In this document: positions 1-64,000 of the stretch, piece after piece
How positions within the stretch are numbered: position 1 is the stretch's first letter
Layout: each line of letters starts with the position of its first letter
Assembly (NCBI GenBank): GCA_963832745.1
Contig: CAWHVC010000004.1
Location: 167,754 to 231,753 of the forward strand
Direction of reading: 5' to 3'
Length of the DNA: 64,000 nucleotides
Source of the DNA: Candidatus Bathyarchaeota archaeon
GTDB taxonomy: Archaea > Thermoproteota > Bathyarchaeia > Bathyarchaeales > Bathycorpusculaceae
Program-made: the position numbers and the translations under genes
The notes under the pieces: generated by a model
Database searches by the model: none
The model's input: the letters and a program-made list of their open reading frames with translations, nothing else
Told to the model about the DNA's origin: nothing

Positions 1-243
1 CGTAACCGCTGTTTTGTCTTTCATCAACGTGCCTGATTGTAGCACAAATAGGTTGGTATAGTTGGCCACTTTGTCGATTAATGCTTTGGCGTCTTGGGTG
101 CTGTTTCCACAGTAGGTTACGCCCACATGGAACGGTTTTTTTTCTTTGACGCTTTCGCCCAAGCTTGTGTAGCTAATGTAAGCAATTAATCCTGCTAATA
201 GTAGAAAAATAATCGCTGCTGAGGGTACAATTTTTCTTTTCAT
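1..243 (-). CDS. 5' part (81 codons; the gene continues left of the window) of a fourth member of the secreted paralog family
   Basis: ATG at 243-241. My translation MKRKIVPSAAIIFLLLAGLIAYISYTSLGESVKEKKPFHVGVTYCGNSTQDAKALIDKVANYTNLFVLQSG... is colinear with the N-termini of the ORFs at 359-1882, 1990-3486 and 3576-5147. Confidence 0.8.
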   Translation of the reverse strand, partial: MKRKIVPSAAIIFLLLAGLIAYISYTSLGESVKEKKPFHVGVTYCGNSTQDAKALIDKVANYTNLFVLQSGTLMKDKTAVT

Positions 244-250
244 AGGCAAA

Positions 251-338
251 CGCTTCTAAGATTGAGCATTTCACAAGTCGGGGTTTATTTATGTTTTCCA
301 GAATCTGCCAGTTAAGGGTAAAATTTTCAAGTGAGCAA
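251..338. repeat. Duplicated 5' flank of the paralog genes, copy A
   Basis: cgcttctaagattgagcatttcacaagtcggggtttatttatgttttccagaatctgccagtt (63 nt) is identical at 251-313 and 1891-1953 (offset 1640 nt). The next ~25 nt are near-identical. Confidence 0.9.
284..293 (-). promoter_or_regulatory. Candidate archaeal TATA box (minus-strand CATAAATAAA) about 40-50 nt upstream of the ATG at 243. An identical element lies at 1924-1933 upstream of the next paralog.
   Basis: AT-rich TATA-like octamer at a plausible distance from the start codon, conserved inside the duplicated flank. Confidence 0.35.
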
Positions 339-358
339 CGAAAAAGTGATCTGCTCTT

Positions 359-1882
359 TTATTCAAAAAAGTAGATGTTGGCATATTTGCCTGCTACAGG
401 AAACGCTGGGTCGTCATAGACAATGTCTAGTTTTGTGCCGTATTGGTTCAGCTTGTTTTGTACTTGGTTCCAAATTTGGGTTGAAGTATCGTTTGATTCC
501 CATATTCCCCAAATGATGTCGCTGGGGTTTCGCATGCCATAACCATAATTTTTTGGTAAAACCAGTACAGCTTCAGCTTTAACGCATCCATAGGTGACCG
601 CTGGGTTTTGGACTACCTCGTTCCAGAAACGTTCTAACGCCTGAAAATGTTGCTCTTGTAGTGTACCGTAAGGCCCTGACATGTCTGCTGCATAATTGAA
701 TAACATAACGTATCGGGCTCCGTTTTCGTAAGAGGTTTTCATTTGTTCAAACAATTCGTCGCCGTCAGCAAGGTAGGGTGCATGGGTGTATTTCCATGTT
801 AAGATTGTTCCCCAGTCTTTGCCCTGCAAATTGGCTGCCCCACGAACTAAAGCGATTTCTTGGGTGACAGAATTGTTCCAGCCAAGTTCCCCAAGAACCA
901 TGTCGTATCCGCTCTTGCAATCCCACCAGTACAATCCATAATCAGCCGTAAAAACAGGGAATTCCCCTTTGCTTATGTTCCATTGATTCTTTAAATCGGC
1001 TACTGAGGCGCTGGTTTTGTTTACAAAGACTTCAGCGGCGCCGTCACAGTCTGTTAGGGGGTTTTTGCTTGCCACTTGTTGATAAGTTTCTTCTTGGGCA
1101 ATGCGGTTTGAGCCATTTTCCATTGTATAGAAATCATTTTTTAATGTTTCATCTGCTGAATCCCCTGCATTAATAGGAACATAGGAAAGACCGCCCGTGT
1201 ACACTTTACTTGTTGAGTTTGTGATTGTTTCGCTTACTGTTATTGTACCGTTTGGTTTGTATGTAGTCGTATTGGTGTTTCTTAACATGATCGGCATTGT
1301 TACTGATGAATTAGTTGGGTCTACACTGGAAGAAGTTTCTTCCACTCTTTGAACTACAATTGTGCCGTCAAGATAAAATGTTGCAACATACTTGTTTCCA
1401 TCACGATAATTCACTAAGCCATTTTTATTTCTATCCAAGATTATTCCCCGCTCATTCGTGTAATAAATGTCTCCGTCAAGAAATTTACCTCCAGGTTCAT
1501 CACCCAAATAGACGCCTGCAAACATGTCTCCCCACCGTTGCTTCGCTGTGCCTACCCATTCAGCCTTATCTGCAGAAGTTAAAACGTCAAAATAAGCAGC
1601 AAAATGCAGTCCTTTAGCAACAGCATAATCCCCTACCTCATTTACTGCTGTGGCATTATTTTTCAATACGCCTGACTGCAGGACAAACAGGTTAGTGTAG
1701 CTGGCAACTTTGTCGATTAGGGTTTTGGCGTCTTGGATGTTGTTTCCGCCGTAGGTTACGCCAACATAAAACGGTTTCTGCTGTTGGCTACTTTCACCTA
1801 AGCCTGTAAAACTGATGTATGCAATTAAACCTGCCAATAGTAGAAAAATAATCACTGCTGAAAGCACAATTTTTCTTTTCAT
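359..1882 (-). CDS. Membrane-anchored secreted protein, paralog family of unknown function (possible clan GH-A-like TIM barrel with a variable insert)
   Basis: I prefer the ATG at 1882 (MKRKIVLSAVIIFLLLAGLIAY, hydrophobic signal-anchor) over the tracked start at 1909. The N-terminal block KPFYVGVTYGGNNIQDAKTLIDKV...GDEPGGK and the C-terminal block FYTMENGS...MVLGELGWNNS...LTWKYTHAPYL... are shared with 1990-3486 and 3576-5147. Confidence 0.85.
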   Translation of the reverse strand: MKRKIVLSAVIIFLLLAGLIAYISFTGLGESSQQQKPFYVGVTYGGNNIQDAKTLIDKVASYTNLFVLQSGVLKNNATAVNEVGDYAVAKGLHFAAYFDVLTSADKAEWVGTAKQRWGDMFAGVYLGDEPGGKFLDGDIYYTNERGIILDRNKNGLVNYRDGNKYVATFYLDGTIVVQRVEETSSSVDPTNSSVTMPIMLRNTNTTTYKPNGTITVSETITNSTSKVYTGGLSYVPINAGDSADETLKNDFYTMENGSNRIAQEETYQQVASKNPLTDCDGAAEVFVNKTSASVADLKNQWNISKGEFPVFTADYGLYWWDCKSGYDMVLGELGWNNSVTQEIALVRGAANLQGKDWGTILTWKYTHAPYLADGDELFEQMKTSYENGARYVMLFNYAADMSGPYGTLQEQHFQALERFWNEVVQNPAVTYGCVKAEAVLVLPKNYGYGMRNPSDIIWGIWESNDTSTQIWNQVQNKLNQYGTKLDIVYDDPAFPVAGKYANIYFFE

Positions 1883-1890
1883 GGGACAAT

Positions 1891-1978
1891 CGCTTCTAAG
1901 ATTGAGCATTTCACAAGTCGGGGTTTATTTATGTTTTCCAGAATCTGCCAGTTTAAGGTAAAATCTTCAGTGGAGCAA
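1891..1978. repeat. Duplicated 5' flank of the paralog genes, copy B
   Basis: See copy A at 251-338. Confidence 0.9.
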
Positions 1979-1989
1979 AGAAATAAGTG

Positions 1990-3486
1990 TTAAGTTATGT
2001 TCCAGAAGTAAATGTGTGAGTATTTGCCTGTTACAGGAAACGCTGGGTCATCATAAACTATGTCCAGTTTTATTCCGTATTGGTCAAGTTTGCTTTGTAC
2101 TTGGTTCCAGATTTGGGTTGAAGTGGCGTTTGGTTCCCATATTCCCCAGATAACGTCGCTGGGGTTTCGCATGCCCCACCCGTAGTTTTCGGGCAAAACC
2201 AGCACTGCTTCCGCCTTATCGCTTCCGTGAATTTCTGCTGGGTTCTGGACAACTTCTTTCCAGAAGCGTTCGAGGGCTTGAAAATGCTCTTCCTGCAATG
2301 TACCGTAAGGTCCAGTCATATCTTCGGCATAATTGAATATAACAACATAATCCGCTCCAGCCTTGTAGGAAGTTTTCATTTGGTCAAACATTTCAGCCCC
2401 ATCAGTCAAATATGGCGCGTGAGTGTATTTCCAAGTGATTATTGTTCCCCAACTTTTTCCCTGCAAGTTGGCTGCTCCACGGGCCAAACTGATTTCTTGA
2501 CTTACCGAATTGTTCCATGCAAGCTCAGCAAGAACCATGTCATAACCGCTCTGAAGGTCCCACCAGTAAAGTGCATAATCAGAAGTGAAAATCGGGAAAG
2601 ACCTCCCCTTAAGGTTACGTTGCCTGATTAAACCATCTACAAAACCGCTGGTTTTGTCAACATAGAAGTTAGCCGCGGTGTTGTAGTCGCGTAAGGGGTT
2701 TTTGTCTTTCGCTTGTTGATAAGTTTCTAATTGAGCGATGATGTCTGAACCATTTTCCATTGTGTACCTACTGAAACTGACTATTTCCGAAGAAATGATG
2801 CCTATACCCCCTTTTGCTGTTTTTTTCTCGATCATTTCAAAAAAGGTTATTGTGCCGTCTGTCTTGTAGGTTGTCGAGTTGGTTACTACACTATAGGCGG
2901 CGATGAATGAGGGGTCGTTATTATTAGAAAACAATGTGGAACTAGTAGAGTTTGTTTTAGATACCGTTATTGTGCCATTTGGATAAAAACTTCTCGAAAT
3001 ATCAGTTTCATCTGTATTGACTGTGCCGTCTTGCCATTTTGTAACTGACATATCTTCGCCTAAAACTAGCCAGGTAGTGTAACCGTCAAGCATTTTGCCT
3101 CCAGGTTCATCCTCATAATAGATTCCTGCAAACATTTTGCCCCACCGTTGCTCAGCAGCACTTATCCAGGTTGCATCTGAAATGCCGAAGGCTGAAGCAG
3201 CAGCGAAATGTAAACCTTTGGAGACTGCGTAATCGCCAATTTCGTTTACGGCGGTATTGTTTCCTATTATTGTAAATCCTGATTGTACTACAAAGAGGTT
3301 GGTGTAGTTTGCTACTTTGTCTATTAGCAGTTTGGCGTCTTGCACAGTGTTTCCGCAGTAAGTTACGCCTACAAGGAAGGGTTTTTGCTCTTCGCCTTCA
3401 CCGAAGTCTGTGTAGGCAACGAAGATTAGAGAGCTTACAAAGAGGATGCAAATAATTGCTGATGAAAGAATTTCTTTTCGGGTCAC
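1990..3486 (-). CDS. Membrane-anchored secreted protein, same paralog family
   Basis: GTG start, signal-anchor ILSSAIICILFVSSLIFVAY. Conserved blocks KPFLVGVTYCGNTVQDAKLLIDKV, YEDEPGGK, MVLAELAWNNS, ITWKYTHAPYL. The central ~100 aa are not alignable by eye to the neighbours. Confidence 0.85.
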   Translation of the reverse strand: MTRKEILSSAIICILFVSSLIFVAYTDFGEGEEQKPFLVGVTYCGNTVQDAKLLIDKVANYTNLFVVQSGFTIIGNNTAVNEIGDYAVSKGLHFAAASAFGISDATWISAAEQRWGKMFAGIYYEDEPGGKMLDGYTTWLVLGEDMSVTKWQDGTVNTDETDISRSFYPNGTITVSKTNSTSSTLFSNNNDPSFIAAYSVVTNSTTYKTDGTITFFEMIEKKTAKGGIGIISSEIVSFSRYTMENGSDIIAQLETYQQAKDKNPLRDYNTAANFYVDKTSGFVDGLIRQRNLKGRSFPIFTSDYALYWWDLQSGYDMVLAELAWNNSVSQEISLARGAANLQGKSWGTIITWKYTHAPYLTDGAEMFDQMKTSYKAGADYVVIFNYAEDMTGPYGTLQEEHFQALERFWKEVVQNPAEIHGSDKAEAVLVLPENYGWGMRNPSDVIWGIWEPNATSTQIWNQVQSKLDQYGIKLDIVYDDPAFPVTGKYSHIYFWNIT

Positions 3487-3575
3487 TGTGGTTCGCTTCT
3501 AAAGATAAGTGTTGTCTTGTTAAATAATTCTTTTCTATAAATCCCATATTTTTGGCAAAATAATGGAAAGGAAGG

Positions 3576-5147
3576 TTAAGTGTCATCCCAATAGTAAACA
3601 TCAGCATACTTGCCTTCAACTGGATGGGCTTGGTCCTGATAGACTATATCTAGTTTAGTGCCATACTGCTCCAGTCTGTTTTGTAGCTGTGTCCATATTT
3701 GACTTGACGTAGCGTTTGGTTCCCATATTCCCCAAATGACGTCAGATGGGTTACGCATCCCCCAGCCATAGTTGCAGGGTAAAACCAGTGTTGCTTCTGC
3801 TTTGATACCTCCCTGAATTACCTTAGGGTTTTGGACTACCTCGTTCCAAAAACGTTCTAATGCTTGAAAATGCTGTTCTTGCAGGGTTCCATATGGTCCT
3901 ATGGCGTCTGCTGCATAGTTGAAAAGTATGACGTATTGGGCTCCGTTTTCATAGGAGGTTTTCATTTGGTTAAAAATTTCGTCACCGTCGGCAAGGTATG
4001 GAGCTTGAGTGTATTTCCATGTTAAGATTGTTCCCCAGTCTTTGCCTTGCAAATTGGCTGCTCCACGAACTAAAGCGATTTCTTGGGCAACAGTATTATT
4101 CCAGCCAAGTTCCGCAAGAACCATGTCATATCCGCTCTGGTAGTCCCACCAGTAAAGACCATAATCGGCAGTAAAAATGGGAAAAGACCCTTGGCTCATA
4201 TTTAATTGCAACTTTGAATTTGCTAATTTTGCTTTGGTTTGGTTTGTGAAGACGTTTGCGGCGCCGTTGCAGTCTGATATGGGGTTTTTGCTCATTGTTT
4301 GTTGGTAAGTTTCTTCTTGAGCAATACGCTTTGAGCCATTTTCCATTGTATAAAAGTCGTTATGTAATATTTCGAATGAATTTTCCCCAATTGGAATAGG
4401 CCAAATAATATGGTTCATACCATTTTCATCAGTTGAATTTGAATCTTGAGCTTTTTGGATAAAATTCTTGCCTGTCGAATTAGAAATTATTTCCTTTATT
4501 GTCATTGAACCATTTGGATCGTAAACAATCGTGTCGGCTGTAGTTACTGTGTTCCATATTGTAATAGAAGAATTGTTTGGGTCAGTAATAGAGGTATCAA
4601 TCGAGTTACTTCTCATTTTAATAATGGTGCCGTTTGGGTAAACATCAACAGAAAATCCCGTATTGGGCTCATTGTAAGAGACTCTTCCATCTTCATTTTT
4701 TACAATAATGGAACTAGAATTTTCATAATTCAAGCAGATTGTGGTGCCATCAAGAAACTTTCCTGCTGGTTCATCATCATAATAGACTCCTGCAAACATG
4801 CTGCCCCACCGTTGCTCAGCAGTGCTTATCCATGTTGCATAAACAACATTGTAACTTGTAGTCGCAGCAAAGTGTAATCCTTTAGTTACTGCGTAATCCC
4901 CTATCTCGTTAATGGCTTGGTCGTTTTTAATTAGGGGTCCTGAATTGAGGACGAACAGGTTTGTGTAGTTGGAGACCTTGTCGATTAGGGTTTTAGCGTC
5001 TTGTACGTTGTTTCCGCCGTAGGTTACGCCTACAAGGAAGGGTTTTTGTTGTTCGCCTTCTCCAAAGTTTGCTTGACTGACAAATATTATTGAGCTTGCA
5101 AGGAGGATGCAAATGATGGCTGATGAAAGTGATTCTTTACGGTTCAA
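3576..5147 (-). CDS. Membrane-anchored secreted protein, same paralog family
   Basis: TTG start, signal-anchor LSSAIICILLASSIIFVSQ. Conserved blocks KPFLVGVTYGGNNVQDAKTLIDKV, YDDEPAGK, MVLAELGWNNT, LTWKYTQAPYL. It has the longest divergent central insert. Confidence 0.85.
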   Translation of the reverse strand: MNRKESLSSAIICILLASSIIFVSQANFGEGEQQKPFLVGVTYGGNNVQDAKTLIDKVSNYTNLFVLNSGPLIKNDQAINEIGDYAVTKGLHFAATTSYNVVYATWISTAEQRWGSMFAGVYYDDEPAGKFLDGTTICLNYENSSSIIVKNEDGRVSYNEPNTGFSVDVYPNGTIIKMRSNSIDTSITDPNNSSITIWNTVTTADTIVYDPNGSMTIKEIISNSTGKNFIQKAQDSNSTDENGMNHIIWPIPIGENSFEILHNDFYTMENGSKRIAQEETYQQTMSKNPISDCNGAANVFTNQTKAKLANSKLQLNMSQGSFPIFTADYGLYWWDYQSGYDMVLAELGWNNTVAQEIALVRGAANLQGKDWGTILTWKYTQAPYLADGDEIFNQMKTSYENGAQYVILFNYAADAIGPYGTLQEQHFQALERFWNEVVQNPKVIQGGIKAEATLVLPCNYGWGMRNPSDVIWGIWEPNATSSQIWTQLQNRLEQYGTKLDIVYQDQAHPVEGKYADVYYWDDT

Positions 5148-5285
5148 ACTTGTGGCTCCTAAGTTGAAGCGTTGACTTGCGCTGCTTATTTATTTTTTCC
5201 AAAATCAAGGCTTTCAGTAAAAATTGCCAAAAAACTTATCTGACCAACTAAACTATTAAATCTCTAAAATGTTCCTTGGAGGCCC

Positions 5286-5477
5286 TTGACTGTGAATAAC
5301 GATAAGGTTGTGGGCAGTTGGAAGCGCAAGCAGACAAAAAAGGTTGTTAAGGCAGCTAAGAAGCCAATTTTCAGGCATCGAGAAATGAAGGGTACTGGTC
5401 TTCGTTGGGCCTCTCAAACTTTTCCTAACCGTGCAGGTATCCGAAACATGAAGAAACATGCCAAAAAAGAAAAGTAG
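5286..5477 (+). CDS. Small, very basic ORF (63 codons, TTG start), product unknown
   Basis: K/R-rich translation (GSWKRKQTKKVVKAAKKPIFRHRE...MKKHAKKEK), co-directional with and upstream of rps19e. I recognise no family. Confidence 0.3.
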   Translation: MTVNNDKVVGSWKRKQTKKVVKAAKKPIFRHREMKGTGLRWASQTFPNRAGIRNMKKHAKKEK

Positions 5478-5702
5478 CCGCCTCGAAAATTTGGAAAAAC
5501 CCTTTATACCGCCCTGATATATGATTATTTTAAGCAGTGTAAGTGGTTTCGCCTCAACGTATCGCCCAGATTGGCGGTAAAGTTGTTACGGGGCGGTCTA
5601 TAGTTTGAAAAACTGCACAATAGTTAACAAGTTGTTCAGAGAATATTTATATTAGGCTTCACTGTTTTACTGCAAGGAAAAACTAAAAGGGACAAGAGCA
5701 TC

Positions 5703-6167
5703 TTGACAACTCCTCATGACGTACCCGCATCCAAGTTCATCGATAGGTTAGCAAAGTACTTGAAAGAAAATGTCGATGAAGTTCAACCATTGCCATGGAC
5801 AAGCGTAGCTAAAACAGGCATGCACGTTGAAAAACAGCCACAGAATCCAAACTGGTGGTATGTTCGCAGCGCATCTGTTCTGCGTAAAGTTTACATTCAT
5901 GGTCCAATCGGCATAGAAGACCTAAGGGCTGATTATGGTGGAAGAAAAAACCGTGGCAGCAAACCTGACCGCGTAAAAAAATCTGGCGGAAGCAGCATCC
6001 GCAAAGTTCTCCAACAGCTCGAGGCAGCAGAATTAATCGTTACCAGCCGTCCAGAAGGAAGAAAAATGTCTCCAAAAGGACGCAAACTACTTCAAGAAGT
6101 TGCTGGTGACCTGCAGAAAGAAATGATAAAAACTGTCCCAGAGCTCAAGAAGTATCAAGGCGAATAA
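5703..6167 (+). CDS. rps19e: 30S ribosomal protein S19e (eS19)
   Basis: HDVPASKFIDRLAKYLKEN...NWWYVRSASVLRKVYIHGPIGIEDLRADYGGRKNRG is the eS19 signature. TTG start, TAA stop. Confidence 0.9.
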   Translation: MTTPHDVPASKFIDRLAKYLKENVDEVQPLPWTSVAKTGMHVEKQPQNPNWWYVRSASVLRKVYIHGPIGIEDLRADYGGRKNRGSKPDRVKKSGGSSIRKVLQQLEAAELIVTSRPEGRKMSPKGRKLLQEVAGDLQKEMIKTVPELKKYQGE

Positions 6168-6172
6168 GTAAG

Positions 6173-6502
6173 ATGTCAGATGACGAGCTTGAGAATATTC
6201 GGAAACGAAAACTTTTGTCTATGCAGAATCGCGTAAGCGATGAGCAAAGGCAAGCTCAAGCTGAAGATAAAATTGAAGCTCAGAAGCAGGCGTTGCTTAG
6301 GCAAATCCTGTCACCTGAAGCAAGACAACGGCTTAACAACCTGAAAATGGTGCGAGCCGACTTCGCAGAGCAAATTGAACTGCAGCTGATCCAGATGGCT
6401 CAAATGGGCAAGTTGCCTATTCCGTTATCTGATGCTCAGCTTAAACAAATCCTGTTGCAGCTTCAATCACGCAAGCGAGAAACAAAAATTACAAGGATAT
6501 GA
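6173..6502 (+). CDS. PDCD5/TFAR19-type DNA-binding protein (MTH1615-like)
   Basis: LRQILSPEARQRLNNLKMVRADFAEQIELQLIQMAQMGKL matches the family, and the position between rps19e and rpl39e is typical in archaea. Confidence 0.8.
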   Translation: MSDDELENIRKRKLLSMQNRVSDEQRQAQAEDKIEAQKQALLRQILSPEARQRLNNLKMVRADFAEQIELQLIQMAQMGKLPIPLSDAQLKQILLQLQSRKRETKITRI

Positions 6503-6506
6503 GAGA

Positions 6507-6665
6507 ATGGCAAGAGTAAAACCAACCGCGAAAAAACGCCGATTAGCTAAAGCATCAAAGGAATCAACGTCTGTTCCAACATGGGTAGTCGCAAGAACTG
6601 ACGGCAAAGTCAGAGTTACACCTAAACAAAGACGGAACTGGCGAACAAGAAAAATAAAGGCATAG
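6507..6665 (+). CDS. rpl39e: 50S ribosomal protein L39e (eL39)
   Basis: MARVKPTAKKRRLAKASKESTSVPTWVVARTDGKVRVTPKQRRNWRTRKIKA. The ATG at 6507 lies inside the longer tracked ORF 6432-6665. TAG stop. Confidence 0.9.
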   Translation: MARVKPTAKKRRLAKASKESTSVPTWVVARTDGKVRVTPKQRRNWRTRKIKA

Positions 6666-6680
6666 GAGAATTGACAATTA

Positions 6681-7148
6681 ATGGTTAACGCAAAAGAAGA
6701 ACAGCAAACAGTTCAAGAAACCGAAGAATTAGCAGAAGCAATCGAAGAACCAGAGACTATACAAGAAGTTTTGCCAGAAGAAGCAGCACAGGAACCAACA
6801 GAAGCAGAAGCCAAAGTAGAAAAACCAAAAAAGAAAAAGAAAGACGAAGAAATCGTTGAAGAAAGAATATACACTATTCCACTTCAGAAAGCCTTGATTC
6901 GTCCACCAAAGAAACGTGCCCCACGCGCAATGCAGTTGGTTAAAATTTTCGTTGCAAAACACATGAAAATGGCTGTTACAGTTTCAGAAGATGAGGAAGA
7001 AGAAGAACTGCCTCATTTAATCATAACCCAAGAGGTTAACGAGAAAATCTGGAGCAGAAGCATCGAGAAGCCACCACGCAAAATCCGTGTTCGCGTAACC
7101 AAGGACAAAGACGGAAACGTCACTGTTCACTTGGCAGAAGCCGAATAA
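6681..7148 (+). CDS. rpl31e: 50S ribosomal protein L31e (eL31) with a long acidic/lysine-rich N-terminal extension
   Basis: eL31 core ERIYTIPLQKALIRPPKKRAPRAMQLVKIFVAKHMK...VNEKIWSRSIEKPPRKIRVRVTKDKDGNVTVHL. It is preceded by ~60 aa (EEQQTVQETEELAEAIEEPE...KPKKKKKDEE) with no internal canonical start. Confidence 0.85.
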   Translation: MVNAKEEQQTVQETEELAEAIEEPETIQEVLPEEAAQEPTEAEAKVEKPKKKKKDEEIVEERIYTIPLQKALIRPPKKRAPRAMQLVKIFVAKHMKMAVTVSEDEEEEELPHLIITQEVNEKIWSRSIEKPPRKIRVRVTKDKDGNVTVHLAEAE

Positions 7149-7213
7149 ACGGCTTTCAAAAATTTCTTTCTTAACTTTTAATATTATTTTTTGGCAAACG
7201 CTATATTGCACAT

Positions 7214-7603
7214 TTGCTCAGTTTTAAATGCCAAAAGTTGATTCCGTTGAACAACACACGCTCAAGATTACCTTCCATATTAAACAACAGTTTTCAGCCA
7301 AAAAGCGCAGAGTACGCTTTTGAGTTGTTCCTTTGCGGTATGACCCAAAAGTCCTTGCAGACAATAAAAGCCGTTAAAACCGTTCTGGACCAACAATTGC
7401 CAAACTACAAACTTGAAGTTATTGACATATTCAAAAACCCCCGACGAACCTGTCAAGAGCAAATCATGACTACGCCAACATTGATCAAAAAATCTCCGTT
7501 GCCCACGCGTAAAATTTCTGGAGATATAACAGGTAAGGACCGGATACTTTGCGGTTTAAACATAAACCAAAAAAGGCAAGCGTTAGGAGCAGAAGAACCA
7601 TGA
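7214..7603 (+). CDS. kaiB: KaiB-like protein (thioredoxin-like fold, circadian clock protein KaiB family)
   Basis: YAFELFLCGMTQKSLQTIKAVKTVLDQQLPNYKLEVIDIFKNPRRTCQEQIMTTPTLIKKSPLPTRKISGDITGKDRILCGLN aligns without gaps to cyanobacterial KaiB (YILKLYVAGNTPNS...[33 protein letters not shown]). The start codon is uncertain (in-frame TTG at 7214, 7238 or 7247). Confidence 0.8.
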   Translation: MLSFKCQKLIPLNNTRSRLPSILNNSFQPKSAEYAFELFLCGMTQKSLQTIKAVKTVLDQQLPNYKLEVIDIFKNPRRTCQEQIMTTPTLIKKSPLPTRKISGDITGKDRILCGLNINQKRQALGAEEP

Positions 7604-8103
7604 CTGAAACAAAAGAAATCCACAAGTTGAAACTGGAGATTGAGCATTTGCAGGGGCGACTGCAAGAGTTAGAGGAAACCATGGCCAGTGTTTGCGGTGG
7701 TACGGCGGATGCAATAATTGTTTCAACAGTTGACGGTGAGAAAGTTTTCACCTTGATGACTGAGGAGCAGCCTTACCGGCTATTTGTGGAGCAGATGCTT
7801 CAGGGTGCAGTTATGCTTTCAGATGATGATACCATTCTTTACTGTAACAAAGCCTTCGCGGGAATGGTGAAAGATAAAGCTGAAGTAGTAGTGGGCAAAA
7901 AACTCCAAACTTACGTATCCCAAAACCTGCATTGTGAGCTAAACATTTTTCTTACAAAAAATAGGCAAGAAAAAGTCCCTCAACAACAGAATTTACTTTT
8001 GCAAACAACAGACGGTTCCGCAGTTGACGTGCAGGTTTCAATTAGCAGGTTTGAGCAAAACGCTTTCAAAGGTTCCTGCCTGGTTTTTGTAAGTTGCCGC
8101 TAA
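7600..8103 (+). CDS. Coiled-coil plus PAS-domain protein with no output domain
   Basis: ATG 7600 overlaps the kaiB stop (ATGA). Heptad-like EIHKLKLEIEHLQGRLQELEETM is followed by a PAS-like core AIIVSTVDGEKVF...TILYCNKAFAGMVKDKAEVVVGKKL. Confidence 0.7.
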   Translation: MTETKEIHKLKLEIEHLQGRLQELEETMASVCGGTADAIIVSTVDGEKVFTLMTEEQPYRLFVEQMLQGAVMLSDDDTILYCNKAFAGMVKDKAEVVVGKKLQTYVSQNLHCELNIFLTKNRQEKVPQQQNLLLQTTDGSAVDVQVSISRFEQNAFKGSCLVFVSCR

Positions 8104-8299
8104 ACCCAGCGTTGAGTGGTCCCTCTATGGGTGAAGCCTAAAAAAGCTTCGCTAATCCGCGAAGATTTAAATGTGTGAAACTTGACTTTACAATTCAAAG
8201 TGTATAGGCGGAAATAAATTTGCAAAGTTTATCTCAATCAAAACATTGGGTGAAGCTTTGCATGGTTTTACGCTAGAACAGTTTAAGGATTGATTAATC

Positions 8300-8968
8300 T
8301 TGACCGTTTATTTATCAAGCATAGTTGGAAGCCCCAGCATAGGCGTGTACTCGCTGGCAACAGAAAACATAGTAATGATTCCACGTATGGTGCCCAAACA
8401 GAAGGCACAAGAATTTGCAGATTGGCTAAAGGTAAAATTAGCTTACACAACGATTAGCGGCTCAGTTTTGACTGGTGCGCTCGCATGCGCAAACTCTAAC
8501 GGCATGTTGGTTGCAAGTTCTATCCGAGAAGAAGAATTAACAGAAATCCGCAGTGTTTTCGACGGCAACATAACTATTATGGAAACAAAAAAAACCGCTT
8601 ACGGCAACCTAATTCTGGTAAATGACAAAGGAGCCGTAGCTGACCCACGCCTTAAGGAGACTGAGGTTAAAAAAATTTCTGAAGCCCTTGGCGTGGAAGT
8701 GTTGCAGTCTGAAATCGCCGGGTTGCCTTATGTGGGTTCTTTAGCTTGCGTCACAAACAAGGGCATTCTAGCTCATCCCATGTTGAAAGATGAAGAACGC
8801 AAAATTCTCGAGCAAGCCCTCAAGGTGCCTGTTGACGTCGGCACAATTAACTGTGGTATTCCATATGTCGGGACAGGCTTAATTGGGAACAGTACTGCAG
8901 CTGTTGCTGGCTCAATGACTACAGGTCCAGAAATGTTCATAATTGAACATGCCTTGGATACCTTGTAA
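8300..8968 (+). CDS. eif6: Translation initiation factor 6 (aIF6/eIF6)
   Basis: SIVGSPSIGVYSLATENIVMIP..., GNLILVNDKGAVADP, GSLACVTNKGILAHP, GLIGNSTAAVAG: the repeated subdomain pattern of eIF6. Confidence 0.9.
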   Translation: MTVYLSSIVGSPSIGVYSLATENIVMIPRMVPKQKAQEFADWLKVKLAYTTISGSVLTGALACANSNGMLVASSIREEELTEIRSVFDGNITIMETKKTAYGNLILVNDKGAVADPRLKETEVKKISEALGVEVLQSEIAGLPYVGSLACVTNKGILAHPMLKDEERKILEQALKVPVDVGTINCGIPYVGTGLIGNSTAAVAGSMTTGPEMFIIEHALDTL

Positions 8969-8993
8969 AATACGCTAAGCCCTTGTTAAAGAA

Positions 8994-10865
8994 TCATTCT
9001 TTTTCTTTTGCAACTAAATTCTTTTTGAAGCCTAAAATAACCAGTATAGTTAAGCTTGTTATTGCCAAAACAGATAGTAACACAATGATGATTGTTTGAG
9101 GTTGTGACGTGTTATTTTCTAGCGACGTCGAGTCGGTTGGGGCAACTATTTGTGTTGGAATGCTTGTTGGTGTTGCCGTGGGTGTAGGTGTAATTTTTGG
9201 GGAGGCGGTCGGGGTTGAAGGTGGAGTTAGAGTTGGTTTAGGCGTTGCTGTGGGTTCAACGGTTGGAGTAGGTGACGGTATTGGCGTGGCTGTGGGAGTT
9301 GGACTTGTTGTAGGCGAAGGTGTTGGGGTTGGTGCAGGAAACGGCTCAGCTGTTTCTGTGTTTCCAAGATAACTTCTATTTGGCAATTCAGACACAAGCG
9401 TTTTCGAGTTAATGTTGTTCCAGTCGTCGGCGAAATTTACCTGCCAAACGCCTATATTATTTAAATTATACTCGAAAATGTTTGTTCCAAGCATTGACAG
9501 GAAAGTTCCCGGTTTGGAAACGCTTAACGTTAATGTATGGGTTTCAAGATTTAAGCTACTAACTCCGCCATCAATTATGTTATTGATGTCTTGATATCTG
9601 TAATCCTGTAAAGGCACCGCTAAAGCACCAGTCACTGGAACGGTGGATAGTTGCATTAACAAGACTGCTGCGTCTGCAGTAGCCTCAGTGCTGACTGAAG
9701 TGTCAGAAAGCATTTTGAACATTCCAGTTGTTTCATCATAAAGTTTGCTTTGCATGATTAAATTCCAAGCTGGGGCTGGACCGGTTGAACCGTCTAAGAG
9801 TGCTTGAATCTTGTTTTGCATATCACTTGTTAAGTTGCCGTAGAATCCGAGCATGGCTGCCCAGGAATTTATTGTGTTTTCAAGTCTTTGCTGTGAATTT
9901 TCTGTTGCATGCACAACAACGTAGTCTGCCCATTGAGGGCTGTTCCATCCGTTGCTTAATGCTCTGGTTTCCATGTCAACGAAAAGATTCTCTACATTAG
10001 GGATTGATGAGTCATATTGGTAAAATTTCCAAATAATCTGGTCGAATGCGCCTGCTTCGCATTCAAAAGTGTTCCACTTGTTGGCGTATTTGTAGAAGCT
10101 TCCGCTGGAACTATTAACCCAAAGATTGGCGTTTTCCCAATTCCACCAATGTTTAGCCTGCGTTAATCCATCCTCTATACCCAACAACCAAAAATTAAGA
10201 TACATATCTATTGTTTGTGCACATTCATCATAATATCTGGGTCCATATTTAATTCCCCAACCAACGCCGTTGGACCCAACACAAAGGACTGGTTTGCCGT
10301 AAGCAGTAACACTATCATTAAACACAGCGTACGCTTCTGAGATGTTCCATTTTGATGTCTGATAATTTAATTGTTCAGCCCATTGGTATGCGTTTAGGAC
10401 ATATCGATTGTATACCATGAAGGAAGCAGTCTCTCCGTTTAAGTAATCAAAGGGTAAACCGCCGATATTTGGTAACATTGTTACTGCGTCTAACGCTGCT
10501 TCTATTGTAGTACTATTGATGCTAACCCCTAACTTGTTTAACTGAATATACCAGTAAAACACTGATTCAGCAGCAGAAGTAGATGAGACATTTATAGAGT
10601 CAACCGCTTGTTGAAGTTGTGCCACCGTAGTTTTACCCAAAACAATGCCGTCATATATTGTTTGCAGACTACTATTCCAGCCGCCATTGGCTTCAATTTT
10701 GCTTTCTAAAACAGAAATTGCAGACGATGAACCTTCCGATTGAGTTGAATAGTTAGTTGTCTGTCCACTAGCAAAGCTTGTTGTTCCAACAAAACAGCTA
10801 AGAATCAAGACGGCTGTAAGTTTTACTGTCGTAATTTGCAGTAATTTGGAAACTTGAGTCTGCAT
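8994..10865 (-). CDS. Secreted surface protein with a Pro/Thr-rich stalk and C-terminal TM anchor, function unknown
   Basis: N-terminal signal ([19 protein letters not shown]), ~480-aa W/N-rich globular part with many N-x-S/T sequons, PT linker ([26 protein letters not shown]...), then [24 protein letters not shown] plus a basic tail. Confidence 0.7.
9130..9345 (-). repeat. Low-complexity Pro/Thr-coding tract (stalk of the surface protein)
   Basis: Imperfect ggtgt/ggagt repeats on the + strand encode (P/T/S)n on the - strand. Confidence 0.8.
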
Positions 10866-11131
10866 TTTATGGAAGCAACGTTTAACCTTTATTTAAGTTT
10901 GCGTTTTTTTGTCTATAAAAGGCATTGTTTGTTATATTTGCAGATAAATAATCTATTGGATTAGACAGACAAGTGCTAACTTGATCAAAAATTCATGTGA
11001 GTGGCTTAAAGAACTTCAGATAGAGGTGTCTCTTATTTATTTTTGTTAGTTTGCTACAAATTAGAGTAACTTTTACTGTGAATATGTTTATAATTGGGAA
11101 TGCATTGGATGTTGTGCAGGAAGTAAAATAA

Positions 11132-11359
11132 ATGAAGGTTTTCAGAGTAACCGGCGAAATAAACAAGCCTAACTTGGCAACACCGTTCGCTAAAGAAATC
11201 TTAGCAGAAAAAAGCGAACATGCCGTAGAAAAAGTCTACGCAGAGATAGGCAGCAAACACCGCGTAAAAAGATATCACATAAAAATTTCAGGTTCAACCG
11301 AAGTTCCAGTAGACGAAATCGAAAATGATGTCCTTAAGAAAATAGTTCTTGGGGAGTAA
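11132..11359 (+). CDS. rplX: 50S ribosomal protein LX (L18Ae/eL20 family)
   Basis: MKVFRVTGEINKPNLATPFAKEILAEKSEHAVEKVYAEIGSKHRVKRYHIKI fits the archaeal LX pattern. Conserved position upstream of pfdA-ftsY. Confidence 0.85.
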   Translation: MKVFRVTGEINKPNLATPFAKEILAEKSEHAVEKVYAEIGSKHRVKRYHIKISGSTEVPVDEIENDVLKKIVLGE

Positions 11360-11364
11360 AGTTT

Positions 11365-11805
11365 TTGGCAGCTAGAAGCAGTCAAGAAGAAGAACTTCGT
11401 CGATTAAGCGTAGAAATGCGTTACTTGGAACAGACAGCTGAGACTCTGCAACAGCGAATCAGCATGATAAATGCTGCATTAACTGACTTAACATATGCCA
11501 ACTTAACCCTTGAAGGCATTGAGCAGGAAAGAGAAAACGCTGAAATGCTTGTGCCAATCGGTGGAAGCTCTTATGTGAAAGTAAAACTTGCAAACCCCGA
11601 CAACGTAATTGTTGGGTTAGGTGCAGGTGTTTCTGTAGAGAAAACTGTGGCTGACGCAAAAGCTACAATGAAAGAACGGTTGGATGAGCTTGAAAAAACA
11701 ATGAATTCTGCTCAAACACAATTCTCTCAGGTAGCTGAACGTATAAACTCTAGCCGCGGCAGAATGGAAAGTTTACTTGCCAACGTAAGAGAAGGGAAAG
11801 CTTGA
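11365..11805 (+). CDS. pfdA: Prefoldin alpha subunit
   Basis: Two coiled-coil arms flank the beta-hairpin core MLVPIGGSSYVKVKL...VIVGLGAGVSVEKT. Confidence 0.85.
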   Translation: MAARSSQEEELRRLSVEMRYLEQTAETLQQRISMINAALTDLTYANLTLEGIEQERENAEMLVPIGGSSYVKVKLANPDNVIVGLGAGVSVEKTVADAKATMKERLDELEKTMNSAQTQFSQVAERINSSRGRMESLLANVREGKA

Positions 11806-11809
11806 GCGT

Positions 11810-12715
11810 ATGTTTGATAAGCTCAAGTCCGGCTTTAAAGGTCTAGTTTCAAAAGTAACAACGACTGAGCTTAAAGCAGATAACCTTAACCCTATTTTAT
11901 CCGATTTTAAAATGAGTTTAGCCGAAAACGATGTAGCTTTTCCAGTTGCAGATAAAATCTGTGATGAACTAGAAAAGCGTCTTACAGGTGCTCCGATTAA
12001 ACGGTTGGACGACCGTAAAAAACTTGTCGAAGACAACCTGCGGCAGGTTTTACTGGATGTTTTGGAGACTGACAACCGTATTGACCTGCTGGAAATGATT
12101 GCAGAAAAACGTAAAAAATCTGAACCGTTCGTTTTGATGTTTGTCGGAATTAACGGTACAGGAAAAACAACTACAATCGCCAAAGTTGCCCAGTTCCTAC
12201 GTGAAAAAGGTTACTCGGTAGTTTTAGCAGGCGCAGACACTTACAGGGCAGGCTCCATTGAGCAACTTGAAGAGCACGGACGACGTTTAGGTATACGTGT
12301 AATTAAGCACACTTATGGGGCAGACCCAGCCGCGGTAGCTTTTGACACAATCAGCCACGCTAAAGCCCATGGAATAAACGTGGTACTAATCGACACAGCC
12401 GGAAGAATGCAGACTAACCAGAACCTTATGAATGAACTTATCAAAGTCAAACGTGTTGTGAAGCCAGACTTGGTGATTTTCACGGTTGACTCTTTAATTG
12501 GCAACGACGCGGTAATGCAGGCGGAAGAATTCAACAGGGCAATAGGAATTGACGCAACAATTCTGACAAAAGTTGATGCTGACGTTAAAGGTGGTTCATC
12601 TTTGAGCGTGACTTATGTTACCCAAAAACCAATATTGTTTATTGGGGTAGGTCAATCGTATAAGGATTTGGAGCTTTTTGACCCAGAAAAATTCGTCAAA
12701 ATGATACTCCGATAA
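11810..12715 (+). CDS. ftsY: Signal recognition particle receptor FtsY (short archaeal form)
   Basis: SRP-GTPase motifs GINGTGKTTTIAK, DTAGR, TKVDA, and the NG-domain layout. Confidence 0.9.
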   Translation: MFDKLKSGFKGLVSKVTTTELKADNLNPILSDFKMSLAENDVAFPVADKICDELEKRLTGAPIKRLDDRKKLVEDNLRQVLLDVLETDNRIDLLEMIAEKRKKSEPFVLMFVGINGTGKTTTIAKVAQFLREKGYSVVLAGADTYRAGSIEQLEEHGRRLGIRVIKHTYGADPAAVAFDTISHAKAHGINVVLIDTAGRMQTNQNLMNELIKVKRVVKPDLVIFTVDSLIGNDAVMQAEEFNRAIGIDATILTKVDADVKGGSSLSVTYVTQKPILFIGVGQSYKDLELFDPEKFVKMILR

Positions 12716-12837
12716 CCCTATTTTTTGTGTTTAGCCTTTTTGATTATATGGCAAGAAAATCTGCTGTTGCTGTCAACTTTATGGGTCAACTTGTTAGCTG
12801 AATTAACGGAACTGTCAGTTCAGGCTAAACATGTGTG

Positions 12838-13203
12838 TTATGGTTCTTCTATGTCGGCTAGTTCAAAACGGATTTTTGTTGGATAAATCCAGTAGGCGTT
12901 GATGAAGTCATCGATTTTTTGGTCAACATCTAAGACTTCAAAAAAGTTGGTAAACTCGCTGTCAACATCTTCAACGCTTGTAGAAGAATAAACTTTCAGG
13001 TCAACCAGGTACTCTTTTTCTGGTGATAAGCTTTCAAGGACATCTTTTTCTTTAACTTCAATGGTGAATGGTAGATTGGTTAAAACATCTAAAACCGCCA
13101 TTTTATGAACGTTAACGTTTTTAGCTTTAACAATTACTAATCTACGGTCTGTTACACGATAATTCCATTCAGCAGAATCCGAGCGACTCCAAGAAGCAGA
13201 CAT
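12838..13203 (-). CDS. Hypothetical protein (121 aa, acidic)
   Basis: Clean ORF with plausible composition. No family recognised. Confidence 0.45.
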   Translation of the reverse strand: MSASWSRSDSAEWNYRVTDRRLVIVKAKNVNVHKMAVLDVLTNLPFTIEVKEKDVLESLSPEKEYLVDLKVYSSTSVEDVDSEFTNFFEVLDVDQKIDDFINAYWIYPTKIRFELADIEEP

Positions 13204-13303
13204 ATTATTCCCTGCTGTTAACTATTCTTTTCAAAGGCATAAAAATGTGTGGTTGCCTAGCAACAGTCACATAGCCAGAAAAGCCCAACCCTGCTTATTT
13301 TAG

Positions 13304-13789
13304 ATGGTGACTTCTTTGAAGAGAGTATACGCTCTCTTTTTTGGATTGTTAACTGTCTTGTTTTTTGTGTTGATGTCAAAAATCGATTACATTGTACACG
13401 CTACCCTGTACGAGTATGGCCTCACTTTTTCTTATGACTGGGCAAACACTTACTGGCTAACATACAACTTGGTCTTCTTAGCCTTTGCATTAACCATGGC
13501 ATTCTGCTATTACGTCGGTTCCCAAAAAAGCTTTCAAAATAAAAAAGTTGCACTTGCAATTTTTGCTTCAATTAATGTGCTTGCAGTTTGTGGATTCCAG
13601 GATGTACTGTTTTTTGTTTTATGGTCTGGCAGCCTGCCGCCGGGAACGCTGGTTTGGTGGTGGTCAATGTGGGCGCCTGTTTTTGGAACCTGGAACAGTC
13701 AACTTCAAGTTGCCCTAACAGGTTTAGGTTTCGCATGCGTTACCGCAACATGGATACTAACTTTGTACAAGAAAAAACCGGTTTTATAG
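13304..13789 (+). CDS. Hypothetical integral membrane protein (about 4 TM)
   Basis: Four hydrophobic segments, W-rich loop LPPGTLVWWWSMWAP. No family recognised. Confidence 0.55.
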   Translation: MVTSLKRVYALFFGLLTVLFFVLMSKIDYIVHATLYEYGLTFSYDWANTYWLTYNLVFLAFALTMAFCYYVGSQKSFQNKKVALAIFASINVLAVCGFQDVLFFVLWSGSLPPGTLVWWWSMWAPVFGTWNSQLQVALTGLGFACVTATWILTLYKKKPVL

Positions 13790-13819
13790 ATTAAAAAAGA
13801 GAAAGCCCAAAAAAATGGG

Positions 13820-15259
13820 TTATCTTATTTGGCGGTCTAGTAGGTTTCCGTTTGCGTCAAACAGTTTAACATCAAGTGCCATTTGGCCAACTGCGTGTGT
13901 TGCACAGCTTAAGCATGGGTCAAACGCGCGTATGACTGCTTCTACACGGTTAAGCATGCCTTCTTGCAAGTGTTGTGCTTTAACATATTTTTTGGCTACT
14001 TGAGTGACCGCCATGTTATAGGCAATGTTGTTGTGTTCTGTCGCGATGACCATGTTGTTCCATGTAATTCTGCCTTGTGGGTCAACTTTGTAGTGGTGAA
14101 TCAATGTGCCTCTTGGTGCTTCGGCGACGCCTACGCCTTCGTAATTGTTAACCATTGCTCTTGATGTGACATGTTCAGAGAGAATTTCTGGGTCTTCCAG
14201 CAGTTTCTTGGCTGTTTCAATGCAGAACAATGTTTCAATTAGTCTAGCGTAATGATATTGGAACGTGCTTTGGACTACACCGTTTTTGCCTAGCTTCTTG
14301 AAGTTTTTGAGTTCTTCATCGGCTAATGGTGTTCCGCAATGTGTTGCAACGTTTAGCCGTGCTAATGGTCCAACACGGTATGCCCCGTCTGGGTAGCCGA
14401 TTGCTTTGAAGTAGGGGAATTTCATGAATGTCCATGGCTCTACTGCTTCGCCGATAAACTCTTGGTACCTTAGGGGGTCAACGCATTCAGCTGCTATGAC
14501 GCCGTCTTTATCCATTATACGCAGTTTGCCGTCATAATGCTCCAAGCCGCCGTCAGGTGTAACCAGTCCCATGTAGTAACTGGGAAAATTGCCAAAGTTC
14601 TCAACTTCCTCGTCGAAACCATCAAGCATCTGCTTATACCTTGCTAACGTGTTCTGGGTAATTTCTAACGCTTCTGGCAACTTGTTTTGTAGGTAATCGG
14701 CGCGTTCTTTTGTTAATGGCCATTTTGCGCCTCCAGGCTGGATCCAGTCGCTTGAATGGATACGTTTACCTGCAACTTTCTCGATGAGTTCTTGTCCGAA
14801 ACGCCGTAGTTTTATGCCTTGCATTGCTATGTCTGGCTGTTTTTCTATTAAGCCGAAGATGTTTCTTTTTGCTGGGTCTGAGTCGAAGCCGAGCAGTAAG
14901 TCTGGTGAGGATAAATGGAAGAAGTTTAGTGCGTGTGACTGGATAAGTTGTCCCATGTGCATTAATCGTCGAAGCATGATTGTGGTTTTTGGTGGTGTTA
15001 AGCCAACTATGGCGTCGCAGGCTTTGGCGGATGCGAGCAGGTGGCTTACGGGACATATTCCGCAGGAACGACTGGTTATTGCTGGCATTTCATAGTATGG
15101 TCTGCCTTCAGTGAATTTTTCAAAGCCTCGAAAGTCTACGACTTTGAATTGTGCTTCTTTTACTGTGTCATCTGGGTTTAACAATATGTTTACTTGAGCG
15201 TGCCCTTCGATACGTGTGACTGGGCTGATTACAATTTTCTTTTCTGGTGTTTTATCCAT
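13820..15259 (-). CDS. hoxH: [NiFe] hydrogenase large subunit, HoxH-like (group 3)
   Basis: N-terminal RIEGH and CGICPVSH; C-terminal DPCLSCATH followed by a 24-aa tail typical of a protease-cleaved extension. Confidence 0.9.
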   Translation of the reverse strand: MDKTPEKKIVISPVTRIEGHAQVNILLNPDDTVKEAQFKVVDFRGFEKFTEGRPYYEMPAITSRSCGICPVSHLLASAKACDAIVGLTPPKTTIMLRRLMHMGQLIQSHALNFFHLSSPDLLLGFDSDPAKRNIFGLIEKQPDIAMQGIKLRRFGQELIEKVAGKRIHSSDWIQPGGAKWPLTKERADYLQNKLPEALEITQNTLARYKQMLDGFDEEVENFGNFPSYYMGLVTPDGGLEHYDGKLRIMDKDGVIAAECVDPLRYQEFIGEAVEPWTFMKFPYFKAIGYPDGAYRVGPLARLNVATHCGTPLADEELKNFKKLGKNGVVQSTFQYHYARLIETLFCIETAKKLLEDPEILSEHVTSRAMVNNYEGVGVAEAPRGTLIHHYKVDPQGRITWNNMVIATEHNNIAYNMAVTQVAKKYVKAQHLQEGMLNRVEAVIRAFDPCLSCATHAVGQMALDVKLFDANGNLLDRQIR

Positions 15260-15794
15260 ATCTTGCTCTGCCCTCCATGCTGGGTGCCCTGCCTGACAGC
15301 AGTTCTGTTAAGACGTAATGTATCAGGTCTGCTGATGGTGGGCATCCTGGAATGTAGAAATCAACTTTAACAATTTCGTGTAGCGGTCTGGCTTTGATAA
15401 GCAGTTTAGGTACCATGTTTGGAACTGCAGCGTTTAAATCTTCAGGAGCTTTGTAAGCGCGTTCCAAAACTTCAGTGTCACTGTTATCCCAAGAATTTCT
15501 AAGTGCTGTAACGTTGCCAGTGACTGCGCAGTCCCCAAGCGAAATCAAAACACGGGTTCTTGACCGCACCTTTTTTAGCATTTCAAGCTGTTCCTCATTT
15601 GCTATTGCACCTTCAATGAGTGTCACGTCAACGTTTTCAGGGAACTCTTTAACGTCCGCTATTGGACTGTAGACAAGATGAATACTTTTTGCTAAATCAA
15701 TTAGTCTCTCATCTTGGTCAAGGAAGGACATGTGGCATCCTGAGCAACCGCTAAGCCAAACTGTTGCAACTCTCGCTTTTCTTTTTGTGGTCAT
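15252..15794 (-). CDS. hoxY: [NiFe] hydrogenase small subunit, HoxY-like (NuoB fold)
   Basis: VWLSGCSGCHMSFLD, GDCAVTGNV, IPGCPP cluster-binding motifs. 8-nt overlap with hoxH. Confidence 0.9.
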   Translation of the reverse strand: MTTKRKARVATVWLSGCSGCHMSFLDQDERLIDLAKSIHLVYSPIADVKEFPENVDVTLIEGAIANEEQLEMLKKVRSRTRVLISLGDCAVTGNVTALRNSWDNSDTEVLERAYKAPEDLNAAVPNMVPKLLIKARPLHEIVKVDFYIPGCPPSADLIHYVLTELLSGRAPSMEGRARYG

Positions 15795-16501
15795 TTACGG
15801 TTTCTCCTTTCAGTGATGAATTCGGCAACGTCACGGTTTTTGGTTTGAGTGATTGGTTCGCCTTCAATATAGATGGCTCCGACTGGGCAGACTTTGGCGC
15901 ATTTGCGGCAACTTGTACAGCTGCAAGAGTTGCCCCATGACTCGTTCAAATCCATAATTACTTCTGTGTCTTTGCCGCGAAGCTTTAAGTCAAGCGTGTG
16001 GACTCCTTCAATTTGGTCGCAAACGCGGATGCAACGTGTACAAAGTATGCAACGGTTTCTGTCAATAACCAAAAAGTCATGTGATGAATCAATGACGTCA
16101 CGGGTAAAGTTGCGTTCAAACATTACATGGTCAACACCCAACTGATTGGCAAGAGCTTGTAGTTCACAGTGGTCGTTGGCAACGCAGACAGAACAGATAT
16201 GTACCCTTTCAGCCATGAGCATTTGAATTGCCATTCTACGGTAATCTTTTAGGCGTTCAGAGTTGGTGGTGATTTCCATGCCGGGGCTAACTGGAGTGGT
16301 GCAGGCAGGAAACAGTTTTGGTGTACCTGTAACTTCTACTAGGCACAGCCGGCAACCGCCATACGGAGTTAACCCTTCTAGGTTGCAGAGTGTGGGAATT
16401 AGGATTCCGTTGTCTTTGGCTGCTTTTAGGATGGTTGTGCCTTCAGGAACGGAAACTTGAACGCCGTCAATTTTTAGGGATACCCTGGGATTTATGCTCA
16501 T
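15791..16501 (-). CDS. hoxU: Diaphorase Fe-S subunit HoxU-like (NuoG N-terminal type: 2Fe-2S plus 4Fe-4S)
   Basis: KIDGVQVSVPEGTTILKAAKDNGILIPTLC...GGCRLCLVEV, then HICSVC...C and two CxxCxxCxxxCP motifs. Confidence 0.85.
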   Translation of the reverse strand: MSINPRVSLKIDGVQVSVPEGTTILKAAKDNGILIPTLCNLEGLTPYGGCRLCLVEVTGTPKLFPACTTPVSPGMEITTNSERLKDYRRMAIQMLMAERVHICSVCVANDHCELQALANQLGVDHVMFERNFTRDVIDSSHDFLVIDRNRCILCTRCIRVCDQIEGVHTLDLKLRGKDTEVIMDLNESWGNSCSCTSCRKCAKVCPVGAIYIEGEPITQTKNRDVAEFITERRNRK

Positions 16502-16503
16502 TT

Positions 16504-18033
16504 TTACTCCTCCGCTTTTTTGTCTTTAAAGCAGACGCCTGCCCTGCATTTTTTATCCACGATATGTTCGATGTATTCTTCTTTGAAGTACCTTAGCGTG
16601 GTTAGAATTGGGTTGGGTGCTGTTTGTCCTAGACCGCACAGGCTGGCGTTACTGATATAATCGCTTGATTTTTCTAAAATGTCAATGTCACTTAATTCGC
16701 CGTTCCCTTGTGTGATTTTATCGAAAATTTCTTTAACACGTGCAAGTCCTGCCCTGCAGGGAGTGCATTTGCCGCAGGATTCGTCAATGCAGAAATCGGT
16801 GAAGAAGCGGGCTGTATCTACCATGCATGAATCCTCGTTAAGTACTACGATGCCGCCTGAACCCATAATTGCGCCTACTTTCTTTAATGAGTCGTAATCG
16901 ATGGGTGCCTCTAGTAGTGTTTCTGGTAAGCAGCCGCCTGATGGGCCTCCGACGAGTACGGATTTGAATTTTTTGCCGTTTGGCATGCCGCCGCCTATGT
17001 CGTAGACTATTTCACGTAGGGTTATGCCCATGGGGACTTCAATTAAGCCTGGGTTGTTGATTTCGCCTGTTAAAGAGAAGCATTTTGTGCCCGTGCAGTT
17101 GGGTAAACCAAAACTTTTGAACCATGCCCAACCGTTCAAAATGATAAGTGGCGTGTTAGCTAATGTTTCAACGTTTTGAATCAATGTAGGCTGTTTCCAT
17201 AAACCCTGGTTTGCTGGGTATGGTGGTCGAGGACGCGGTTGAGCTCTGCGGCCTTCAACTGACGCAAGAATCGCTGTTTCTTCTCCAGCAACAAAAGCGC
17301 CTGCGCCGAAGCGTAATTCAAGGTCAAACTTGAACTGTGTTTCAAGAATGTTATCCCCTAAAAGGTTCATGGCTTTAGCTTGGGCGATGGCTTTCTGCAG
17401 CGTTTGAATAGCTAACGGGTATTCTGAACGGATGTAAATGTAACCTTTTTGTGCGCCAATCGCGTAGCCGGCAATCAGCATGCCCTCGATAATTGCGTGT
17501 GGGTCAGCTTCTGCAAGTGTTCGGTTTGCGAAAACACCTGGGTCACCTTCGTCAAGGTTTGCTACAATGTATTTTGGTGTATCGTGTGCCCGTGCGACTA
17601 GGTTCCATTTTTGTCCTGTTGGGAAACCTGCGCCACCTCTTCCGCGTAGTCCGCTGCTGGTGACTTCGTAAATTACTCCTTGTGGCGTCATAGTTGCAAG
17701 GCATTTTGCAAGTGCCGCGTAGCCGCCTGCCGAAATGTAGTCTTGTATTCTGGTTGGGTCAATTTTGCCTGCGTTTCTAAGCACTAGACGTTGCTGTTTT
17801 TGGAAGTAGCCGTCATTATTGTATAGCATGCTTTTGACGGGTAATCCTAACACGATGTGGTCGCGTACGATTTCGCGGACGTTTTCAGGTTTGACACTTT
17901 GATACAGGTGGTCGCCTGGTTCGATAAGTACCGCTGGGCCAACAGAGCATGTGCCAATGCATCCTGTTCTGGCGACTTTGCATATGTTTTCCACGCCGAA
18001 CTCTTTTACCGCATCTTCAAAGGCTTTAAGCAC
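16504..18033 (-). CDS. hoxF: NAD(H)-binding diaphorase subunit HoxF-like (NuoF family). The true 5' end probably lies upstream of the tracked GTG.
   Basis: GLRGRGGAGFPTGQKW (FMN/NADH site), ESCGKCTPCR (4Fe-4S), N-terminal thioredoxin-like 2Fe-2S module. The frame stays open to 18153 and encodes two needed Cys (see finding). Confidence 0.85.
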   Translation of the reverse strand: MLKAFEDAVKEFGVENICKVARTGCIGTCSVGPAVLIEPGDHLYQSVKPENVREIVRDHIVLGLPVKSMLYNNDGYFQKQQRLVLRNAGKIDPTRIQDYISAGGYAALAKCLATMTPQGVIYEVTSSGLRGRGGAGFPTGQKWNLVARAHDTPKYIVANLDEGDPGVFANRTLAEADPHAIIEGMLIAGYAIGAQKGYIYIRSEYPLAIQTLQKAIAQAKAMNLLGDNILETQFKFDLELRFGAGAFVAGEETAILASVEGRRAQPRPRPPYPANQGLWKQPTLIQNVETLANTPLIILNGWAWFKSFGLPNCTGTKCFSLTGEINNPGLIEVPMGITLREIVYDIGGGMPNGKKFKSVLVGGPSGGCLPETLLEAPIDYDSLKKVGAIMGSGGIVVLNEDSCMVDTARFFTDFCIDESCGKCTPCRAGLARVKEIFDKITQGNGELSDIDILEKSSDYISNASLCGLGQTAPNPILTTLRYFKEEYIEHIVDKKCRAGVCFKDKKAEE

Positions 18034-18136
18034 TTTAAGTGCGCCAAAGGGTACACAGCCGCTTGAGCAGCAAACGTTAATGCGGTACTTGTAGGCTCTT
18101 TGGAATTCTGTTTCTTGTTCTGCAATTTTTTGTATG

Positions 18137-18628
18137 TCAGACAGTTTCGTCTTTTATGCCTCCAAGTGCGTTTTTGATTTTCCTAATTACTACTTCTTTG
18201 GTTGCTTTACCGATGACTTGGTCGTCTATGACAATGTTTGGTGCCATTGCACAGGCTCCAATGCATCGTGTAAAAAGCAGAGACAATTTGCCGTCGGCTG
18301 TTGAGCCGCCACGTTTGAGGCTGAACTCTTTTTCGATGGCAGTTATAATTTGTTCTACCCCTTTTACGTAGCAGGCGGTTCCAAAGCATGCGGTAACAAT
18401 GTGTTCGCCTGGTTTTCGTAGTTTAAAGAAACTGTAAAAGGTGGTTACTCCGTAAACGTGACTTGGAGGTAAATTCAGTGAACCCGCAATGTCCATAAGC
18501 AGGTTCCTGTCAAGGTAACCGTAAATTTCTTGGGCACGGTGTAAAATTTCTAGAAGTGCGCTTTCTTCGTAATTGTGCTCTTTTAAAACTTTTTCAAGCA
18601 GTACTCGCCGATTGTCGCTTGTAGCCAA
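18137..18628 (-). CDS. hoxE: Diaphorase 2Fe-2S subunit HoxE-like (NuoE family)
   Basis: LLEILHRAQEIYGYL..., CFGTACYVKG ... CIGACAMAP (NuoE Cys pattern). I prefer TTG at 18628, 9 nt after GGAGG. The tracked extension to 18715 reads as non-coding and contains a TATA-like element. Confidence 0.8.
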   Translation of the reverse strand: MATSDNRRVLLEKVLKEHNYEESALLEILHRAQEIYGYLDRNLLMDIAGSLNLPPSHVYGVTTFYSFFKLRKPGEHIVTACFGTACYVKGVEQIITAIEKEFSLKRGGSTADGKLSLLFTRCIGACAMAPNIVIDDQVIGKATKEVVIRKIKNALGGIKDETV

Positions 18629-18682
18629 ACATTGAAGCCTCCAATAAACAATTTCGATACTAGTATGCCAACATTTAATCTG

Positions 18683-18690
18683 ATATAAAA
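18683..18690 (-). promoter_or_regulatory. Candidate TATA box (minus-strand TTTTATAT) of the hox operon
   Basis: Lies about 55 nt upstream of the proposed TTG start of hoxE, followed by a GGAGG ribosome-binding site at 18638-18642. Confidence 0.35.
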
Positions 18691-18839
18691 GGTTACAGGA
18701 GCCAAGTTTCAACATTTAACGACAAATTTGCGCCAAAAACACTAGCTTCAACCAGAGTTGCATAACAAATGTCTAATGGACACAAGGAAGGTTGAAAAGT
18801 TTTTGATTGATATAAACTAAAATTGAAAATTTGGGGAAG

Positions 18840-21677
18840 TTAAGCTGCGGCTTTGTCAGGTACCTGTTTGGTTACGCCCTTTATTTCAGCTACATTTTTA
18901 ATTGCAGGCGTTTGTATGACTTCTGTTTCAGGCGCGGAGGCTTTTTCTGGCGCTTTTTCAATTCTTGTGCATCGAATGTCAATATCTTCTTCTTTGAGGT
19001 TAAGTGCAGCTTTTATTGTGCCATCTTCAAGATAGTCAATGTTGAAACCCATTTTTTTAGTTAAGCTCAAAGCGCGATAATTATCAGGCAACATAATTGC
19101 GTAAATGTTTTCAACACCTTTTTCTTTGGCAATGTCAAGTGTGTAATCAACCATTTTTGTTCCTAAGCCTAAGCCTTGCCATTGGTCGCTTACAATGAAA
19201 GCCATTTCTCCGTGTTTGCCATCGGTTTCGATGCTGACGCGGCTTACCCCTAGCATTTTTCTTTTGCCATCTTCCTCAATTTCTGCTACCAAAGCGATTT
19301 CACGGTCATAATCAATGTTGCAGTAACGGACTCGAACCTCGTGTGGCGTGTCTTTTAGCATTTGGAAGAAACGGTAGCGGATTGACTCTTCGGATAAGCT
19401 TTGGAACCATTCAAGCCACAGGGGTTCGTCTTCTGGTTTTATTGGTCTTAGTAGGACTTCTTGACCGTTTTTCAGGGTCCAAAGCAGTTCGTATTTTTTT
19501 GGGTACGGACTGATCACGATGTGCTCGTGCGGTTCATGTTTTTTGCAGACTTTCTCCTTGTCGACTAAGATTCTGGCGTCAAGGATGCAGGCCTCTTTCT
19601 CGCTAATCAACATTGGGTTAATGTCGATTTCTTTGATTTGCGGGAAATCAACCAATAGCTGTGAGAACGTTAACAGGGTTTCTTCAAGTTTCTTTAGGTC
19701 AACTGGTGCTGAACCGCGGTAGCCTTTGAGCAGTTGATAAACTTTGGTTTCTTCAAGCATGCGGCGAATCAATGTAGAGTTTAATGGTGGAAGTCCAATT
19801 GAGTAGTCTTTGAATAGTTCAACTCCGACGCCGCCCATGCCGAACAGCACTGTGGGACCAAAGACTGGGTCTGTCTTTCCGCCGATAATAATTTCATAAC
19901 CTTTCTTTTCAACCATAGGCTGAACTGTTACGCCTATGATGTGTGCAGTTGGGTCATGTGCTGTAGCTCTTTGAATTAGCAAGTCAAAAGCTTCGCGAAC
20001 TTCCGTTTCAGAATGAATGTTTAATATGACTCCGCCGACGTCGCTTTTGTGTATGATTTGGGGCGAAAGTATCTTTAGCACTACGGGGAAACCCATTTGT
20101 TGAGCGTAAGCTACTGCCTCGTCAACCGTGTTTGCAACTTCGGTTCGGACAACTGGGAAATTATAGTATTTGAGAATCTTTTTTGCTTCATCTTCTGTTA
20201 GGACTTCGCGGTCTTCCATCGCAGCATTCTTGAGTATCACTCTGACTGGACGTTGTGGCGGTGTAGCATCTCCCGGATATTCTTCTGGCGTTTCATATAG
20301 AAGCTCAACGTTGCGTTGGTAATGGTACATGGTCATGTAAGTTTTAACTGCCTGCTCAGGAGTTGAATAAGTTGGAATGTTGTTGGCGTTTAGAATGTTG
20401 TTTGCTTCAAGCACTGCGCCTGAACCCATAAACGAGGTAACAATAGTTTTGGTTTGGTACGTTTTGTTGTGAACCAGTTCAGCAATGCTTTTAGCTATTC
20501 CAACAGCGTCTGAAACTGCTTGCTGAGTAAACACTATTGCGATGCCATCTACGTTGTCATCATTAAGGCAGGCTTCAAGTGCGACTTTATAGCGGTCTGA
20601 CTTGGCATCTCCCAAAACATCAACTGGGTTGCCGTGGCTCCAGAAAGGCGGCAAAACCGCGTTAAGGCTATCAATCGTCTTCTTACTGAGTTGAGCCAGT
20701 TGACCGCCTTGGGCAATTAACGCGTCAGTAGTCATAACCCCGGGGCCTCCAGCGTTTGTGATAATTGCTAAACGTTTGCCTTTTGGAAGCGGTTGAGTGC
20801 CTAAAACTTCTGCAGCGTTAAACAAGTCAGCGATTTCATCAACCCTGACTACGCCGGCACGTTTAAACGCGGCATCATAAATATCGTCGTGACCTGAAAG
20901 TGAGCCTGTGTGTGAAGCTGCAGCTTTTGCGCTTTCTGTAAATTTACCTGATTTTACTACAACTATTGGTTTGGTTCTTGCGAAGTGACGGGCTGCACTC
21001 ATGAATTTGCGGGCTTCAGTTATGCCTTCTACGTACATAAGAATGCTTTTTGTTTTAGGGTCACTACCAAAATAATCAATTAAATCCCCAAAATCCACGT
21101 CAAGCATGGAGCCGACGGAGACGAAGTTGCTAAAACCAATGTTTTCACTTATAGCCCAGTCAAGGATTGCTGAGCCTAACGCGCCACTTTGAGAAAGGAA
21201 AGCGATTTTTCCCGCTTTTGGCATTTTATCCAAAAAAGTGGCGTTTAAACAGTTTCTTGGTCGTATTATTCCAATGCAGTTTGGTCCAATTACTCGGATT
21301 CTATATTTTTTTGCTACTTCAGCAACTTTATCTTCTAAAGCTTTGCCTTGGGGGCCAATTTCTTTAAAGCCAGCTGAAACAATGATTACTCCTTTAACGT
21401 GTGCTTTTCCGCATTCTTCCATGACGTCTGGCACGGTTTTTGCGGGGGTTGCAATCATTGCTAAATCGATTGGTTCCGGGATCTGGTCAACCGATGGGTA
21501 AGTTTTTATGCCTAAAATTTCAGGTTTTTTTATGTTAACAAAATATACTTTGCCGGTATAGCCTTCTTGTGTAAAGTTTTTTACTATTGCATATCCAACT
21601 GAGCCTTCTGTGTCACTGGCGCCGATGATGGCTACGCTCTTAGGATTAAAAATCTTATCAAGATTTAATGTAACCAT
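18840..21677 (-). CDS. Fused ADP-forming acyl/acetyl-CoA synthetase (alpha plus beta) with a C-terminal GNAT acetyltransferase domain (Pat-like architecture)
   Basis: CoA-binding KSVAIIGASD..., phosphohistidine loop AASHTGSLSG, ATP-grasp region, then GNAT core LRPIKPEDE...IVSDQWQGLGLGTKMVDYTLDIAKEKG. 945 aa. Confidence 0.85.
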   Translation of the reverse strand: MVTLNLDKIFNPKSVAIIGASDTEGSVGYAIVKNFTQEGYTGKVYFVNIKKPEILGIKTYPSVDQIPEPIDLAMIATPAKTVPDVMEECGKAHVKGVIIVSAGFKEIGPQGKALEDKVAEVAKKYRIRVIGPNCIGIIRPRNCLNATFLDKMPKAGKIAFLSQSGALGSAILDWAISENIGFSNFVSVGSMLDVDFGDLIDYFGSDPKTKSILMYVEGITEARKFMSAARHFARTKPIVVVKSGKFTESAKAAASHTGSLSGHDDIYDAAFKRAGVVRVDEIADLFNAAEVLGTQPLPKGKRLAIITNAGGPGVMTTDALIAQGGQLAQLSKKTIDSLNAVLPPFWSHGNPVDVLGDAKSDRYKVALEACLNDDNVDGIAIVFTQQAVSDAVGIAKSIAELVHNKTYQTKTIVTSFMGSGAVLEANNILNANNIPTYSTPEQAVKTYMTMYHYQRNVELLYETPEEYPGDATPPQRPVRVILKNAAMEDREVLTEDEAKKILKYYNFPVVRTEVANTVDEAVAYAQQMGFPVVLKILSPQIIHKSDVGGVILNIHSETEVREAFDLLIQRATAHDPTAHIIGVTVQPMVEKKGYEIIIGGKTDPVFGPTVLFGMGGVGVELFKDYSIGLPPLNSTLIRRMLEETKVYQLLKGYRGSAPVDLKKLEETLLTFSQLLVDFPQIKEIDINPMLISEKEACILDARILVDKEKVCKKHEPHEHIVISPYPKKYELLWTLKNGQEVLLRPIKPEDEPLWLEWFQSLSEESIRYRFFQMLKDTPHEVRVRYCNIDYDREIALVAEIEEDGKRKMLGVSRVSIETDGKHGEMAFIVSDQWQGLGLGTKMVDYTLDIAKEKGVENIYAIMLPDNYRALSLTKKMGFNIDYLEDGTIKAALNLKEEDIDIRCTRIEKAPEKASAPETEVIQTPAIKNVAEIKGVTKQVPDKAAA

Positions 21678-21991
21678 TTAGACCCTCTGTCAAAGTTCGA
21701 TGGTAACGAGCAAATTAAAGGTTATGTATCAAAACTTCACAGTTTTGAAATGAAATATTGAAAAAACCAAGAAAAAGTGTGCTTGCTAGTTCAAAAATGA
21801 CGGGGAACAAGCACCCAATTTTAACTGGAAAAACAATTCAAAATGTAACTGAAAAAAGTTCAAACTGTTACTAGCCCTATGTGGTTGTAGGGCAATTCAT
21901 AGATGCTCTCTGCTGGAAACAGTGGGGAACTCTTATCTAATAGTCACATAACACAAGTGTAAATAGCTTCATTAACTGAGAGGGGCATGAA

Positions 21992-23311
21992 GTGGTTAAC
22001 GGTAAATACTGGAACGAAAAAATCGAAACCCTGCCAAGCGAAGAAATAAAAGAACTCCAGCTGCAAAAACTCAAAGAACAAGTAAAATACTGTTACACTA
22101 ACAGCGTTTTTTATCACAAAAAATTTGACAGCGTCGGATTAAAACCCGAAGACATAAAATCTCTTGACGACCTTAAAAAAATTCCTTTCACCATAAAAGC
22201 TGACCTAAAAGAAAATTACCCCTACGGAATGGTAGCTGCCAAGCCAGACGAAATCGTTGAAATTCACGCTTCAAGCGGAACAACCGGCAACCCAATCGTG
22301 GGCGCTTACACAAGAAACGATATGGATGTTTGGCAAGAACTAATGGCTCGCTCCATCTACACAGCCGGTGGACGCCCCCAAGACGTTATCCACATTGCCT
22401 ATGGCTATGGCTTATTCACTGGCGGATTAGGCTTCCATTATGGCGCCCAAAAACTCGGTGTCCGCATAGTCCCTGCTAGTGGAGGCATGACACAGCGTCA
22501 AATCAAACTCATGAAAGACCTTGACGTGACAATACTCGCTTGCACCCCAAGCTTTGCAGTGTATCTTGCAGAAACCATGATTCAAGAAGGTGTTGTCCCA
22601 CAAAAAGACCTCAAACTTAGACGAGGTATATTTGGCGCTGAACCTTGGTCCAACCAAATTAGGCAAAGAATCGAAAAAGAACTCGGCATAGAAGCTTTTG
22701 ATATTTATGGGTTAACTGAACTTTGCGGTCCAGGTGTTTCAGTAGAATGCCCTGAGCATGACGGCTTGCATGTTTGGGAAGACCAATTTATCATTGAAAC
22801 CATCGACCCTGATACTGGCGAATCCGTGCCAGACGGGGAAGAAGGTGAATTAGTTTTCACTGCCTTAGGCAAAACTGGGTTGCCGATTCTCCGTTACCGT
22901 ACGCGTGACATCTCAAAAATTACCCGCGAAAAATGTGTTTGCGGACGTACACATGCCAGAATGGAACGTGTCACTGGCAGGTCAGATGACATGTTAATTG
23001 TTCGAGGCGTAAACGTTTTCCCTTCACAAATTGAGTTCGCTGTAATGCAGTTCCCTGAATTGGCAACTCAATACTTAATTGTTCTTGACCGCCCTGGTGC
23101 ACTTGATACTTTTCTGGTCAAAGTAGAATTAACAGAACAATCACACAAGAACACACAACTCGATGTTAACGTGCTTAAAAGTTGTATACAGCAAAGAATA
23201 CACATAATCACTGGCCTATCTGCCGATATTGAAGTTGTTAAACCAAATGAACTTCCAAGAACCGAGGGAAAAGCAAAAAGAGTACTAGACCTACGAAAAG
23301 GCAAAATGTAA
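21992..23311 (+). CDS. paaK: Phenylacetate-CoA ligase family (PaaK-type aryl-acetate adenylating enzyme)
   Basis: Characteristic N-terminus KYWNEKIETLPSEEIKELQLQKLKEQV, AMP motif SSGTTGNP, C-terminal TEGKAKRV. 439 aa. Confidence 0.85.
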   Translation: MVNGKYWNEKIETLPSEEIKELQLQKLKEQVKYCYTNSVFYHKKFDSVGLKPEDIKSLDDLKKIPFTIKADLKENYPYGMVAAKPDEIVEIHASSGTTGNPIVGAYTRNDMDVWQELMARSIYTAGGRPQDVIHIAYGYGLFTGGLGFHYGAQKLGVRIVPASGGMTQRQIKLMKDLDVTILACTPSFAVYLAETMIQEGVVPQKDLKLRRGIFGAEPWSNQIRQRIEKELGIEAFDIYGLTELCGPGVSVECPEHDGLHVWEDQFIIETIDPDTGESVPDGEEGELVFTALGKTGLPILRYRTRDISKITREKCVCGRTHARMERVTGRSDDMLIVRGVNVFPSQIEFAVMQFPELATQYLIVLDRPGALDTFLVKVELTEQSHKNTQLDVNVLKSCIQQRIHIITGLSADIEVVKPNELPRTEGKAKRVLDLRKGKM

Positions 23312-23324
23312 AAGGATATCGCTT

Positions 23325-25517
23325 ATGACTTCAAAGATTGCAGTTGATAAGCCGGGCAGCTTCGCCTTGCTTAACGGTGATGAAGCGGTTGCAAGAGGTG
23401 CAGTAGAAGCTGGCATTAAAGTTGCAGCCGCCTATCCTGGTACGCCGTCTACTGAAGTCTTGGAAACTCTCTCACAAGCTGCTAAAACTTTGGGTTTTTA
23501 CGCTGAATGGAGCGTTAACGAAATAGTTTCTACCGAAGTGGCAGCTGGCGCATCCATGGCTGGAGCAAGAGCGCTTGTAGCCATGAAGCATGTTGGGTTA
23601 AATGTTGCTTCAGACGCCGTTATGACCCTTGCATACACGGGTGTTGAAGGAGGCTTAGTTATTGTGGTCTGTGACGACCCTGCTTTGCATAGCAGCCAAA
23701 ACGAGCAGGACACCCGTTATTTCGCAGTGCATTCTAAACTGCCGTTGCTTGACGTTGGAAACCCTCAAGAAGCGTTGGATATGGCGCGTGAAGCTTTTCA
23801 TATAAGCGAATATTTACATCTCCCAATTATTTTGCGTTTAACAACCCGAGTAGCCCATGGAAAAGCCAAAGTTCGGTTTGGCGACTTCCAAAAGCTCAAA
23901 CGTAACATTGCCTTTGACAAGAACGGCTCCAAATGGGTAATGGTTCCCGCAAACGCTATCCGCCAACACCGCGTTTTAGAGGAACGGCTGGTTGAAGCAA
24001 AACTGGTTGCTGAAATTTCTCGTTTCAATAAAATAGAAGATAACAACTCAGAAATCGGCATTATCGGTAGCGGAGTAGGCTATTATTATGCCCGCAGTGT
24101 ACTTGATACAAAAAAGTTTTCATGGCTTAAACTTGGCTTTGTACATCCTTTCCCTTCTGAGCTTGTGAAAGAGTTTGCCGCAAAAGTCAAAAAAATCATA
24201 GTACTCGAAGAATTGCGTCCATATATTGAAGAAAACCTTCAACGCTTAAGACTTGATGTTACAGGAAAAACATTGCTTGGTCTTGGCGAAATCGGGGAAT
24301 ACACGCCTGATCGGGTGCGTGAAGCGTTTGCAAAGTTGGGTTTAACCGACAAAGCCCCGTCTCCAACTACTGTGGATTTGCCCCCAAGACCCCCAAATCT
24401 TTGCCCCGGCTGTACACACCGCGCCTTCTATTACGCCCTCAACTCAGTCAATCAACATGTTGCTTGTGACAACACCAAATGCGTCGGCTGCGGCATCTGC
24501 GAATACATCTGCTCCTTTGAAAAAGAACAGGCCTTCAATCCCCTTAAATCAAGAATCCGTGCTATCCGCATTAACCAAATTAACAACACAGCAACAACCT
24601 GCAGAGCCTGCTTGGACGCTCCTTGCGTTGCTTCATGCCCCCATAATGCGCTTTCTAAATCAGTGAAAACCGGCACAATCCTTGTTGATGAAACCAAATG
24701 TACAGGTTGTGGCTGGTGTATTGAATCATGCCAATACGGCGCCGTAACTTTAGACCCAAGCAAAAGAAAAGCAATCATCTGCGACACCTGCCAAGGCGAC
24801 CCAGCATGTGTAAAATACTGCCCCGAAAACGCCTTAACTTTGGTCGGCAAATCAAACGACAAAATCGTAACAGGTGACATTGGCTGCTATACCCTTGGTG
24901 TTTTGCCGCCGTTAAGCACAGTTCAAACCTGTTTATGTATGGGCGGCGGTATCTCGCAGGCTGCAGGGATGATTCATGCAGGCGTAAAAGACAAAGTCTT
25001 CGCTGTTCTTGGCGACTCCACGTTTTTCCACGCGGGCATGCCGGGACTGCTAAACATCGCTTATAACAAGGCTAACGTCTGCGTTATCGTTTCAGATAAT
25101 CATATAGTTGCAATGACAGGACATCAGCCGACGCCGGCTTCAGGAAAAACCGCTATGGGTGACGACGCCAAAATTGTAAGCATACAAGAAATCGCCAAAA
25201 GCGTCGGCATCGACAAAGTCATAACCGTTGACCCCTATGATGTTAAAGCCACAACAAAAGCTGTCCGAGAAATAATGACGTATGATGGCCCATCAGTAAT
25301 TGTTTCCCAACGACCCTGCCCACTCCTAAGTGAACGTGGTGCACCCAGAGAAGTCACAGACAAATGTGGCGGCTGTGGCGTATGCACCACCAACTTTGGT
25401 TGCCCCGCAATCACCCAAAACGGTGACCGTGCAGAAATTGACCCAACCCTATGCAACGGCTGTGGGGTATGCGAGTCAGTTTGTACTCATGAAGCTATAC
25501 GGAGGAAGCCCCAGTGA
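23325..25517 (+). CDS. iorA: Indolepyruvate:ferredoxin oxidoreductase alpha subunit with an inserted polyferredoxin domain
   Basis: TPP-enzyme blocks AAYPGTPSTE, LCPGCTHR, GDIGCYTLG, GDSTFFHAG; C-terminal 2x CxxCxxCxxxC. An extra ~134-aa four-motif Cys domain sits at aa 379-512. Confidence 0.85.
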   Translation: MTSKIAVDKPGSFALLNGDEAVARGAVEAGIKVAAAYPGTPSTEVLETLSQAAKTLGFYAEWSVNEIVSTEVAAGASMAGARALVAMKHVGLNVASDAVMTLAYTGVEGGLVIVVCDDPALHSSQNEQDTRYFAVHSKLPLLDVGNPQEALDMAREAFHISEYLHLPIILRLTTRVAHGKAKVRFGDFQKLKRNIAFDKNGSKWVMVPANAIRQHRVLEERLVEAKLVAEISRFNKIEDNNSEIGIIGSGVGYYYARSVLDTKKFSWLKLGFVHPFPSELVKEFAAKVKKIIVLEELRPYIEENLQRLRLDVTGKTLLGLGEIGEYTPDRVREAFAKLGLTDKAPSPTTVDLPPRPPNLCPGCTHRAFYYALNSVNQHVACDNTKCVGCGICEYICSFEKEQAFNPLKSRIRAIRINQINNTATTCRACLDAPCVASCPHNALSKSVKTGTILVDETKCTGCGWCIESCQYGAVTLDPSKRKAIICDTCQGDPACVKYCPENALTLVGKSNDKIVTGDIGCYTLGVLPPLSTVQTCLCMGGGISQAAGMIHAGVKDKVFAVLGDSTFFHAGMPGLLNIAYNKANVCVIVSDNHIVAMTGHQPTPASGKTAMGDDAKIVSIQEIAKSVGIDKVITVDPYDVKATTKAVREIMTYDGPSVIVSQRPCPLLSERGAPREVTDKCGGCGVCTTNFGCPAITQNGDRAEIDPTLCNGCGVCESVCTHEAIRRKPQ

Positions 25518-26101
25518 AGCTTGATGTTGTCTTTACAGGAGTCGGCGGTCAAGGCGTAGTGGTTTTAAGTGACATTTTCTGTGAAGCAGCCATGCTTGAC
25601 GGTTTCGACGTGGCTAAAGCAGAGATTCACGGCATGGCACAACGTGGCGGCTCAATTGTAGCTTTTGCACGGATAGCTGAAAAAGTTGAAACTCCTCTTA
25701 TTGAAACTGGCCAGGCAGATGCAGTTGTGGGTTTTGAAATTCTTGAAACCGCACGGTCGCTGCCTATGCTAAAACCAGCCGGTACAGTAATCGTAAACAC
25801 CAAATACATTGCGCCCAGCAGCTTTTCTAAAACAGTAAAACCGAAAACAGCACAGGAACTGCTTGACTTAATCAAAAGCCACGCTCAAATGGTTCATGAA
25901 GTAGACGGGTCAGGCATCGCAAAACAAGTGGGAAACAACTTGGTCGTGAACACCGTTTTGCTTGGCGCATTGTCAGCGTTGCCCACCATGCCGATTAAAC
26001 GTGAATCCTTTGAAACTGCAATGGCAGGACGGCTAAAAGAAAAGTATCTCCAAGTTAACCTGAAAGCTTTTGAACTGGGCAGACAAAGGGTATTGAAGTG
26101 A
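25514..26101 (+). CDS. iorB: Indolepyruvate:ferredoxin oxidoreductase beta subunit
   Basis: GVGGQGVVVLSD...EIHGMAQRGGSIV motif of the 2-oxoacid oxidoreductase gamma-type domain. 4-nt overlap with iorA. Confidence 0.85.
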   Translation: MKLDVVFTGVGGQGVVVLSDIFCEAAMLDGFDVAKAEIHGMAQRGGSIVAFARIAEKVETPLIETGQADAVVGFEILETARSLPMLKPAGTVIVNTKYIAPSSFSKTVKPKTAQELLDLIKSHAQMVHEVDGSGIAKQVGNNLVVNTVLLGALSALPTMPIKRESFETAMAGRLKEKYLQVNLKAFELGRQRVLK

Positions 26102-26475
26102 GCGTAATGAACGGTAAAGACCTCTTCGCTGAAACACTTGGCATCCAAATCATCGACGTTAAAGACGGCTACGCCAAAGTAGAAATGACCGTAAAGAAAA
26201 CTCACACAAACGCTTTAGGCTTCACACATGGCGGCGCAATCTTTTCACTTGCCGATTACGCTTTCGCAGAAGCTTGCAACTTTGGAGACAACATAGCGGT
26301 TGCGCTTCAGGTAAGCATCAATTTCTTGCGTCCAACTGTGGAAGGCGATGTTTTGATTGCGGAGGCGTCAAGGGTTTCGGACGGTAAAACAACTGGCCTG
26401 TACAATGTAATTGTTAAGTGTGGAGAAAAAACGGTTGCTTTCTTTTCTGGTGTAGCATACAAAAAGTCTGCTTAG
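26098..26475 (+). CDS. paaI: PaaI/PaaD-type hot-dog thioesterase
   Basis: NALGFTHGGAIFSLADYAFAEA and GKTTGLYNV motifs. 4-nt overlap with iorB. Confidence 0.8.
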   Translation: MSVMNGKDLFAETLGIQIIDVKDGYAKVEMTVKKTHTNALGFTHGGAIFSLADYAFAEACNFGDNIAVALQVSINFLRPTVEGDVLIAEASRVSDGKTTGLYNVIVKCGEKTVAFFSGVAYKKSA

Positions 26476-26528
26476 CCGGCAAGCGGTTGCGTGTTTTACC
26501 CACAAAAGTAATTAAGCCGCCGCAAATA

Positions 26529-26538
26529 TTTTTATTTA
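26529..26538 (+). promoter_or_regulatory. Candidate TATA box (TTTTTATTTA) for tRNA-Cys
   Basis: AT-rich element ending 21 nt before the first tRNA nucleotide. Confidence 0.4.
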
Positions 26539-26558
26539 ACTTATACGCAGTTTGCGAT

Positions 26559-26634
26559 GCTGGGGTGGCCGAATCGCTGAGGCGGTAGCCTGCAGAGCTG
26601 CTTTATATGGGTTCAATTCCCATCCCCAGCTCCA
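26559..26634 (+). tRNA. tRNA-Cys (anticodon GCA), CCA encoded, no intron
   Basis: Hand-folded. Acceptor GCTGGGG/CCCCAGC; D arm GCCG..(A)GGC; anticodon stem GTAGC/GCTGC with loop CTGCAGA; T arm ATGGG-TTCAATT-CCCAT; discriminator U73 (the Cys identity element); then CCA. Confidence 0.9.
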
Positions 26635-26699
26635 ATCGTAAATTATTCTGAATAATCGATAAAACAAAAAGAAGAGACGTTGAATCTTCAAAATAAGAC

Positions 26700-26927
26700 T
26701 TAGCTTTGTCCAGTGACTTTTATGGCGTTTACAGGGCAAGACTCTTCGGCTTCTTGAGCATCCTCTACTTTGTCATCATCGAAACTTCCTTCAGATTTCC
26801 CATTGGTCGTTCCATTGATTACTTTCGATTTTCGGGTTTCATCAGGTTCAAAATGGGCTGGATCCACAAGGTAACAGGTTCCGCATGCAATGCATTTTTC
26901 TCTATCAACTTCAATTTTGTAATTCAA
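26700..26927 (-). CDS. Small single-cluster ferredoxin
   Basis: CIACGTC ... CPVNAI spacing typical of mono-cluster [4Fe-4S]/[3Fe-4S] ferredoxins. 75 aa. Confidence 0.75.
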   Translation of the reverse strand: MNYKIEVDREKCIACGTCYLVDPAHFEPDETRKSKVINGTTNGKSEGSFDDDKVEDAQEAEESCPVNAIKVTGQS

Positions 26928-27048
26928 CAGGCATTCCTACTATAGATTGATATCTTGCTAACATGTAATTATAACTTACATAGCAAGGGTTCATTTAACT
27001 AAAAACTTAGGCAAATGAATAACGTGCCAAGTGGTAATGTGAATAAAG

Positions 27049-27429
27049 ATGAGCTTCCTTCAGCGCTTATCGATGCGAGAATTCAGGGAACTAGGCGACT
27101 GGCGTGGAGAAACGTTAGCCAAAGCGCGTCAACTTATAATGGAGGCAGACCCCACAGTAGTTGAAGAATGGAAGTGGGCAAAGTCAACAAACCCTGGGAT
27201 TCCAGTTTGGTCCCATAACGGTGGCATTTGCACATGGGAGACTTACAAGAGCGTTGTCAAGCTCACTTTCTTCAAGGGTGCTTCGCTGGAGGACCCCTTC
27301 CACCTTTTCAATCAGCCGGGGACTGTTAGACGCGCCATCGACATCCATGAAGGCGAGAAGATTGACGAGGAAGCCTTCAAGAATCTAATTCATGCCGCTG
27401 TGAAATTGAACACTTCCAAATCTCGCTGA
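27049..27429 (+). CDS. DUF1801 (YdhG-like) domain protein
   Basis: ETLAKARQLIMEADPTVVEEWKW...VKLTFFKGASLEDP...GTVRRAIDIHEGEKIDEEAF fits the family pattern. Confidence 0.6.
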   Translation: MSFLQRLSMREFRELGDWRGETLAKARQLIMEADPTVVEEWKWAKSTNPGIPVWSHNGGICTWETYKSVVKLTFFKGASLEDPFHLFNQPGTVRRAIDIHEGEKIDEEAFKNLIHAAVKLNTSKSR

Positions 27430-27461
27430 AACCTTTTTTCATCTATTTGATAAGCATTAAC

Positions 27462-28904
27462 CTAATGTTGTTCTTTTGACGTTTCTACTTTACTTGGGCT
27501 TGATTTAGCTCCTAAAATTGCAAAGGGAATTGCGAATATGTTGATTATCATCATGGCAAAATAGGTTGATTGCAAACCGTTGAGAAATAGAAGTTTGTTT
27601 GCAGCAGAAATGGTAGCAGGGTTTGCGGTTCCGATTATGTTTGTTATTATTTCGTAGGGAACGGTAAAAGACATGAAAAGTATTGCCAAATTTAAGCTCA
27701 AGGTTAAGCCGATATTGAACATCAAGACGAATACTGCTGAGCCTATTCCACGCCTGTTTGCTGGAAGAGAACCCATCACAGCTTTCATGTTAGGCGCTAA
27801 AAACAATCCTATGCCTACCCCAAAAAGTATCATGTAAATGGCATGCGCGATGTACGGTGTAGTTATGTTTGCGGTTGAAAACAAGTACAATGCTATTGTT
27901 GCCACTATTAAGCCCGAGAGAGTAAACCATTTATGACCATACTTGTCGGATAATCTGCCGCTTAATGGTCCAACTGCCAAAAATGCCACCTCAAAGGGCA
28001 GTATTCGTAAGCCTGCTGAAAGGGGTGATTCGTTGTTGATAAGCTGAAATTGCAGGCTTAAAAGCAGTAATACTGTTGCTAAAGTGATAATGTTAAAGAA
28101 CCGAGCAAAAGACCCGCCTACGAACTCTTTTATTTTGAACAAATTTAAATCTACAAGCGGTTGCCTGGTTCGTCTTTCCCATAGGCCAAACAGGAGCAAG
28201 AAAACTCCAGAAACCGGCAATAAAACATAGACGATTTCTAACATGCTTGAGCCGTATGTTGCAAAAGTTAACCCCAACATTAAACTCAGCAGAAAGACAG
28301 TAAATAGTACAAAGCCAATCCAGTCTACTTTGGCATTTTTTTCGAGTTCACCAATTTCTTTGAGAGACCTATGAGCCCAGTAAGTACCAAAAATCCCTAT
28401 GGGTATATTAATTAAAAATAGCGCCTGCCAAGCAAAAAAGGACAAAATTAATCCGCTCAAAACTAAGCCCAGAATGGCTCCTGCTCTGAAAGAAATCTGG
28501 TTAATGCCCACTGCAAAGCCGAGTTGGTTTTTTGGGGTTGCGTCTGTCACTATAGTAAGGGCGTTTGCTAAAATCATTGATGCACCGAACCCTTCTACAC
28601 CTCTGAAAATAATGACTTCTAAAGGAGTAGTGCCGGCAGCAATCAACCCTGAGCCTATAGTGAATATGGCAAAGCCGTAAACAAAGAGTCTTACCCGCCC
28701 TATAATGTCTACTAACCTTCCGATTAACACTAGCATTATGGTAGTGGCTAAAACGTAGGATTGAGTAATCCAAATGGCTTGCACAGCGTTGGCATGTAAC
28801 TGCTCAGCAACTTGAGGCAAACCCACAATAACTATTCGAAGATCGATGCCCACCATCAAAACTCCGATGGTAGTTACCGTCAATGCGATCCATTTATACT
28901 GCAA
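27462..28904 (-). CDS. MFS transporter, 14-TM DHA2 (EmrB/QacA-like) type
   Basis: ~14 hydrophobic segments, GRLVDIIGR and GPLSGRLSDKYG loop motifs. 480 aa. Confidence 0.8.
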   Translation of the reverse strand: MQYKWIALTVTTIGVLMVGIDLRIVIVGLPQVAEQLHANAVQAIWITQSYVLATTIMLVLIGRLVDIIGRVRLFVYGFAIFTIGSGLIAAGTTPLEVIIFRGVEGFGASMILANALTIVTDATPKNQLGFAVGINQISFRAGAILGLVLSGLILSFFAWQALFLINIPIGIFGTYWAHRSLKEIGELEKNAKVDWIGFVLFTVFLLSLMLGLTFATYGSSMLEIVYVLLPVSGVFLLLFGLWERRTRQPLVDLNLFKIKEFVGGSFARFFNIITLATVLLLLSLQFQLINNESPLSAGLRILPFEVAFLAVGPLSGRLSDKYGHKWFTLSGLIVATIALYLFSTANITTPYIAHAIYMILFGVGIGLFLAPNMKAVMGSLPANRRGIGSAVFVLMFNIGLTLSLNLAILFMSFTVPYEIITNIIGTANPATISAANKLLFLNGLQSTYFAMMIINIFAIPFAILGAKSSPSKVETSKEQH

Positions 28905-29173
28905 CGCGTCAACTCCACGTCAAAAAAAGGATATCCAGTTTTTTGATAATCCCAAAAGAAGATAATTGAGCGTGTTTATTTCTGTGTTTGCTTGGCTAAT
29001 AAATTATGTTAAATAAAACGGTTTTCTGCAGTTACACTTAGGGGCAAAATGTTAATTTACTTTCCGTTCGACTGGCAATATTTCTGTATTTTAGAACGGT
29101 TTTAAGTATTATATAAGAGAAAAACAATAGATAGACCCTTGGTCTAGCAAGTTAGATAGCCTATAATTTATGG

Positions 29174-30778
29174 GTGCTAAACATGAACGCTGATGGCAAA
29201 AGATTCCGAGATGCAATAATCGAGTTTTTACCTGATGCCACGTTTGTCATCGATTTGGACGGTAAAGTCATTGCTTGGAACAGCGCTATGGAAATGCTAA
29301 CCAGCATTCCCCGAAGCGACATGCTTGGAAAAAGCAATTACGAATATGCCCTTCCATTCTACAAAGAACGCAGACCCATGCTGGCAAACCTAATTTTCTT
29401 GCCTCAAGTTGACTTTGAAACGAAATATGACTCTATAGAAAGAATCGGCGACGCGCTTGTTGTAGAAATTTATTTACCCGATTTTAGACCAGGCGGCGTA
29501 TACCTCTGGGCTAAAGCCAGTCCACTCTATGATTCACAGGGCGAAATCGTCGGTGCCATCGAAACAATCAGAGACATAACAGACCGGAAACGAGCAGAAG
29601 AAGAAATTATTCGATCACGCCGCAGTCTTGCAGACATTCTCAGCTTCCTTCCCGATGCCACGTTTGTCATCGATTTGGACGGTAAGGTCATTGCTTGGAA
29701 CAGCGCCATGGAAATGTTAACCAGTATACCTGCAGACTCCATGCTTGGAAAAGGTGACTATGAGTACGCAATCCCATTCTATAAGAAGCGGCGACCAATG
29801 TTGGCGGACCTAGTTTTCATGCCTGAAACAGAATTAAAAGAGAAATATAACAATGTTGAACGCAACATGGACACTCTTGTTGTCGATGTTTTTATTCCAG
29901 ATTTTCGGGTGGGCGGTGCCTACTTCTGGGCTAAGGCAAGTCCCTTGTATGACCCTAACAGTGGAAATGTAGTGGGCGCAATTGAAACAATCCGGGACAT
30001 AACCGAACGCCGAGAACTTGAAGGACGGCTTGCCCGTTCAAATGCCGAGCTACAGATTGCTGCAGAAATACAGAAAAGCTTTCTACCCGAGGCGATTCCT
30101 CAAATTCCAGGTTTTGATGTCGCAGCCCGCACCGTTATGGCAAAGGAAGTTGGAGGAGACTTCTTTGACGTAATCCCATATGAAGTTATGACTCTTGATA
30201 AGGGCATGCATGGCATGCTCGTCGCGGATGTATCGGGAAAAGGTGTTCCAGCAGCCCTCTTTATGGCGTTGTCAAGGATTGTTGTTCGAGTGAACGCTCT
30301 TTGGCATCATGACCCCGCGAAAGTAATTTACAGTTCCAACAACACCATAACCCAAGATTCAAAATCCGGCATGTTCGTAACCCTCTTTTTCGGACTGCTA
30401 AACGAGACAAACCGGTCCCTTACCTATGTTAACGCTGGACACAACCCGCCGCTAGTATTCCGGAGCCATGATGGGTCAGTTGAGAAGCTCATGCCTACAG
30501 GAATCGTGCTTGGGGCAGTCGAGAATTTGGAGTATAAGTCCAGAAGCGTAAAGATTGCGGAAGGCGACGTTGTTGTCATGTTTACCGATGGCGTTACGGA
30601 ATCAATCAATTCGCAGAGTGAACTGTTTGGAGAAAAGCGGCTTATAGCGGTTATTCAGAAAAACGCTGGCCTTTCGGCTCAGGGGATTCTTGAGCAGATT
30701 TTGGTTGAAGTAAACGCGTTTGCGGGAGATATGCCGCAGGCAGATGATATCACGTTACTTATTATCAAGGGGACCTGA
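29174..30778 (+). CDS. PAS-PAS-PP2C (SpoIIE/RsbU-type) serine phosphatase
   Basis: Two tandem PAS units (LPDATFVIDLDGKVIAWNSAMEMLTSIP twice), then the PP2C core AEIQKSFLP...EVGGDFFDV...VADVSGKGVPAALFMA...FTDGVTES...ADDITLL. Confidence 0.85.
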   Translation: MLNMNADGKRFRDAIIEFLPDATFVIDLDGKVIAWNSAMEMLTSIPRSDMLGKSNYEYALPFYKERRPMLANLIFLPQVDFETKYDSIERIGDALVVEIYLPDFRPGGVYLWAKASPLYDSQGEIVGAIETIRDITDRKRAEEEIIRSRRSLADILSFLPDATFVIDLDGKVIAWNSAMEMLTSIPADSMLGKGDYEYAIPFYKKRRPMLADLVFMPETELKEKYNNVERNMDTLVVDVFIPDFRVGGAYFWAKASPLYDPNSGNVVGAIETIRDITERRELEGRLARSNAELQIAAEIQKSFLPEAIPQIPGFDVAARTVMAKEVGGDFFDVIPYEVMTLDKGMHGMLVADVSGKGVPAALFMALSRIVVRVNALWHHDPAKVIYSSNNTITQDSKSGMFVTLFFGLLNETNRSLTYVNAGHNPPLVFRSHDGSVEKLMPTGIVLGAVENLEYKSRSVKIAEGDVVVMFTDGVTESINSQSELFGEKRLIAVIQKNAGLSAQGILEQILVEVNAFAGDMPQADDITLLIIKGT

Positions 30779-30826
30779 GCCTGTTATGTCAGAAGAAAAC
30801 CCTAAAAACCCTGGAAGGAGACAACC

Positions 30827-31252
30827 GTGAAAAGCTTTGAGCTTACCGTGGAGAGCAGGCTGGAAAGTCTTCCTAAGATAAGCGCGTTTATTGATGAAGC
30901 AATGCAGCACTATAACGTACAAAACGTAAAAGAAGTGTATGCAGTCCAGTTGTCGGTTGATGAAGCCTGCACTAACATAATTAAACATGCATACGCGAAC
31001 AAAAGCGATGGAAAAATTGTTATTCGCTGCACGCTGTGTAAGGCACCTGACAAGTTTGTAGTGGAAATAATGGATTGGGGTTGCCCTTTTGACCCAACAA
31101 CTCTGCCGACGCCTAATACGAAAAGCGGTTTGGATGAACGAAAGGAAGGCGGTTTGGGCATCTTTTTTATAAGAAAATTCATGGATGAAGTTAGCTATCG
31201 TAGAAGTGGCGATATGAATTTATTAACAATCGCCAAGTATATAAAAAAATAA
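30827..31252 (+). CDS. RsbW/SpoIIAB-type anti-sigma-like serine kinase (HATPase_c)
   Basis: N-box VDEACTNIIKHAY, G-boxes MDWGCPFDP and EGGLGIFFIRKFMD. 141 aa. Confidence 0.8.
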   Translation: MKSFELTVESRLESLPKISAFIDEAMQHYNVQNVKEVYAVQLSVDEACTNIIKHAYANKSDGKIVIRCTLCKAPDKFVVEIMDWGCPFDPTTLPTPNTKSGLDERKEGGLGIFFIRKFMDEVSYRRSGDMNLLTIAKYIKK

Positions 31253-31270
31253 TTACTGGAGAAAGAATAC

Positions 31271-31606
31271 ATGGAAACAAGGACAGAAGGAAATACAACC
31301 ATCGTAGTAATGGTTCCCAGATTCGACGCTTATACTGCCAATGACGTTGATACAGCATTAAAAGAGTTACTTGCGAAGGGCACCAAAAAAATAATCTGTG
31401 ATTTCTCCCAAACCGATTATGTAGCCAGTGCTGGCCTTAGGGTTCTTTTGTCTTCAGCTAAAACCCTGCAAAGGCAAGGCGGCCAAATTGTTTTATGCTC
31501 AATGAAACCTTACGTTCATGAAGTTTTTGAAATATCTGGGTTTACTCAGATTTTCAAAGTTTTTGAATCTAAAGAAGAAGCCTCTAAAAGCCTCAACCAA
31601 CCATAA
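31271..31606 (+). CDS. STAS-domain anti-anti-sigma-like protein (RsbV/SpoIIAA type)
   Basis: IICDFSQTDYVASAGLRVLL (phosphorylatable Ser context) and VHEVFEISGFTQIFKVFESKEEA. Confidence 0.8.
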   Translation: METRTEGNTTIVVMVPRFDAYTANDVDTALKELLAKGTKKIICDFSQTDYVASAGLRVLLSSAKTLQRQGGQIVLCSMKPYVHEVFEISGFTQIFKVFESKEEASKSLNQP

Positions 31607-31627
31607 AGAGGAGAAGCAAGCAGTTAA

Positions 31628-32854
31628 ATGTCAACTATAAAGTCTGAAGCAGAACGATGCCTAAAATGCAAAGTGCCCAGCTGTTCCAAGGGTTGTCCTG
31701 TTGGAACTCCTATCCCTCAGGTTACGACAAAGTTCTTGGAAGGCAAATTGGAAGAAGCAGGCAGGCTGCTTTTCAACAACAACCCCCTATCCGCCATAAC
31801 CTCAATCGTTTGTCCGCATGACAGAAACTGCAAGGGTCACTGCATACTAAACAAGAAAGGTCAACCGGTTGAATTCTATAAAATAGAGCAATACATCTCA
31901 CGTTTCTATTTGGAAACCTTCCAGCCACCGCAGGTTGAGAGAAACGGCAAAAAAGTAGCAGTTGTAGGCGCTGGCCCAGCTGGAATAACAGCGAGCATAA
32001 TTTTAGCGAAAAAGGGTTATTCAATCACTTTATTTGAGGAAATGGACAGCATCGGTGGAGCCATGCGTTATGGCATTCCAGAGTTTAGGCTACCTAGAAG
32101 CATCTTTGAGTTTTACAGAAAAATTCTTGACTCTTTAAATGTTAAATTCCGTCCCAACACCCAGATAGGCACCAATTTTAGCGCTGAAGACATGTTTCTT
32201 GATGGTTATGACGCTGTCCTTATTTGCACGGGCACAAACCGACCGAACCGTTTCGGTCTTTTAGGTGAAACTTTAGGGCACGTGCATTTTGCTGTTGACT
32301 ACTTGAGGTCTCCTGACGTCTATAAGCTGGGAAAGAACCTTGTGATTCTTGGAGCAGGAAACGTGGCTATGGATGCCGCAAGAACCGCCATCAGAAAGCA
32401 ACACGTCGACGTTACCATTCTCAATTACAGGGCACCAGAGGATGTAACGGCAGATAAAGCGGAAGTGGAAATGGCAATGATTGACGGCGTAAAACTGCTT
32501 CATAACTGCCAAGTCGTCCGTATCATGGATAATTCTGTCAAGTGCGTAAAAGTTGATAAAATCATCGCTGAAGACGGTTCAGTGAGTATAAAAGAGGATT
32601 TTAAATCTGCGTTTGAATTACCTGCTGAAGCTGTAATTATTGCGATCGGTCAAGGTCCCGGTTCAGACGTAGTAAGCGTCGGAGGCGCCAAAGTCACACA
32701 GAAAGGACTTTTACAGGCGGACGAGTTTGGTCAAACGTCACAAGAAGGAGTATTCGCTGCAGGAGACGTCGTTACTGGCCCTAGAACGGTAATCGAAGCC
32801 ATTGCGTCCGCAAAAAAAGCATCAGAAAAAATTGAAGAATACTGTAGCAAATAA
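31628..32854 (+). CDS. GltD/PreT/NfnB-family NAD(P)H-dependent Fe-S flavoprotein oxidoreductase
   Basis: N-terminal Cys clusters (CLKCKVPSCSKGCP, CPHDRNCKGHC); dinucleotide folds KKVAVVGAGPAGITAS and LVILGAGNVAMDAA; GVFAAGDV. Confidence 0.8.
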   Translation: MSTIKSEAERCLKCKVPSCSKGCPVGTPIPQVTTKFLEGKLEEAGRLLFNNNPLSAITSIVCPHDRNCKGHCILNKKGQPVEFYKIEQYISRFYLETFQPPQVERNGKKVAVVGAGPAGITASIILAKKGYSITLFEEMDSIGGAMRYGIPEFRLPRSIFEFYRKILDSLNVKFRPNTQIGTNFSAEDMFLDGYDAVLICTGTNRPNRFGLLGETLGHVHFAVDYLRSPDVYKLGKNLVILGAGNVAMDAARTAIRKQHVDVTILNYRAPEDVTADKAEVEMAMIDGVKLLHNCQVVRIMDNSVKCVKVDKIIAEDGSVSIKEDFKSAFELPAEAVIIAIGQGPGSDVVSVGGAKVTQKGLLQADEFGQTSQEGVFAAGDVVTGPRTVIEAIASAKKASEKIEEYCSK

Positions 32855-33035
32855 TTATATTCAATTAGTCGACCAGCAACTAATCTTCAAAATAAGCGTG
32901 GATAATGCTCATTTTTCCTCTAGCTTCAATCGTTACCTTTTGTTTCTTTTTTATTGTCAGGCATTAAATCGGTTAGCTGATTGACCAAAATCTTAATACA
33001 AATTAACATGTCTTTTTATCCGACTGGAATTTAAC

Positions 33036-34928
33036 ATGGAGTATGAAATCTTTCTGCTTCTTGCAGCCATCTTGCTAATCTTCTTAGATATAGCAGTTTT
33101 TTCAAGAACTAAATTTTCTTCTAACCGCTTAAATTATGCGGGCTTTATAGCGGCTGCATTTGCTTTCTTGTTGATATTAAGCTCTTACCTGTTGCTTTTG
33201 ATTGCTTTTGTGAATAACGACTTTTCATTTGTCGGCGTCTACTCTTTTAGCTCATCAAACTTGTCCCTGTTATCAAAAATTTACGCCAGCTGGGCAGGCG
33301 CAGGTGGTTCAATGCTTTTACTAACCATAATTTTAAGCACGTTCTATTTTGGGCTCAAAATTGCATCCTTAAAGAACACAGAGAAATTTAAAACACTAAC
33401 TTGTCAGGTAATGGGTTTTGTTGTTATTGTCTTTACATTGGTATGTTTACTGAGAAACCCCTTTGAACGACTTCCAGTAGCCGCTGTTGAAGGTTTTGGG
33501 CTTAACCCTCAACTGCAGAGTGTATGGATGGCTATTCATCCTCCAATTGTCTTTTCAGCTTACGCTTTTGTTGTACTTGCGTTTGCTTTGACAATTGCAA
33601 GTTTAAAAACCAACAAAGACATTGATACTTCAAAACTTTTCAAAGTATCAACTTATGCTTCTTGGATGCTGCTTACTGTTGGAATAGCTTTAGGCGGTGT
33701 TTGGGCGTATGAAGTTTTAGGTTGGGGTGGATATTGGGCTTGGGATCCAGTAGAAACAGCATCACTATTACCCTGGCTTATTTTAACAGGTTACTTTATT
33801 GTAAAATCTATTACAAAAAATCTAAGTCTTACTCGGGAAACACTGATTATGCTTACCTTTGCCAGTCTTGTTTTCCTAAGTGCCCTAACCCGTGGAGGGT
33901 TAACTCAATCTGTTCACTCGTATGCTGCCTCAGCAATTGGTCCAATAATGCTACTGTTTGCTGTAGGTATGATGGGTTACTTTTTTTACTTGGCAAAAAG
34001 CAAAAGGAAAAGTTTCTTCAAATTAACGGTTGACAGGAAATCTTTGACTTCCCGGTCATCTTTTGTTGGGTTTTGGGCGTTGATTTTTATTTCAATTGTG
34101 TGCTTGGTTGGGTTAGCTGTTCCGGATTTTGCTTACAGTTACTGGACTTATCCATTTGTCTTGTTGTTTGTTATATCGTTGGTTGGTTTCAGTCTTAACG
34201 ATAAAATGCATTATGCACGCCAATTCATAATCGTAACCGTAGGGTTGGTTGCTGGAGTTATTTTTACCTTGTTGGGTTTTGCTTCAGTAAATGTGCTTGT
34301 CACTTTAACTGTTCCTTTAATGGTTATAACCTTAGGTGCATTGTTCTACAAGCTCGCAACTTCGATAAGGCGACGAACTCTTCTTTGGCAATACCTTTTC
34401 GGTATAGCAGTTGTCGTGCTGCTTTTAGGCGTATTTGTAAGTTCAGGAGCCAAAACTTCTACAACACTTCAAAATGTTAACGTTAACTCTCCAGTACATG
34501 CTTCGGACTTAACGGTAACTTTAAGCGATTTGCATGTAAGCAACAGCACCACAAGGGTTTACAATACTCAAGTCGAAGGCGTTTTTCCTGAATATTCAAT
34601 TGTTACTGCAGATGTTTCTGTTCAGGGCTCTGGTTTAAATTATAACGGTAACTTGCAAGCGGCTTTCTATCCGAATTATGGATTAGTAATTAACCCCCTA
34701 ATTATCTCCACAATCACAGGTGACATTTACATTCATTTTGAATACACTGATTCACTTTACAACTCTTTAACTCAGAATTTGATTGGACAAAGTGTACTTC
34801 CCGACAATTTAGCATTAACTATCCAAAATAATCCATTGATTTACTTGGTTTGGGCAGGTGTGATTCTCATGTTGTTGGCATTGACTGCTGAGTTTATACT
34901 TGGAAATAAACAAACAATTAGCCTTTAA
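33036..34928 (+). CDS. ccmF: Cytochrome c maturation haem lyase CcmF (System I)
   Basis: W-rich motif WGGYWAWDPVETASLLPW, conserved His context AIHPPIVFSAYAF. Polytopic, 630 aa. Confidence 0.85.
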   Translation: MEYEIFLLLAAILLIFLDIAVFSRTKFSSNRLNYAGFIAAAFAFLLILSSYLLLLIAFVNNDFSFVGVYSFSSSNLSLLSKIYASWAGAGGSMLLLTIILSTFYFGLKIASLKNTEKFKTLTCQVMGFVVIVFTLVCLLRNPFERLPVAAVEGFGLNPQLQSVWMAIHPPIVFSAYAFVVLAFALTIASLKTNKDIDTSKLFKVSTYASWMLLTVGIALGGVWAYEVLGWGGYWAWDPVETASLLPWLILTGYFIVKSITKNLSLTRETLIMLTFASLVFLSALTRGGLTQSVHSYAASAIGPIMLLFAVGMMGYFFYLAKSKRKSFFKLTVDRKSLTSRSSFVGFWALIFISIVCLVGLAVPDFAYSYWTYPFVLLFVISLVGFSLNDKMHYARQFIIVTVGLVAGVIFTLLGFASVNVLVTLTVPLMVITLGALFYKLATSIRRRTLLWQYLFGIAVVVLLLGVFVSSGAKTSTTLQNVNVNSPVHASDLTVTLSDLHVSNSTTRVYNTQVEGVFPEYSIVTADVSVQGSGLNYNGNLQAAFYPNYGLVINPLIISTITGDIYIHFEYTDSLYNSLTQNLIGQSVLPDNLALTIQNNPLIYLVWAGVILMLLALTAEFILGNKQTISL

Positions 34929-34934
34929 TTTCTT

Positions 34935-35381
34935 TTAACCAAAGCTTAAGTGAAGCGCATAATACAGCAGCCCAAGTCCTAGAGATAACAACCAGATTGC
35001 CAATATTTTCCACATTAGCTTTTTTCTTGGAGCACAAAATTGTGTACTGCTTGATTCATTTATTGCCCAAACCCAAACAAGCCATACGCCCAAAATTAAT
35101 CCGACAGCTCCAATTACTCCATGAATTACGCCCATAGCAGCGACTATATTGAATGCGTTAAATGTTTCTGCGAAAGCAGAAACAAATGATGGCCCCATGT
35201 GCGAAAGTAACAGTAAAGCTGTGATTATCATAACAATAATCATTGAGTTGCCATGCCATACCGGTTTCCGTTTTTTTAATAGGTACAAGCTTAACCCTAT
35301 CAAAGCTAAAGCAACAAGAAAGATGACAACGTTTGTTTCTGCCATCCATTCGTGAACTACTTCAAATGAAACCATAAGCAA
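34935..35381 (-). CDS. Hypothetical 4-TM membrane protein
   Basis: Four hydrophobic helices. No family recognised. Confidence 0.5.
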   Translation of the reverse strand: MLMVSFEVVHEWMAETNVVIFLVALALIGLSLYLLKKRKPVWHGNSMIIVMIITALLLLSHMGPSFVSAFAETFNAFNIVAAMGVIHGVIGAVGLILGVWLVWVWAINESSSTQFCAPRKKLMWKILAIWLLSLGLGLLYYALHLSFG

Positions 35382-35513
35382 CCCCTTTCTGCTGCTTTAC
35401 CTTGTTAAATCCAGTTAATTTACTTTAAATTAGTCTTTGGCAATAGGTGCATTACTGAAAAGTTTTTTATAGTAAGTTAGCGTTTGGTAATTAAATCTAT
35501 TTTGTGGTAAGTT

Positions 35514-36944
35514 ATGTCTCAACCCCAAGACGCTAATGTAGTGGTTCCTGAAAAAATCGATTACAAAACTTCAGATTCAGTATCTAAATACTGGCTGTAC
35601 TCTGCTATACTATGGTTTCCAATTTTTGCCACTTTTGGCTTCATAATGGCAATCAAATTTTTTTATCCTACATTTCTAATCGATTCAGCTTTTGATACAT
35701 TTGGAAGAATCCGGCCAGCACACGTTAACGGGTTGCTTTTTGGCTTTTTATCTTCAGGCCTTATCGGCGCCATGTATTACGTTGTTCCCCGATTAAGCCA
35801 CGTATCTCTGTATAAGCCACAGATTGGAAAAATATCTGCTGTATTGTGGAATGTTGCGGTTTTAACTGGTGTGCTTCTCATTATGGGTGGGGATACTCAG
35901 GCTAGAGAATACGCCGAGATGCCTTGGATAATTGATGTTCTTGTAGTCATTACATTAATTCTAATAGGAATCACAATAATTGGAACAATACTGAAACGGA
36001 AAGAACGTAAACTTTATGTGAGTTTATGGTTTTTCGCGGCTATTTTCCTTTGGTTCCCCATAGTCTATTTCATAGGAAACGTAATGTGGAATCCTCCAAC
36101 AGGTGCACTTTATGGCTTAACAGACGCCATCGTCAACTGGTTCTACGGACACAACGTGTTAGGCTTATGGTTTACTCCTTTCGGGTTAGCTTTATGGTAT
36201 TACTTTATACCTAAACTTACTAAAAGAGCATTATACAGCGTAACATTATCGTTGATTAGCTTCTTTGCATTAGCGTTTTTCTACACTGGAGTTGGCGGTC
36301 ATCACTTGCTTCAATCCTCAATTCCTGAATGGCTAAAAACAATCGCTGTTGCAACAAGCGGTCTTATGATGCTTTCAGTTCTAACTTTCGCCACTAACAT
36401 AGGCATGACAATGCGTGGCGCTTGGCATTCATTTTTAAGCAATGTACCTTTAAGGTTCATTCTTTTCGGTTTTATCTGCTACATATTTGTCTCTATTCAA
36501 GGAACCTTTCAAGCACTTCGCGATATGAACCTCTACTTGCATTACTCTCAATGGACTGTAATGCATTCACATTTGGCATTATACGCATCATTCGGTATTA
36601 CCATAATGGGCATAATGTTCTACGTTATCCCAAAAATTTCCGGAAAACAGCTTTACAGCAAAAAATTGATGGATGTAACTTGGTGGGTTTCACTGCTTGG
36701 TTTTGTAATTTTCATGATGGGCATGTTACTGGCTGGATTAGTAGCTAACGCAGGTTGGTTTACAAGTCAAACAATAGCGCAAGTTTTGCCACTGCTCCCT
36801 CCTTACTTTATTATACGAGCAATAGGCGGCGGAATAGTTGTTGTATCTGCTTTCCTGTTCGCTATTAACATTATAATGACAATTTTGTCCAAACCAACAG
36901 GTGAAGAGTTGACTAAACAAACAATGGTGGTGCAGCAGGCATGA
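35514..36944 (+). CDS. ccoN: cbb3-type (C-family) haem-copper oxidase catalytic subunit CcoN
   Basis: RPAHVNG (haem b His), NWFYGHNVLGLWFT (compare CcoN WWYGHNAVGF), GVGGHHLL (CuB His pair), VMHSHLALYASFG (haem b3/b His pair). 12 TM, 476 aa. Confidence 0.85.
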   Translation: MSQPQDANVVVPEKIDYKTSDSVSKYWLYSAILWFPIFATFGFIMAIKFFYPTFLIDSAFDTFGRIRPAHVNGLLFGFLSSGLIGAMYYVVPRLSHVSLYKPQIGKISAVLWNVAVLTGVLLIMGGDTQAREYAEMPWIIDVLVVITLILIGITIIGTILKRKERKLYVSLWFFAAIFLWFPIVYFIGNVMWNPPTGALYGLTDAIVNWFYGHNVLGLWFTPFGLALWYYFIPKLTKRALYSVTLSLISFFALAFFYTGVGGHHLLQSSIPEWLKTIAVATSGLMMLSVLTFATNIGMTMRGAWHSFLSNVPLRFILFGFICYIFVSIQGTFQALRDMNLYLHYSQWTVMHSHLALYASFGITIMGIMFYVIPKISGKQLYSKKLMDVTWWVSLLGFVIFMMGMLLAGLVANAGWFTSQTIAQVLPLLPPYFIIRAIGGGIVVVSAFLFAINIIMTILSKPTGEELTKQTMVVQQA

Positions 36945-38527
36945 ATGGCTTCGAGAAAAAACTAGAAAAGAACTTTGAAAGAATAGAAAATGCTGTAACT
37001 AATCAAACAAAACATCGTAAAAAACTAAGCTTCAAAAATCTTTTCCCGTTAGTAGCTGGTGGGGTGGCTGTCTTCCTGCTTATGGTCAGCATGGTTGTAG
37101 TTGCTCCTTACATGTTCCTCTTAGATGTCCCCCCAACCGACACTGCACACGTTTACACCACGCAAGAAGCTGAAGGCAGAAGCCTTTACATGAGTTTAGG
37201 TTGCTTCTACTGCCATTCTCAACAAGTTCGAGCCTCTGACTGGGGACTAGGCAATGTTTCTCAAGAAGGCGACTACGTGTATGACAGCCCGAACTCTTTA
37301 GGAACAGAAAGAACTGGTCCTGACCTTGCTCAAATAGGCGGTATGCGTCCAACTGCTTGGCATCAAATGCATTATAGAGATCCAAGAAGCGTATCTCCCG
37401 GTTCAATAATGCCCAACTTTGAATTCCTAACAGACCAACAAATCGATTCCTTAATCACCTACATACAGAACCTCGGTCAAGAAAACCTACAAGTTCAACA
37501 ATCAATAACTAACGGCTCCGCCTATCACCCGGTAGTTCCTGAAGAATACATAAACGCAACCAACCAGTTTGAACCAATGTATCTAACCGTTTTATCACAA
37601 TATGATGCAACAAATGATGTTTACAATGGCAATGCCTCACTTGCAGATCAATGGGCTGCGATTTATGACGTTGCCAAAGCCGATTACACCCAACGATGCT
37701 TACCTTGCCATGGCTGCTCTGGAAATGCTCAGGGCCCATACGCTCGGCATGTGGTAACTCAACCCGCTAACCTGCATGAAAGAATCGCTACTTTTCCAGG
37801 TGATAACTATCATATCTGGCGAGTGAGTGAAGGTGTGCCTGGAACTGCAATGCCTGCATGGAAGCTTTCTCTAAACAGCACCGAGATTCAGTTAATCGCA
37901 ATTTACGAAATGAGCTTTGTTTTTGGTTCAGCAAGAACTTTTCCAGGAAGCACCTCAGACGATGAAGGCGACAATTACGCATTGACTGTTTTGAATACGC
38001 CGCCAATAAGCGGTACTCAGCAAGATTTCCAGTCAGGACAAGACATTTTTAATTTATACTGCGCTCAATGTCACGGTTCAGATGGTCAAGGTGACGGTCC
38101 AGCATCCATCAATGTTCCTGGCGGATATATCAGCCCTGCTCCAGCCAACTTTACAGAGTCAGGAAGCGACTTCCAATATTATGGCAGATACGTCTGGAAA
38201 GTAAAAGAAGGAGTAGAAACGACCAACATGCCACCATGGAAATACGCCTTATCAGACAACGAAATCTACCAAGCAGTCTTATACGTTCAAAGCTTTTCAA
38301 CAGCACAAGATTACAATTCAAAATGGGCACCACAATACACAGACCCCTATGCAAGAAACCTCAAGATTAACGCTGCATCAAGTAGCTTCACAAGTATAGA
38401 AACTAACCCTGTTGCCGTAATAGCGGTATTGTCCGCTGCTGTGCTTTGGAATCTGCAGGTAAATCGCCAAATTTTACGAACCAAAAATTTAACCTGTTTT
38501 TTACGTTTTAGGAGGAACCTGAAGTGA
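36941..38527 (+). CDS. Tri-haem cytochrome c: CcoO (FixO) domain fused to a CcoP-like dihaem domain
   Basis: ATGA overlap with ccoN. N-terminal TM. CcoO block GRSLYMSLGCFYCHSQQVR...GTERTGPDLAQIGGMRPTAWHQMHYRDPRSVSPGSIMPNF. Then CLPCHG...GTAMPAW and CAQCHG...TNMPPW, followed by a C-terminal hydrophobic segment. Confidence 0.85.
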   Translation: MNGFEKKLEKNFERIENAVTNQTKHRKKLSFKNLFPLVAGGVAVFLLMVSMVVVAPYMFLLDVPPTDTAHVYTTQEAEGRSLYMSLGCFYCHSQQVRASDWGLGNVSQEGDYVYDSPNSLGTERTGPDLAQIGGMRPTAWHQMHYRDPRSVSPGSIMPNFEFLTDQQIDSLITYIQNLGQENLQVQQSITNGSAYHPVVPEEYINATNQFEPMYLTVLSQYDATNDVYNGNASLADQWAAIYDVAKADYTQRCLPCHGCSGNAQGPYARHVVTQPANLHERIATFPGDNYHIWRVSEGVPGTAMPAWKLSLNSTEIQLIAIYEMSFVFGSARTFPGSTSDDEGDNYALTVLNTPPISGTQQDFQSGQDIFNLYCAQCHGSDGQGDGPASINVPGGYISPAPANFTESGSDFQYYGRYVWKVKEGVETTNMPPWKYALSDNEIYQAVLYVQSFSTAQDYNSKWAPQYTDPYARNLKINAASSSFTSIETNPVAVIAVLSAAVLWNLQVNRQILRTKNLTCFLRFRRNLK

Positions 38528-38676
38528 ATATTGACATGTTGATATATACTATAGGCGCTTTTCTCATTACTCTAATAACGGCTGGTTTTGTAGTTTGGGC
38601 TTTCAAGACTAAACAGTTTGAAGCCAACGACTTTTTACGTTACATGCCACTTGAGGAGGACGCAGACGAAGAATGA
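38524..38676 (+). CDS. Small single-TM protein, CcoQ/CcoS (FixQ/FixS)-like. Below the ORF-track size cut-off.
   Basis: AGGAGG at 38512-38517, then GTG 38524 (or ATG 38536). MLIYTIGAFLITLITAGFVVWAFKTKQFEANDFLRYMPLEEDADEE resembles the ...WA.k.GQ(F/Y)DD....R.l.DD pattern. Its stop overlaps the next start (ATGA). Confidence 0.6.
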   Translation: MNIDMLIYTIGAFLITLITAGFVVWAFKTKQFEANDFLRYMPLEEDADEE

Positions 38677-38963
38677 CGTGGCCATTTTACTTAACTGCAT
38701 ATATTGTCTATCTTGATCCAACTTACGTTTACTTTACGTTATTCTTAATTGCAGCAGTTTCAATTGTCATCTACTTAGTTGTCAGAAGTTCGAACGATTT
38801 CTCAGTTGAAGAGACCGAAAAAAACTCTGAAGATTTTGCCGGAGAAGTTCGTGACTCAAACGGTCCAGTGACCAAATGGCTCTGGGTAGTTTATGCTGGA
38901 TTAATAATTTGGGCATTAGCTTATTTGGTTCAGCATTGGAGCGAATTTGCGGTTTTCCCATAA
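38673..38963 (+). CDS. 2-TM protein resembling the N-terminal membrane domain of CcoP (FixP_N-like)
   Basis: GEVRDSNGPVTKWLWVVYAGLIIWALAYLV parallels the CcoP N-terminal motif DGI.E.DNPLPRWW...FYATI.fA.gY. Confidence 0.55.
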   Translation: MTWPFYLTAYIVYLDPTYVYFTLFLIAAVSIVIYLVVRSSNDFSVEETEKNSEDFAGEVRDSNGPVTKWLWVVYAGLIIWALAYLVQHWSEFAVFP

Positions 38964-39025
38964 AATCTATTTTTTCAATTTCTACCTGCGCGCTTTTTTT
39001 GATTTCAGAAAACTAATAAATTGGT

Positions 39026-40351
39026 TTGTTACGTTACTTTCAATGGTGTCCTTGTTTGGTTACTGAAAAAGTTACTCGATTTTACGGCTGCCAATTAACC
39101 ACTACTCATTCAGCAAAACAACATAAACTAAGCAAACTAATCGCTTGGCTTTCTGATAAAGAAGCGCCAGACCGAGAATTTATTTCTCTTTACATTCCCC
39201 CGCATATTTCAATAGAGCAAGTGGTAGCAAACATCAAAAAAGAAGCAGAATCAGCAGTTCTTGACTCAAAAAACGCTACTGACCGCCTACAAACCGCAGT
39301 AAAAAACATGCTCCAACATGTCAAAGCAAAAACTGAGTTGCCGGAAAACGGCTTAGCCATTTTTGCAGGAACTTTCCTTGGGAATAACCAAGATAAGCCT
39401 GTTTTAAACGTGGAAGAACTTGTTCCACCTCAACCGATTGCGACGTATCTTTGTAAGGCCGATAACCAGTTCGAGTTAGAACCACTGAGGCAAATGTTAA
39501 GAGATGAACGTATTATTGGTTTGATTTCGTTGGATTCTAAACAGGCAAGTTTTGGGTTGGTTGTAGGTGAACGTTTTGAGCCTCTGAAAAGCATTTCTTC
39601 GGGGGTTATGGGAAAAACTGGTAAGGGTGGCCAAAGCCAGAGACGCTATGAAAGGGAACGTGACATGTCTATCGGTTTCTTTTTTCGCCGAATCGCAGAG
39701 CACGCGACAAAAGAGTTTCTTGAAAACCGCAGCATTACCTTGCTAATAATCGGCGGGCCTGGACAAACAAAAAATGATTTTCTAAAAGGTGATTACCTAA
39801 ATTACATGTTAAAAGATGCTCTTTTTGGCATGTTTGACGTTCAATCAGCAGGTCCAGAGGGCGTCAGGGAAATTTTTGAAAAATCATCTGATAGCCTAAA
39901 AAATGTTTGTTTGCCGGTTGAGCGGAAAGTTATGCAGCGGTTACAGATTGAACTTAACAAGGATGCAGGGTTAGCCATAACCGGTTTAGACCCAGTGCTT
40001 GAAGGCTTAAAAACTGGCGAAGTTGAAGTGGCACTTGTCACGGACTCAACTGATCTGATACAAGCAGATGCTACATGCAAAAAATGTGGTTTAACAAAAA
40101 ATGAACTGCTGCATAAGTCATACATTCAGGGTCTGCAGGAGTTCCTTTCAACGCCCTGTACCCGTTGCAACGCAGTGGATTTCGAGTTGGCTGAAAAAGA
40201 CATCATCGACGTCTTAGAAGACTTGGCTGCACAAACAAAGGCAAGCGTTGAAGTGATATTTACAGGGTCAGACGAAAAGGCGCAGCTTACTACTCTGGGC
40301 GGATTTGCAGCTTTACTAAGATATCGCTCTAACAATGAGGGCCTAGCCTGA
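39026..40351 (+). CDS. prf1: aRF1/eRF1-family peptide chain release factor with divergent stop-codon-recognition motifs
   Basis: FISLYIPP, GKGGQSQRRYERER (GGQ at 39626-39634), C-domain with CxxC...CxxC mini-domain, C-terminal LGGFAALLRYR. The NIKS position reads LDSK. The start is uncertain (TTG 39026 or 39056). Confidence 0.75.
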   Translation: MLRYFQWCPCLVTEKVTRFYGCQLTTTHSAKQHKLSKLIAWLSDKEAPDREFISLYIPPHISIEQVVANIKKEAESAVLDSKNATDRLQTAVKNMLQHVKAKTELPENGLAIFAGTFLGNNQDKPVLNVEELVPPQPIATYLCKADNQFELEPLRQMLRDERIIGLISLDSKQASFGLVVGERFEPLKSISSGVMGKTGKGGQSQRRYERERDMSIGFFFRRIAEHATKEFLENRSITLLIIGGPGQTKNDFLKGDYLNYMLKDALFGMFDVQSAGPEGVREIFEKSSDSLKNVCLPVERKVMQRLQIELNKDAGLAITGLDPVLEGLKTGEVEVALVTDSTDLIQADATCKKCGLTKNELLHKSYIQGLQEFLSTPCTRCNAVDFELAEKDIIDVLEDLAAQTKASVEVIFTGSDEKAQLTTLGGFAALLRYRSNNEGLA

Positions 40352-40405
40352 AAAGCGTTAAACAAAAAAAATAAAAGGGGATTATTTGGGGCCTATTTTT
40401 TTATT

Positions 40406-43003
40406 TTAGGGTTTTCTGTAGAGTAATGCGCCGACTATTGCTACAACAACCATTACTGCTATACCCATAGCTACAATGGTCATTGTGTAGTCTGGTACCG
40501 AAATTTCCTGTTGCTGGCTTGATGGTGATGGTTGTGCTGCGCCTACCACTACTGAAGTTGATGCGGAAGAGCTGCCGTACGAGTCGTCGCCCATAAAGGA
40601 TACAATAATTTGGTAAGTTCCTTCCAAGTCTGGTGTCCAATCAATGCTGAAGGTTCCATAGTAACCGTTGGTTGTAACTTGGCCAATGTCTACTGTGTTT
40701 CCATTGGGATCAATAGCTGTGAGTATTACTTGAACGCCGTCTATTGTTTTATTATTCCAGATTCCGCCAATTGGGTACTGTAAATGCAAGTACTCCATTT
40801 GTGTCGACATTGAATCTGCAGAAACGCACGGTGTGCCTGGCTGCGCTGGTGACATGTCTAAAACAGTGCCCTTGATTACTACTCCGTTGCCTTTTGCAAT
40901 TACAATATCTGGAGCGGTTACGGTGGTTTGGGTTTCGCCTTTGCCGAAAACAAATTCATAGCCGTTTCTTGAGTCAGCTGCGGCCAAGTATCCATCTGCT
41001 AAACCGCCAATTGCCATGGGGTTTGCTATTCGCCAAATTAGCTCGCCAGTTGTAGCGTTGATGCATAAAGTTCCCCAACCTCTTGTCAAGGGTTGGCTTT
41101 CAGTATGTTCAGTGTTGTATGTGTACATTTTGCCATCCACAATCTGGGCGCCAGTATTAATCGAGTATACAGTTGTTCCGTTTTTGTCTGTGTAAGGGCT
41201 TTCGTACATACTTAATGCATAGTCAACGTAATGCCAAACTATGCTACCATCAGTCCAGTCAAAAGCGTAGACGCCGTCGTATGCTTCGCGGTATAACATG
41301 CCGTAAGCTGATTGTATAGCGTAGGCTCCGAATGCTGGCTCAGCCCATGGGTAATCCATTGCTTCACCTTTCCACGCTAGATTGCCTGTAGCTAAATCCC
41401 ACGCCATAAAGTATCCGCCCATCATCAGGACTGCCACTTTGCCATGATCAGCTACACACACTGTCATGCTGTAGCAAGTATCTTTAACGGTTGTGTTCCA
41501 AAGTACTGCTCCAGTGTATAGATTGAAGCCTACAACGTTTGTTCCATACCATGCGCCGACTTCCGGGGGTGTAAGTGACGTAACTGTTGCGCCATAACCT
41601 GTTTGCCAATCTATTAATGAAGGCAAACTAGCACTCGCATATGAGGTGTTGCTTATTATTCTTGAAGTAAAGTTAGTTGATGAACCTTTTGTAGTCCAGT
41701 TAATCAGCCGATAGTTAGGGTTAGCTGCGTTGCCAGCATTTTGGACACTTAAAACGTAGCCGTCCATCTGATTGTATAGTGTTCCACTGGTTAAAGGTGC
41801 AATTGAAGTATTGAGTGTCAAAGCGCCCGTGGCTGGATTCCATTTGTATAGACGACCGTTGCTTATTGTTAGCAACTCTATTGAGTAAGTTCCTACGGCT
41901 GCTGCTCCAGGTACTTCTAAGTTGCCACTTTGCGTGTAAACTATTGTGTTTGGCACTAAAGCAGTTGTGAACATCATTCCAAACATTGAAGCTGTCGTTG
42001 TTGCTGCAGGCTGTTCAAAGTAGACTTCTCCAGTGCGTAGATCACTACATCGCCAATATGTTGCCCCGTTTTCTCCAGGTTTAGTATAACTGTCATAAAC
42101 TTTTCCTGCATAAATCAAGTTAATGCTGCCGGGGCTGCTGGTTGTGGCTAAATTACCTGCTGGTCCACCGATTAAGCCTGCTATTGTATCTGAACGCTTC
42201 CAGACTATGTGCCCAGTTTCTGGTCCTTGAACCCATGGATGAAAATTGTATTGTGCACTCCACATTGGATTGGTGTCTGGGTAAAGCATGTCCCACATTG
42301 GACCGCCACCTTGATAGCCTGTGCCTGGATAGTTGCCAAGTATTGGCCACCATTCTCTATTTTCTAGTGCTACGGGTCTTGTCCAATAGTCTGTTGGTAA
42401 TGGTGATTCAGGCCATGGCCAAACTGGGTCTTCTTGTACTGTTAGGGTTTGTTCTGCAGTTGAGCTTGGTTCGTAGTAGCAATCTCCGTTGAAGCTTACA
42501 TAGCCTGAACCGAAAACTGCTCCTGGGTCTGCTGTGTAGTTTCCTGCCGGGAAGTATCCGCCTGGGAATTCAAATTTAAGTTTCCATTCACCGAGTTGGT
42601 CTGGTGCAAATTCAAACCAAGCGGTAGTGTCAGCTTCATAAGAATCCATCACTCTTACGTCTGTGTGTCCTTGGGGGTCTGTGATTGTCACTTTGTAATC
42701 TGACATGTATCGGCTAACATGTGTTGCTGGGTTAAGCCAAACGTTGACTAGGACTGTTTGGCCTTTGCCGACTGGGTTTGGTCTAAAGCTTAGAAACGCG
42801 TGAGTTTCAATGGTTACGTCTGGAGTTATGCCTGATGCTAAGGGTCCTGGTATTGAACCGCCTTCTTGCAAGTTTGTTGGTGTAACGCCGGGTGGTAAAA
42901 AGGTTGATTGTGCTTGTGCTGGCGTTAACATTGCTATGGAGGAAATGATGAGAATTGCGGTGATAATCATTGAAAAGGTTGCTTTTTTGATAATTTTCTG
43001 CAT
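40406..43003 (-). CDS. Large secreted surface protein with a PQQ-like (BamB-type) beta-propeller and C-terminal TM anchor
   Basis: Signal peptide MIITAILIISSIAMLTPAQA. Repeated propeller motifs (DGVYAFDWTDGSIVWHY, YFMAWDLATGNLAWKG, LCINATTGELIWRI, VGFNLYTGAVLWNT). C-terminal TM IVAMGIAVMVVVAIVGALLY-RKP. Confidence 0.75.
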   Translation of the reverse strand: MQKIIKKATFSMIITAILIISSIAMLTPAQAQSTFLPPGVTPTNLQEGGSIPGPLASGITPDVTIETHAFLSFRPNPVGKGQTVLVNVWLNPATHVSRYMSDYKVTITDPQGHTDVRVMDSYEADTTAWFEFAPDQLGEWKLKFEFPGGYFPAGNYTADPGAVFGSGYVSFNGDCYYEPSSTAEQTLTVQEDPVWPWPESPLPTDYWTRPVALENREWWPILGNYPGTGYQGGGPMWDMLYPDTNPMWSAQYNFHPWVQGPETGHIVWKRSDTIAGLIGGPAGNLATTSSPGSINLIYAGKVYDSYTKPGENGATYWRCSDLRTGEVYFEQPAATTTASMFGMMFTTALVPNTIVYTQSGNLEVPGAAAVGTYSIELLTISNGRLYKWNPATGALTLNTSIAPLTSGTLYNQMDGYVLSVQNAGNAANPNYRLINWTTKGSSTNFTSRIISNTSYASASLPSLIDWQTGYGATVTSLTPPEVGAWYGTNVVGFNLYTGAVLWNTTVKDTCYSMTVCVADHGKVAVLMMGGYFMAWDLATGNLAWKGEAMDYPWAEPAFGAYAIQSAYGMLYREAYDGVYAFDWTDGSIVWHYVDYALSMYESPYTDKNGTTVYSINTGAQIVDGKMYTYNTEHTESQPLTRGWGTLCINATTGELIWRIANPMAIGGLADGYLAAADSRNGYEFVFGKGETQTTVTAPDIVIAKGNGVVIKGTVLDMSPAQPGTPCVSADSMSTQMEYLHLQYPIGGIWNNKTIDGVQVILTAIDPNGNTVDIGQVTTNGYYGTFSIDWTPDLEGTYQIIVSFMGDDSYGSSSASTSVVVGAAQPSPSSQQQEISVPDYTMTIVAMGIAVMVVVAIVGALLYRKP

Positions 43004-43130
43004 TATTTGTTTTTCTCTCCTAAAAATATTTTATAAAAATCTATATGTTGCTTTCTCCTTTTAAGCTTTAGCGATAGCTTTAAATGCGATTTGCGCCAAT
43101 TTCATGGGCATGTTTTGTATTTTAAGCGAT

Positions 43131-43154
43131 GCAAATACTTTAAAACGTATTTGC
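43131..43154. promoter_or_regulatory. Perfect 8-bp inverted repeat GCAAATAC-N8-GTATTTGC in a divergent intergenic region (candidate operator)
   Basis: Seen directly. Related half-sites (gcgatttgc, gcgatagc) lie just upstream at ~43070-43100. Confidence 0.3.
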
Positions 43155-43331
43155 TCGATGTTAACCGGGTCTTGTTTTTGAAACTTAGCATATGCCTACA
43201 ATTTCAATTGTTGATGTAAACTGTTCGAGACAACCCTTAGGATGAAAATTTTTCACCAGTCCATATCGTATCAATAGTTTTATAAGATTGGTTCATGCGT
43301 AAAAACTGCTTATGACTAGGGAGATTTCACC

Positions 43332-44006
43332 GTGAAAAGTATCAAAAACATCCTCGTAGTTGGAGAAAAAAACATCTTCGGCGAAATTGCCCAAATCATA
43401 ACTGTTGCCCAGGAAACAAACGAGATACTATATGAAATGCTCGGTGAATGTAAAAATGAGCAAACCCTTGACCAAGACATGCAAGCAATACGTGTCCTCG
43501 AGAAAAAATCTGACGACATCGCCTTCAAAGTTAACGAGGATATAACAACCGGCGCGGTTAGCCCAAGCATTATTGATAACCTTTTAAAATGCGTAGGCGT
43601 TGCCGACGATATTGTTGACAACTACTATTACCAGAGTCGCCAGCTTAGCCGTATGTGCAAAGCCAAATTTCCCTATTCCGATGCGCCTCAAGAAGCTGAA
43701 TGGATTAAACTTTTCAAAACAATGCTGGATTTAGCAGGTCAAGCTTTAGTTAAAGTTAAGATGACCCTGTCCTTGTCTGACTTGTCTGAAATTTTGAAGC
43801 TTAGAAAGGAAATAGAAGAATTAGAGCAGCAGGGTGACGACATAAAAGACAAGGGCTTTGACTGGCTCTACCATGAAGCCCCCCGAATGCATTACCTGCA
43901 ATTCTACCATTACAGTGAATTGCTGCATAAATTTGACGATATCCTTGACGGTTGCGAAGACCTTTCAGACCTGATTTTATCAGTTATAACATCAATCCTA
44001 AAGTGA
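43332..44006 (+). CDS. DUF47 / PhoU-like accessory protein of PiT phosphate transporters
   Basis: Helical protein with a conserved partnership immediately upstream of a PiT-family gene. GTG start. Confidence 0.65.
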   Translation: MKSIKNILVVGEKNIFGEIAQIITVAQETNEILYEMLGECKNEQTLDQDMQAIRVLEKKSDDIAFKVNEDITTGAVSPSIIDNLLKCVGVADDIVDNYYYQSRQLSRMCKAKFPYSDAPQEAEWIKLFKTMLDLAGQALVKVKMTLSLSDLSEILKLRKEIEELEQQGDDIKDKGFDWLYHEAPRMHYLQFYHYSELLHKFDDILDGCEDLSDLILSVITSILK

Positions 44007-44013
44007 GATTGTC

Positions 44014-44916
44014 TTGATTCTTGAAGTCTTGCTTGTAGTTTTGGTTTTTCTTGCCGTTGCATTAGTTGCAGGAAATAATCTTTCTGCTTGTGTGGGACCT
44101 GCAGTTGGTGCACGGATAATTTCTAAACGTACAGGCGCATTGTTGGGACTTACAGGTTTTTCGGCTGGTTTAATAGTGCAGGGTTCAGGCATGTCTCATT
44201 CAGTGGCTACTTTGTTGCCTAACTCGACAATTGAGCTTCAAGTCATCGCGTTGCTAGTTGCTACTGCTATTTTTGGGGTTGCAAATTATGCGAGGGTTCC
44301 ATTATCCTTAAGCATGTCGCTTGTAGGGTTGCTTGCGGGCTTATCATTTTCCCAAGGAATTACAACTAGTTTAACCTACCTTTCTGGGGTTGCTTCAATG
44401 TGGTTTATTGCTCCCGCGGTGGCAGCGCTCATCTCGTTTTACATGATACGAATCATAAATAAACGAAAAGTGATTGATATTTGGCGTAGAATACGTTTTT
44501 ACAAGGCATTGCTAATCGTGCTCTCATTTACGACAGCGTTCGGTTTGGGCGCTAACACGTTGGGTTTGATTGTGGCAACAGCAGGCTTTAACCTAATAAC
44601 TGTGGCTGTTGCTGTGGGCGGAATTTTTGTTGGCACATTTTATCTTGCTGAAGGTTCAATCCGTAGAATGTCACAAGAGTTTTACTTAATGCGGTATTCT
44701 AACGCTGTTGTTGTTCTTGCAACCTCAACAATTTTGGTGGAATTGGCGGCTTTTCTGAATATTCCGTTATCTAACACGCAGACAACTGCTGCAGCGGTTT
44801 TCGGAACCGGCGTTTCCTACAAAGCGAAGTTTATGTCGTTAAAACCATTTCTGGTTATCATTGCAGGTTGGGTTTTAGCGCCATTGCTCAGTTTCTTGAT
44901 AGGCTGGATAATTTAA
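44014..44916 (+). CDS. PiT (PHO4) family inorganic phosphate transporter-like membrane protein
   Basis: N-terminal VALVAGNNLSACVGPAVG (degenerate GANDVAN-type motif) and a second-half repeat LGANTLGLIV. ~9 TM. Confidence 0.65.
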   Translation: MILEVLLVVLVFLAVALVAGNNLSACVGPAVGARIISKRTGALLGLTGFSAGLIVQGSGMSHSVATLLPNSTIELQVIALLVATAIFGVANYARVPLSLSMSLVGLLAGLSFSQGITTSLTYLSGVASMWFIAPAVAALISFYMIRIINKRKVIDIWRRIRFYKALLIVLSFTTAFGLGANTLGLIVATAGFNLITVAVAVGGIFVGTFYLAEGSIRRMSQEFYLMRYSNAVVVLATSTILVELAAFLNIPLSNTQTTAAAVFGTGVSYKAKFMSLKPFLVIIAGWVLAPLLSFLIGWII

Positions 44917-45072
44917 GTAGCGTTAAATTTTAAGTTGTTTTAGGCAATTGTTATGTTGCTTTTTCTGGTTGCTGCTCTTTTTGAAACTGATATTTTCATG
45001 TTTATCACTGCCGATAAGCCGAGAAATAAGCCAGTTTTTATGGTGAGAAGACAAAGCCGTCAGCATTGACGC

Positions 45073-45360
45073 TTATTTTTTGAGCATTTTTAGAAAGTCG
45101 TCAATTGGTTTTGCAGGCATGCTCATTATATGAACGGTTCCTCTTGAGCCTAACTCGATTGAGACGCGTGTGATTGTGTCATTGTCTGGAGCTTCGACTA
45201 TGCTGACAAAATCGTATCTGCCGATTGTTGCATATTGTTCGAGGACTTTGGCGCCGAGTTTTTCAACTTCTTTATTAACTTCTTTGATGCGGTCAGGGCG
45301 TTCTTTGATTGTTTTTCTGCCTTCAGAAGTGAGGGTGGACATCATAATGTAGATTGCCAT
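45073..45360 (-). CDS. GYD-domain protein
   Basis: YIMMSTLTSEGRKTIKERPDRIKEV...ATIGRYDFVSIVEAPDNDT is the family pattern. Confidence 0.75.
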   Translation of the reverse strand: MAIYIMMSTLTSEGRKTIKERPDRIKEVNKEVEKLGAKVLEQYATIGRYDFVSIVEAPDNDTITRVSIELGSRGTVHIMSMPAKPIDDFLKMLKK

Positions 45361-45542
45361 TAAAAATTCCTCAATTAAAATGAGGTTTCATAATGATTTA
45401 AGGTTTTTTACAATGGGTATTGTTGCTGTTTAGTGCCTGTTTGGTTTATACTGTGTTGATTGGTGCGAATAATTTTTATTATTTATTGTTTGATATAATC
45501 TTAATTAGGTTAAGTGAGAAGTACTATATTGAGGAAGATTTT

Positions 45543-46379
45543 ATGGGGATAATTAAAAACTCTAAAAAAGAGTTTCCGAGCGTCCTCGACAGTGCATATG
45601 AACAGTATAAACGAGATTTAGAACGTTACAAGCTTGTAGAAGAAATAATGACTCCTAAAGTAATCACTATCGCGCCTGAAGAGTCAATGGATAAAGCCGC
45701 AAGAATCATGGGAGCCAAACATATCGGCAGCTTAATTGTCAAAAAATATGATACCCCAGTTGGTATAGTAACAGAGCGAGACCTGCTAACCAAAGTTTTT
45801 GCTCAAAATAAGGAGCCAACACAAGAGAAAGTAGAAAACCACATGTCTTACCCGCTTGCAACTATTTGTTACACTGCCAAAATTAAAGAAGCTGCACAGG
45901 TTATGATTCAGAAAAAGTGTCGCTTGGGCGTTTTTGATTGTGGAAAAATGATGGGAATTGTTACTGCTTCTGATTTGATTCGAAGCTTGCCTGATATTCC
46001 AGAAACTGAAGCGTTGGTTGACAACTTTATGACTACGGACGTAATCACCGCTGACGAGTCGACACCTATACGTGTTATCGCTATGACTATGGGCGAAAAA
46101 CGTGTAGGAAGCGTTCTTGTCACAAAAAAAGAAAAGATTTCAGGAATTTTTACCGAACGCGATTTGCTTAACACTTTTATCAATGAAGTTGACGGTTTAG
46201 AATCAAACGTTGGGAAACACTCGACAGCAGAGTTAATCACGATACCTTCGGGGACAAGTGTTCATAATGCAGCAACAACCATGACGATGAAACAGATACG
46301 TCGTTTGCCTATTATGAAAGATGACAAGTTTGTGGGAATAATCACTGCGCGTGATCTAGTAGAAGCATACGCAAAATAA
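45543..46379 (+). CDS. Four-CBS-domain (two Bateman modules) protein
   Basis: I prefer ATG 45543 (the tracked start 45420 adds non-coding-looking sequence). Four repeats of the MTPKVITI...GIVTERDLL type. Confidence 0.8.
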   Translation: MGIIKNSKKEFPSVLDSAYEQYKRDLERYKLVEEIMTPKVITIAPEESMDKAARIMGAKHIGSLIVKKYDTPVGIVTERDLLTKVFAQNKEPTQEKVENHMSYPLATICYTAKIKEAAQVMIQKKCRLGVFDCGKMMGIVTASDLIRSLPDIPETEALVDNFMTTDVITADESTPIRVIAMTMGEKRVGSVLVTKKEKISGIFTERDLLNTFINEVDGLESNVGKHSTAELITIPSGTSVHNAATTMTMKQIRRLPIMKDDKFVGIITARDLVEAYAK

Positions 46380-46399
46380 ACCCATGTAGTAACTCATTT

Positions 46400-47206
46400 T
46401 TATTTTCGTTTGTTTTTTTGGGTAAATAGTATTAGGCATCCAAAAATGAATACTGCGAAGCTGATTATGTAAAGAATCCAAAGAGTTGTGCTACCTAATG
46501 TTTCGAGTTCTCTTTGCCACTGCCAAAAATAAGGTCCCTCTGGAAAGTCAGGGCTGACTGGAACGTCTGGCCAAGCTCCAATTAACAAATAAGTAAATCC
46601 GCTTAGTGTTAGAATTAGGCCGATAGCGGTTTTTTTGTTTGATTTAATTGGCTCTTTTATGATTGTGATGTATTCTTGGATGTCATTTTTTACGTTTTTC
46701 ATGCTTGTTGCCGAGTAGCCTTTTGTTAAACCAAACGCTACAAGTAACGTTATTCCTGTTGTTATTAAGATGAGGCTGGTTACGAAAAATTCGATGTATA
46801 ATGCTCTAATCAGCCATGTTGAGGTTAGGTATTTTTGTACATCATTTGCAAAGGCGAAGGGGTAGGCGGAGTTTGCTGTTAATAATGTGATTAAGCTTAG
46901 GCCTATAATTGTTGTCGTTGTCCCGTAAAATAAAAAATGATTTTTAATGTGTCTGAATAGGCTTTTTGCTGAAATAGCAAATCCTGTGAATATGATGATT
47001 ACGCCTGAATCATAAAGGGCTGAGACGTAGCCATTAAGCGTCCATCTGTTAATGTTCAATATTATGTCTTTTTGCCATCTGAACCAAAACCAATCCGGCT
47101 CCAGACTCAAAAATCTTCCAGCTATAACTAGTGCTATGCCACCGACTATTAAGAAAATGCTCAAAACTTGCCTCTTAGTTAGGGGTCCTATCTGGTCTTG
47201 TTCCAT
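46400..47206 (-). CDS. Hypothetical polytopic membrane protein
   Basis: 6-7 hydrophobic segments. No family recognised. Confidence 0.5.
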   Translation of the reverse strand: MEQDQIGPLTKRQVLSIFLIVGGIALVIAGRFLSLEPDWFWFRWQKDIILNINRWTLNGYVSALYDSGVIIIFTGFAISAKSLFRHIKNHFLFYGTTTTIIGLSLITLLTANSAYPFAFANDVQKYLTSTWLIRALYIEFFVTSLILITTGITLLVAFGLTKGYSATSMKNVKNDIQEYITIIKEPIKSNKKTAIGLILTLSGFTYLLIGAWPDVPVSPDFPEGPYFWQWQRELETLGSTTLWILYIISFAVFIFGCLILFTQKNKRK

Positions 47207-47755
47207 TATCTGTTAGTCACCAGCCGGGTTGGTGCTATAATTTAGCCAAGTTAATATGTATTTGGAGTTATATTGATTTTGGTTTAGCTAGAATTTGCTT
47301 TTTTAGATGATTTTGTTCTGCGTTAGGAAAAGTTTTTGAATCCTTAATTTCAAGAGATTCTTTATTTTTTGTCCAAACACCTAAATCTTTGTTTTGAACC
47401 TTATTTTTTGGTGAAAAATATGGGCCGATGTACCAAGACTGTTGGCGAACGTAGGCTTGGCAGAACCATCTACAAGCTTGGAAACAGCGTTGAATTCAGC
47501 AGCAAAGAATGTAACGTCAAAATGTCTGAAACAAAGACCAAAAAGCAGATTCAAGAAGAGCAAGGCTACACGGATGATTCGCCAGTTCAGAACCTGCGTG
47601 ATCCTAAAAGCTACAAAAAGTAGTCATAGCTTTTTTGTTGTTGCTCAGGGGCATTTTCTTTTTGTCTTGAATTAACTTTATGTAGTTTGTTTTGCTTTGA
47701 GTTGTAACTAAGCACGCACAGTTTACATAAGCCTAAACTGTCTGGGTGAAACTTT

Positions 47756-48322
47756 ATGACTGAGACACCAGCAACTCAAGCTTCTAATGGGGAACAGCCG
47801 ATAAAAGCTTCTGAACTGGACCCCAAGTTTAAGTATGAACTTGTAAAGATGCATGGAAGCGAAAATATCCTCAAATGCTTCCAATGTGGAACCTGCACCA
47901 GCGATTGCCCCGTTGCACGTTTCAGTGACAGTTACCGACCGCGTACTTTGATTCATATGGCAACTCTTGGCTTAAGAGACCGCGTGCTAAAAAGCGACAC
48001 ACTCTGGTTATGCGCAGCTTGCTTCACGTGTACCGACCGTTGCCCACAGGACGTTGAAGTGGCAAGCGTAATTCGTGTATTCCGCAACTTAGCCGTTGAA
48101 AACGGTTGCATACCCCAAGTTTTCAAAGACCAATTTGGGTCAGTTCTCGAGTCAGGTTACGCTTACAAAATCCCTGAATTACGCATTAAAAAGCGTGACT
48201 CCCAGGGGCTTCCACCGTTGCCTAAAGGTGACGCAGACAAAGTCCAAAAAGTCCTAAAAGGCTTAAAAATAATTGACAAAATCCAAAAACCTCAAGGAGA
48301 AAACGCAAATGCAAAACAATAA
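47756..48322 (+). CDS. hdrC: Heterodisulfide reductase subunit C-like (2x4Fe-4S)
   Basis: CFQCGTCTSDCP and CAACFTCTDRCP motifs. Confidence 0.8.
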   Translation: MTETPATQASNGEQPIKASELDPKFKYELVKMHGSENILKCFQCGTCTSDCPVARFSDSYRPRTLIHMATLGLRDRVLKSDTLWLCAACFTCTDRCPQDVEVASVIRVFRNLAVENGCIPQVFKDQFGSVLESGYAYKIPELRIKKRDSQGLPPLPKGDADKVQKVLKGLKIIDKIQKPQGENANAKQ

Positions 48323-49205
48323 GTACCTGATTTTTTTGGGCTGCGCTATTCCTTACCGTGTTTCCAGTTACGAAATTTCTTCACGCAAAGTGTTAGCTAA
48401 ACTTGGGGTTGAACTGGTTGAAATGCCTGAATTCAACTGTTGCGGTTTACCACTTGACCCCGTCAGCCATGAAGCAATGCTTGTGTTAGCTGCAAAAAAT
48501 TTGGCGCTTGCAGAAAAGGAAGGCTTAAACATCCTAACGTTATGCCCAGGCTGTGCAGGGACACTTAAGAAAGTTAACAAAATCCTAAAAGAAGACCCCT
48601 CGTTAAAGCAGAAAATTAACGAGCACCTTAAAGAAGCAGGTTTAGAATTTAAAGGAACAGTCGAAACCAAACATCTGCTTCAGTTTCTAAAAGAAGACGT
48701 TGGCTTAGAAAAAATCAAAGCAGCCGTCACAAAACCGTTAACAGGCCTAAAAGTTGCCGAACATAACGGTTGCCATATTCTGCGGCCTAAACAGTACATT
48801 GGGTTTGATGATCCTGAAGACCCGCAAACTCTTAAAATGCTGGTTGAAGCAACTGGCGCCACCTGCCTTGACTATGTTGACGAGACTGAATGTTGTGGTG
48901 CACCCAGCGTTGGGGTTAGCGATAAGGTTGCGTTGTCGCTTGCAAGAGATAAACTTAGCCACGTAAAAGATGTTCAAGCTCAAGCCTTGATAACTATCTG
49001 TCCATTCTGCCACATAATGTATGACACTAACGAGTTACGCATAGAGAAGATGTTCAACGAAGCATACGGCATTCCTATTCTGCATTACCCACAACTACTC
49101 GGCTTAGCCATGGGCATGAATCCTGACGAGTTAGCATTCAAAGACCTCCGAGTCGACGCTTCAAACATTCTAAAACAGGTTGCTGCAATTCCCGACAAAG
49201 TGTAA
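48309..49205 (+). CDS. hdrB: Heterodisulfide reductase subunit B-like (two CCG domains)
   Basis: ATG 48309 lies after AAGGAG. CCGLP...CPGC and CCGAPS...CPFC CCG-domain motifs. Overlaps the hdrC end. Confidence 0.8.
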   Translation: MQNNKYLIFLGCAIPYRVSSYEISSRKVLAKLGVELVEMPEFNCCGLPLDPVSHEAMLVLAAKNLALAEKEGLNILTLCPGCAGTLKKVNKILKEDPSLKQKINEHLKEAGLEFKGTVETKHLLQFLKEDVGLEKIKAAVTKPLTGLKVAEHNGCHILRPKQYIGFDDPEDPQTLKMLVEATGATCLDYVDETECCGAPSVGVSDKVALSLARDKLSHVKDVQAQALITICPFCHIMYDTNELRIEKMFNEAYGIPILHYPQLLGLAMGMNPDELAFKDLRVDASNILKQVAAIPDKV

Positions 49206-49301
49206 TCTTTTTTCTTTCATGTGACTTTTTTGGCGATTACTTTATTTTGCGATGATAAGTAATTAGACTTGACAGCTTACGTTATAATTTGGGGTTTAAA
49301 A

Positions 49302-50783
49302 TTGGCTCAAAAAAGCGTGTTAATTATCGGTGCAGGCATCGGCGGCTTATCCGCAGGTTGCTATGCCCAAATGAACGGTTTTCAAACACAAATTTTTGAA
49401 ATGTATACTCTCCCCGGCGGCCAATGTACTGCTTGGAAACGTGGCAGCTACATTTTCGACGGCTGCATCCACCACCTTGCAGGCTGCAAACCCGGAAAAC
49501 TCCTCTATGAGATGTGGGAAGAACTAGGCGCCCTGCCGCAAAGACCATTAATTTACCCCGCAGACCTATGCCAAGTTGAAGATGAATCGGGCAAACGGTT
49601 TACCGTTTACGTTAACCTTGACCAGCTACAGCAGCACATGCTTGAACTTGCACCCCAAGACAAGTCCGCCATTGAAGGCTACATTAACGCAGCTAAAAGC
49701 TTCATGGACTTGGACTTCTTGGAAACTGCGTTGCTTGAAGGTGCCGCTTTCACTCGGCGGTTCCTCAAAATGGGTACAGTTCTAACTAAGTACGGTGCAA
49801 ACATGACCAAGTACGCCGAAAAGTTTACTGACCCTTTTCTACGCAAGGTTTTTCCAACCATTCAGTATGACTGGACAGACATCCCCCTGTTCATTCACCT
49901 TAACATGATTGGCAACTGCGCCAGCAACAACTACGCTGTTCCAGCAGGCGGCTCACTCGAGTTTGCCAAAGCAATAGAGCAAAGATTCCTCAAACTCGGC
50001 GGCATTATCAATTACGGCAAAAAAGTCGACAAGATCCTTGTTGAAAACGATAAAGCCGTTGGCGTCCGCCTAAAAGACGGCACAGAGCACCGTGCAGACA
50101 TTGTGGTTTCTGACGCGTTTGGCTACACAACCATCTTCAGCTTGCTTGACGGCAAATATGTAGATGACAAAATAAAGAAGCAGTACGCTAAGCATCAAGA
50201 AAACATGGTTATGGGTATTCACGTTTCATTTGGAGTGAATCGTGACCTTTCAAAAGAGCCCCGTGCGTTGGTGTTGTTTCTTGAAAACCCTGTAACTATC
50301 GCCGATCGGGAACACGCTAAGCTAGATTTGGAACTATTTGGTTACGACCCAAGCCTTGCACCAAACGGGAAATCAGTCATTAAAGCCCTCATAAACACAA
50401 ACTACAGTTACTGGAAACAACTTTACAGTGACCCTGCAAAGTACAGGGCTGAAAAACAAAAAGTCGCTGACACTGTCCTGAAACTCCTGGAAAAACGGTT
50501 CCTCGGCATCCAAGGGCAAGTAGAAGTAGTCGACGTTGCCACGCCAATTACTACTGAACGTTTTGTCGGTGTCGGTCAAGGGTTCGAATCCAACTGGGGT
50601 TTCTCTGACGCGGTAAGCATGATGCGTGGTCAACCCAAAACCCTGCCTAAACTGCAAAACTTCTACATGGTTGGTTTCTCTGTTGGAGGCGGAGGCATTC
50701 CCGGTTGTGCCGCTATGGGACGCAACCTAGTCAAAAAACTCTGCAAGCAAGAACACGTTAGCTTTAATGCTTCAAAACCTTAA
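49302..50783 (+). CDS. Phytoene desaturase (CrtI)-family FAD/NAD(P)-dependent oxidoreductase
   Basis: SVLIIGAGIGGLSAG dinucleotide fold, C-terminal GGGIPG. Start TTG 49302 or 49269. Confidence 0.7.
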   Translation: MAQKSVLIIGAGIGGLSAGCYAQMNGFQTQIFEMYTLPGGQCTAWKRGSYIFDGCIHHLAGCKPGKLLYEMWEELGALPQRPLIYPADLCQVEDESGKRFTVYVNLDQLQQHMLELAPQDKSAIEGYINAAKSFMDLDFLETALLEGAAFTRRFLKMGTVLTKYGANMTKYAEKFTDPFLRKVFPTIQYDWTDIPLFIHLNMIGNCASNNYAVPAGGSLEFAKAIEQRFLKLGGIINYGKKVDKILVENDKAVGVRLKDGTEHRADIVVSDAFGYTTIFSLLDGKYVDDKIKKQYAKHQENMVMGIHVSFGVNRDLSKEPRALVLFLENPVTIADREHAKLDLELFGYDPSLAPNGKSVIKALINTNYSYWKQLYSDPAKYRAEKQKVADTVLKLLEKRFLGIQGQVEVVDVATPITTERFVGVGQGFESNWGFSDAVSMMRGQPKTLPKLQNFYMVGFSVGGGGIPGCAAMGRNLVKKLCKQEHVSFNASKP

Positions 50784-50882
50784 CGCGTTTTTCTTTTTGC
50801 TTGTTCTTGGTAAAAATTGTCAAAAAATTCTTGTTAAAAACCGTTTTAGCCTGCATCACTCAATAGCGTTGTTGGTGAAAAT

Positions 50883-51446
50883 ATGTCTACTCAAAATGAA
50901 CAAATTGAAACTGTTACTTTTCAAGCTTTAGCCCATCCTATTCGGCGGACAATAATTAGACTTGTTCAGTCTCACAGTCAAGGCGTCACCTACACGGAAT
51001 TACTTACTGACCTGGGGTTGCCTACTGGAAAACTGAACTATCATTTAGAACAACTTAAAGGGGTAATTGAAAAGGACAGCAGTAGCGCATATGTTTTAAC
51101 TTCGTTTGGCAAAAAAGCCGTTGAACATCTCAACCTAATAGAGCAGCGAACTAACAGTGAAGACCAAAAATACGTTCAAATTGCCAGTTTATCCCACAAA
51201 GGCAGCCTTCAACCAATAATCAAAAGCTTCCTGATACTAACAATCATAATGATGACGGTTTTCACGGGTTTATGGGTTTACATTGGCTGCATCGCATACA
51301 TAGAGGGTGCTCCATCAGTGGTTTTTGTGCTGCTGCCAATAGGGATTACTGTTGGACTTGGTGTGCTTTCAGTTTCAGTCTATGCTTTACTAAAAACGCC
51401 AATGTGGCTTAGACGTTTCGAGCAAAGGTTCTTTGGTGAAAGCTAA
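50883..51446 (+). CDS. ArsR-family winged-helix regulator fused to a C-terminal 2-TM segment
   Basis: FQALAHPIRRTIIRLV...VTYTELLTDLGLPTGKLNYHLEQL, then two hydrophobic helices. Confidence 0.7.
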   Translation: MSTQNEQIETVTFQALAHPIRRTIIRLVQSHSQGVTYTELLTDLGLPTGKLNYHLEQLKGVIEKDSSSAYVLTSFGKKAVEHLNLIEQRTNSEDQKYVQIASLSHKGSLQPIIKSFLILTIIMMTVFTGLWVYIGCIAYIEGAPSVVFVLLPIGITVGLGVLSVSVYALLKTPMWLRRFEQRFFGES

Positions 51447-51457
51447 CTCGCCAAAAT

Positions 51458-52192
51458 CTACCATCTTCCGCCTGCTCCACCACCGCCTGAACGTCCGCCA
51501 CCAATTCTTCCCCTACCTGCAACAGGCACAAAAATGCCAAGCACAACTATGACCACAATTAGCCAAAGGGGCATTCCGAAAAAGTACCAATCCCAGAATG
51601 GTGACGGCGTTTGGACGGGTTCGTTGGTGCTTTCGTAATAGTAGATGCCTCTTGCTGGAAGGTTGTTTGGTGTGGTTTGGGGTGGGATTTGTTCTCCTAA
51701 GGCTATGACTGTGTAGTACAAGCCTTTGCCATAATTGTTTTGCTGGAACTCTGGGACCAAATATTCTTGGGCAATCAGGTTGGCTTCAACGTCGGTTATG
51801 TCTCCTTCAAGCCCGTACCCAACTTCTATACGCCATTCCCGTTCCTCCAACGCTACCAGAACCAGTACGCCGTTGTCTTTGCCGCTTTTACCAATGCCTG
51901 TTTGTTCTCCATCCCAAACTTCCAATGGTTCATCGTTTAAAATTTGGACACCAAGCTGAACAATGTCATGGATTTCGTTGCCAGATTTGTCAGTTACTCC
52001 GTGACCAGAAAGTGAAGGCAGTACCACAACTACTATTTCAGCGGTTGTGTTCAGGTCAATTGAGTACGCGTAGTCTTCAATGCTTGCAACCCAATCGTTT
52101 TCAATATATTGAGCTTGACAGGGAATAGTAAACAGGACAGGGCTTACGATAAGGAACAAAAGCAAAAAAGGAATGAAACGGTTTTTTTGCAA
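51458..52192 (-). CDS. TPM-domain (YgcG-like) protein with a TM and Gly-rich tail
   Basis: AEIVVVVL..., NGVLVLVALEEREWRIEVGYGLEGDITD, C-terminal GGRSGGGGAGGRW. Confidence 0.8.
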   Translation of the reverse strand: MQKNRFIPFLLLFLIVSPVLFTIPCQAQYIENDWVASIEDYAYSIDLNTTAEIVVVVLPSLSGHGVTDKSGNEIHDIVQLGVQILNDEPLEVWDGEQTGIGKSGKDNGVLVLVALEEREWRIEVGYGLEGDITDVEANLIAQEYLVPEFQQNNYGKGLYYTVIALGEQIPPQTTPNNLPARGIYYYESTNEPVQTPSPFWDWYFFGMPLWLIVVIVVLGIFVPVAGRGRIGGGRSGGGGAGGRW

Positions 52193-52216
52193 ACCTTAGC
52201 CTTTACCTCAAACCGT

Positions 52217-52798
52217 TTAAAGGTTAACTTGGGGCGCAGTGTAAGCGGCTACTTGTGCTTCAAAGAATGCTCTGCTTTCATAGCCCCATCCTGCCGCCCA
52301 AAGGTTTGCAGGGAATACTTTGATGGCGGTGTTGTAGTCGCCGACTGCTTCGTTGTAACGCATGCGTTCTGTTGATATGCGGTTTTCTGTGCCTTCCAAT
52401 TCAATGATTAATGATTGGACTACGTCTGAGGCTTTTAGGTCTGGATAGGCTTCGACGCTTATGATTAACTGGGAAACGCCTGACTCCAAATTGTCTGTTG
52501 CGTTGCTGATTTCGTCGACGTTGCCGCCTGCTACTGCAGCATCCCATTGAGCACGTAAGCGCGTAACGTTTTCCAGCACGGAGCCTTCATAGGTCATGTA
52601 GGCTTTAGCTGCTGTTACAACGTTGGGTATCAAGTCGTAACGTCTTTGTAGTTCCTGATCAATCTGCGCCCACTTCTCGTCAACAGTAACGTTGAGGTTG
52701 ACAAGGTTGTTGTAGGTTGTAAAGTATAATGCAGCAAAACTTGCCACGATAATTATTGCGATAACCGCTATGGTTGCTACTACTATTTTGGTTTTCAT
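52217..52798 (-). CDS. lemA: LemA family protein
   Basis: I prefer ATG 52798. TM, then NNLVNLNVTVDEKWAQIDQELQRRYDLIPNVV and RMRYNEAVGDYN motifs. Confidence 0.85.
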   Translation of the reverse strand: MKTKIVVATIAVIAIIIVASFAALYFTTYNNLVNLNVTVDEKWAQIDQELQRRYDLIPNVVTAAKAYMTYEGSVLENVTRLRAQWDAAVAGGNVDEISNATDNLESGVSQLIISVEAYPDLKASDVVQSLIIELEGTENRISTERMRYNEAVGDYNTAIKVFPANLWAAGWGYESRAFFEAQVAAYTAPQVNL

Positions 52799-52893
52799 GC
52801 CAAGCATCTCTCCCTGCCGAAAATATCGGTGAATACATATATTTACTGATTGGTAAAAAAGCGAAATATTACCAGAACAGAAAGCGCAAAGTA

Positions 52894-53562
52894 TCAACTA
52901 CGCAACTTTTTTACCAGTTTCTGCAGCCTCTGAGCCGTCAACTTGACATTAAGGCTTGCTGGAACAGGATGTCCATGCGCTTCACAATGCCCATCCACAA
53001 TAGCTTTAGCGATAGCCTCCACAGTCGGCTCCTCCACGTCGATTGTTGTGTAGCCGAAACCGATTTGGGGACCATAATGCGCATCCGTGCCTGCAACTCT
53101 GGATAGATTGAATTTTTCTGCGGCTTCCGTGGCTTTTTTTACGCTTCTGCCAAACGGGAACGCTCTGGCATTGATGATTTCGATGGCGTCAAATTCTGCG
53201 CAGACCGCGTTGTTAAGGCATCCTTTTAGGAACACGTAGGGGTGACATGCAATTGCAACTCCTCCTGCCTCATGAATGCGCTGCACGGTTTCAACGGCTG
53301 TTAACCCTTTGGGAATAAGCTGGTTAACGTTTAAAGCTACGATGTGGCCTTCGCTGCTGGAAACCTCCATGCCAGGAATCACCAAGAAGTCTTTGGTTTC
53401 TTTGGCGATTTTTACTGCACCATCAAAATAGTTGTGGTCAGTGACTGCAACCGCGTTGAGCCCATTCTTTTTAGCGTAAAAGATGAGGTCTTTTGGGGTG
53501 ATCAGTGAATCGTTGGAGTAGGTGGTGTGTACGTGGAGATCAGCGCGGATTTGAACAGTCAT
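52894..53562 (-). CDS. PHP-domain metal-dependent phosphoesterase
   Basis: I prefer ATG 53562. DLHVHTTYSNDS, AVTDHN, CHPY, GTDAH motifs. Confidence 0.8.
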   Translation of the reverse strand: MTVQIRADLHVHTTYSNDSLITPKDLIFYAKKNGLNAVAVTDHNYFDGAVKIAKETKDFLVIPGMEVSSSEGHIVALNVNQLIPKGLTAVETVQRIHEAGGVAIACHPYVFLKGCLNNAVCAEFDAIEIINARAFPFGRSVKKATEAAEKFNLSRVAGTDAHYGPQIGFGYTTIDVEEPTVEAIAKAIVDGHCEAHGHPVPASLNVKLTAQRLQKLVKKLRS

Positions 53563-53611
53563 AATTAACCCTGTTTTCAAATGTTCACCGTTTAATATCT
53601 GTATTGCCACG

Positions 53612-54883
53612 TTAAACCATCAAAGGTTTAGGCGAAAAAACTGCTTTCCGCTTTATGATTAGTGTGACTGCGGCTAACGCAACCGTGGTTGCCAAGACTG
53701 CGATAATCCAGATTGTTGATGGTGAACTGGTTGGTTGAGCGGTTTCTGAATGGGTGGATTCGGGGTTGCTAATGGGTGTGAGAGTTGGTGCTGGTTCTGG
53801 GGTTGGAGTTGATGGCACTAACGAGTTTGGTCTAACGCTGTAAAGGGTGATATACGCTATTTCTTTGGTGTCTCCCCACATTTGTACTTGAACGCCTTGA
53901 TGGTTGCTAATAGGTTTGAAATAAAATGTTGCTGACCAGTAAGGGTACAGTTTCAGCGGGTCTCGCGTAGCATTACCTTCGTTAACGCCGCTATCGCTAA
54001 GCGCGTTGTTAAGTTCATTGCTGAATTGTCGTCCAAGAATCATGTTTAAGCCGATGTCTACTGTTGTCCAGTTAGGCGTAATATTTATGGGACCACTGGT
54101 TGTGCCAACTTGTACTGTGGCGGCATAGTTTTTGGCTGCCGCGAACATCAAAGCTTGAGCTTCCTCTTGGTTGACAACGCTTAGGCACCCGATGCTGTAG
54201 AGGTTCCATAAATCAGTAAAAATGAACGTATTAGTGTTAAAAGTGATACTCATGCCCTTGTTTGGCATGTCAACGCCATCAAGAGTGTAGCACCAACCAA
54301 TACTTGATTGCCCTATGCTCATCTTCATGTTGCCTTCTGTTATGTTGGTTGGAGTGAAGTCGCTTATGCCATTAAAGTTGGTTGGAGACCCATATGGTGG
54401 AGCGTTTGGGGTACTGCGAATCAGGCTTAGGGCTTGGGTAACCTGTGAAGCGTTTATACCATACTGCTCGGTAAAGTTTTGGTATCTTTCAAGAATATTT
54501 TTTGTTTCAACCAAAGCGTCATTTGACGGTTGCTTTGACCAAAAAATCGAGCCATTCATGGCGTTAACGTGTATCCACCAAATAAAGCCGTTATAGAAAA
54601 TGCCTGAAACCGATAAACTGCCACTGTTGGATTCAAGATTAAAGGTTGTACCTTCGTTTTTCACTTGACCACCAAACTCTGAAGGATAAGTGAGAGCATA
54701 ACCCTCATTTGTTATGTTGTACTGTGAGACGTCAATACCCATAACGTCGCCGACAAAAGCTAAAACCTCTTTTTCTACCGCTTTTACTCCTTCGGGCTGG
54801 TCTGCTTGGGAAGACTGAACAAGCACAGCTGAAAAAACAAGGACTACAACCACAAAGGCGCATGTTAACTTAGCTTTCCGCAA
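53612..54883 (-). CDS. Secreted surface protein with a PT-rich stalk and C-terminal TM anchor, function unknown
   Basis: Signal peptide CAFVVVVLVFSAVLVQSSQA, N-x-S/T-rich body, STPTPEPAPTLTP linker, TM IWIIAVLATTVALAAVTLII-KRK. Confidence 0.7.
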   Translation of the reverse strand: MRKAKLTCAFVVVVLVFSAVLVQSSQADQPEGVKAVEKEVLAFVGDVMGIDVSQYNITNEGYALTYPSEFGGQVKNEGTTFNLESNSGSLSVSGIFYNGFIWWIHVNAMNGSIFWSKQPSNDALVETKNILERYQNFTEQYGINASQVTQALSLIRSTPNAPPYGSPTNFNGISDFTPTNITEGNMKMSIGQSSIGWCYTLDGVDMPNKGMSITFNTNTFIFTDLWNLYSIGCLSVVNQEEAQALMFAAAKNYAATVQVGTTSGPINITPNWTTVDIGLNMILGRQFSNELNNALSDSGVNEGNATRDPLKLYPYWSATFYFKPISNHQGVQVQMWGDTKEIAYITLYSVRPNSLVPSTPTPEPAPTLTPISNPESTHSETAQPTSSPSTIWIIAVLATTVALAAVTLIIKRKAVFSPKPLMV

Positions 54884-54951
54884 TCTTTACTCTCCCAGTA
54901 TCTCAAGAATCAAAAGGAAAAAGTAAAGATAAAAAAGTTGCCTAGAAAAGC

Positions 54952-56661
54952 CTATTTCGGAAGGGTGCCGAGTTTTGAGCGGGTTTGTGCAAGTTGCTCG
55001 TCAAGTTTTGCTTCGTCTGTTTCGATTTTGTGGAATAGCGGTGTGGGTTTAGCGATTTTGTGTCCTCCTTCAATTGGCACGGTAGCGTCACTCCATTTTG
55101 AAACGTTTCCTGGCAGTTGCAGTGTGTGCCATAGCTGTTCAGCGGTTTGTGGCATGAACGGTGCTGAAACGACGGTGCATGCTTTGACCACTTGTGCTGC
55201 AACATAGAATATTGTGCCTGCTTTCTCCTTGTCGGTCTTCATGAGGTTCCATGGTTCTTTGGTGTTAAGGTACTGGTTACCAATTCGGCTAATGCTGATG
55301 AGCGTAGTGGCGGCTGATTGTAGCCATCCGTCTTCAAATTCTTTAGCGGCTTGCTCAACCTTCGCTTTTACAGCGTCGAGAACTGCTTGGTCATCCGCCT
55401 CAAGCTTGGTTGGCGCTGGAATGGTACCTTCAAACTTGCTTGTGATAAACGAGAGTGTGCGGTGAATGAAGTTGCCAAAGGTGTCGTTTAGGTCATTGTT
55501 GATTTTGTCTGCAAAGGCGCTCCATGTGAAGTTAGTGTCTTTGCTTTCGGGGCGGGTTGCCATGAGGAAGAAGCGCCAGTAGTCCACTGGGAACATTTCT
55601 AAGGCTTCGTCTATCCAGATGCCGACACGTTGACTTTTAGAGGCTTTCTGGCCGCGGAACTGCAGGAATTCTGTCGCGGAAACGTTCCATGGCAGGTTGT
55701 AGCCTTGACCAGACGCCAACAGTAGCGCGGGCAGGATGATGGTGTGGAACGGAATGTTGTCTTTGCCTACAAAATAGAGTGTTTTAGCTTGGTTGTTTAG
55801 CCAGAACTCCCGCCATTTCTCAGGCTGTCCTAACTGTTGAGACCGCTCAATCGTTGCCGAAACGTAGCCCAGCACGGCGTCTACCCAAACGTAGATGGTT
55901 TTTCCTTCTGCGCCCTCAAACGGTGCAGGGATGCCCCAGTCAATGTCTCGGGTGACAGCTCGGGGTTTTAAGCCTTCTTTTATCCAGTTTAGGCTGAAAC
56001 TTTTCACGTTAGCGGGCAGTTGCTGGTTAGTTTTAAGATACTCGGTTAAGGGTTCGGCGAGTTTGGAGAGGTCAATGTACCAGTGCTTGGTCGTTTTGAC
56101 TATTGGCTTGTTTTTGCAAATTGTACAGTACGGTTCCACGAGCAGTGTGGGTTCAAGCAGTTTGCCGCATGCGTCACATTGGTCACCTCGGGCTTTCTCG
56201 CAGCCGCAGTAGGGACATTTGCCTTCCACGAAACGGTCAGGCAAGAAGCGTTGGTCATGTTCACAGTAGAGCATTTGGGTTTCTTGCTCGAAAATATAAC
56301 CATTTCTTTGAATTTCAAGAAGCGTTTTTTGGACGAATTCCTTGTGAACTGGGCTTTCAGTACAGGTGTAATTGTCATAGGAGGCGCCCCAGCGGCGGAA
56401 AAGTTCTGCAACTTTGGCGTGGTTGCGGTCTGTTAACTCTTTTGGGGTTATGCCCTGTTTTATGGCTTCCACTTCGATTGGGGTGCCATGTTCGTCTGAA
56501 CCGCTGACAAACAGGACGTCGTCGCCTTTTAGTCGATAATAGCGTGCAGTGACATCCGCGGATAATACGGAGCCGACGAGGTTTCCAAGGTGCGGCGTCA
56601 CGTTAATGTAAGGCCATGCTGAAGTAACTAAAACTTTATCTGGCAAACTATGTGTCTCCAA
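54952..56661 (-). CDS. metG: Methionyl-tRNA synthetase (archaeal/eukaryal type, no C-terminal appended domain)
   Basis: WPYINVTPHLGNLVGSVLSADV, Zn knuckles CPYCGCEKARGDQCDACG, KMSKS-equivalent KASKS. Probable TTG start near 56661 (the tracked 56766 extension looks non-coding). Confidence 0.85.
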   Translation of the reverse strand: METHSLPDKVLVTSAWPYINVTPHLGNLVGSVLSADVTARYYRLKGDDVLFVSGSDEHGTPIEVEAIKQGITPKELTDRNHAKVAELFRRWGASYDNYTCTESPVHKEFVQKTLLEIQRNGYIFEQETQMLYCEHDQRFLPDRFVEGKCPYCGCEKARGDQCDACGKLLEPTLLVEPYCTICKNKPIVKTTKHWYIDLSKLAEPLTEYLKTNQQLPANVKSFSLNWIKEGLKPRAVTRDIDWGIPAPFEGAEGKTIYVWVDAVLGYVSATIERSQQLGQPEKWREFWLNNQAKTLYFVGKDNIPFHTIILPALLLASGQGYNLPWNVSATEFLQFRGQKASKSQRVGIWIDEALEMFPVDYWRFFLMATRPESKDTNFTWSAFADKINNDLNDTFGNFIHRTLSFITSKFEGTIPAPTKLEADDQAVLDAVKAKVEQAAKEFEDGWLQSAATTLISISRIGNQYLNTKEPWNLMKTDKEKAGTIFYVAAQVVKACTVVSAPFMPQTAEQLWHTLQLPGNVSKWSDATVPIEGGHKIAKPTPLFHKIETDEAKLDEQLAQTRSKLGTLPK

Positions 56662-56792
56662 CAAATCGTTAAGTCTCAACCTTATTAAAATTGCTATCCA
56701 AACAAAAAATTCAACTTTTAAGTGGTAATTAGCCAGCTGTTTGGCAACGCTTAAATCCAGATTCAAAAATACATTTACATCAGGTCAAACTT

Positions 56793-57896
56793 ATGCCTTA
56801 CTGCCGAAGATGCGGAGCCAAACTTGCTGACGATGCACAATACTGTTACAACTGCGGCGCCCCAGTTATTCCTCCAACAACCCAGACTTCGTCTCCTCCT
56901 CCACAGTCAAGAGCCTACGAAAGCCCCCATAGTCGCCCCCTGCGAAAGAATCCTCTATTCATTCCCGTCATGGTCATAATCGCCATTACCATTTCAGCCT
57001 TGGTTATAGCCGCTTTTGCTGCTGCACCGATTAACCCTGTAAATTTCAAAGAGCAAAGCCAAATCCCAATATCAGGTCAAAACAAGTTAAACCTAGATTT
57101 TCAAGCTGACATCGGCGACATCAACGTTTACACCAACCTCACCGGCGATAGCATGTTGCTTATGGATGTTTCAGCAACCGGTGGCACCAGCATTTTTGGG
57201 TCAGATCAACCTGTAAAGTTTGATGTTCAAAACAGCACTGCTAATGGCACGCAAATGGTTACGGCCGTTGTTTCTTCACCGATGAATTTCCCGTTCGCCG
57301 GAAACCTGCATGTGATCTGCAACATCTATGTTAACCCTCAAGCAAACTTGGCACTTAACGTGCATTCGGATGTTGGTGAAGTCTACATGGAAGCGGGTTT
57401 GAACGCAAAAATTGAGTTGCTTAAGCTTGAAACAATCACTGGCAGCACAAATTTGAATCTTCAGAAAGGCGCTACTGTTAAAGGTGGTTTAACGCTTTCA
57501 ACAGCAACAGGCACTGTTTGGTTTAGTATTAACCAAGTTAATGTTAATGGAAATGTAACTATCGATTTAGGTTCAGGTACTGGTAACGTGGAAATGGACA
57601 TTAATCAAACGCAGAAGTTTAACGGTAACCTACAATTAAACGCTCACACTGGCACCGGTAACGTAAACCTTAATCGAATGCTAATAGATGGTGAAGTAGC
57701 CACAAAAATTCAATCTAACACTGGTCTTGGCCAAATACACGTTAACGTGCAAAACTTTAACGGGAACCAGTCGCCGATTCAATCAAACAATTACCCATCC
57801 AACTGCAACATCAACATGAACCTAAACACTGGCGTAGGCAACATCAACTTAAACGCTGTATACCAGACAACGATGGCGCCTACCCTTAGAGTTTAA
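56793..57896 (+). CDS. Zinc-ribbon / TM / DUF4097-like beta-helical repeat protein
   Basis: YCRRCGAKL...YCYNCGAP, one TM, then repetitive GD/GTGNVN(L/M) strands. Confidence 0.65.
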   Translation: MPYCRRCGAKLADDAQYCYNCGAPVIPPTTQTSSPPPQSRAYESPHSRPLRKNPLFIPVMVIIAITISALVIAAFAAAPINPVNFKEQSQIPISGQNKLNLDFQADIGDINVYTNLTGDSMLLMDVSATGGTSIFGSDQPVKFDVQNSTANGTQMVTAVVSSPMNFPFAGNLHVICNIYVNPQANLALNVHSDVGEVYMEAGLNAKIELLKLETITGSTNLNLQKGATVKGGLTLSTATGTVWFSINQVNVNGNVTIDLGSGTGNVEMDINQTQKFNGNLQLNAHTGTGNVNLNRMLIDGEVATKIQSNTGLGQIHVNVQNFNGNQSPIQSNNYPSNCNINMNLNTGVGNINLNAVYQTTMAPTLRV

Positions 57897-57960
57897 GCTG
57901 GTTAACGCCTTAACGTTTAAAACCTTGCCTAACCATTAGAAAAAGTGAAGGTGCATTTTT

Positions 57961-58203
57961 TTGGCAGAAAGAAAAATTTCTAAACAAGAGTTAGAAGAAA
58001 ATAATGGAAAAGAAGGTAAACCAGCATATTTTGCGTATAAAGGAAAAGTTTACGAAGCTACCGATAGTGCAATGTGGATGGATGGAGAACACATGGGCAT
58101 GCATCAAGCCGGCAAAGACTTAACTGACGACATGGATATGGCGCCTCACGGTCCAGAAAATGTTGAACGCGTAAAATACATCGGCGAATTAGCCGACTCC
58201 TAA
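57961..58203 (+). CDS. Cytochrome b5-like haem/steroid-binding domain protein (COG4892-like)
   Basis: LEENNGKEGKPAYFAYKGKVYEATDS..W.DGEH...HQAGKDLT pattern. TTG start. Confidence 0.65.
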   Translation: MAERKISKQELEENNGKEGKPAYFAYKGKVYEATDSAMWMDGEHMGMHQAGKDLTDDMDMAPHGPENVERVKYIGELADS

Positions 58204-59441
58204 AACAGACACTGCAACACGCCATCAACCCGAAGCAAGTTCTCGGTTATTTTCTTTTTATCTTCAACACCAATTTTCTCTTTAAATCCTTCAAGTTCAA
58301 TCATGGTTTCGTATAAGCTGTCAAAGGCTGTTTTTAAGTCTAAATTGTCATTCATGGCCTCTTCGAAACCTGAAACAATTTTTTCCACAAGCACTTTGAC
58401 CTTTTCTGATTCCTGTTTACTGTTAGGCTCTGTCTTTTGTAGGTCAGCAATTTTCGCCTTTAAATTATCCAATTTTTTGGTTGTTTCGGCAAGCTTTTCA
58501 AAAGTGAAGTCCAACGTTTCCCTGTAGCAGCCGTAAATCAAAAAGAATCTCATCTTTCCGCCACTGTAACCATTTGCTTGTAGATCTTTGGGGTAATACA
58601 CGTTGCCTTTGCTTTTAGACATCTTTTCCCCATCCACGTACAGGTGGCCACCGTGAAGCCAGTAACGGGAAAACTGTCGCCCCGAAACCGACTCTACAAC
58701 CGCAATAGTGTAATCATGATGCCTAACCAAATTGTCAACTCCACCACAGGCAACATCAATCTCGAAACCCAAATGTTTAGTTACAATCGCTGGGTCCTGA
58801 ACGTTCCAAGCTGGTCTGCCAGTACCGACAGGAGTTTTGTAGCAGATGTCACTTTTTGGGCAGCCATGCCAAAGAATAAAGTCACCCATGTTCCAAGGTG
58901 TACCTGGATACGTGTCCTTATGGAATCTACGCCGTTTTTTTGGCCATTTGCTCATGTCCAGATGCGCCAGTTTACCAAACCCTTCAAATTTAAGAGGGTC
59001 AAAATACACGTTTTCTTCTCCCTTGTAACAGTAATAATAGGCTGCTCCACAATCGACAAGTTTGGTGATAAGCATAGCCGCTTGGTCCACCGCCGTGGAC
59101 GCCCTAACCGCGAAGTTAGGCGTTTTGATTCTCAGGAATTTAAAATCGTTAAAAAAAGTTTTTTCGTTTCGGCTTGATAGTTCCTCGACTGTAAGGTTTT
59201 CTTTTTTTGCTTGCTCGATGGCTTTGTCTTCCACATCGGTTAAAGTGATTAGCCGCGTTACTTTGTAGCCTAAATATTCAAGGTACCTTTGCAGGATGTC
59301 TTCAAAAAGAAACGTGCGGTAGTTGCCAATGTGCGCTGGCTGATAAGTTGACGGCCCGCAAGTGTACATTTTAACTTGCCCTTCTTCTCTGGGTTTGAAG
59401 GGCTCAACTTTTTTGGTCAGGGTGTTGTAAATGTTTAGCAA
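58200..59441 (-). CDS. cysS: Cysteinyl-tRNA synthetase family protein, short and with a divergent active site
   Basis: MYTCGPSTYQPAHIGN..., LTDVEDKAI, GRPAW, GEKMSKSKGN all align with CysRS. It is 413 aa, which is ~50 aa short at the C-terminus. See finding for the substituted Zn ligands. Confidence 0.7.
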   Translation of the reverse strand: MLNIYNTLTKKVEPFKPREEGQVKMYTCGPSTYQPAHIGNYRTFLFEDILQRYLEYLGYKVTRLITLTDVEDKAIEQAKKENLTVEELSSRNEKTFFNDFKFLRIKTPNFAVRASTAVDQAAMLITKLVDCGAAYYYCYKGEENVYFDPLKFEGFGKLAHLDMSKWPKKRRRFHKDTYPGTPWNMGDFILWHGCPKSDICYKTPVGTGRPAWNVQDPAIVTKHLGFEIDVACGGVDNLVRHHDYTIAVVESVSGRQFSRYWLHGGHLYVDGEKMSKSKGNVYYPKDLQANGYSGGKMRFFLIYGCYRETLDFTFEKLAETTKKLDNLKAKIADLQKTEPNSKQESEKVKVLVEKIVSGFEEAMNDNLDLKTAFDSLYETMIELEGFKEKIGVEDKKKITENLLRVDGVLQCLF

Positions 59442-59458
59442 TACGGCGTGGTTCTCCG

Positions 59459-59935
59459 TTATGTGGCAGCGGCTTGTTGTGTCTCTATTTCTTTTAGGGC
59501 TTTTTCTGCTTCTTGTACGTGTTGTTCAGCGTGGGTTTGGCTCTCAAAAATGCTGCGGACAATGCCTTGCTTGTCGATGACGTAGGTGACTCTACCTGGA
59601 ACGATTCCCATAGTTGAATGCACCCCATATAGTTCCCTAACCTTGTGGTCAGCATCGCTTAACAGGATAAAGGGTAAACCATAATGAGTGGCAAATTTCA
59701 TGTGAGATTCGATGCTTTGGCTGCTAACGCCGAGCACTTCTGCTCCTAGACTTGTTAATTCTTGGTAGTTGTCGCGGAAACTGCAGGCTTCTTTGGTGCA
59801 GCCCGGTGATTCATCTTTAGGATAAAAATACAGGACAATATTTTTTTTGCCAAGAAACTCTGAGAGGGTTACGTTGTCGCCCATTTGGGATGGAAGCGTA
59901 AAATCGGGTGCTTTATCGCCTACTTTAACAGCCAA
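59459..59935 (-). CDS. bcp: Peroxiredoxin, Bcp/PrxQ type
   Basis: [15 protein letters not shown] peroxidatic/resolving Cys motif. Confidence 0.85.
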
Positions 59936-60051
59936 AAAATTTCACCACAAACAAAAAGCCACTGTCAGCTATTATCTTTTTCGCAGATTATAAAATGGCA
60001 AATAGGGTTTTTAAGCGTCATCAGTGTTAACCAAAACATAGGCAGATCCTT

Positions 60052-60657
60052 ATGGAAAAAAAGTTATCCTTAAACGGTTACAAATGCCCCGCACTTGTAA
60101 ATAAGGTGCCCGGTGTTCCAATAGTTTTCTTGCATGGTTTATCTTATAACATTGAAATCTGGAACCGAATCGGCATAACTGATGTTCTTGACGAAAAACA
60201 TGTACCCTACCTTGCTTTAGACATGCCATACGGCGAGAAAAGCCAATGCAAACCAAAAACTCGTGACCCAGAAAAAAACGTAACCTTCGTCTATGAGGCT
60301 ATAGAAAACGTTTTTGGAGGTCCATTACCTCCTGTTCTGGTTGGCGCAAGCATCGGCGGTAACATGGCGCTTCATTTTGCTTCCCGATTTCCGGTGAAGG
60401 GGCTCGTGCTTGTTGGTCCTGCCCGGGCGCTCGAAGAAGATTTAGTGCATGCTTACGGCAGCTTTAAGTTTCCGTCAACCATTATTTGGGGTTCTGAAGA
60501 CACCATAATTGCCAGCGAAAACATGCGGACCTTGGCTGACAAGTTGCCGAATTCTAAACTGATTGTCTATCAGGGCGCGAAGCATTCAGCTTACAAGGAT
60601 GAACCAGACAGGTTCAAACGTGACTTGTTGGAGCTTTACATTAACGCTGAAATTTAA
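60052..60657 (+). CDS. Alpha/beta-fold hydrolase
   Basis: PIVFLHGL oxyanion region, nucleophile elbow GASIGG, C-terminal GAKHSAY. Confidence 0.7.
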   Translation: MEKKLSLNGYKCPALVNKVPGVPIVFLHGLSYNIEIWNRIGITDVLDEKHVPYLALDMPYGEKSQCKPKTRDPEKNVTFVYEAIENVFGGPLPPVLVGASIGGNMALHFASRFPVKGLVLVGPARALEEDLVHAYGSFKFPSTIIWGSEDTIIASENMRTLADKLPNSKLIVYQGAKHSAYKDEPDRFKRDLLELYINAEI

Positions 60658-61220
60658 AGGCCTTTTCTTGCCAGTACCAAGTAATGGTAGGGTCCAACAT
60701 CAAAGCTGCATTGAACCATTAAACCGTGTGAACGCATCATGTTAGTCACGGTTACTTCATCAAATTTAATGTCCAACGGTGGACCCACCGGTATTTCTTC
60801 TTTCTTCCAGTCTAAATCAGCAACGATGCCATCCATTTTTAACATGTCCCTCGCGTTAGACAGAACTTGTTCAGGATAATCAAAATCGTGCAAGTCCATG
60901 CTAAAGAACACAATGTCGGCGCAGTTTTTGCAGAAAACCGTTTCCTCTGCTTTGCCCGCGGTTGCAGTGATGTTGTTGTAGCCTTCTTCTTTGGCTCTCT
61001 TTTGAATTTTCTCAATTGACTTTGGGTCAATATCGACTGCGTAGACTTTGCCTTTTTCGCCTACAATTTTTGCCGCTAAAAAGGTGAAATAGCCATCGCC
61101 GCAGCCTACGTCAACAAAAGTCATGCCTTCCCCTAGTTCAACCGCTTCTAAGATATCGTCCGGATTATACCATGAACGCCGTTTAGCCTCATCTAAGCTG
61201 AATCCACCATGACAAACCAT
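60654..61220 (-). CDS. Class I SAM-dependent methyltransferase
   Basis: Motif I VDVGCGDGYFT, post-I acidic YAVDID. Confidence 0.8.
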   Translation of the reverse strand: MVCHGGFSLDEAKRRSWYNPDDILEAVELGEGMTFVDVGCGDGYFTFLAAKIVGEKGKVYAVDIDPKSIEKIQKRAKEEGYNNITATAGKAEETVFCKNCADIVFFSMDLHDFDYPEQVLSNARDMLKMDGIVADLDWKKEEIPVGPPLDIKFDEVTVTNMMRSHGLMVQCSFDVGPYHYLVLARKGL

Positions 61221-61232
61221 AACATTGCCTCT

Positions 61233-61532
61233 TTACTGTTGTCCAAGCATTTCCTTAATTTGCTTTTCGTGGGTTTGCCTGGTTGTTAACGGGTAAATTT
61301 CTCGTTCGCACTCAAAGAACAGTGGGTCTTGCCCAATAATTTTTGGGAGTGCCTCGTCAGATTCAGCGTTAACGATTAGCATGCTGCCTTGATGCCCAAT
61401 CAGGTGATAGCATGATTCTAAAGTTTTGGCTTTTTCTAAGGATTCAAAATATCGGAATTGTAACGGTAAAAACCGTGACCATTTTTCTAGGGGAACTTCA
61501 CGTTTTACTTTTTGAATAATCAAGAATTTCAT
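61233..61532 (-). CDS. Hypothetical protein (99 aa)
   Basis: Clean ORF. No family confidently recognised. Confidence 0.45.
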   Translation of the reverse strand: MKFLIIQKVKREVPLEKWSRFLPLQFRYFESLEKAKTLESCYHLIGHQGSMLIVNAESDEALPKIIGQDPLFFECEREIYPLTTRQTHEKQIKEMLGQQ

Positions 61533-61634
61533 AAATAAGGTACCTCCTTAGACAAAGCACTATAAAATATAAAACATTTATGAAAAAAATTCAAAAGTAA
61601 GAAAACAAAAAGATGCTTAAGTCACTCTTGCACT

Positions 61635-61790
61635 TTATTCTTTCTTTTCGTTGCTTTTCATCATTTCTGGAATCTTTGTGCCTGCCTTAGACATTGCCTC
61701 TTTGACCACGTCCATTAGTTCGTCGTTGACTTCCATTTCGATGGTGAGTTTTAGTTTTCCGCTTTTTGAGGGCATTGCTGTTTCAGTCAT
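61635..61790 (-). CDS. Small hypothetical protein (51 aa), not in the ORF track
   Basis: My translation is MTETAMPSKSGKLKLTIEMEVNDELMDVVKEAMSKAGTKIPEMMKSNEKKE. The ATG at 61790 overlaps the end of the upstream ORF by 8 nt. Confidence 0.35.
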   Translation of the reverse strand: MTETAMPSKSGKLKLTIEMEVNDELMDVVKEAMSKAGTKIPEMMKSNEKKE

Positions 61791-62094
61791 GGAACCACCT
61801 CCTGAACCGTTTTAGCTGTTTTGGAAAAATGTTACCGACAAGCCGAATTGCCTGCTTTCCTGTTAAATCTAAATCCATGGAGATTCGGTAATGGAACTTG
61901 CCAAGCCTTTTAGTATGCGCCTTGTAACTGCATATTGCGCCTAACTCTTTATACCGCCGCAACCGCTGGTTAAGGTAAAATGTGATTGCAGTAGGCGCTA
62001 ACGGTTCAAACACTAACACAATGCGAAACAAAACTCGCGTCGCGCTCTCCATCAGCGACTCAGAAACAGATTCTTCCAAAACAGGCAACCTCAC
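61783..62094 (-). CDS. Hypothetical basic protein (103 aa)
   Basis: ORF only. No family recognised. Confidence 0.35.
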   Translation of the reverse strand: MRLPVLEESVSESLMESATRVLFRIVLVFEPLAPTAITFYLNQRLRRYKELGAICSYKAHTKRLGKFHYRISMDLDLTGKQAIRLVGNIFPKQLKRFRRWFHD

Positions 62095-62210
62095 ATTTTA
62101 AAACTTAGCGCTCAAATTGAGAAACTGGCTTGCAAAACTCAAATCTAGTTGAAGGGCGCGAATTTTTTAAGGATGTGTGACTGTCAATATGCAACTACAA
62201 GACGGGTTGG

Positions 62211-62723
62211 TTGTTTGTGTCACTCGAAGAAATCAGCATGCAGGTTCAACAATGTAAAAAGTGCCGTTTGTGGCAAACCGCAAAGCATGGGGTTCCTGGA
62301 GAAGGTCCCTTTAACGCAAAAATCATGATAATTGGGCAAAATCCTGGCGCCGAAGAAGATCAAACCGGACGCCCCTTTGTTGGTAGGGCAGGCAAATTCT
62401 TAACCAAAACTTTGGCAGAGTTTGGCATAAAACGTGAAGAAGTCTTCATAACCAACATTGTTAAGCACACTTCGCCAGAAAACCGCAAACCCTACAATGA
62501 CGAGGTCGCCGCGTGCCTGCCATACCTGAATCAGCAAATTGCCATAATAAAACCGAAAATTGTTGTGCTGCTTGGTGCAAGCGCAAAAGAAACCCCGCGT
62601 GTGGAAGGTATTGAGTATTTTGAGATTGTTCATCCCTCAGCGGCTATGAGGTTCACAAAGATGCGTGAAAAATTCCGAGCGCAGCTTGTAGAGCTTGCAA
62701 AGCTGATTCAAGAGTTCAAATAG
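62211..62723 (+). CDS. udg: Uracil-DNA glycosylase, family 4 type
   Basis: CKKCRL...GVPGEGPFNAKIMIIGQNPGAEEDQTGRPFVGRAGKFL and HPSA motifs. The start may be ATG 62238. Confidence 0.85.
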   Translation: MFVSLEEISMQVQQCKKCRLWQTAKHGVPGEGPFNAKIMIIGQNPGAEEDQTGRPFVGRAGKFLTKTLAEFGIKREEVFITNIVKHTSPENRKPYNDEVAACLPYLNQQIAIIKPKIVVLLGASAKETPRVEGIEYFEIVHPSAAMRFTKMREKFRAQLVELAKLIQEFK

Positions 62724-62836
62724 TGTTGGATTTAATTGATAGTTACGAGGTAAATCTGGTCAATAAAGTTTGACTAACCTTAGTCAAGAATCCTTTACAA
62801 AAATCCTTTTCAATATTAATTGATTAATCGCTAACT

Positions 62837-64000
62837 ATGAATAAACCTGCCGTTTCCGTCCTCTTGTTTTGCTTATTGTTATCATGTTTAGTAATGGTGC
62901 AAACTGGTAAGGCAGATTCTAGAACAATTGTTGTTCCCACTGATTATTCAACAATCACTGAAGCTATTAACAACGCTGTGGACGGTGATTCAGTGTTTGT
63001 TAAAAGCGGCGTTTATCATGAAAACATGTTAGCAGTGAATAAGTCTATATCACTTATCGGTGAGAACGTTAACAATACAATAGTTTACTTTAACCCGCCT
63101 GTACTTAACGTGACAGTTTTTTCAACACCCTTTCAAATAACTGATAATTCAATAAAAATTAACGCTGACAACGTTACCCTATCAAATTTCAGCTTCTTCT
63201 GTCCAGATGTTATCTCTTCAATTGCAGGCCCCGGCGGCATTGCTTCAATTACAGGCAACAGTGTCACACTTGTCGGAAACAGTTTCCCGACAGGGCTTAA
63301 ACTTGTTGGCTCATGCTCAACTATCATTGATAATGTTATAAAAGGTGGAAAATTCGAATTAATCGGTTCAAACAATATTTTAATAGAAAACACAATAATG
63401 GCTTCGGAGACTCCTGCAGTTTCCTGTGAAGGCTCATACAACATAATCGCTGGAAACAACGCAACAGGTTCCACAAGCTTCTATGTAGAAGGCTACTCCA
63501 ATGTTCTGTTTAACAATACGCTGAACTTTGTGGATGGTTTAGATTTAGACGGCACAGAGTGCGTTATAGCAAAAAACAGTTTGACATCTCTAATTGTCTT
63601 AGGTTCAAACAATACCGCTTATGGAAACAAGGTTACTCAAGGAATGACAATATGCTGTTCGAACAGCGTTTTTTATGCAAACACTTTTTCGCTGATTTAT
63701 TCTATTGTCTGGCGTAATGATGCAAATAACCAATTTTACCATAACAATTTTGACTGCAACATAACCTTTCGGGAAGACCAAGAAGTTGCTTCTTACTATT
63801 GGGACAATGGGCAGGAAGGCAATTATTGGCAGAATTACTCAGGTCATGATTTTAATGGCGACGGTATCGGGGATGTACCTTTTAGTGTAAGTAATAACAC
63901 TGTTGACCGTTATCCACTCATGCTGGCCTTTGATGTTATTAATACAACAATAGACTTGCCTGACTGGGTAAGTATCTTTTTGGGGGATCAGCCAGCATAT
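62837..64000 (+). CDS. Secreted right-handed parallel beta-helix (NosD/pectin-lyase-fold-like) protein, 3'-truncated by the window edge
   Basis: Not in the track because there is no stop in the window. ATG 62837, signal peptide VSVLLFCLLLSCLVMVQTGKA. Repeated G/N-rich helix rungs. Hallmark EGNYWQNYSGHDFNGDGIGDVPF...DRYPL. Confidence 0.75.
   Translation, partial: MNKPAVSVLLFCLLLSCLVMVQTGKADSRTIVVPTDYSTITEAINNAVDGDSVFVKSGVYHENMLAVNKSISLIGENVNNTIVYFNPPVLNVTVFSTPFQITDNSIKINADNVTLSNFSFFCPDVISSIAGPGGIASITGNSVTLVGNSFPTGLKLVGSCSTIIDNVIKGGKFELIGSNNILIENTIMASETPAVSCEGSYNIIAGNNATGSTSFYVEGYSNVLFNNTLNFVDGLDLDGTECVIAKNSLTSLIVLGSNNTAYGNKVTQGMTICCSNSVFYANTFSLIYSIVWRNDANNQFYHNNFDCNITFREDQEVASYYWDNGQEGNYWQNYSGHDFNGDGIGDVPFSVSNNTVDRYPLMLAFDVINTTIDLPDWVSIFLGDQPAY

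Follow-up and report, generated by a model that had tools for sequence, protein, structure and literature searches.

What kind of protein is encoded by tandem archaeal genes whose ends are conserved and whose middle diverges, and what might the divergent part do? We addressed this question for an array at the edge of a 64-kb stretch of DNA (hereafter the window). A sequence-only reading had proposed at least four membrane-anchored paralogs of an unrecognised family, each with conserved flanks around a variable centre, and had suggested that they are surface glycosidases carrying a swappable inserted domain.

A tandem array of paralogs with divergent centres

Open reading frames on the minus strand of the window comprise three complete genes and one edge-cut paralog, arranged head-to-tail:

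3576-5147, minus strand: paralog A (P0001), 523 aa, TTG start (ORF)
1990-3486, minus strand: paralog B (P0018), 498 aa, GTG start (ORF, alignment)
359-1909, minus strand: paralog C (P0004), 516 aa as listed (ORF)
1-243, minus strand: first 81 codons of paralog D, truncated by the window edge (full-length protein P0078, 473 aa)

A tblastn search across the 64-kb window found no copy beyond these four. The translation of paralog D is the exact N-terminus of the database protein P0078 from the same 267,603-bp contig, and gene D is therefore complete in the source genome. An N-terminal hydrophobic helix is common to all four paralogs, and in A it accompanies a split barrel bearing the longest insert among the copies. 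Gene C probably starts at the ATG at 1882 (its tenth codon, MKRK...) and not at 1909. The 100 nt upstream of C and D are nearly identical, and inspection of the sequence and of pattern positions located A/T-rich boxes ahead of the genes:

5190-5197, minus strand: TATA-like A/T-rich box, 42 nt upstream of the start of A
3534-3541 or 3520-3527 (B), 1925-1932 (C) and 285-292 (D): similar boxes

The occurrence of a TATA-like box at each copy suggests that each may have its own promoter.

Protein identity between A and its paralogs is 69-79% in the N and C blocks versus 22-29% in the central stretch, which establishes the proposed pattern of conserved flanks and a divergent centre that is far less alike. 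At the DNA level the paralogs are 34-52% identical in the centre, and their C blocks reach up to 92%; on recheck, the earlier figure of about 90% DNA identity between 800-960 and 4025-4185 was reproduced. Remarks on composition also stood: N-x-S/T sequons occur at 2-3 times their frequency in shuffled sequences, and Y-x-P-N/D-G-T-I-T motifs correspond to the recurring (Y)xPNGTIT-like strands that had been described.

We found that the copies are mosaic. No one pair of paralogs is the closest throughout the gene (chi2=70.8, p=2e-10), and P0023 is a chimera that passes from C-like (87-100%) to B-like (~90%) near residue 345. Copy number varies as well: across related genomes, the locus adjoining the S19e gene holds one, two or at least four copies, and arrays of two or three copies occur at 14 of 80 loci. 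By its tandem arrangement, variable copy number and mosaicism, this is a tandem multigene family subject to birth-and-death and gene conversion. Gene birth and death shape the set of copies, with recombination or gene conversion acting on the barrel-coding flanks.

Between C and its ortholog, the insert carries 13 amino-acid changes and 3 silent ones, versus 10 and 23 in the N block (insert vs N block p=0.0018). The excess of nonsynonymous over silent changes in the insert is based on 16 differences, and exchange between paralogs, raising silent divergence in the flanks, is an alternative cause.

A barrel interrupted after its fourth strand

Searching protein databases returned 2826 matches to the family, every one named 'hypothetical', which fall into 895 clusters at 50% identity; a profile built without the insert gave 1827 matches. 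Among the best 120 of the 2826, the contig studied here contributes only the four array proteins. GTDB species genomes yielded 336 matching stretches, and all 80 of the loci kept are titled Bathyarchaeia or bear a broader archaeal label (Thermoproteota, Nitrososphaerota, Crenarchaeota). The three complete proteins matched nothing in Pfam or NCBIfam at E up to 10, a PDB sequence search gave no match even with profiles, and in a scan of 40 relatives no glycosidase family turned up repeatedly. Judged by these searches, the family, rightly called unrecognised, is a large undescribed one so far known only from Bathyarchaeia. The novelty lies in the family, the fold being already known.

We obtained AlphaFold (AF2) models of A (pLDDT 90.6) and of the insert-less homolog P0152 (pLDDT 91.7). 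Alternating beta/alpha elements form eight beta-alpha units in A, and P0152 likewise has eight, its secondary-structure elements corresponding to those of A everywhere except at the insertion. The models thus agree with the earlier view of the conserved blocks as one domain split by the variable part, and predict a (beta/alpha)8-type barrel with a small C-terminal beta-alpha-beta piece.

Foldseek comparisons, which had been suggested as a check, returned TIM barrels, many of them glycosidases. The insert-less model had 337 PDB matches at E<1e-3; the best 50 are nearly all TIM barrels, GH5, GH26, GH79, GH30 and GH98 among them, with TM-scores of up to 0.56-0.61 relative to the targets and only 0.36-0.47 relative to the query. 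These matches are generic: non-glycosidase barrels (dehydroquinase, tagatose epimerase, pyruvate kinase and betaine-homocysteine methyltransferase) score as well as or better than the glycosidases. With the full-length model, pyruvate kinase was the best match and GH42, GH84 and GH20 were among the others. A viral library placed GH5, phage polysaccharide depolymerases, hexosaminidases and Spherulin-4-like proteins at the top.

In the window's clade, the model of A places the insertion directly after beta4 and Asp125-Glu126, in the beta4-alpha4 loop. It is 145-155 residues long, maps to A residues ~134-290, and has a variable part and a conserved tail:

4356-4748, minus strand: variable part (A residues 134-264), a beta-meander rich in N/S/T and sequons
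2770-3084 (B) and 1133-1474 (C), minus strand: equivalents of the variable part
4266-4355, minus strand: conserved tail FYTMENGS..RIAQ..TYQQ..NP (A residues 265-294), in insert-bearing members only
2680-2769 (B) and 1043-1132 (C), minus strand: equivalents of the conserved tail

DSSP assigns the strands of the variable part in A to residues 136-229, each 15-18 residues long and mostly with pLDDT >90. The tail faces gaps in the insert-less proteins P0152, P0154, P0165 and P0168; by this comparison, 'FYTMENGS...NP' is the end of the insertion and not, as had been proposed, part of the C block. Spacing between the D-E and T-A-D-Y motifs is bimodal (40-70 vs 120-215 residues), and roughly half of the family members sampled have no insertion. 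The centres differ in length, as had been noted, but are not beyond alignment: those of A, B and C resemble one another significantly (z = 9.7-19.3 in Smith-Waterman comparison with shuffled sequences), and anchor positions K150, G173, Y209 and G213 are kept across 78 relatives. What had looked like a swappable domain is a single homologous, fast-diverging beta-meander. No relative with an insert of the A type was found, the closest ones being 76% identical to A in the flanks and only 22-29% in the insert. The B type recurs in P0036 (71% identical), and the C type in P0023 of a syntenic locus (88-89% identity).

Conserved residues and candidate function

Conservation was scored in 78 close relatives and in 316 family members. 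The positions that matter most are as follows:

4770-4775, minus strand: Asp125-Glu126 codons of A, just after beta4; best candidate catalytic pair
3106-3111 (B) and 1496-1501 (C), minus strand: equivalents of Asp125-Glu126
4164-4166, minus strand: Asp328 codon of A, final residue of beta5 (strand 324-328, T-A/S-D-Y)
4110-4112, minus strand: Glu346 codon of A (the Glu of 'EL(G/A)W'), on beta6, not conserved

Asp125 and Glu126 are present in 78/78 close relatives and in 98% of the 316 members. Glu126 lies three residues past strand 118-123, preceded by the invariant Asp and followed by Pro in 69 of the 78. Asp328 is the sole acid conserved throughout (316/316). Alignment and DSSP place further invariant residues on the C-terminal barrel face, namely Tyr329 (end of beta5), Trp349-Asn350 (after beta6), Thr376-Trp377 (after beta7) and Phe409-Asn410-Tyr411 (after beta8); Arg361, Arg465, His426 and Asp469 are also conserved.

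The sequence-only reading had likened D-E-P and EL(G/A)W to the catalytic motifs of clan GH-A retaining glycosidases, with Glu126 as acid/base after beta4 and the second Glu as nucleophile on beta7. In favour of this comparison, the fold is a TIM barrel, GH5, GH26, GH30, GH79 and GH42 are among the fold matches, and an invariant Glu, mostly followed by Pro, stands just after beta4. The assignment to the clan fails. EL(G/A)W lies on the sixth strand (342-347 in A, 193-198 in P0152), not the seventh, and position 346 is Glu in 49 and Gln in 29 of the close relatives, and Glu in 222 and Gln in 90 of the 316 members (70% vs 28%), with about 40 switches between the two on the family tree. Strand beta7 (370-375, W-G-T-I-I/L-T-W) has no acidic residue, and no Pfam model of the clan gave a hit with a cut-off as lenient as E = 10. 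Contradicted by the strand position and conservation of E346, membership of clan GH-A was rejected, and we regard a GH-A mechanism as highly improbable.

We propose instead, with about even confidence, that the array encodes tandemly amplified exported barrel proteins that act as extracellular carbohydrate-active hydrolases with a fast-diverging arm. We infer this activity from the invariant acids and aromatics at strand ends, the glycosidase-rich fold matches and fusions to beta-helices: C-terminal NosD/beta-helix (CASH-type) domains are present in 6 of 10 long relatives tested. NosD-type beta-helices are frequent across diverse archaeal surface proteins, which weakens the fusion argument for a carbohydrate role. 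Gene neighbourhoods contain housekeeping or unrelated genes, and those examined showed no link to a carbohydrate pathway.

The N-terminal helix, as signal-anchor or signal peptide, would export the protein and allow its retention at, or release from, the cell surface. In the model, the invariant acids and aromatics on the C-terminal barrel face resemble what sugar-binding catalytic pockets usually contain. Glu126 would be the putative general acid/base, and its putative helper either Asp125, engaging the substrate's acetamido group in the style of D-E-motif enzymes, or Asp328, as a second carboxylate. Long hairpins with Y-x-P-N-G-T-I-T turns, probably N-glycosylated, make up the arm; it is predicted to project from the catalytic face and probably tunes substrate binding or reach. 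Since the arm diverges fast, we propose that each copy would pair unchanged chemistry with a different arm.

Some of the same observations would suit a surface glycoprotein that catalyses nothing: a TIM-barrel lectin, adhesin or envelope part in the style of chitinase-like lectins, its arm making contacts and its array supplying surface variation. Export signal, sequon enrichment, a long exposed beta-sheet arm, copy number and inserts that vary between genomes, the lack of a link to any enzyme family, and E/Q toggling at a pocket position are all consistent with such a role. We think it unlikely; D125, E126, D328 and many pocket residues are near-absolute at ~40% identity, a pattern more like catalysis than binding alone, and about half of the sampled family does without the arm.

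An extracellular TIM-barrel enzyme with another chemistry seems to us just as doubtful. Such an enzyme might, for instance, be a phosphodiesterase or a polysaccharide lyase or esterase, or its substrates might be peptides or compounds derived from lignin. Non-glycosidase barrels are indeed among the best PDB fold matches, but these are mostly cytoplasmic metabolic enzymes, whereas this family is exported. The conserved Arg361, Arg465, His426 and Asp469 could suit a charged substrate or a metal, and the habitat of Bathy-6 organisms in lignocellulose wastes (PMC11697101) would fit lignin-derived substrates. Against this, the pocket is rich in Trp/Tyr/Asn/Asp, like sugar-binding sites; glycosidases and depolymerases dominate the viral-library matches; and the fusion partners are CASH-type beta-helices.

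Relation to known systems

Clan GH-A (GH5, GH26, GH42 and others) shares with the family a (beta/alpha)8 barrel and a Glu-Pro after beta4 resembling the N-E-P acid/base, and in GH42, too, the barrel is followed by an alpha/beta domain (1kwg, TM-score 0.41). The family differs from the clan in having Asp, not Asn, before the Glu, no conserved carboxylate on beta7, a proposed nucleophile that lies on beta6 and is often Gln, and no profile match.

The pyruvate kinase B domain and GH13 domain B are likewise beta-rich lobes in a catalytic-face loop, with an alpha/beta part after the barrel. Those lobes are compact and follow beta3, whereas the family's is a long meander; for pyruvate kinase, the TM-score is only 0.28 and there is no sequence relation. 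Long antiparallel hairpins rich in T/S/N/K recall the single-layer sheets of Borrelia OspA/OspB and the CPAP G-box. A weak profile match of the insert to OspB (E=0.3) and Foldseek matches to the CPAP G-box (E ~0.01-0.05) are all below significance; the resemblance is one of architecture, and nothing indicates a shared ancestry.

Glycosidases with a D-E motif use substrate-assisted catalysis, the Asp holding the acetamido group and the Glu serving as acid/base (PMC11087588). GH20, GH84, GH123 and new beta-N-acetylgalactosaminidase groups (PMC11087588) resemble the family in an adjacent, invariant Asp-Glu on the catalytic face of a (beta/alpha)8 barrel after beta4, and D-E and D-D motif enzymes also manage without a separate conserved beta7 nucleophile. 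GH84 O-GlcNAcases (~115 residues) and GH20 gave local Foldseek matches to the full-length model. Unlike these enzymes, the family has no GH20, GH84, GH123 or DUF4091 profile match, GH84 is absent from the best 50 PDB fold matches of the insert-less model, and the additional invariant Asp328 could equally serve a two-carboxylate mechanism.

The endo-alpha-1,4-galactosaminidases of GH114, GH135, GH166 and GH191 (Ega3, Sph3, PelA; PMC12054363) offer a further comparison. Neither a Glyco_hydro_114 nor a Spherulin4 profile matched the family, no exopolysaccharide synthase genes were found in the neighbourhoods examined, and the insertion in these enzymes is small and follows beta3, whereas that of the family is ~150 residues and follows beta4. 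Like the family, they are extracellular TIM barrels; the C-terminal face bears their catalytic Asp/Glu pair, as it does the candidate pair of the family, and the viral-library fold matches include 'Spherulation-specific family 4' proteins. The fungal Ega3 and Sph3 are membrane-bound, and glycosidases of this kind, TIM barrels at the membrane that carry an inserted beta-sheet over the active site (PMC12054363), are a precedent for the architecture proposed here.

Array organization and gene surroundings

The tandem array of paralogs with a split scaffold, first noticed in a sequence-only reading, is real. Four genes, designated A to D, lie head to tail on the minus strand, and all four show the same order of N-terminal hydrophobic helix, N block, divergent centre and long C block.

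Genes of the array (window coordinates, strand, description)
3576-5147, minus strand: A, open reading frame of 523 aa
1990-3486, minus strand: B, open reading frame of 498 aa
359-1909, minus strand: C, open reading frame of 516 aa
1-243, minus strand: D, 81 codons, truncated at the window edge

The N-terminus of P0078, a 473-aa database protein encoded on the same 267,603-bp contig, matches D exactly, and the D gene is therefore complete in the source genome. No further copies were found by tblastn in the 64-kb window, and among the best 120 database matches only A-D came from this contig. The array genes are spaced 80-115 bp apart, with an A/T-rich TATA-like box 33-47 nt ahead of each start codon. 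The ~100 nt 5' of C (1883-1989) and of D (244-358) are nearly identical and hold a TATA-like box, ATAAATAA, together with a CTTAGAAGCG element ahead of the start, indicating that the duplication unit took in the promoter. Because of this near-identity, the most likely start of C is its tenth codon at 1882 (MKRK...) rather than the first ATG of the open reading frame (1909).

The array is surrounded by genes for ribosomal proteins S19e and L31e, aIF6 and the SRP receptor. These neighbours, and the Bathyarchaeia origin of the proteins' relatives, assign the window to a Bathyarchaeia archaeon. Across family loci, the genes nearby served ribosomes or translation, coded for radical-SAM enzymes or integrases, or lacked annotation; none recurred as a partner, and we therefore rejected gene neighbourhood as a clue to function. 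Several other loci in the region were recorded. Between the aIF6 (8300-8968) and L18Ae (11132-11359) genes, an open reading frame at 8994-10865 (minus strand) encodes a secreted protein of 623 aa that lacks a Pfam match, contains a long linker rich in Pro and Thr and has its transmembrane anchor at the C-terminus. Since these two genes abut in the related genomes of L001 and L083, the open reading frame appears to be a lineage-specific insertion that added a further surface protein; its PDB matches were confined to the low-complexity proline/threonine-rich linker and were uninformative. Amid ribosomal-protein genes, a small KaiB-like open reading frame (7214-7603, plus strand) overlaps or abuts a PAS-domain gene (7549-8103, plus strand). 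This pair is kept in L001, L002 and L083, and the L002 equivalent of the KaiB-like frame carries PF07689 (KaiB). In related Bathy-6 genomes, a 511-aa NosD/beta-helix surface protein (L001, 279-1814) sits between the SRP-receptor side and a [NiFe]-hydrogenase (HoxH) gene; the corresponding part of the window (12716-13819) contains short open reading frames only. At 13820-21677, the minus strand bears a cluster with genes for the large subunit of a [NiFe]-hydrogenase, for NuoF-like flavoprotein subunits and for a 945-aa protein in which an ADP-forming acetyl-CoA synthetase is joined to a GNAT acetyltransferase domain.

Conserved flanks, inserted arm and predicted fold

Comparison of the paralogs confirmed that the flanks are conserved and the centre is not, A sharing 69-79% identity with its paralogs in the flanks and 22-29% in the centre. 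At the DNA level, identity is 34-52% in the centre and reaches 92% in parts of the C block, and the example pair singled out from the sequence (800-960 versus 4025-4185) is indeed ~90% identical. The suspected richness in N-glycosylation sequons also held, with 9-13 observed versus 3.6-6.3 expected from shuffled sequences, a 2-3-fold enrichment. Two details of the sequence-only reading had to be revised. The centres, which could not be aligned by eye, are homologous among A, B and C (local alignment z = 9.7-19.3 versus shuffles), and anchor residues K150, G173, Y209 and G213 (numbered as in A) are common to these three and 78 relatives. The conserved FYTMENGS...NP segment, assigned to the C block, is part of the insertion rather than of the barrel when judged against insert-less homologs.

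We modelled A with AlphaFold2 using 78 relatives (mean pLDDT 90.6), which yielded the following elements.

Elements of the AlphaFold2 model of A (residues, description)
2-25: helix
24-31: disordered linker
38-43, 64-67, 92-97 and 118-123: strands 1-4 of beta-alpha units
136-229, plus a strand at 257-266: beta-meander
324-328, 342-347, 370-375 and 405-408: strands 5-8 of beta-alpha units
424-519: final helix-strand-helix-strand-strand piece

The model of P0152, a 377-aa homolog without the insert (pLDDT 91.7), shows a matching series of elements without the meander. The two conserved blocks are therefore predicted to form one barrel domain split in the beta4-alpha4 loop, and the idea of a barrel interrupted by a variable insertion just past the strand-4 D-E-P is right as judged from these models. 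In Foldseek searches with full-length A, the insert spoiled superposition (TM-score 0.28-0.41); the best matches were pyruvate kinase and GH42 beta-galactosidase (TM-score 0.41), with local matches to GH84 and GH20. Pyruvate kinase, too, is a barrel that contains an inserted beta domain. For this reason we modelled the insert-less homolog, which gave 337 PDB matches at E<1e-3. The best 50 listed were nearly all TIM barrels, with GH5, GH26, GH79, GH30, GH1, GH98 and GH13 enzymes interspersed with dehydroquinase, tagatose epimerase, pyruvate kinase and others. With the query as reference, TM-scores were 0.36-0.47; with small targets as reference, they reached 0.56-0.61. In the viral library, GH5 enzymes, phage capsule depolymerases, hexosaminidases and Spherulin-4-like proteins ranked highest. 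The predicted TIM-barrel fold is thus secure, and no single family is singled out.

The insert is built of hairpins with predicted strands that grow to 15-18 residues (175-189, 192-209 and 215-229; pLDDT mostly >90), and the turns carry Y-x-P-N/D-G-T-I-T, in which N-G-T is itself a sequon. As a description only, the insert resembles single-layer beta-sheets, the matches to OspB (weak, by profile, E=0.3) and, by Foldseek, to the CPAP G-box both falling below significance. Internal duplication of the insert was significant (z=5.5) in P0098, a relative from a termite-gut Nitrososphaerota/Bathycorpusculum bin (L017). We do not claim it for the window copies, where the signal was marginal or absent (z=-0.1 to 2.5). 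P0098 holds four clear Y-Y-P-N-G-T-I-T hairpin repeats and, besides its N-terminal helix, has a C-terminal transmembrane segment and basic tail, which suggests that the N-terminal helix is a cleaved signal in some members and that the arm grows by hairpin duplication.

Family distribution and evolution of the array

Searching 5.8 billion proteins returned 2826 matches, all from Bathyarchaeota, Bathyarchaeia or loosely labelled Thermoproteota and Nitrososphaerota bins; the named matches listed were all 'hypothetical protein', with one exception, a JGI label that is evidently spurious. Across 1.84 billion cluster representatives, an exhaustive search by profile gave 895 clusters, and a GTDB scan of one genome per species gave 336 stretches. 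The GTDB loci kept came from Bathy-6, termite-gut Bathycorpusculum, Bathyarchaeum and similar lineages, often with several loci per genome.

The initial impression of an unrecognised family was borne out by the absence of Pfam or NCBIfam model matches and of PDB sequence matches by profile. With E up to 10, searches of A, B and C against Pfam and NCBIfam returned only PBP-Tp47_a below threshold; at 18.8 bits against a cut-off of 25, and falling in the low-complexity beta insert, it was dismissed as a compositional match. No Pfam family recurred among 40 insert-less relatives, and PDB profile searches with 78 and 40 relatives gave OspB at E=0.3 only, or nothing. We found no literature description of the family, and it is absent from a Bathy-6 genome paper that lists GH5, GH2, GH113, GH109 and pectate-lyase-like proteins. 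Spacing from D-E to T-A-D-Y is bimodal, with 55 of 205 measurable members at 40-70 residues and the others at 120-215, and a later count found the insert in 144 members and missing from 150; the insertion is therefore a feature of a clade and not of the whole family. Six of ten long relatives tested had C-terminal NosD/right-handed beta-helix domains. Such CASH-type domains are typical of carbohydrate-binding and carbohydrate-cleaving proteins.

Copy number at the S19e locus varies among related genomes. One genome has a single D-type copy, another has two (a C-type gene, and an A-position gene whose insert is of yet a further type at 27% identity), and the window has at least four. Arrays of two or three copies occur in 14 of 80 loci. 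The paralogs are mosaic, the closest pair shifting along the gene from A/B (signal and N block) to A/C (most of the C block) and then B/C (3' end). Counts of informative sites were heterogeneous (chi2=70.8, df=12, p=2e-10), with the same result when the insert was removed. P0023, encoded at a syntenic locus in a related Bathy-6 genome, is C-like over residues 46-345 (87-100% identity) and B-like over 346-450 (~90%). Insert types are kept between genomes (C versus P0023, 88-89%; D versus its relative P0066, 89%), and some pairs have flanks ~81-83% identical with inserts just 29-34% identical. C and its ortholog differ by 13 amino-acid and 3 silent changes in the insert and by 10 and 23 in the N block (Fisher p=0.0018), giving, from small counts, Nei-Gojobori omega values of 0.83 and 0.11. 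Relaxed or diversifying selection acting on the arm could account for this pattern, as could paralog exchange raising silent divergence in the flanks, and both may act together.

Candidate active site and function

Residues conserved family-wide, or at least (near-)invariant in the window's insert-bearing clade, lie at the C-terminal strand ends: S69-G70, D125-E126, D328-Y329, W349-N350, T376-W377 and F409-N410-Y411. D328 is present in 316 of 316 members, and D335, R361, W371, R465 and D469 are also conserved. This location and residue make-up are as expected of a sugar-binding catalytic pocket in TIM-barrel enzymes. The sequence-only reading had matched D-E-P and EL(G/A)W to the acid/base and nucleophile of clan GH-A. 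For the first motif, D125 and E126 lie just after strand 4; neither varies among 78 close relatives, and conservation is 98% across 316 members. The second motif failed on strand position and on Glu/Gln variation: E346 lies on the sixth strand, and 222 of 316 members have Glu there and 90 have Gln. Strand 7 (W-G-T-I-I/L-T-W) lacks a carboxylate, so the strand-7 Glu nucleophile, a defining feature of GH-A, was tested and found absent, and a GH-A mechanism is not supported. Position 346 (window 4110-4112) is pocket-side within an otherwise invariant L-A-E/Q-L-G-W-N-N, and all four window copies have Glu. Across a neighbour-joining tree it switches ~40 times, versus 82 changes for shuffled labels. 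This toggling may be a functional switch, as in enzymes whose acid/base residue was lost, or a neutral exchange.

The most likely reading, which we hold with about even confidence, makes the proteins carbohydrate-active hydrolases that are exported, possibly tethered to the membrane, and belong to a new Bathyarchaeia-restricted family. Their probably glycosylated, fast-diverging beta-sheet arm would sit at the active-site rim, and the genes form a tandem amplification reshuffled by recombination. Two mechanisms would fit the candidate residues. Substrate-assisted catalysis could proceed via the D-E pair, as in GH20, GH84, GH123 and newly described beta-N-acetylgalactosaminidase groups, in which Asp holds the acetamido group of the substrate and Glu is the acid/base (PMC11087588). 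Classical two-carboxylate catalysis could instead pair E126 or D125 with D328. A fuller proposal is possible but tentative: in a new Bathyarchaeia-specific GH family, the strand-4 Asp-Glu and strand-5 Asp would be catalytic and an N-glycosylated, single-layer-sheet-like arm beside the active site would diversify between tandem copies, with recombination or gene conversion on the barrel flanks; organisms dominant in anoxic sediments would thereby have a built-in means of retargeting one surface enzyme to many polymers.

A non-catalytic surface glycoprotein, which could bear a sequon-rich arm and tolerate Glu or Gln at 346, seems unlikely to us beside the invariant D328 and the nearly invariant D125-E126. 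We give similarly low probability to other chemistry on the same fold; dehydroquinase and tagatose epimerase appear among the structural matches, and so do many glycoside hydrolases, alongside C-terminal domains of a carbohydrate-associated type in long relatives.

Bathyarchaeia, which rank with the most abundant archaea of anoxic sediments, peat, digesters and termite guts, are credited with breakdown of plant and detrital polymers, yet annotation assigns them few extracellular enzymes with confidence (PMC11697101). The present family runs to thousands of members with several copies per genome, combines an export signal with a sugar-enzyme-like pocket and is missed by every annotation library tested here; it could supply part of this degradative capacity, and would constitute a new CAZy family if activity is shown. 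If the proteins are non-catalytic, the finding shrinks to a lineage-specific surface glycoprotein family. The conserved barrel with a fast-diverging rim arm in mosaic arrays offers a tractable example of specificity evolving through loop-domain diversification. The closest working analogy is with the GH114/GH135-type proteins Ega3 and Sph3, relatives of PelA and GH191. The profiles of this group do not match the family, and their insertion follows strand 3. Ega3 and Sph3 are TIM-barrel glycosidases bound to the membrane, and a small inserted beta-sheet lies over their active site (PMC12054363).

Follow-up and report, generated by a model that had tools for sequence, protein, structure and literature searches.

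The two small genes that lie between rpl31e and aIF6 on a contig of Candidatus Bathyarchaeota, encoding a KaiB homologue and a coiled-coil/PAS protein (ccPAS), are probably a reduced derivative of the known and widespread KaiC-KaiB-kinase operon for timing or stress, an explanation that includes how the pair might work. Derivation of the cassette from a kaiC-kaiB-(kaiB)-PAS/histidine-kinase operon of the KaiC2 or 'KaiBC hourglass' type is very likely, judging from sequence comparison; the accompanying mechanism, in which KaiB and ccPAS would form a complex and act in trans, is put forward tentatively. The KaiB-PAS pairing is already known, and its kinase-less form, as a stripped-down variant of that system, does not amount to a clock module of a new kind; neither does it point to a control of translation genes.

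In the window (the whole stretch of 64,000 nucleotides that was analysed), rpl31e (6681-7148; PF01198, 42 bits), kaiB (7238-7603; PF07689), the ccPAS gene (7600-8103) and aIF6 (8300-8968; PF01912 or eIF-6, 212 bits) are all on the plus strand. Pfam matches bear out the sequence-only reading in placing a two-gene KaiB/PAS cassette between rpl31e and aIF6, which flank the insertion site within a ribosomal gene order: S19e, PDCD5-like dsDNA_bind, L39e and L31e precede kaiB, and L18Ae/rplX, prefoldin alpha and FtsY follow aIF6. The ribosomal cluster is broken a second time, between aIF6 and rplX, by a 623-aa gene on the minus strand (8994-10865). The Rfam scan of the window found one tRNA only, and none in or near the cassette. 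The start of the cassette had to be corrected, as position 7149, where it had been placed, is the rpl31e stop and the kaiB frame opens only at 7214. The first ATG of this frame comes after the conserved beta1 strand FELFLCG and so cannot be the kaiB start; the likely start is an in-frame TTG at 7238 that is kept in relatives and yields a protein of 121 aa.

The two genes appear to be translationally coupled. The ATG of the ccPAS gene overlaps the kaiB stop in the sequence ATGA (7600-7603, plus strand), just as had been noted, and a ribosome-binding-like GGAG (7586-7589, plus strand) is found inside the end of kaiB, 10 nt upstream of that ATG. The kaiB stop and the ccPAS start overlap or are separated by no more than 100 nt in 78 of 81 non-redundant loci (overlap in 24). 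The rpl31e-kaiB intergenic region contains the motif TTTTTTGGCAAACGCTATATTGCAC (7187-7211, plus strand), a putative promoter that is kept in the intergenic alignment of the window with L003, L004 and L016 and that, at up to four mismatches, is confined to loci with the two-gene cassette. A promoter-like element of the BRE/TATA type, GCGAAGATTTAAATGT (8159-8174, plus strand; alignment A7), belongs to aIF6 itself; downstream of it, a conserved leader extends as far as 8299. Relatives whose junction is empty have this element too, about 130 nt upstream of aIF6, and so does locus L008, where the two cassette genes are fused. The sequence runs that contain related sequence are four DNA metagenome runs, with no RNA run among them.

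The KaiB domain occupies residues 30-108 (7325-7561, plus strand; Pfam limits) and matches PF07689 with 56.6-56.8 bits against a cut-off of 27. The KaiB profile aligns with the solved cyanobacterial structures 1R5P, 4KSO and 2QKE at E ~1e-24 over about 90 residues, and structure matches including 5JWQ and 8FWJ range from 1e-25 to 1e-21. The earlier statement that the alignment covers the whole fold is thus correct, but it is not gap-free, having one single-residue gap. The hallmark motifs TPTL, PxPxR and GD are invariant (alignment A1), and the NCBIfam equivalog models for clock KaiB are missed (63.6 versus 110 bits and 61.3 versus 145 bits). The best match is the third KaiB of the full operon at L012 (46% identity), followed by the second (38%) and the first (27%). 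The motifs GMT and PTLIKK, both present in the window protein, occur in none of 54 KaiC-adjacent KaiBs, as compared with 6/6 and 5/6, respectively, of the KaiBs of the reduced and fusion lineages. By these sequence signatures, the window KaiB is the kinase-adjacent paralogue (KaiB-2) of the full cassette. With 57-68 bits on PF07689, versus 86-98 bits for KaiC-linked KaiBs, the orphan KaiBs lie further from the family model; their ability to bind KaiC may be gone. AlphaFold2 predicts beta1-alpha1-beta2(-alpha2) at moderate confidence and the C-terminal half of KaiB at low confidence (low pLDDT) in both models, which is compatible with a fold switch and does not prove one. A redox active-site thiol was considered and rejected: the cysteine of FVCGMT is three residues before the position of the first cysteine of the thioredoxin CxxC, a position that we take from a hand alignment.

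The ccPAS protein (167 aa) begins with a coiled-coil helix (residues 1-33; 7600-7698, plus strand) in which a clean a/d heptad of L10, I14, L17, L21, L24 and M28 can be read from the sequence, and which corresponds through alignment A2 to helix 119-155 in the AlphaFold2 model of a natural KaiB-ccPAS fusion protein (P0021). The coiled coil is separated from the PAS domain by a short, highly conserved beta-hairpin, IIVSTVDGEKVF (residues 39-50; 7714-7749, plus strand), with S42, T43 and G46 invariant; in the P0021 model it is formed by strands 161-165 and 168-172 at low pLDDT. The PAS domain, comprising an N-cap helix and core (residues 57-165; 7768-8094, plus strand), is supported by Pfam and related models (PAS_9, 36 bits with a cut-off of 27; PAS, 29.6 with 22.6; TIGR00229, 36.8 with 22.9; PAS_8 also matched), by pLDDT above 90 over the PAS core of the P0021 model, and by Foldseek matches of that model to solved PAS domains at the maximal match probability. 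The folds closest to it are PAS domains with haem or FAD, at just 13-20% identity. A cofactor was considered and rejected, as no pocket residue is conserved; in the C-terminal half, the usual cofactor or ligand pocket and the variable part of this family, no conserved His or Cys was found. HisKA and HATPase domains are absent, as the protein stops right after PAS. With the N-terminus of the L012 kinase it shares 39% identity (E = 2e-24), and with P0144, a kinase of 425 aa, 46%; P0144 in turn shares 53% with the L012 kinase along its entire length. The same module is N-terminal in hundreds of kinases. The description of the protein as a leucine-zipper-like helix plus a single PAS domain therefore stands as to heptad and PAS, but its lack of an output domain is that of a histidine kinase from which the HisKA/HATPase part is missing.

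Within the 64-kb window, the best match to a KaiC HMM has E = 1.3 and the best match to a histidine-kinase-core HMM has E = 0.23; with KaiB and PAS-module HMMs and a Walker-A scan, no KaiC, kinase, second KaiB or second PAS-module gene was found in the 64 kb. The KaiB is thus an orphan at the level of the locus, as had been proposed. Neither pseudogene remnants flanking the cassette nor a KaiC gene upstream of kaiB was found, the end of rpl31e being only 65-90 nt away from kaiB in the window, and there is no KaiC or kinase within 10 kb on either side of the cassette in relatives. One of the genomes with the cassette is complete (CP170178.1; GCA_042296865.1, 3.04 Mb). When the KaiC of L012 was compared with species-representative genomes, the best 80 matches (at least 60% identity) included none from CP170178, JASEKR01, JBFOMV01 or JAWRIR01, the four assemblies known to have the reduced cassette, a result confined to those 80 matches, which a more distant KaiC would escape, and to a collection in which the presence of the four assemblies is uncertain. 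Archaea almost always encode several KaiC-family ATPases (PMC5520375).

The orphan pair had been taken to suggest a different partner logic for KaiB, a suggestion that does not survive comparison with KaiC operons. Among the best 80 loci of bacteria and archaea, retrieved by KaiC similarity alone, kaiB is downstream of KaiC in all 80, and in 74 it is followed by a gene that starts with the ccPAS module and nearly always encodes a histidine kinase; five of the six exceptions are contig ends. The order KaiB-ccPAS is the conserved 3' end of kaiC-kaiB-PAS/histidine-kinase operons, as known in Rhodopseudomonas palustris and Rhodobacter sphaeroides (PMC4794148) and in keeping with the kinase that comes next in nearly all non-cyanobacterial kaiCB clusters (PMC3164672). 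Apparent in-frame KaiC-KaiB fusions in four high-GC loci (L028, L091, L094 and L097) were dismissed as open off-frame stretches; alone among the apparent fusions, that of L030 may be real.

The same junction in other Bathyarchaeia holds the cassette in several states. At the exact rpl31e-aIF6 junction of another Bathyarchaeon (L012/L013) are kaiB, kaiC (569 aa), two further kaiB genes and a PAS-HisKA-HATPase kinase gene (420 aa). In a third (L140), all that is left of the kinase is an HATPase fragment of 145 aa, immediately upstream of aIF6, which shares 55% identity with the L012 kinase and 62% with P0144. The two-gene form is at this site in at least four other assemblies of Bathyarchaeia, with rpl31e 84-90% identical in relatives that have the cassette; in a sister lineage, a natural KaiB-ccPAS fusion of 285 aa is at the same site, with eight sequence variants from independent assemblies. 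The KaiB-PAS pair is dedicated, as had been surmised: it is co-inherited, in the same order and with the same tight coupling in relatives, and it is naturally fused. At least five species-level lineages (16 protein clusters) have both frames intact, and dN/dS values of 0.10-0.23 for KaiB and 0.08-0.29 for ccPAS indicate that the cassette is under purifying selection, even though the orphan KaiBs exceed the flanking genes in dN by a factor of 3-5. A sister relationship of the window proteins to those of the L012 cassette was considered and left unsupported, as the ccPAS and KaiB of the window share just 33-46% identity with whichever counterpart in a full operon and BLAST ranks are too flat across many operons.

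Derivation from a full operon would imply that an ancestor of these Bathyarchaeia had the complete cassette between rpl31e and aIF6, and that the lineage of the window lost KaiC, the KaiC-adjacent KaiB and the HisKA/HATPase half of the kinase, while retaining the kinase-adjacent KaiB paralogue and the N-terminal coiled-coil/hairpin/PAS sensor module of the kinase as a two-gene operon with its own promoter. The reduced form may instead have come in by transfer at an insertion hotspot, replacing the full form in lieu of decay in place. KaiB and ccPAS, co-produced through translational coupling, are predicted to form a complex in which the thioredoxin-like KaiB docks on the dimeric coiled-coil/hairpin head of ccPAS. 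In complete systems, the state of KaiC would be passed to the kinase through such a complex; without a kinase of its own, the pair might serve, gated by its PAS domain, as an adaptor or competitor whose target is a KaiC-family ATPase, a related kinase or both, encoded elsewhere. The pair is most likely an adaptor-sensor complex working in trans, with a partner that has to be assumed because neither the 64 kb nor the 10-kb flanks in relatives contain a KaiC or kinase and the four assemblies contributed no match to the best 80. The AlphaFold2 model of the fusion protein P0021, computed as a single chain with an unpaired alignment, has low overall confidence by pTM, no confident packing between the domains and a hairpin of low confidence.

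Several known systems offer comparisons. The cassette resembles the kaiC-kaiB-PAS/histidine-kinase operons of R. palustris and R. sphaeroides in that KaiB is followed by the gene of a PAS sensor, with tight coupling and a ccPAS protein homologous to the kinase N-terminus, and a related archaeon has the full version in the same chromosomal location; it differs in that the window lacks KaiC, the KaiC-adjacent KaiB and the HisKA/HATPase output. SasA, the cyanobacterial output kinase with an N-terminal KaiB-like thioredoxin fold, likewise joins a KaiB-fold module to a sensor/kinase partner, and the order of domains in P0021 is SasA-like, with the KaiB-like domain first. KaiB-ccPAS in complete systems could be functionally akin to the fusion of a KaiB-like domain to a kinase in SasA, although the parts in the window are separate proteins, the PAS partner has no kinase and KaiC binding is only putative. 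In cyanobacteria, fold-switched KaiB recruits the pseudo-receiver of CikA and also KaiA by its exposed beta2 edge. By analogy, KaiB in the window may be an adaptor that recruits a signalling protein, and the beta-hairpin ahead of PAS is a candidate for beta-sheet pairing with KaiB; in contrast to those systems, the partner is a coiled-coil/PAS protein that is not receiver-like, and no confident interface is predicted. In Pseudomonas putida, the N-terminal PAS of the KaiC-adjacent kinase serves the Kai complex as a docking module and suffices for KaiC binding (bioRxiv 10.1101/2022.01.26.477890), but that system consists of KaiC and kinase without KaiB, the window of KaiB and PAS head without KaiC or kinase. 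Stand-alone ccPAS proteins of Bacteroidota (L042, L072, L085 and L088; ~235-242 aa) also lack a kinase domain and are encoded directly after a second kaiB; they differ in belonging to kaiC-kaiB-kaiB operons in which KaiC and both KaiBs are present, in having an extra C-terminal coiled coil, and in matching only the first ~126 of 169 profile positions.

It is possible, if rather improbable, that KaiB-2 and the coiled-coil/PAS head make up a self-sufficient signalling unit that works by itself or targets a single-domain KaiC-like ATPase such as ArlH, with no need of a double-domain KaiC. In the form that dispenses with KaiC altogether, to which about the same modest chance is given, the two proteins would be an autonomous sensor whose PAS domain controls a thioredoxin-fold binder of some unrelated target. 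The 64 kb devoid of KaiC and kinase, the low scores of orphan KaiBs on the family model, the raised dN combined with dN/dS below 0.3, and the fusion, which shows that two proteins are enough as a unit, would all fit; yet every hallmark motif of KaiB is retained (PxPxR as PLP-R), nearly all archaea have several KaiC-family ATPases (PMC5520375), and no candidate for an alternative target was found. Regulation of a single-domain KaiC-like ATPase, for instance ArlH of the archaellum motor, is highly improbable. It is suggested by locus L178, where a complete archaellum operon (arlB, arlJ, arlI, arlH and arlF/G; arlH scoring 208 bits with the FlaH model NF004723) is directly between the KaiB-ccPAS fusion gene and aIF6, and by KaiB homologues reported beside RecA-like ATPases in some archaeal type-IV-filament loci (bioRxiv 10.64898/2026.04.22.720090). 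L178 is a single locus, however; the fusion gene at L008 directly adjoins aIF6 without an archaellum operon, archaellum genes are absent from the window, and the adjacency may be due to chance because the junction is an insertion hotspot.

That character of the junction also bears on the proposal of the sequence-only reading that the location of the cassette links it to the expression of translation genes, which must now be regarded as very unlikely. The shared strand, short distances and clade-conserved position speak for such a link. Against it, none of 80 relatives found through aIF6 has the cassette; rpl31e shares the contig in 45 of them, of which 29 have an L31e-aIF6 gap of at most 250 bp, and the remaining junctions contain unrelated inserts (an HTH protein; an ATPase; a GAF-PAS kinase with transposase). 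The junction is a variable insertion hotspot, the cassette has an upstream motif of its own, and the TATA-type promoter motif of aIF6 itself is conserved whether the cassette is there or not, which leaves a link to translation unsupported. Decay of a whole operon into two non-functional leftovers, the least probable reading of all, could draw on decay products at this site elsewhere, namely the HATPase fragment of L140 and truncated kinases such as P0149. It is largely refuted already by the intact frames across lineages, the low dN/dS, the conservation of the promoter-like motif, TTG start, GGAG and start/stop overlap, the retention of both domains in the fusion, and flanks clear of pseudogene debris. 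Reduction of a KaiC-KaiB-kinase operon to a functional pair remains the preferred explanation.

The reduced operon bears on how Kai systems outside cyanobacteria deliver their output. Non-cyanobacterial SasA homologues lack the KaiB-like domain, and the output route of non-cyanobacterial KaiBC must therefore differ (PMC5520375). The operon survey offers as a candidate for that route a second KaiB paralogue dedicated to the kinase and always paired with the N-terminal coiled-coil/hairpin/PAS module. The cassette of Bathyarchaeia would be this link in isolation: selection has kept the pair without an adjacent KaiC or kinase, and in a sister lineage the two are fused. With 121 and 167 aa, the proteins are small and tractable for tests of docking between KaiB-2 and a sensor head, and nature provides in the cassette a test of whether a KaiB is functional when no KaiC is linked to it. 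Should the pair prove to be self-sufficient, it would be the first KaiB module shown to act outside the KaiBC pair, and it would expose the minimal form of the non-cyanobacterial Kai output link.

The ribosomal cluster of the window runs, by Pfam assignment, from S19e (5703-6167) through a PDCD5-like dsDNA-binding protein and L39e to L31e (6681-7148), then through a KaiB-domain protein and a PAS protein to aIF6 (8300-8968), L18Ae/rplX (11132-11359), prefoldin alpha and FtsY. The sequence-only reading placed a KaiB gene and a PAS gene between rpl31e and aIF6, and the Pfam families and the ATGA overlap at 7600-7603 bear it out. The KaiB product matches PF07689 (56.6 bits, cut-off 27). Against solved structures of cyanobacterial KaiB (1R5P, 4KSO, 2QKE, 5JWQ), a profile built from it and its orthologues gives E ~1e-24 over ~90 residues, with one single-residue gap; the full fold is covered as had been claimed, and the claim of a gapless match very nearly holds. 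The start first given for KaiB had to be moved: the conserved beta1 strand (FELFLCG) precedes the first ATG of the frame, so the start must be an upstream non-ATG codon. No stop interrupts the frame from 7214 on; four of five relatives keep an in-frame TTG at 7238, and a conserved intergenic motif, TTTTTTGGCAAACGCTATATTGCAC (7187-7211), lies ahead of that codon. The PAS gene starts at the ATG of the overlap, with GGAG 10 nt before it. Its 167-aa product opens with a heptad-repeat helix (L10, I14, L17, L21, L24, M28), continues with a short hairpin that is conserved (IIVSTVDGEKVF) and closes with a PAS domain (36 bits against PAS_9), which the C-terminus follows directly. The reported absence of KaiC nearby also held: an HMM of 60 KaiC sequences, HMMs for the kinase core, KaiB and the PAS module, and a Walker-A scan found no further KaiC, kinase core, KaiB or PAS-module gene in the 64 kb, and no KaiC or kinase-core remnants were found in 6600-9000.

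The pair does interrupt the ribosomal cluster, but it is not the sole interruption: between aIF6 and rplX lies a minus-strand 623-aa gene (8994-10865), whose product has a signal-like segment at its N-terminus, then a long linker rich in Pro and Thr, and a hydrophobic anchor at its C-terminus. In relatives this second variable junction of the same cluster is empty (contigs L003 and L016) or holds different inserts (435 and 54 aa in L004). The window L31e is 155 aa long, with its Pfam domain spanning only residues 62-141 and a very Glu/Lys-rich N-terminal extension of ~60 residues. Just upstream of the cluster, on the minus strand (359-5147), are three paralogous-looking genes of ~500-520 aa whose orthologues in relatives have no Pfam match; the translation of one (3576-5147) opens with a signal-like hydrophobic segment. 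A minus-strand NiFe-hydrogenase/NADH-dehydrogenase-like cluster (13820-18715; HoxH-type large subunit, Oxidored_q6, Fer2/NADH-G, 51-kDa and 2Fe-2S thioredoxin-like subunits), assigned by synteny with annotated relatives, adjoins the ribosomal cluster in every relative examined.

The pair is a genuine conserved unit. Orthologues of the PAS protein form 16 clusters (57-71% identity), two of which carry the NCBI name Candidatus Bathyarchaeia. Conservation among close relatives, on which the earlier idea of a dedicated pair depended, was found in all cases with context, KaiB and the PAS gene lying between rpl31e and aIF6 in the five listed: GCA_042296865.1 (complete chromosome CP170178.1, 3.04 Mb), GCA_030153525.1, GCA_040961035.1, GCA_040268405.1 and a 511-kb JGI contig. 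The kaiB gene is often overlooked by gene callers because of its non-ATG start; a KaiB HMM recovers it in all of these loci. The flanking housekeeping proteins of these relatives are 84-98% identical to those of the window, whereas KaiB and the PAS protein are just 55-70% identical. Pairwise dN/dS (NG86; rough, with dS near saturation) is 0.10-0.23 in KaiB and 0.08-0.29 in the PAS gene, against 0.05-0.08 in aIF6 and 0.03-0.06 in FtsY. This indicates purifying selection on both genes, which nevertheless change at several times the rate of the genes around them.

Searching with a profile made from the KaiB alignment led to protein P0069 of another Bathyarchaeon (contigs L012/L013), in which the rpl31e-aIF6 junction, flanked by proteins 67-84% identical to those of the window, contains kaiB, kaiC, kaiB, kaiB and the gene of a PAS-HisKA-HATPase kinase. 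The KaiC is 569 aa long with two ATPase domains, and the kinase 420 aa. The window PAS protein is 39% identical (E = 2e-24) to the first 107 residues of the L012 kinase, the coiled coil and hairpin falling within the alignment, and the window KaiB is closest to the kinase-adjacent KaiB3 (46%, 82 bits), then to KaiB2 (38%) and KaiB1 (27%). The pair is homologous to a kinase-adjacent KaiB and the sensor head of its kinase. P0144, a kinase of 425 aa, shares 53% identity with the L012 kinase along its whole length, 46% with the PAS protein of the window and 57% with P0142, a 172-aa stand-alone relative. Directly before aIF6 in contig L140 (7480-7917), a 145-aa frame consists only of the C-terminal HATPase_c of a histidine kinase; it shares 55% identity with the cassette kinase of L012 and 62% with P0144, and looks like a relic of an L012-type cassette in a lineage without KaiB, KaiC and the PAS head.

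When aIF6 was used to sample 80 further Bathyarchaeia metagenome contigs (aIF6 75-83% identical), neither KaiB nor the PAS module was found at the rpl31e-aIF6 junction in any of the 80. The gap is ≤250 bp in 29 of the 45 sampled contigs holding both genes; in the others the insertion is unrelated, being a gene for a small HTH protein or for a 365-aa ATPase, or a stretch of 7.2 kb. In at least 10 further contigs no L31e lies within several kb of aIF6. The 7.2-kb insert (L131, 631-8001) contains the gene of an 826-aa GAF/PAS-type sensor kinase together with a transposase-like gene of 295 aa, so this junction takes up mobile DNA. In L168, L169 and L177, where rpl31e was not found upstream of aIF6, a single-domain KaiC-like ATPase (255-264-aa frame) lies on the minus strand ~2 kb upstream of aIF6. 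The L012/L013 cassette, the L140 fragment and the likenesses of P0144 support an ancestor with the full cassette at this junction, from which lineages would have retained different pieces. Instead of such decay in place, the cassette could have been replaced by transfer at an insertion hotspot, with which the flat BLAST ranks and the just 33-46% identity of the window proteins to any full-operon counterpart are consistent.

The pair is a stripped-down form of a known operon. Species-representative genomes were scanned with the L012 KaiC, and the best 80 loci (60-73% identity) come from Bathyarchaeota, Methanoperedens, Acidobacteriota, Bacteroidota, Planctomycetota, Nitrospirota, several proteobacterial classes and other phyla. 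In all 80, kaiB is directly downstream of kaiC, with two KaiB domains per locus in 53 and one in 27. The recurrent PAS partner sought in a survey of neighbourhoods is present: the gene after kaiB starts with the coiled-coil/hairpin/PAS module (ccPAS) in 74 of the 80 (median frame 465 codons), and a contig end accounts for five of the other six. In 78 of 81 non-redundant loci no more than 100 nt separate the kaiB stop from the start of the module gene, and in 24 the two genes overlap. The adjacency is strict, and the coupling is kept across phyla. Such kaiC-B-PAS/HK operons are known from R. palustris and R. sphaeroides (PMC4794148), and the PAS/HK context is general for non-cyanobacterial kaiCB clusters (PMC3164672; PMC10931921); the new partner logic first proposed for the pair therefore falls away. 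When 1.84 billion representative proteins were searched exhaustively by profile, 535 matched the module at E ≤1e-30; among the 150 best matches, the majority have it as ~residues 5-167 of a much longer protein. Ten module proteins were scanned: the five that were long enough have HisKA/HATPase_c (two also a receiver), and the other five (217-459 aa) have PAS domains only. In four Bacteroidota loci (L042, L072, L085, L088) the gene after the second kaiB encodes a stand-alone ccPAS of ~235-242 aa that lacks a kinase domain and carries a coiled coil at its C-terminus, which suggests that such a head can serve as a working subunit without a kinase. In L048 and L057 the ccPAS gene extends over the start of a gene of 652-694 aa that is packed with ANKELxFQNxEKEKRAAEL repeats.

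In two-kaiB loci the two copies differ consistently. The KaiC-adjacent KaiB reads LRLYVAGQTP...AIPTLVRKLPEP...GDLSN, whereas the kinase-adjacent KaiB (KaiB-2) has an N-terminal extension of ~25-35 residues and often reads LRLYVTGMTP...IDIYQQP...APTLIKKLPLP...GDMSN. The GMT and PTLIKK motifs are absent from all 54 KaiC-adjacent copies, present in 15 and 14 of the 54 kinase-adjacent copies, and present in six of six and five of six KaiBs of the reduced (two-gene) and fusion lineages, identifying the surviving copy of the window as the kinase-adjacent paralogue. Pfam KaiB scores are 57-68 bits in the reduced lineage versus 86-98 bits in KaiC-linked KaiBs. In some bacteria both paralogues form one 202-225-aa protein with two KaiB domains, between kaiC and the PAS kinase (L009 5573-6181; L011 8001-8678; P0022, P0026, P0028-P0030). 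A 697-codon open frame in L030 (5953-8043) spans KaiC and the first KaiB without a stop between them and may be a fusion; candidate KaiC-KaiB fusions in the high-GC loci L028, L091, L094 and L097 proved to be merely open off-frame stretches.

A natural fusion of KaiB to the ccPAS module (P0021, 285 aa) argues that the two proteins act as one unit even without adjacent KaiC or kinase. Of the 11 proteins in its 90%-identity cluster, eight are 285 aa long and come from independent assemblies (Logan, NCBI, JGI). The fusion gene is directly after rpl31e in L178, L180 and L181, and directly before aIF6 (84.5% identical to that of the window) in L008. An AF2 model of the fusion (unpaired alignment, 35 sequences; mean pLDDT 73.7, pTM 0.43) has a KaiB part of beta1-alpha1-beta2-alpha2, a low-confidence stretch and a final helix, then a 37-residue helix, a low-confidence hairpin and a PAS core with pLDDT >90, which Foldseek matches to ordinary PAS domains (EcDOS, FixL, NifL and others) at 13-20% identity. 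The model of the window KaiB (99 sequences) is confident just for beta1-alpha1-beta2. The C-terminal half of the PAS domain, usually the ligand-pocket part, is where the family varies, and the family alignment has no conserved His or Cys there; a conserved cofactor is therefore unlikely. In L178 a complete minus-strand archaellum operon (2173-9772; two archaellins, ArlJ, ArlI, KaiC-like ArlH, ArlF/G-like genes) lies between the fusion gene and aIF6. KaiB homologues are reported from some archaeal type-IV-filament loci (bioRxiv 10.64898/2026.04.22.720090), and the ArlH adjacency, at a single locus in a hotspot junction, is only a lead to a KaiB-ccPAS partner.

The position of the cassette, first suggested as a possible link to the expression of translation genes, says nothing about translation. 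A strongly conserved element, GCGAAGATTTAAATGT (8159), followed by a conserved leader, precedes aIF6 with or without the cassette, being found ~130 nt upstream of aIF6 in empty-junction relatives and in L008 also. Since the cassette likewise has a conserved upstream motif of its own, it probably lies at a boundary between transcription units and not within one. The ~140 nt before aIF6 (8159-8299) are conserved well above the synonymous sites of neighbouring genes and contain, in order, a TTTAAAT box, TTTACAGTTCGAAGTG, TTTGCAAAG and CTTTGCATGG; Rfam has no match for them, and they may be either a promoter and its long, well-kept leader or a small RNA without annotation.

The KaiB-2 protein is predicted to bind the dimeric coiled-coil/hairpin head of the PAS protein, which in complete operons would connect the kinase to KaiC, an arrangement of KaiB-2 and PAS-headed kinase that resembles a split SasA. 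The N-terminal PAS of a KaiC-adjacent kinase of P. putida suffices for KaiC binding (bioRxiv 10.1101/2022.01.26.477890), which is in keeping with heads of this kind serving for docking. Without the kinase, the pair of the window lineage would act in trans, as adaptor or competitor, on a KaiC-family ATPase or a related kinase, and the PAS domain may gate its activity. Published surveys report KaiB only alongside full-length KaiC, and almost all archaea have several KaiC-family genes (PMC5520375), making a trans partner elsewhere in the genome plausible but unproven. As a minimal system for how KaiB-2 and a sensor head interact, the pair is moderately interesting, and it bears on whether KaiB can work without a linked KaiC.

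Follow-up and report, generated by a model that had tools for sequence, protein, structure and literature searches.

Gene arrangement at the locus

The window analyzed here is a stretch of 64,000 nucleotides from a Bathyarchaeia archaeon whose genome is 99% complete. Four co-directional genes are found on the + strand, with intergenic gaps of 48, 18 and 21 nt between the open reading frames. The first gene (29174..30778) encodes a 534 aa sensor phosphatase with two tandem PAS domains and a SpoIIE/RsbU-type PP2C domain. The second (30827..31252) has a GTG start with GGAGA ahead of it and encodes a 141 aa GHKL serine kinase of the RsbW/SpoIIAB type. The third (31271..31606) carries a single-domain STAS protein of 111 aa, RsbV/SpoIIAA-like, in which the codon of Ser53 is AGT at positions 31427–31429. 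The fourth (31628..32854) encodes a compact NfnB/GltD-like Fe-S flavoprotein of 408 aa, consisting of a Fer4_20 domain and FAD/NAD(P)H Rossmann domains. The coordinates given for these open reading frames in the initial annotation (29174–32854) are exact.

Shine-Dalgarno-like GGAG motifs are present ahead of the kinase, STAS and flavoprotein genes. The flavoprotein ATG is situated 21 nt past the STAS stop codon with GAGGAG in front of it; both the spacing and the site are as had been described for this GltD/NfnB-family gene. The 269-nt AT-rich spacer 5′ of the phosphatase gene contains a TATA-like octamer, TTATATAA (29109..29116, + strand), a candidate archaeal operon promoter. The 181-nt spacer 3′ of the flavoprotein gene contains a T-rich tract, TTTTGTTTCTTTTTTATT (32938..32955, + strand), a candidate archaeal oligo-T terminator and operon end. 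Both signals are readings of the nucleotide sequence. Within the four-gene run, a T-rich tract is found only 3′ of gene four. By their tight packing, the phosphatase, kinase, STAS and flavoprotein genes form one putative operon.

Scans of the window for sigma-70 promoters (11 versus a shuffle expectation of 8.3) and hairpin terminators (5 versus 4.6) use models that are not applicable to archaeal signals. The GC content is 0.40–0.44 across 28–34 kb versus 0.38–0.47 over the whole window, and the base composition of this region shows no foreign-island signature when compared with the whole window.

Domains and conserved residues

The Pfam searches bear out the earlier description of the first three products as a PAS-PAS-PP2C phosphatase, a SpoIIAB/RsbW-like kinase and a STAS protein. 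The phosphatase matches SpoIIE (PF07228) with 174.4 bits (E-value = 3.3e-51, cut-off 25), and PAS_4 is matched in two stretches. The two PAS domains share a 66% identity and have a repeat period of 420 nt, and the PP2C domain occupies residues about 347–532. The translation displays GGDFFD, DVSGKG, TDG and DD, which we take to be the PP2C motifs of the SpoIIE/RsbU type. Matches in the PDB are Rv1364c (3ke6) and RssB (3es2), and the protein aligns to both of these phosphatase structures. There is also a weak NCBIfam match to SiaA (43 bits).

The kinase matches HATPase_c_2 (PF13581) with 106.3 bits (1.5e-30) and the structures of RsbW (6m36, 2.1e-10) and SpoIIAB (1tid, 3e-3). Residues E46, N50, D83, G85, G108, G109 and G111 are invariant in 31/31 and 40/40 homologues. 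They align to RsbW and SpoIIAB. The N, G1 and G2 boxes are intact, and proper alignment, which the initial annotation had called for, shows no loss of catalytic residues.

The STAS protein matches STAS (PF01740) with 73.2 bits (1.7e-20) and exceeds the cut-off of TIGR00377 (75.3 bits versus 53.45). In Pfam it also matches STAS_2 and, weakly, PrpR_N, and gives no match to DUF1987 (SiaC). The initial annotation had pointed to DYVASAGL as the context of a phosphorylatable serine. This motif is found at residues 49–56, and Ser53 aligns to the phospho-serine column of SpoIIAA, the serine itself being Ala in chain 1tid_B. D19, S53, G55 and L56 are invariant in 30/30 aligned relatives.

Scores fall under the NCBIfam equivalog cut-offs for RsbW (64.6 bits for the kinase versus 145), SpoIIAB and SpoIIAA. 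The host genome carries one copy each of a SpoIIE gene, a STAS gene and a small RsbW-type kinase gene. Against the orthologues of two other Bathyarchaeia genomes, G157 and G217, the three switch parts give dN/dS of 0.06–0.16 with dS >1.3. As judged from sequence comparison, all three are intact and under purifying selection.

The flavoprotein matches Fer4_20 (PF14691, 89.5 bits) and Pyr_redox_2 (PF07992, 140.6 bits) but not GGDEF in Pfam. Its nearest solved chains are those of NfnB, 4ylf_B (2.4e-71), and 5jca_L. With TIGR01316 (gltA) the score is 300.9 bits, under the cut-off of 471.75, and no NCBIfam model reaches its cut-off among the best 25 of 58. Seven cysteines (C11, C14, C19, C23, C62, C68, C72) and the GxGxxG-type motifs GAGPAG and GAGNVAMD are invariant in 22 sequences. 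As in the NfnB/GltD family (4ylf_B, 5jca_L, 2vdc_G), a two-cluster Fer4_20 domain is combined with FAD and NAD(P)H Rossmann domains and conserved Cys/Gly motifs, but the chain has 408 aa versus about 470 and there is no adjacent NfnA or GltB partner. The neighbors are STAS upstream and CcmF downstream, and a SudB partner gene is not adjacent either.

A common paralog of 470–480 aa with 36–41% identity is sited elsewhere (G000 C5:195193). Compared with it, the flavoprotein is without the N-terminal ~45 residues and without inserts of 12 and 6 residues. Among 301 Bathyarchaeia genomes, paralogs with >75% identity to the flavoprotein are found only in genomes with the close cassette, always directly after STAS. 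Two paralogs with 47% identity, in G127 and G102, are found without any cassette.

Distribution of the cassette and genes 3′ of STAS

Kinase and phosphatase co-occur in the same 5 of 301 Bathyarchaeia genomes, and the trio is rare and patchy across the class. In trees the trio nests among bacterial relatives (Chloroflexota, Ignavibacteriota). Bathyarchaeia probably acquired the cassette from bacteria and have since kept it as a four-gene unit. Trio loci among the matches listed are found in Bathyarchaeia, Methanobacterium and Methanotrichaceae.

The initial annotation had proposed a survey of the four-gene neighborhood in archaeal genomes. The complete phosphatase-kinase-STAS-flavoprotein block recurs in G157 (same genus), in G217 (another genus of the same family) and on at least one metagenome contig (L142), and the genes flanking it differ in all three genomes. 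Among the matches listed, it is present in 4 of the 6 Bathyarchaeia-clade loci with readable DNA 3′ of STAS. These four flavoprotein-linked loci are close kin in one family-level clade. Two close relatives, L141 and L137, keep the trio with no flavoprotein after STAS; in L141 an HSP20 gene is found there. The scans covered at least 596 stretches of genome contigs and at least 595 of metagenomes, in which close Bathyarchaeia loci are under-sampled. The metagenome sample of the Bathyarchaeia clade comprises at least 7 loci at ≥62% identity, and most of these contigs are too short to show the gene following STAS.

In relatives carrying the same kinase family, other enzymes are found 1–60 nt 3′ of STAS among the matches listed. 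An ALS-like TPP enzyme follows STAS at at least 7 loci (3 archaeal, 2 bacterial and 2 near-identical metagenome contigs), a patatin at at least 4, an RsbW-GNAT fusion at at least 3 and an isoamylase at at least one. G217 has two STAS genes and one kinase, and each STAS gene is directly upstream of its own enzyme gene. In the wider family, STAS is followed by the kinase in 78 of 126 cases and by the phosphatase in 10 of 126. The STAS tree groups proteins by downstream enzyme, a clustering of kin that does not demonstrate co-evolution. The sensor domains of the phosphatase vary among relatives and consist of PAS-PAS, 5TMR-LYT or dCache-HAMP. A Rosetta-stone search, a weak kind of evidence, showed no STAS-enzyme fusion among 232 longer STAS-relative candidates; the one protein at E ≤ 1e-8 is a STAS-kinase fusion.

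Output of the switch in an archaeon without sigma factors

Archaea lack sigma factors, and some carry complete anti-sigma/anti-anti-sigma/phosphatase sets despite this absence. The host had been described as such an archaeon, and its genome agrees. Sigma70_r2 (PF04542) gives 0 matches in the 99%-complete genome, and the control gives matches in 10 bacteria. The region-4 matches are short generic helix-turn-helix sequences, which archaeal control genomes give too. TBP gives 4 repeat matches, corresponding to 2 genes. TFIIB gives 8 strong repeat matches, corresponding to 4 TFB genes, and one further weak match (24.9 bits) in a 142-aa frame.

The initial annotation took a sigma factor to be the alternative partner of the kinase in Bacteria. 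This holds for RsbW and SpoIIAB but not always, since SiaABCD, HsbA-HsbD and BgrV-BgrR act on enzymes according to PMC8457831. There, unphosphorylated SiaC of Pseudomonas aeruginosa is described as binding and activating SiaD, with no sigma factor involved, and HsbA and BgrV are cited as controlling diguanylate cyclases. The STAS-glycosyltransferase All4160, of the All4160-HenR system, is reported to be switched by phosphorylation (PMC13555669). The Synechocystis IcfG cluster was dropped as a sigma-free precedent because a 2025 paper ties it to a SigC cascade. The puzzle of what such a switch acts on in a sigma-less archaeon, as raised in the initial annotation, is not new. Anderson et al. (2009; PMC2686161) report a SpoIIAA/SpoIIAB/SpoIIE-like trio in sigma-less Methanomicrobiales, call its targets undeterminable and state that they did not find the trio outside this order. 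In a review of STAS-only proteins (PMC8256260) the words archaea, enzyme and metabol are all absent. Literature searches found no experimental follow-up to the 2009 report on archaeal partner switches, and no paper on partner switching together with Bathyarchaeota.

The Bathyarchaeia cassette is built from the same three protein families as the Bacillus systems RsbU-RsbV-RsbW/sigma-B and SpoIIE-SpoIIAA-SpoIIAB/sigma-F and agrees with them in its catalytic residues and in the position of the phospho-serine, but the genome has no sigma factor and a flavoenzyme gene is found in place of sigB or sigF. Likeness to SiaABCD, here known from the genes, consists of PP2C phosphatase, kinase and small phospho-adaptor genes beside an enzyme gene. 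The Sia genes are ordered A-B-C-D, as their names imply. In contrast, SiaC is a DUF1987 protein that is STAS-like in structure only, whereas the Bathyarchaeia adaptor is a true PF01740 STAS protein; the Sia switch acts on a diguanylate cyclase, the putative target here being an NfnB/GltD-like flavoprotein, and the host is an archaeon. In HsbA-HsbD, BgrV-BgrR and All4160-HenR a phosphorylatable STAS domain directly controls an enzyme, as is proposed here, but these systems are bacterial and their diguanylate cyclases or glycosyltransferase are none of the enzyme families found here. The Methanomicrobiales, likewise archaea without sigma factors, have the same trio and pose the same question as to its target; the Bathyarchaeia trio belongs to a different phylum and has an enzyme gene attached to it, the four genes forming a conserved block.

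The preferred reading, to which a probability of roughly 0.45 is given, is that of a sigma-independent, SiaABCD-like operon in which STAS gates the co-encoded flavoprotein. The RsbW-type kinase would place a phosphate onto Ser53 of STAS, and the PAS-PAS-PP2C phosphatase would remove it when its cytoplasmic PAS domains sense some signal (at a guess redox, oxygen or a metabolite). The putatively co-transcribed NfnB/GltD-like flavoprotein would be the output, and one STAS phospho-form may gate its activity or assembly by binding to it directly. The binding form would most likely be the unphosphorylated one, with the sign of regulation presumed likewise. More generally, the switch probably controls enzymes and not transcription, since the host has no sigma factor and the switch is combined with different enzymes in its relatives. 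Several observations count against gating of the flavoprotein by STAS: the linkage is narrow, with at least four kin loci in one family-level clade; L141 and L137 have no flavoprotein after STAS; kinase or phosphatase genes, not enzymes, mostly follow STAS in the wider family; no STAS-enzyme fusion was found among the candidates searched; and the 47% paralogs in G127 and G102 stand without a cassette.

A transcriptional output, in which the RsbW-like kinase sequesters a paralog of TFB or TBP, or else a helix-turn-helix protein, in anti-sigma style and the flavoprotein is regulated cargo or a bystander, would be what this kinase family canonically does, and its RsbW (6m36) and SpoIIAB structures were matched. 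The 4 TFB and 2 TBP genes leave room for specialised factors, and L141 and L137 retain the trio without the flavoprotein. This explanation is nevertheless unlikely. At none of the annotated archaeal loci is a transcription-factor gene found in or beside the cassette, and archaeal region-4-like proteins are without sigma regions 2 and 3, the contacts of SpoIIAB (PMC2686161). It also leaves unexplained the pairing of STAS, not the kinase, with each enzyme and the two STAS genes of G217 for one kinase.

PAS domains often serve in redox sensing, and the flavoprotein, NfnB-like with two Fe-S clusters, FAD/NAD(P)H sites and no adjacent NfnA/GltB-type partner, could itself be the input, an option already named in the initial annotation, reading the redox state of NAD(P)H or ferredoxin and signaling to the switch, e.g. 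via STAS or the PAS phosphatase, with the output elsewhere. This is rather improbable, for the phosphatase already has its own sensor domains, variable among relatives, and the other enzymes following STAS (ALS-like, patatin, isoamylase) are unlikely sensors. It is very doubtful that the adjacency is meaningless, i.e. that trio and flavoprotein gene came by transfer or inheritance as one piece and have no more in common than their operon, while the switch acts on an unlinked target. The patchiness of the trio, its nesting among bacterial sequences and the kinship of all four linked loci would fit such a history. However, the block is intact despite saturated synonymous sites (dS >1.3), it stayed while its flanks were replaced in all three genomes, the close flavoprotein paralog is found only behind STAS in the 301 genomes, and the order STAS-then-enzyme has also come about with four or more further enzyme families.

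Archaeal cassettes of this kind have been known since 2009; the enzymes encoded next to STAS here are candidate targets. More tentatively than the flavoprotein reading, the switch may belong to a widespread and so far undescribed class whose STAS proteins are each dedicated to an enzyme of central metabolism (NfnB-like flavoprotein, ALS-like TPP enzyme, patatin lipase, GNAT, isoamylase) and gate it directly; Chloroflexota-type bacteria and several archaeal phyla would share this class through horizontal transfer. The locus, together with its relatives, makes the target question testable, as the enzyme directly 3′ of STAS differs by lineage, and the STAS-flavoprotein and STAS-ALS-like enzyme pairs are small soluble proteins fit for in vitro work. 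Bathyarchaeia are abundant in sediment and soil and have no genetic system, so that a biochemical handle on their regulation is valuable. If STAS gates the downstream enzymes, the module is a metabolic controller that is portable and acts post-translationally. If the wider class is real, archaeal "anti-sigma" modules would gain in these enzymes their first concrete targets, a question open since 2009, and archaeal redox and carbon enzymes would be under a transcription-independent control driven by Ser phosphorylation.

Gene products and predicted operon

Four co-directional open reading frames occupy positions 29174–32854 of the window, as the initial annotation had placed them. The first (29174–30778) encodes a 534 aa phosphatase with two PAS domains ahead of a SpoIIE-type PP2C domain (Pfam, 174 bits). 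The PAS pair is a tandem duplication (29231–29950) with a 420-nt period and shows 74% DNA and 66% protein identity; a 29-residue stretch is identical between the two copies. The phosphatase orthologues of G157, a genome of the same genus, and G217, from another genus of the family, likewise carry two PAS domains. The sensor part of the phosphatase has been swapped among relatives: the window, G157, G217 and locus L141 have PAS-PAS; G063, G299 and loci L024 and L037 have a 5TMR-LYT membrane domain; and locus L143 has dCache-HAMP. In G299 (L105:3069-4874) a single 601 aa fusion protein combines the 5TMR-LYT sensor with the SpoIIE phosphatase and RsbW-type kinase, and STAS lies directly upstream.

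The second frame (30827–31252, 141 aa; HATPase_c_2, 106 bits) matches solved RsbW (6m36, E-value = 2.1e-10) and SpoIIAB chains. Two alignments, of 31 and of 40 homologues, show no variation at its N-box (E46, N50), G1 (D83, G85) or G2 (G108, G109, G111) residues; the catalytic boxes are intact. Translation probably starts at the GTG at 30827, which follows GGAGA. An ATG at 30786 begins a short frame (30786–30830; MSEENPKNPGRRQP, then a stop) that resembles the N-terminus of the orthologous kinase P0003 (MSEENLKNPKESFELT...) and is not in the reading frame of the kinase body; an old N-terminal extension has apparently been detached by an indel. This extension is variable within the kinase family.

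The third frame (31271–31606, 111 aa; Pfam STAS, 73 bits) can be aligned over its whole length with SpoIIAA structures. Its Ser53 occupies the column of the SpoIIAA serine, present in the wild-type chain (1th8_B) and replaced by Ala in the mutant 1tid_B; D19, S53, G55 and L56 are invariant in 30/30 relatives. The partner-switching trio and its phosphorylatable serine context, both proposed earlier from the sequence, are therefore confirmed.

The fourth frame (31628–32854, 408 aa; Pfam Fer4_20 and Pyr_redox_2) is NfnB/GltD-like, as had been suggested. The closest solved chains are those of NfnB (4ylf_B at 2.4e-71, 5jca_L), then GltD. The protein scores under every NCBIfam cut-off among the best 25 of 58 models, the top being TIGR01316 (300.9 vs 471.75). 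Aligned in a set of 22 sequences with 16 common Bathyarchaeia paralogs, it retains both dinucleotide motifs and the seven invariant cysteines of the clusters; about 45 residues at the N-terminus and two inserts found in those paralogs are missing. The common paralog (470–480 aa, 36–41% identity) is found in 179 of 301 sampled Bathyarchaeia genomes. The window's own genome has it as a second NfnB/GltD-like gene on another contig (C5:195193-196473; 40% identity, 485-aa frame), probably the housekeeping copy.

The gaps between the four genes are 48, 18 and 21 nt. The starts of kinase (GTG), STAS (ATG) and flavoprotein (ATG) each have a GGAG-type motif ahead of them. By sequence reading, a TATA-like TTATATAA lies at 29109–29116 in a 269-nt AT-rich spacer upstream of the phosphatase, and a T-rich tract at 32938–32955 in a 181-nt spacer downstream of the flavoprotein, ahead of an unrelated CcmF/cbb3 module. 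The four genes probably form one operon.

Distribution and origin

The order phosphatase-kinase-STAS-flavoprotein recurs in G157 (flavoprotein 83%, STAS 77% identical to those of the window), in G217 (80% and 78%) and on the metagenome contig L142 (76% and 67%). All loci with the block are kin. Besides the window's own genome, only G157 and G217 among the 301 genomes have a paralog with more than 75% identity to the flavoprotein; the next-best relatives, at 47%, are in G127 and G102, both of which lack the cassette.

Of 301 evenly sampled Bathyarchaeia genomes, five have the kinase at E ≤ 1e-10, the window's genome included (4/152 among high-quality genomes, 4/107 by genus). Its named homologues carry the labels Candidatus Bathyarchaeia, Bathyarchaeota or Bathyarchaeum. 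The SpoIIE family is present in exactly those five, one copy each, and within the window's genus 2 of 15 genomes carry both. A phosphatase tree of 104 domains, built by a quick method with SH-aLRT support only, contains one clade of Bathyarchaeia (98) and, apart from it, one of Methanobacteriota (99), both among sequences of Chloroflexota, Ignavibacteriota/Bacteroidota and Sumerlaeota. This fits a putative transfer from bacteria, a direction that is not proven since the tree is unrooted.

A tRNA-Cys gene (26559–26634) lies 2.5 kb upstream of the cassette, and two metagenome relatives have a gene for a phage-type integrase some 1–2 kb upstream of STAS-phosphatase-kinase (L172:2961-3905, L188:3270-4220). 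These neighbours may be a trace of mobility. No compositional anomaly was found in the window.

Genes on the 3′ side of STAS

Among the matches listed for loci fetched by kinase similarity, 126 STAS genes were classed by the gene directly 3′; 30 loci fetched with the flavoprotein as query were left out of this count. The next gene is a kinase in 78, a phosphatase in 10, an ALS-like TPP enzyme in 7, an RsbW-GNAT fusion in 3, the flavoprotein in 2 (4 with locus L103 and the window added), another STAS in 1 and some other gene in 9; the remainder lie before an opposite-strand gene (8), a contig end (7) or a gap of more than 200 nt (1). Six of the nine other genes, compared with Pfam, are four patatin-like phospholipases, an isoamylase-type enzyme and a periplasmic binding protein. 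The order kinase-STAS-patatin-like phospholipase is seen in four Anaerolineae loci (L041:10629-11829, L044:7440-8629, L096:1594-2794, L099:7429-8609) with STAS-to-lipase gaps of -4 to 43 nt. No paper naming patatin alongside an antagonist was found in the literature searched.

The TPP enzymes share 61–80% identity. Their genes lie 1–20 nt behind STAS in G217 and two further archaea (a Methanobacterium sp. and a member of the Methanobacteriota), and at the same spacing in a Dehalococcoidia bacterium, an unclassified bacterium and two near-identical metagenome contigs. In G217, which has a single kinase, there are two STAS genes, and behind each of them its own enzyme is encoded. On a STAS tree, the four downstream-enzyme labels cluster: together they require no more than the minimum of 3 changes, a value that none of 200 shuffles reached. 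Given 111 columns and related rows, the result demonstrates clustering but not co-evolution.

Several further neighbours were seen. In Dehalococcoidia-type relatives a second RsbW-like domain is fused to a GNAT acetyltransferase (L075:4109-5587, L145:4133-5608, L155:1671-3194; L023:7174-8664), adjoining one to three acetyl-CoA hydrolase/transferase genes and a STAS/phosphatase/kinase set; a connection with acyl-CoA metabolism or with the acetylation of proteins is possible. Directly after the kinase, three Methanobacteriota loci have a convergent gene for an OGG-type 8-oxoguanine DNA glycosylase (L024:7470-8450, L037:7495-8475, L091:7407-8387). At L141:5403-5933 an HSP20 small heat-shock gene lies 336 nt after STAS on the same strand, in place of the flavoprotein.

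Candidate output of the switch

Outputs of partner switches that are independent of sigma factors are established in bacteria (PMC8457831). The STAS-like SiaC binds and activates the cyclase SiaD unless phosphorylated by the kinase SiaB, and HsbA-HsbD and BgrV-BgrR are similar to SiaC-SiaD. In PMC13555669, a kinase and the phosphatase HenR switch a STAS-bearing glycosyltransferase. By likeness to SiaABCD, the best-supported mechanism, tentatively held at a probability of roughly 0.45, is a sigma-independent switch in which the RsbW-type kinase and the PAS-phosphatase would toggle STAS at Ser53 and the toggled STAS would gate the presumably co-transcribed flavoprotein. The analysis itself establishes the domains, the residues, the copy number, the gene packing, the conservation and the pattern of neighbouring genes; transfer of the phosphate, the binding step, the direction of control and the input signal are inferred.

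That the kinase instead targets a transcription factor appears unlikely. The host genome (3.02 Mb, 5 contigs, 99% complete) offers candidates, with two TBP genes and four TFB genes; TFIIB repeats gave 8 strong matches and a further weak one in a frame of 142 aa. A sigma factor is not among them, in agreement with the initial annotation: Sigma70 region 2 gives no match in this genome, where the identical search gives matches in 10 bacterial controls, and region-4 models give short helix-turn-helix matches only (21–31 bits), as they do in archaeal controls. SpoIIE, STAS and the small RsbW-type kinase are each present in one copy; the nine other HATPase_c_2 matches, in frames of 416–1022 aa, score weakly (≤28.8 bits).

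It is more doubtful still that the flavoprotein serves as redox input to the switch, a role open to a protein with intact cluster cysteines; the phosphatase has sensor domains of its own. Least probable is an adjacency of STAS and flavoprotein without functional meaning. Against a link between the two, the close relatives L141 and L137 have readable DNA 3′ of STAS and no flavoprotein there, and the block is therefore present in 4 of the 6 readable close-clade loci listed. In favor of a link, the order persists between unlike flanks: an MFS transporter upstream and CcmF downstream in the window's genome, a nitroreductase and a PQQ-repeat protein in G157, and a divergent STAS-TPP pair and a kumamolisin-like protease in G217. 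In addition, dN/dS is 0.06–0.16, with dS > 1.3, in seven of eight comparisons, the eighth being too saturated for computation.

SpoIIAA/SpoIIAB/SpoIIE-like genes in three Methanomicrobiales are reported by Anderson et al. 2009 (PMC2686161), and so the puzzle of such a switch in a sigma-less archaeon is already in print. No later experimental work on archaeal partner switches was found in the literature searched, which leaves out most subscription journals. The feature in the window is real, and the analysis supports the way it was first read; archaea were already known to show the general phenomenon, and bacteria the logic. What appears to be new is the four-gene block in Bathyarchaeia and the recurrent order of STAS followed by an enzyme, across at least five enzyme families.
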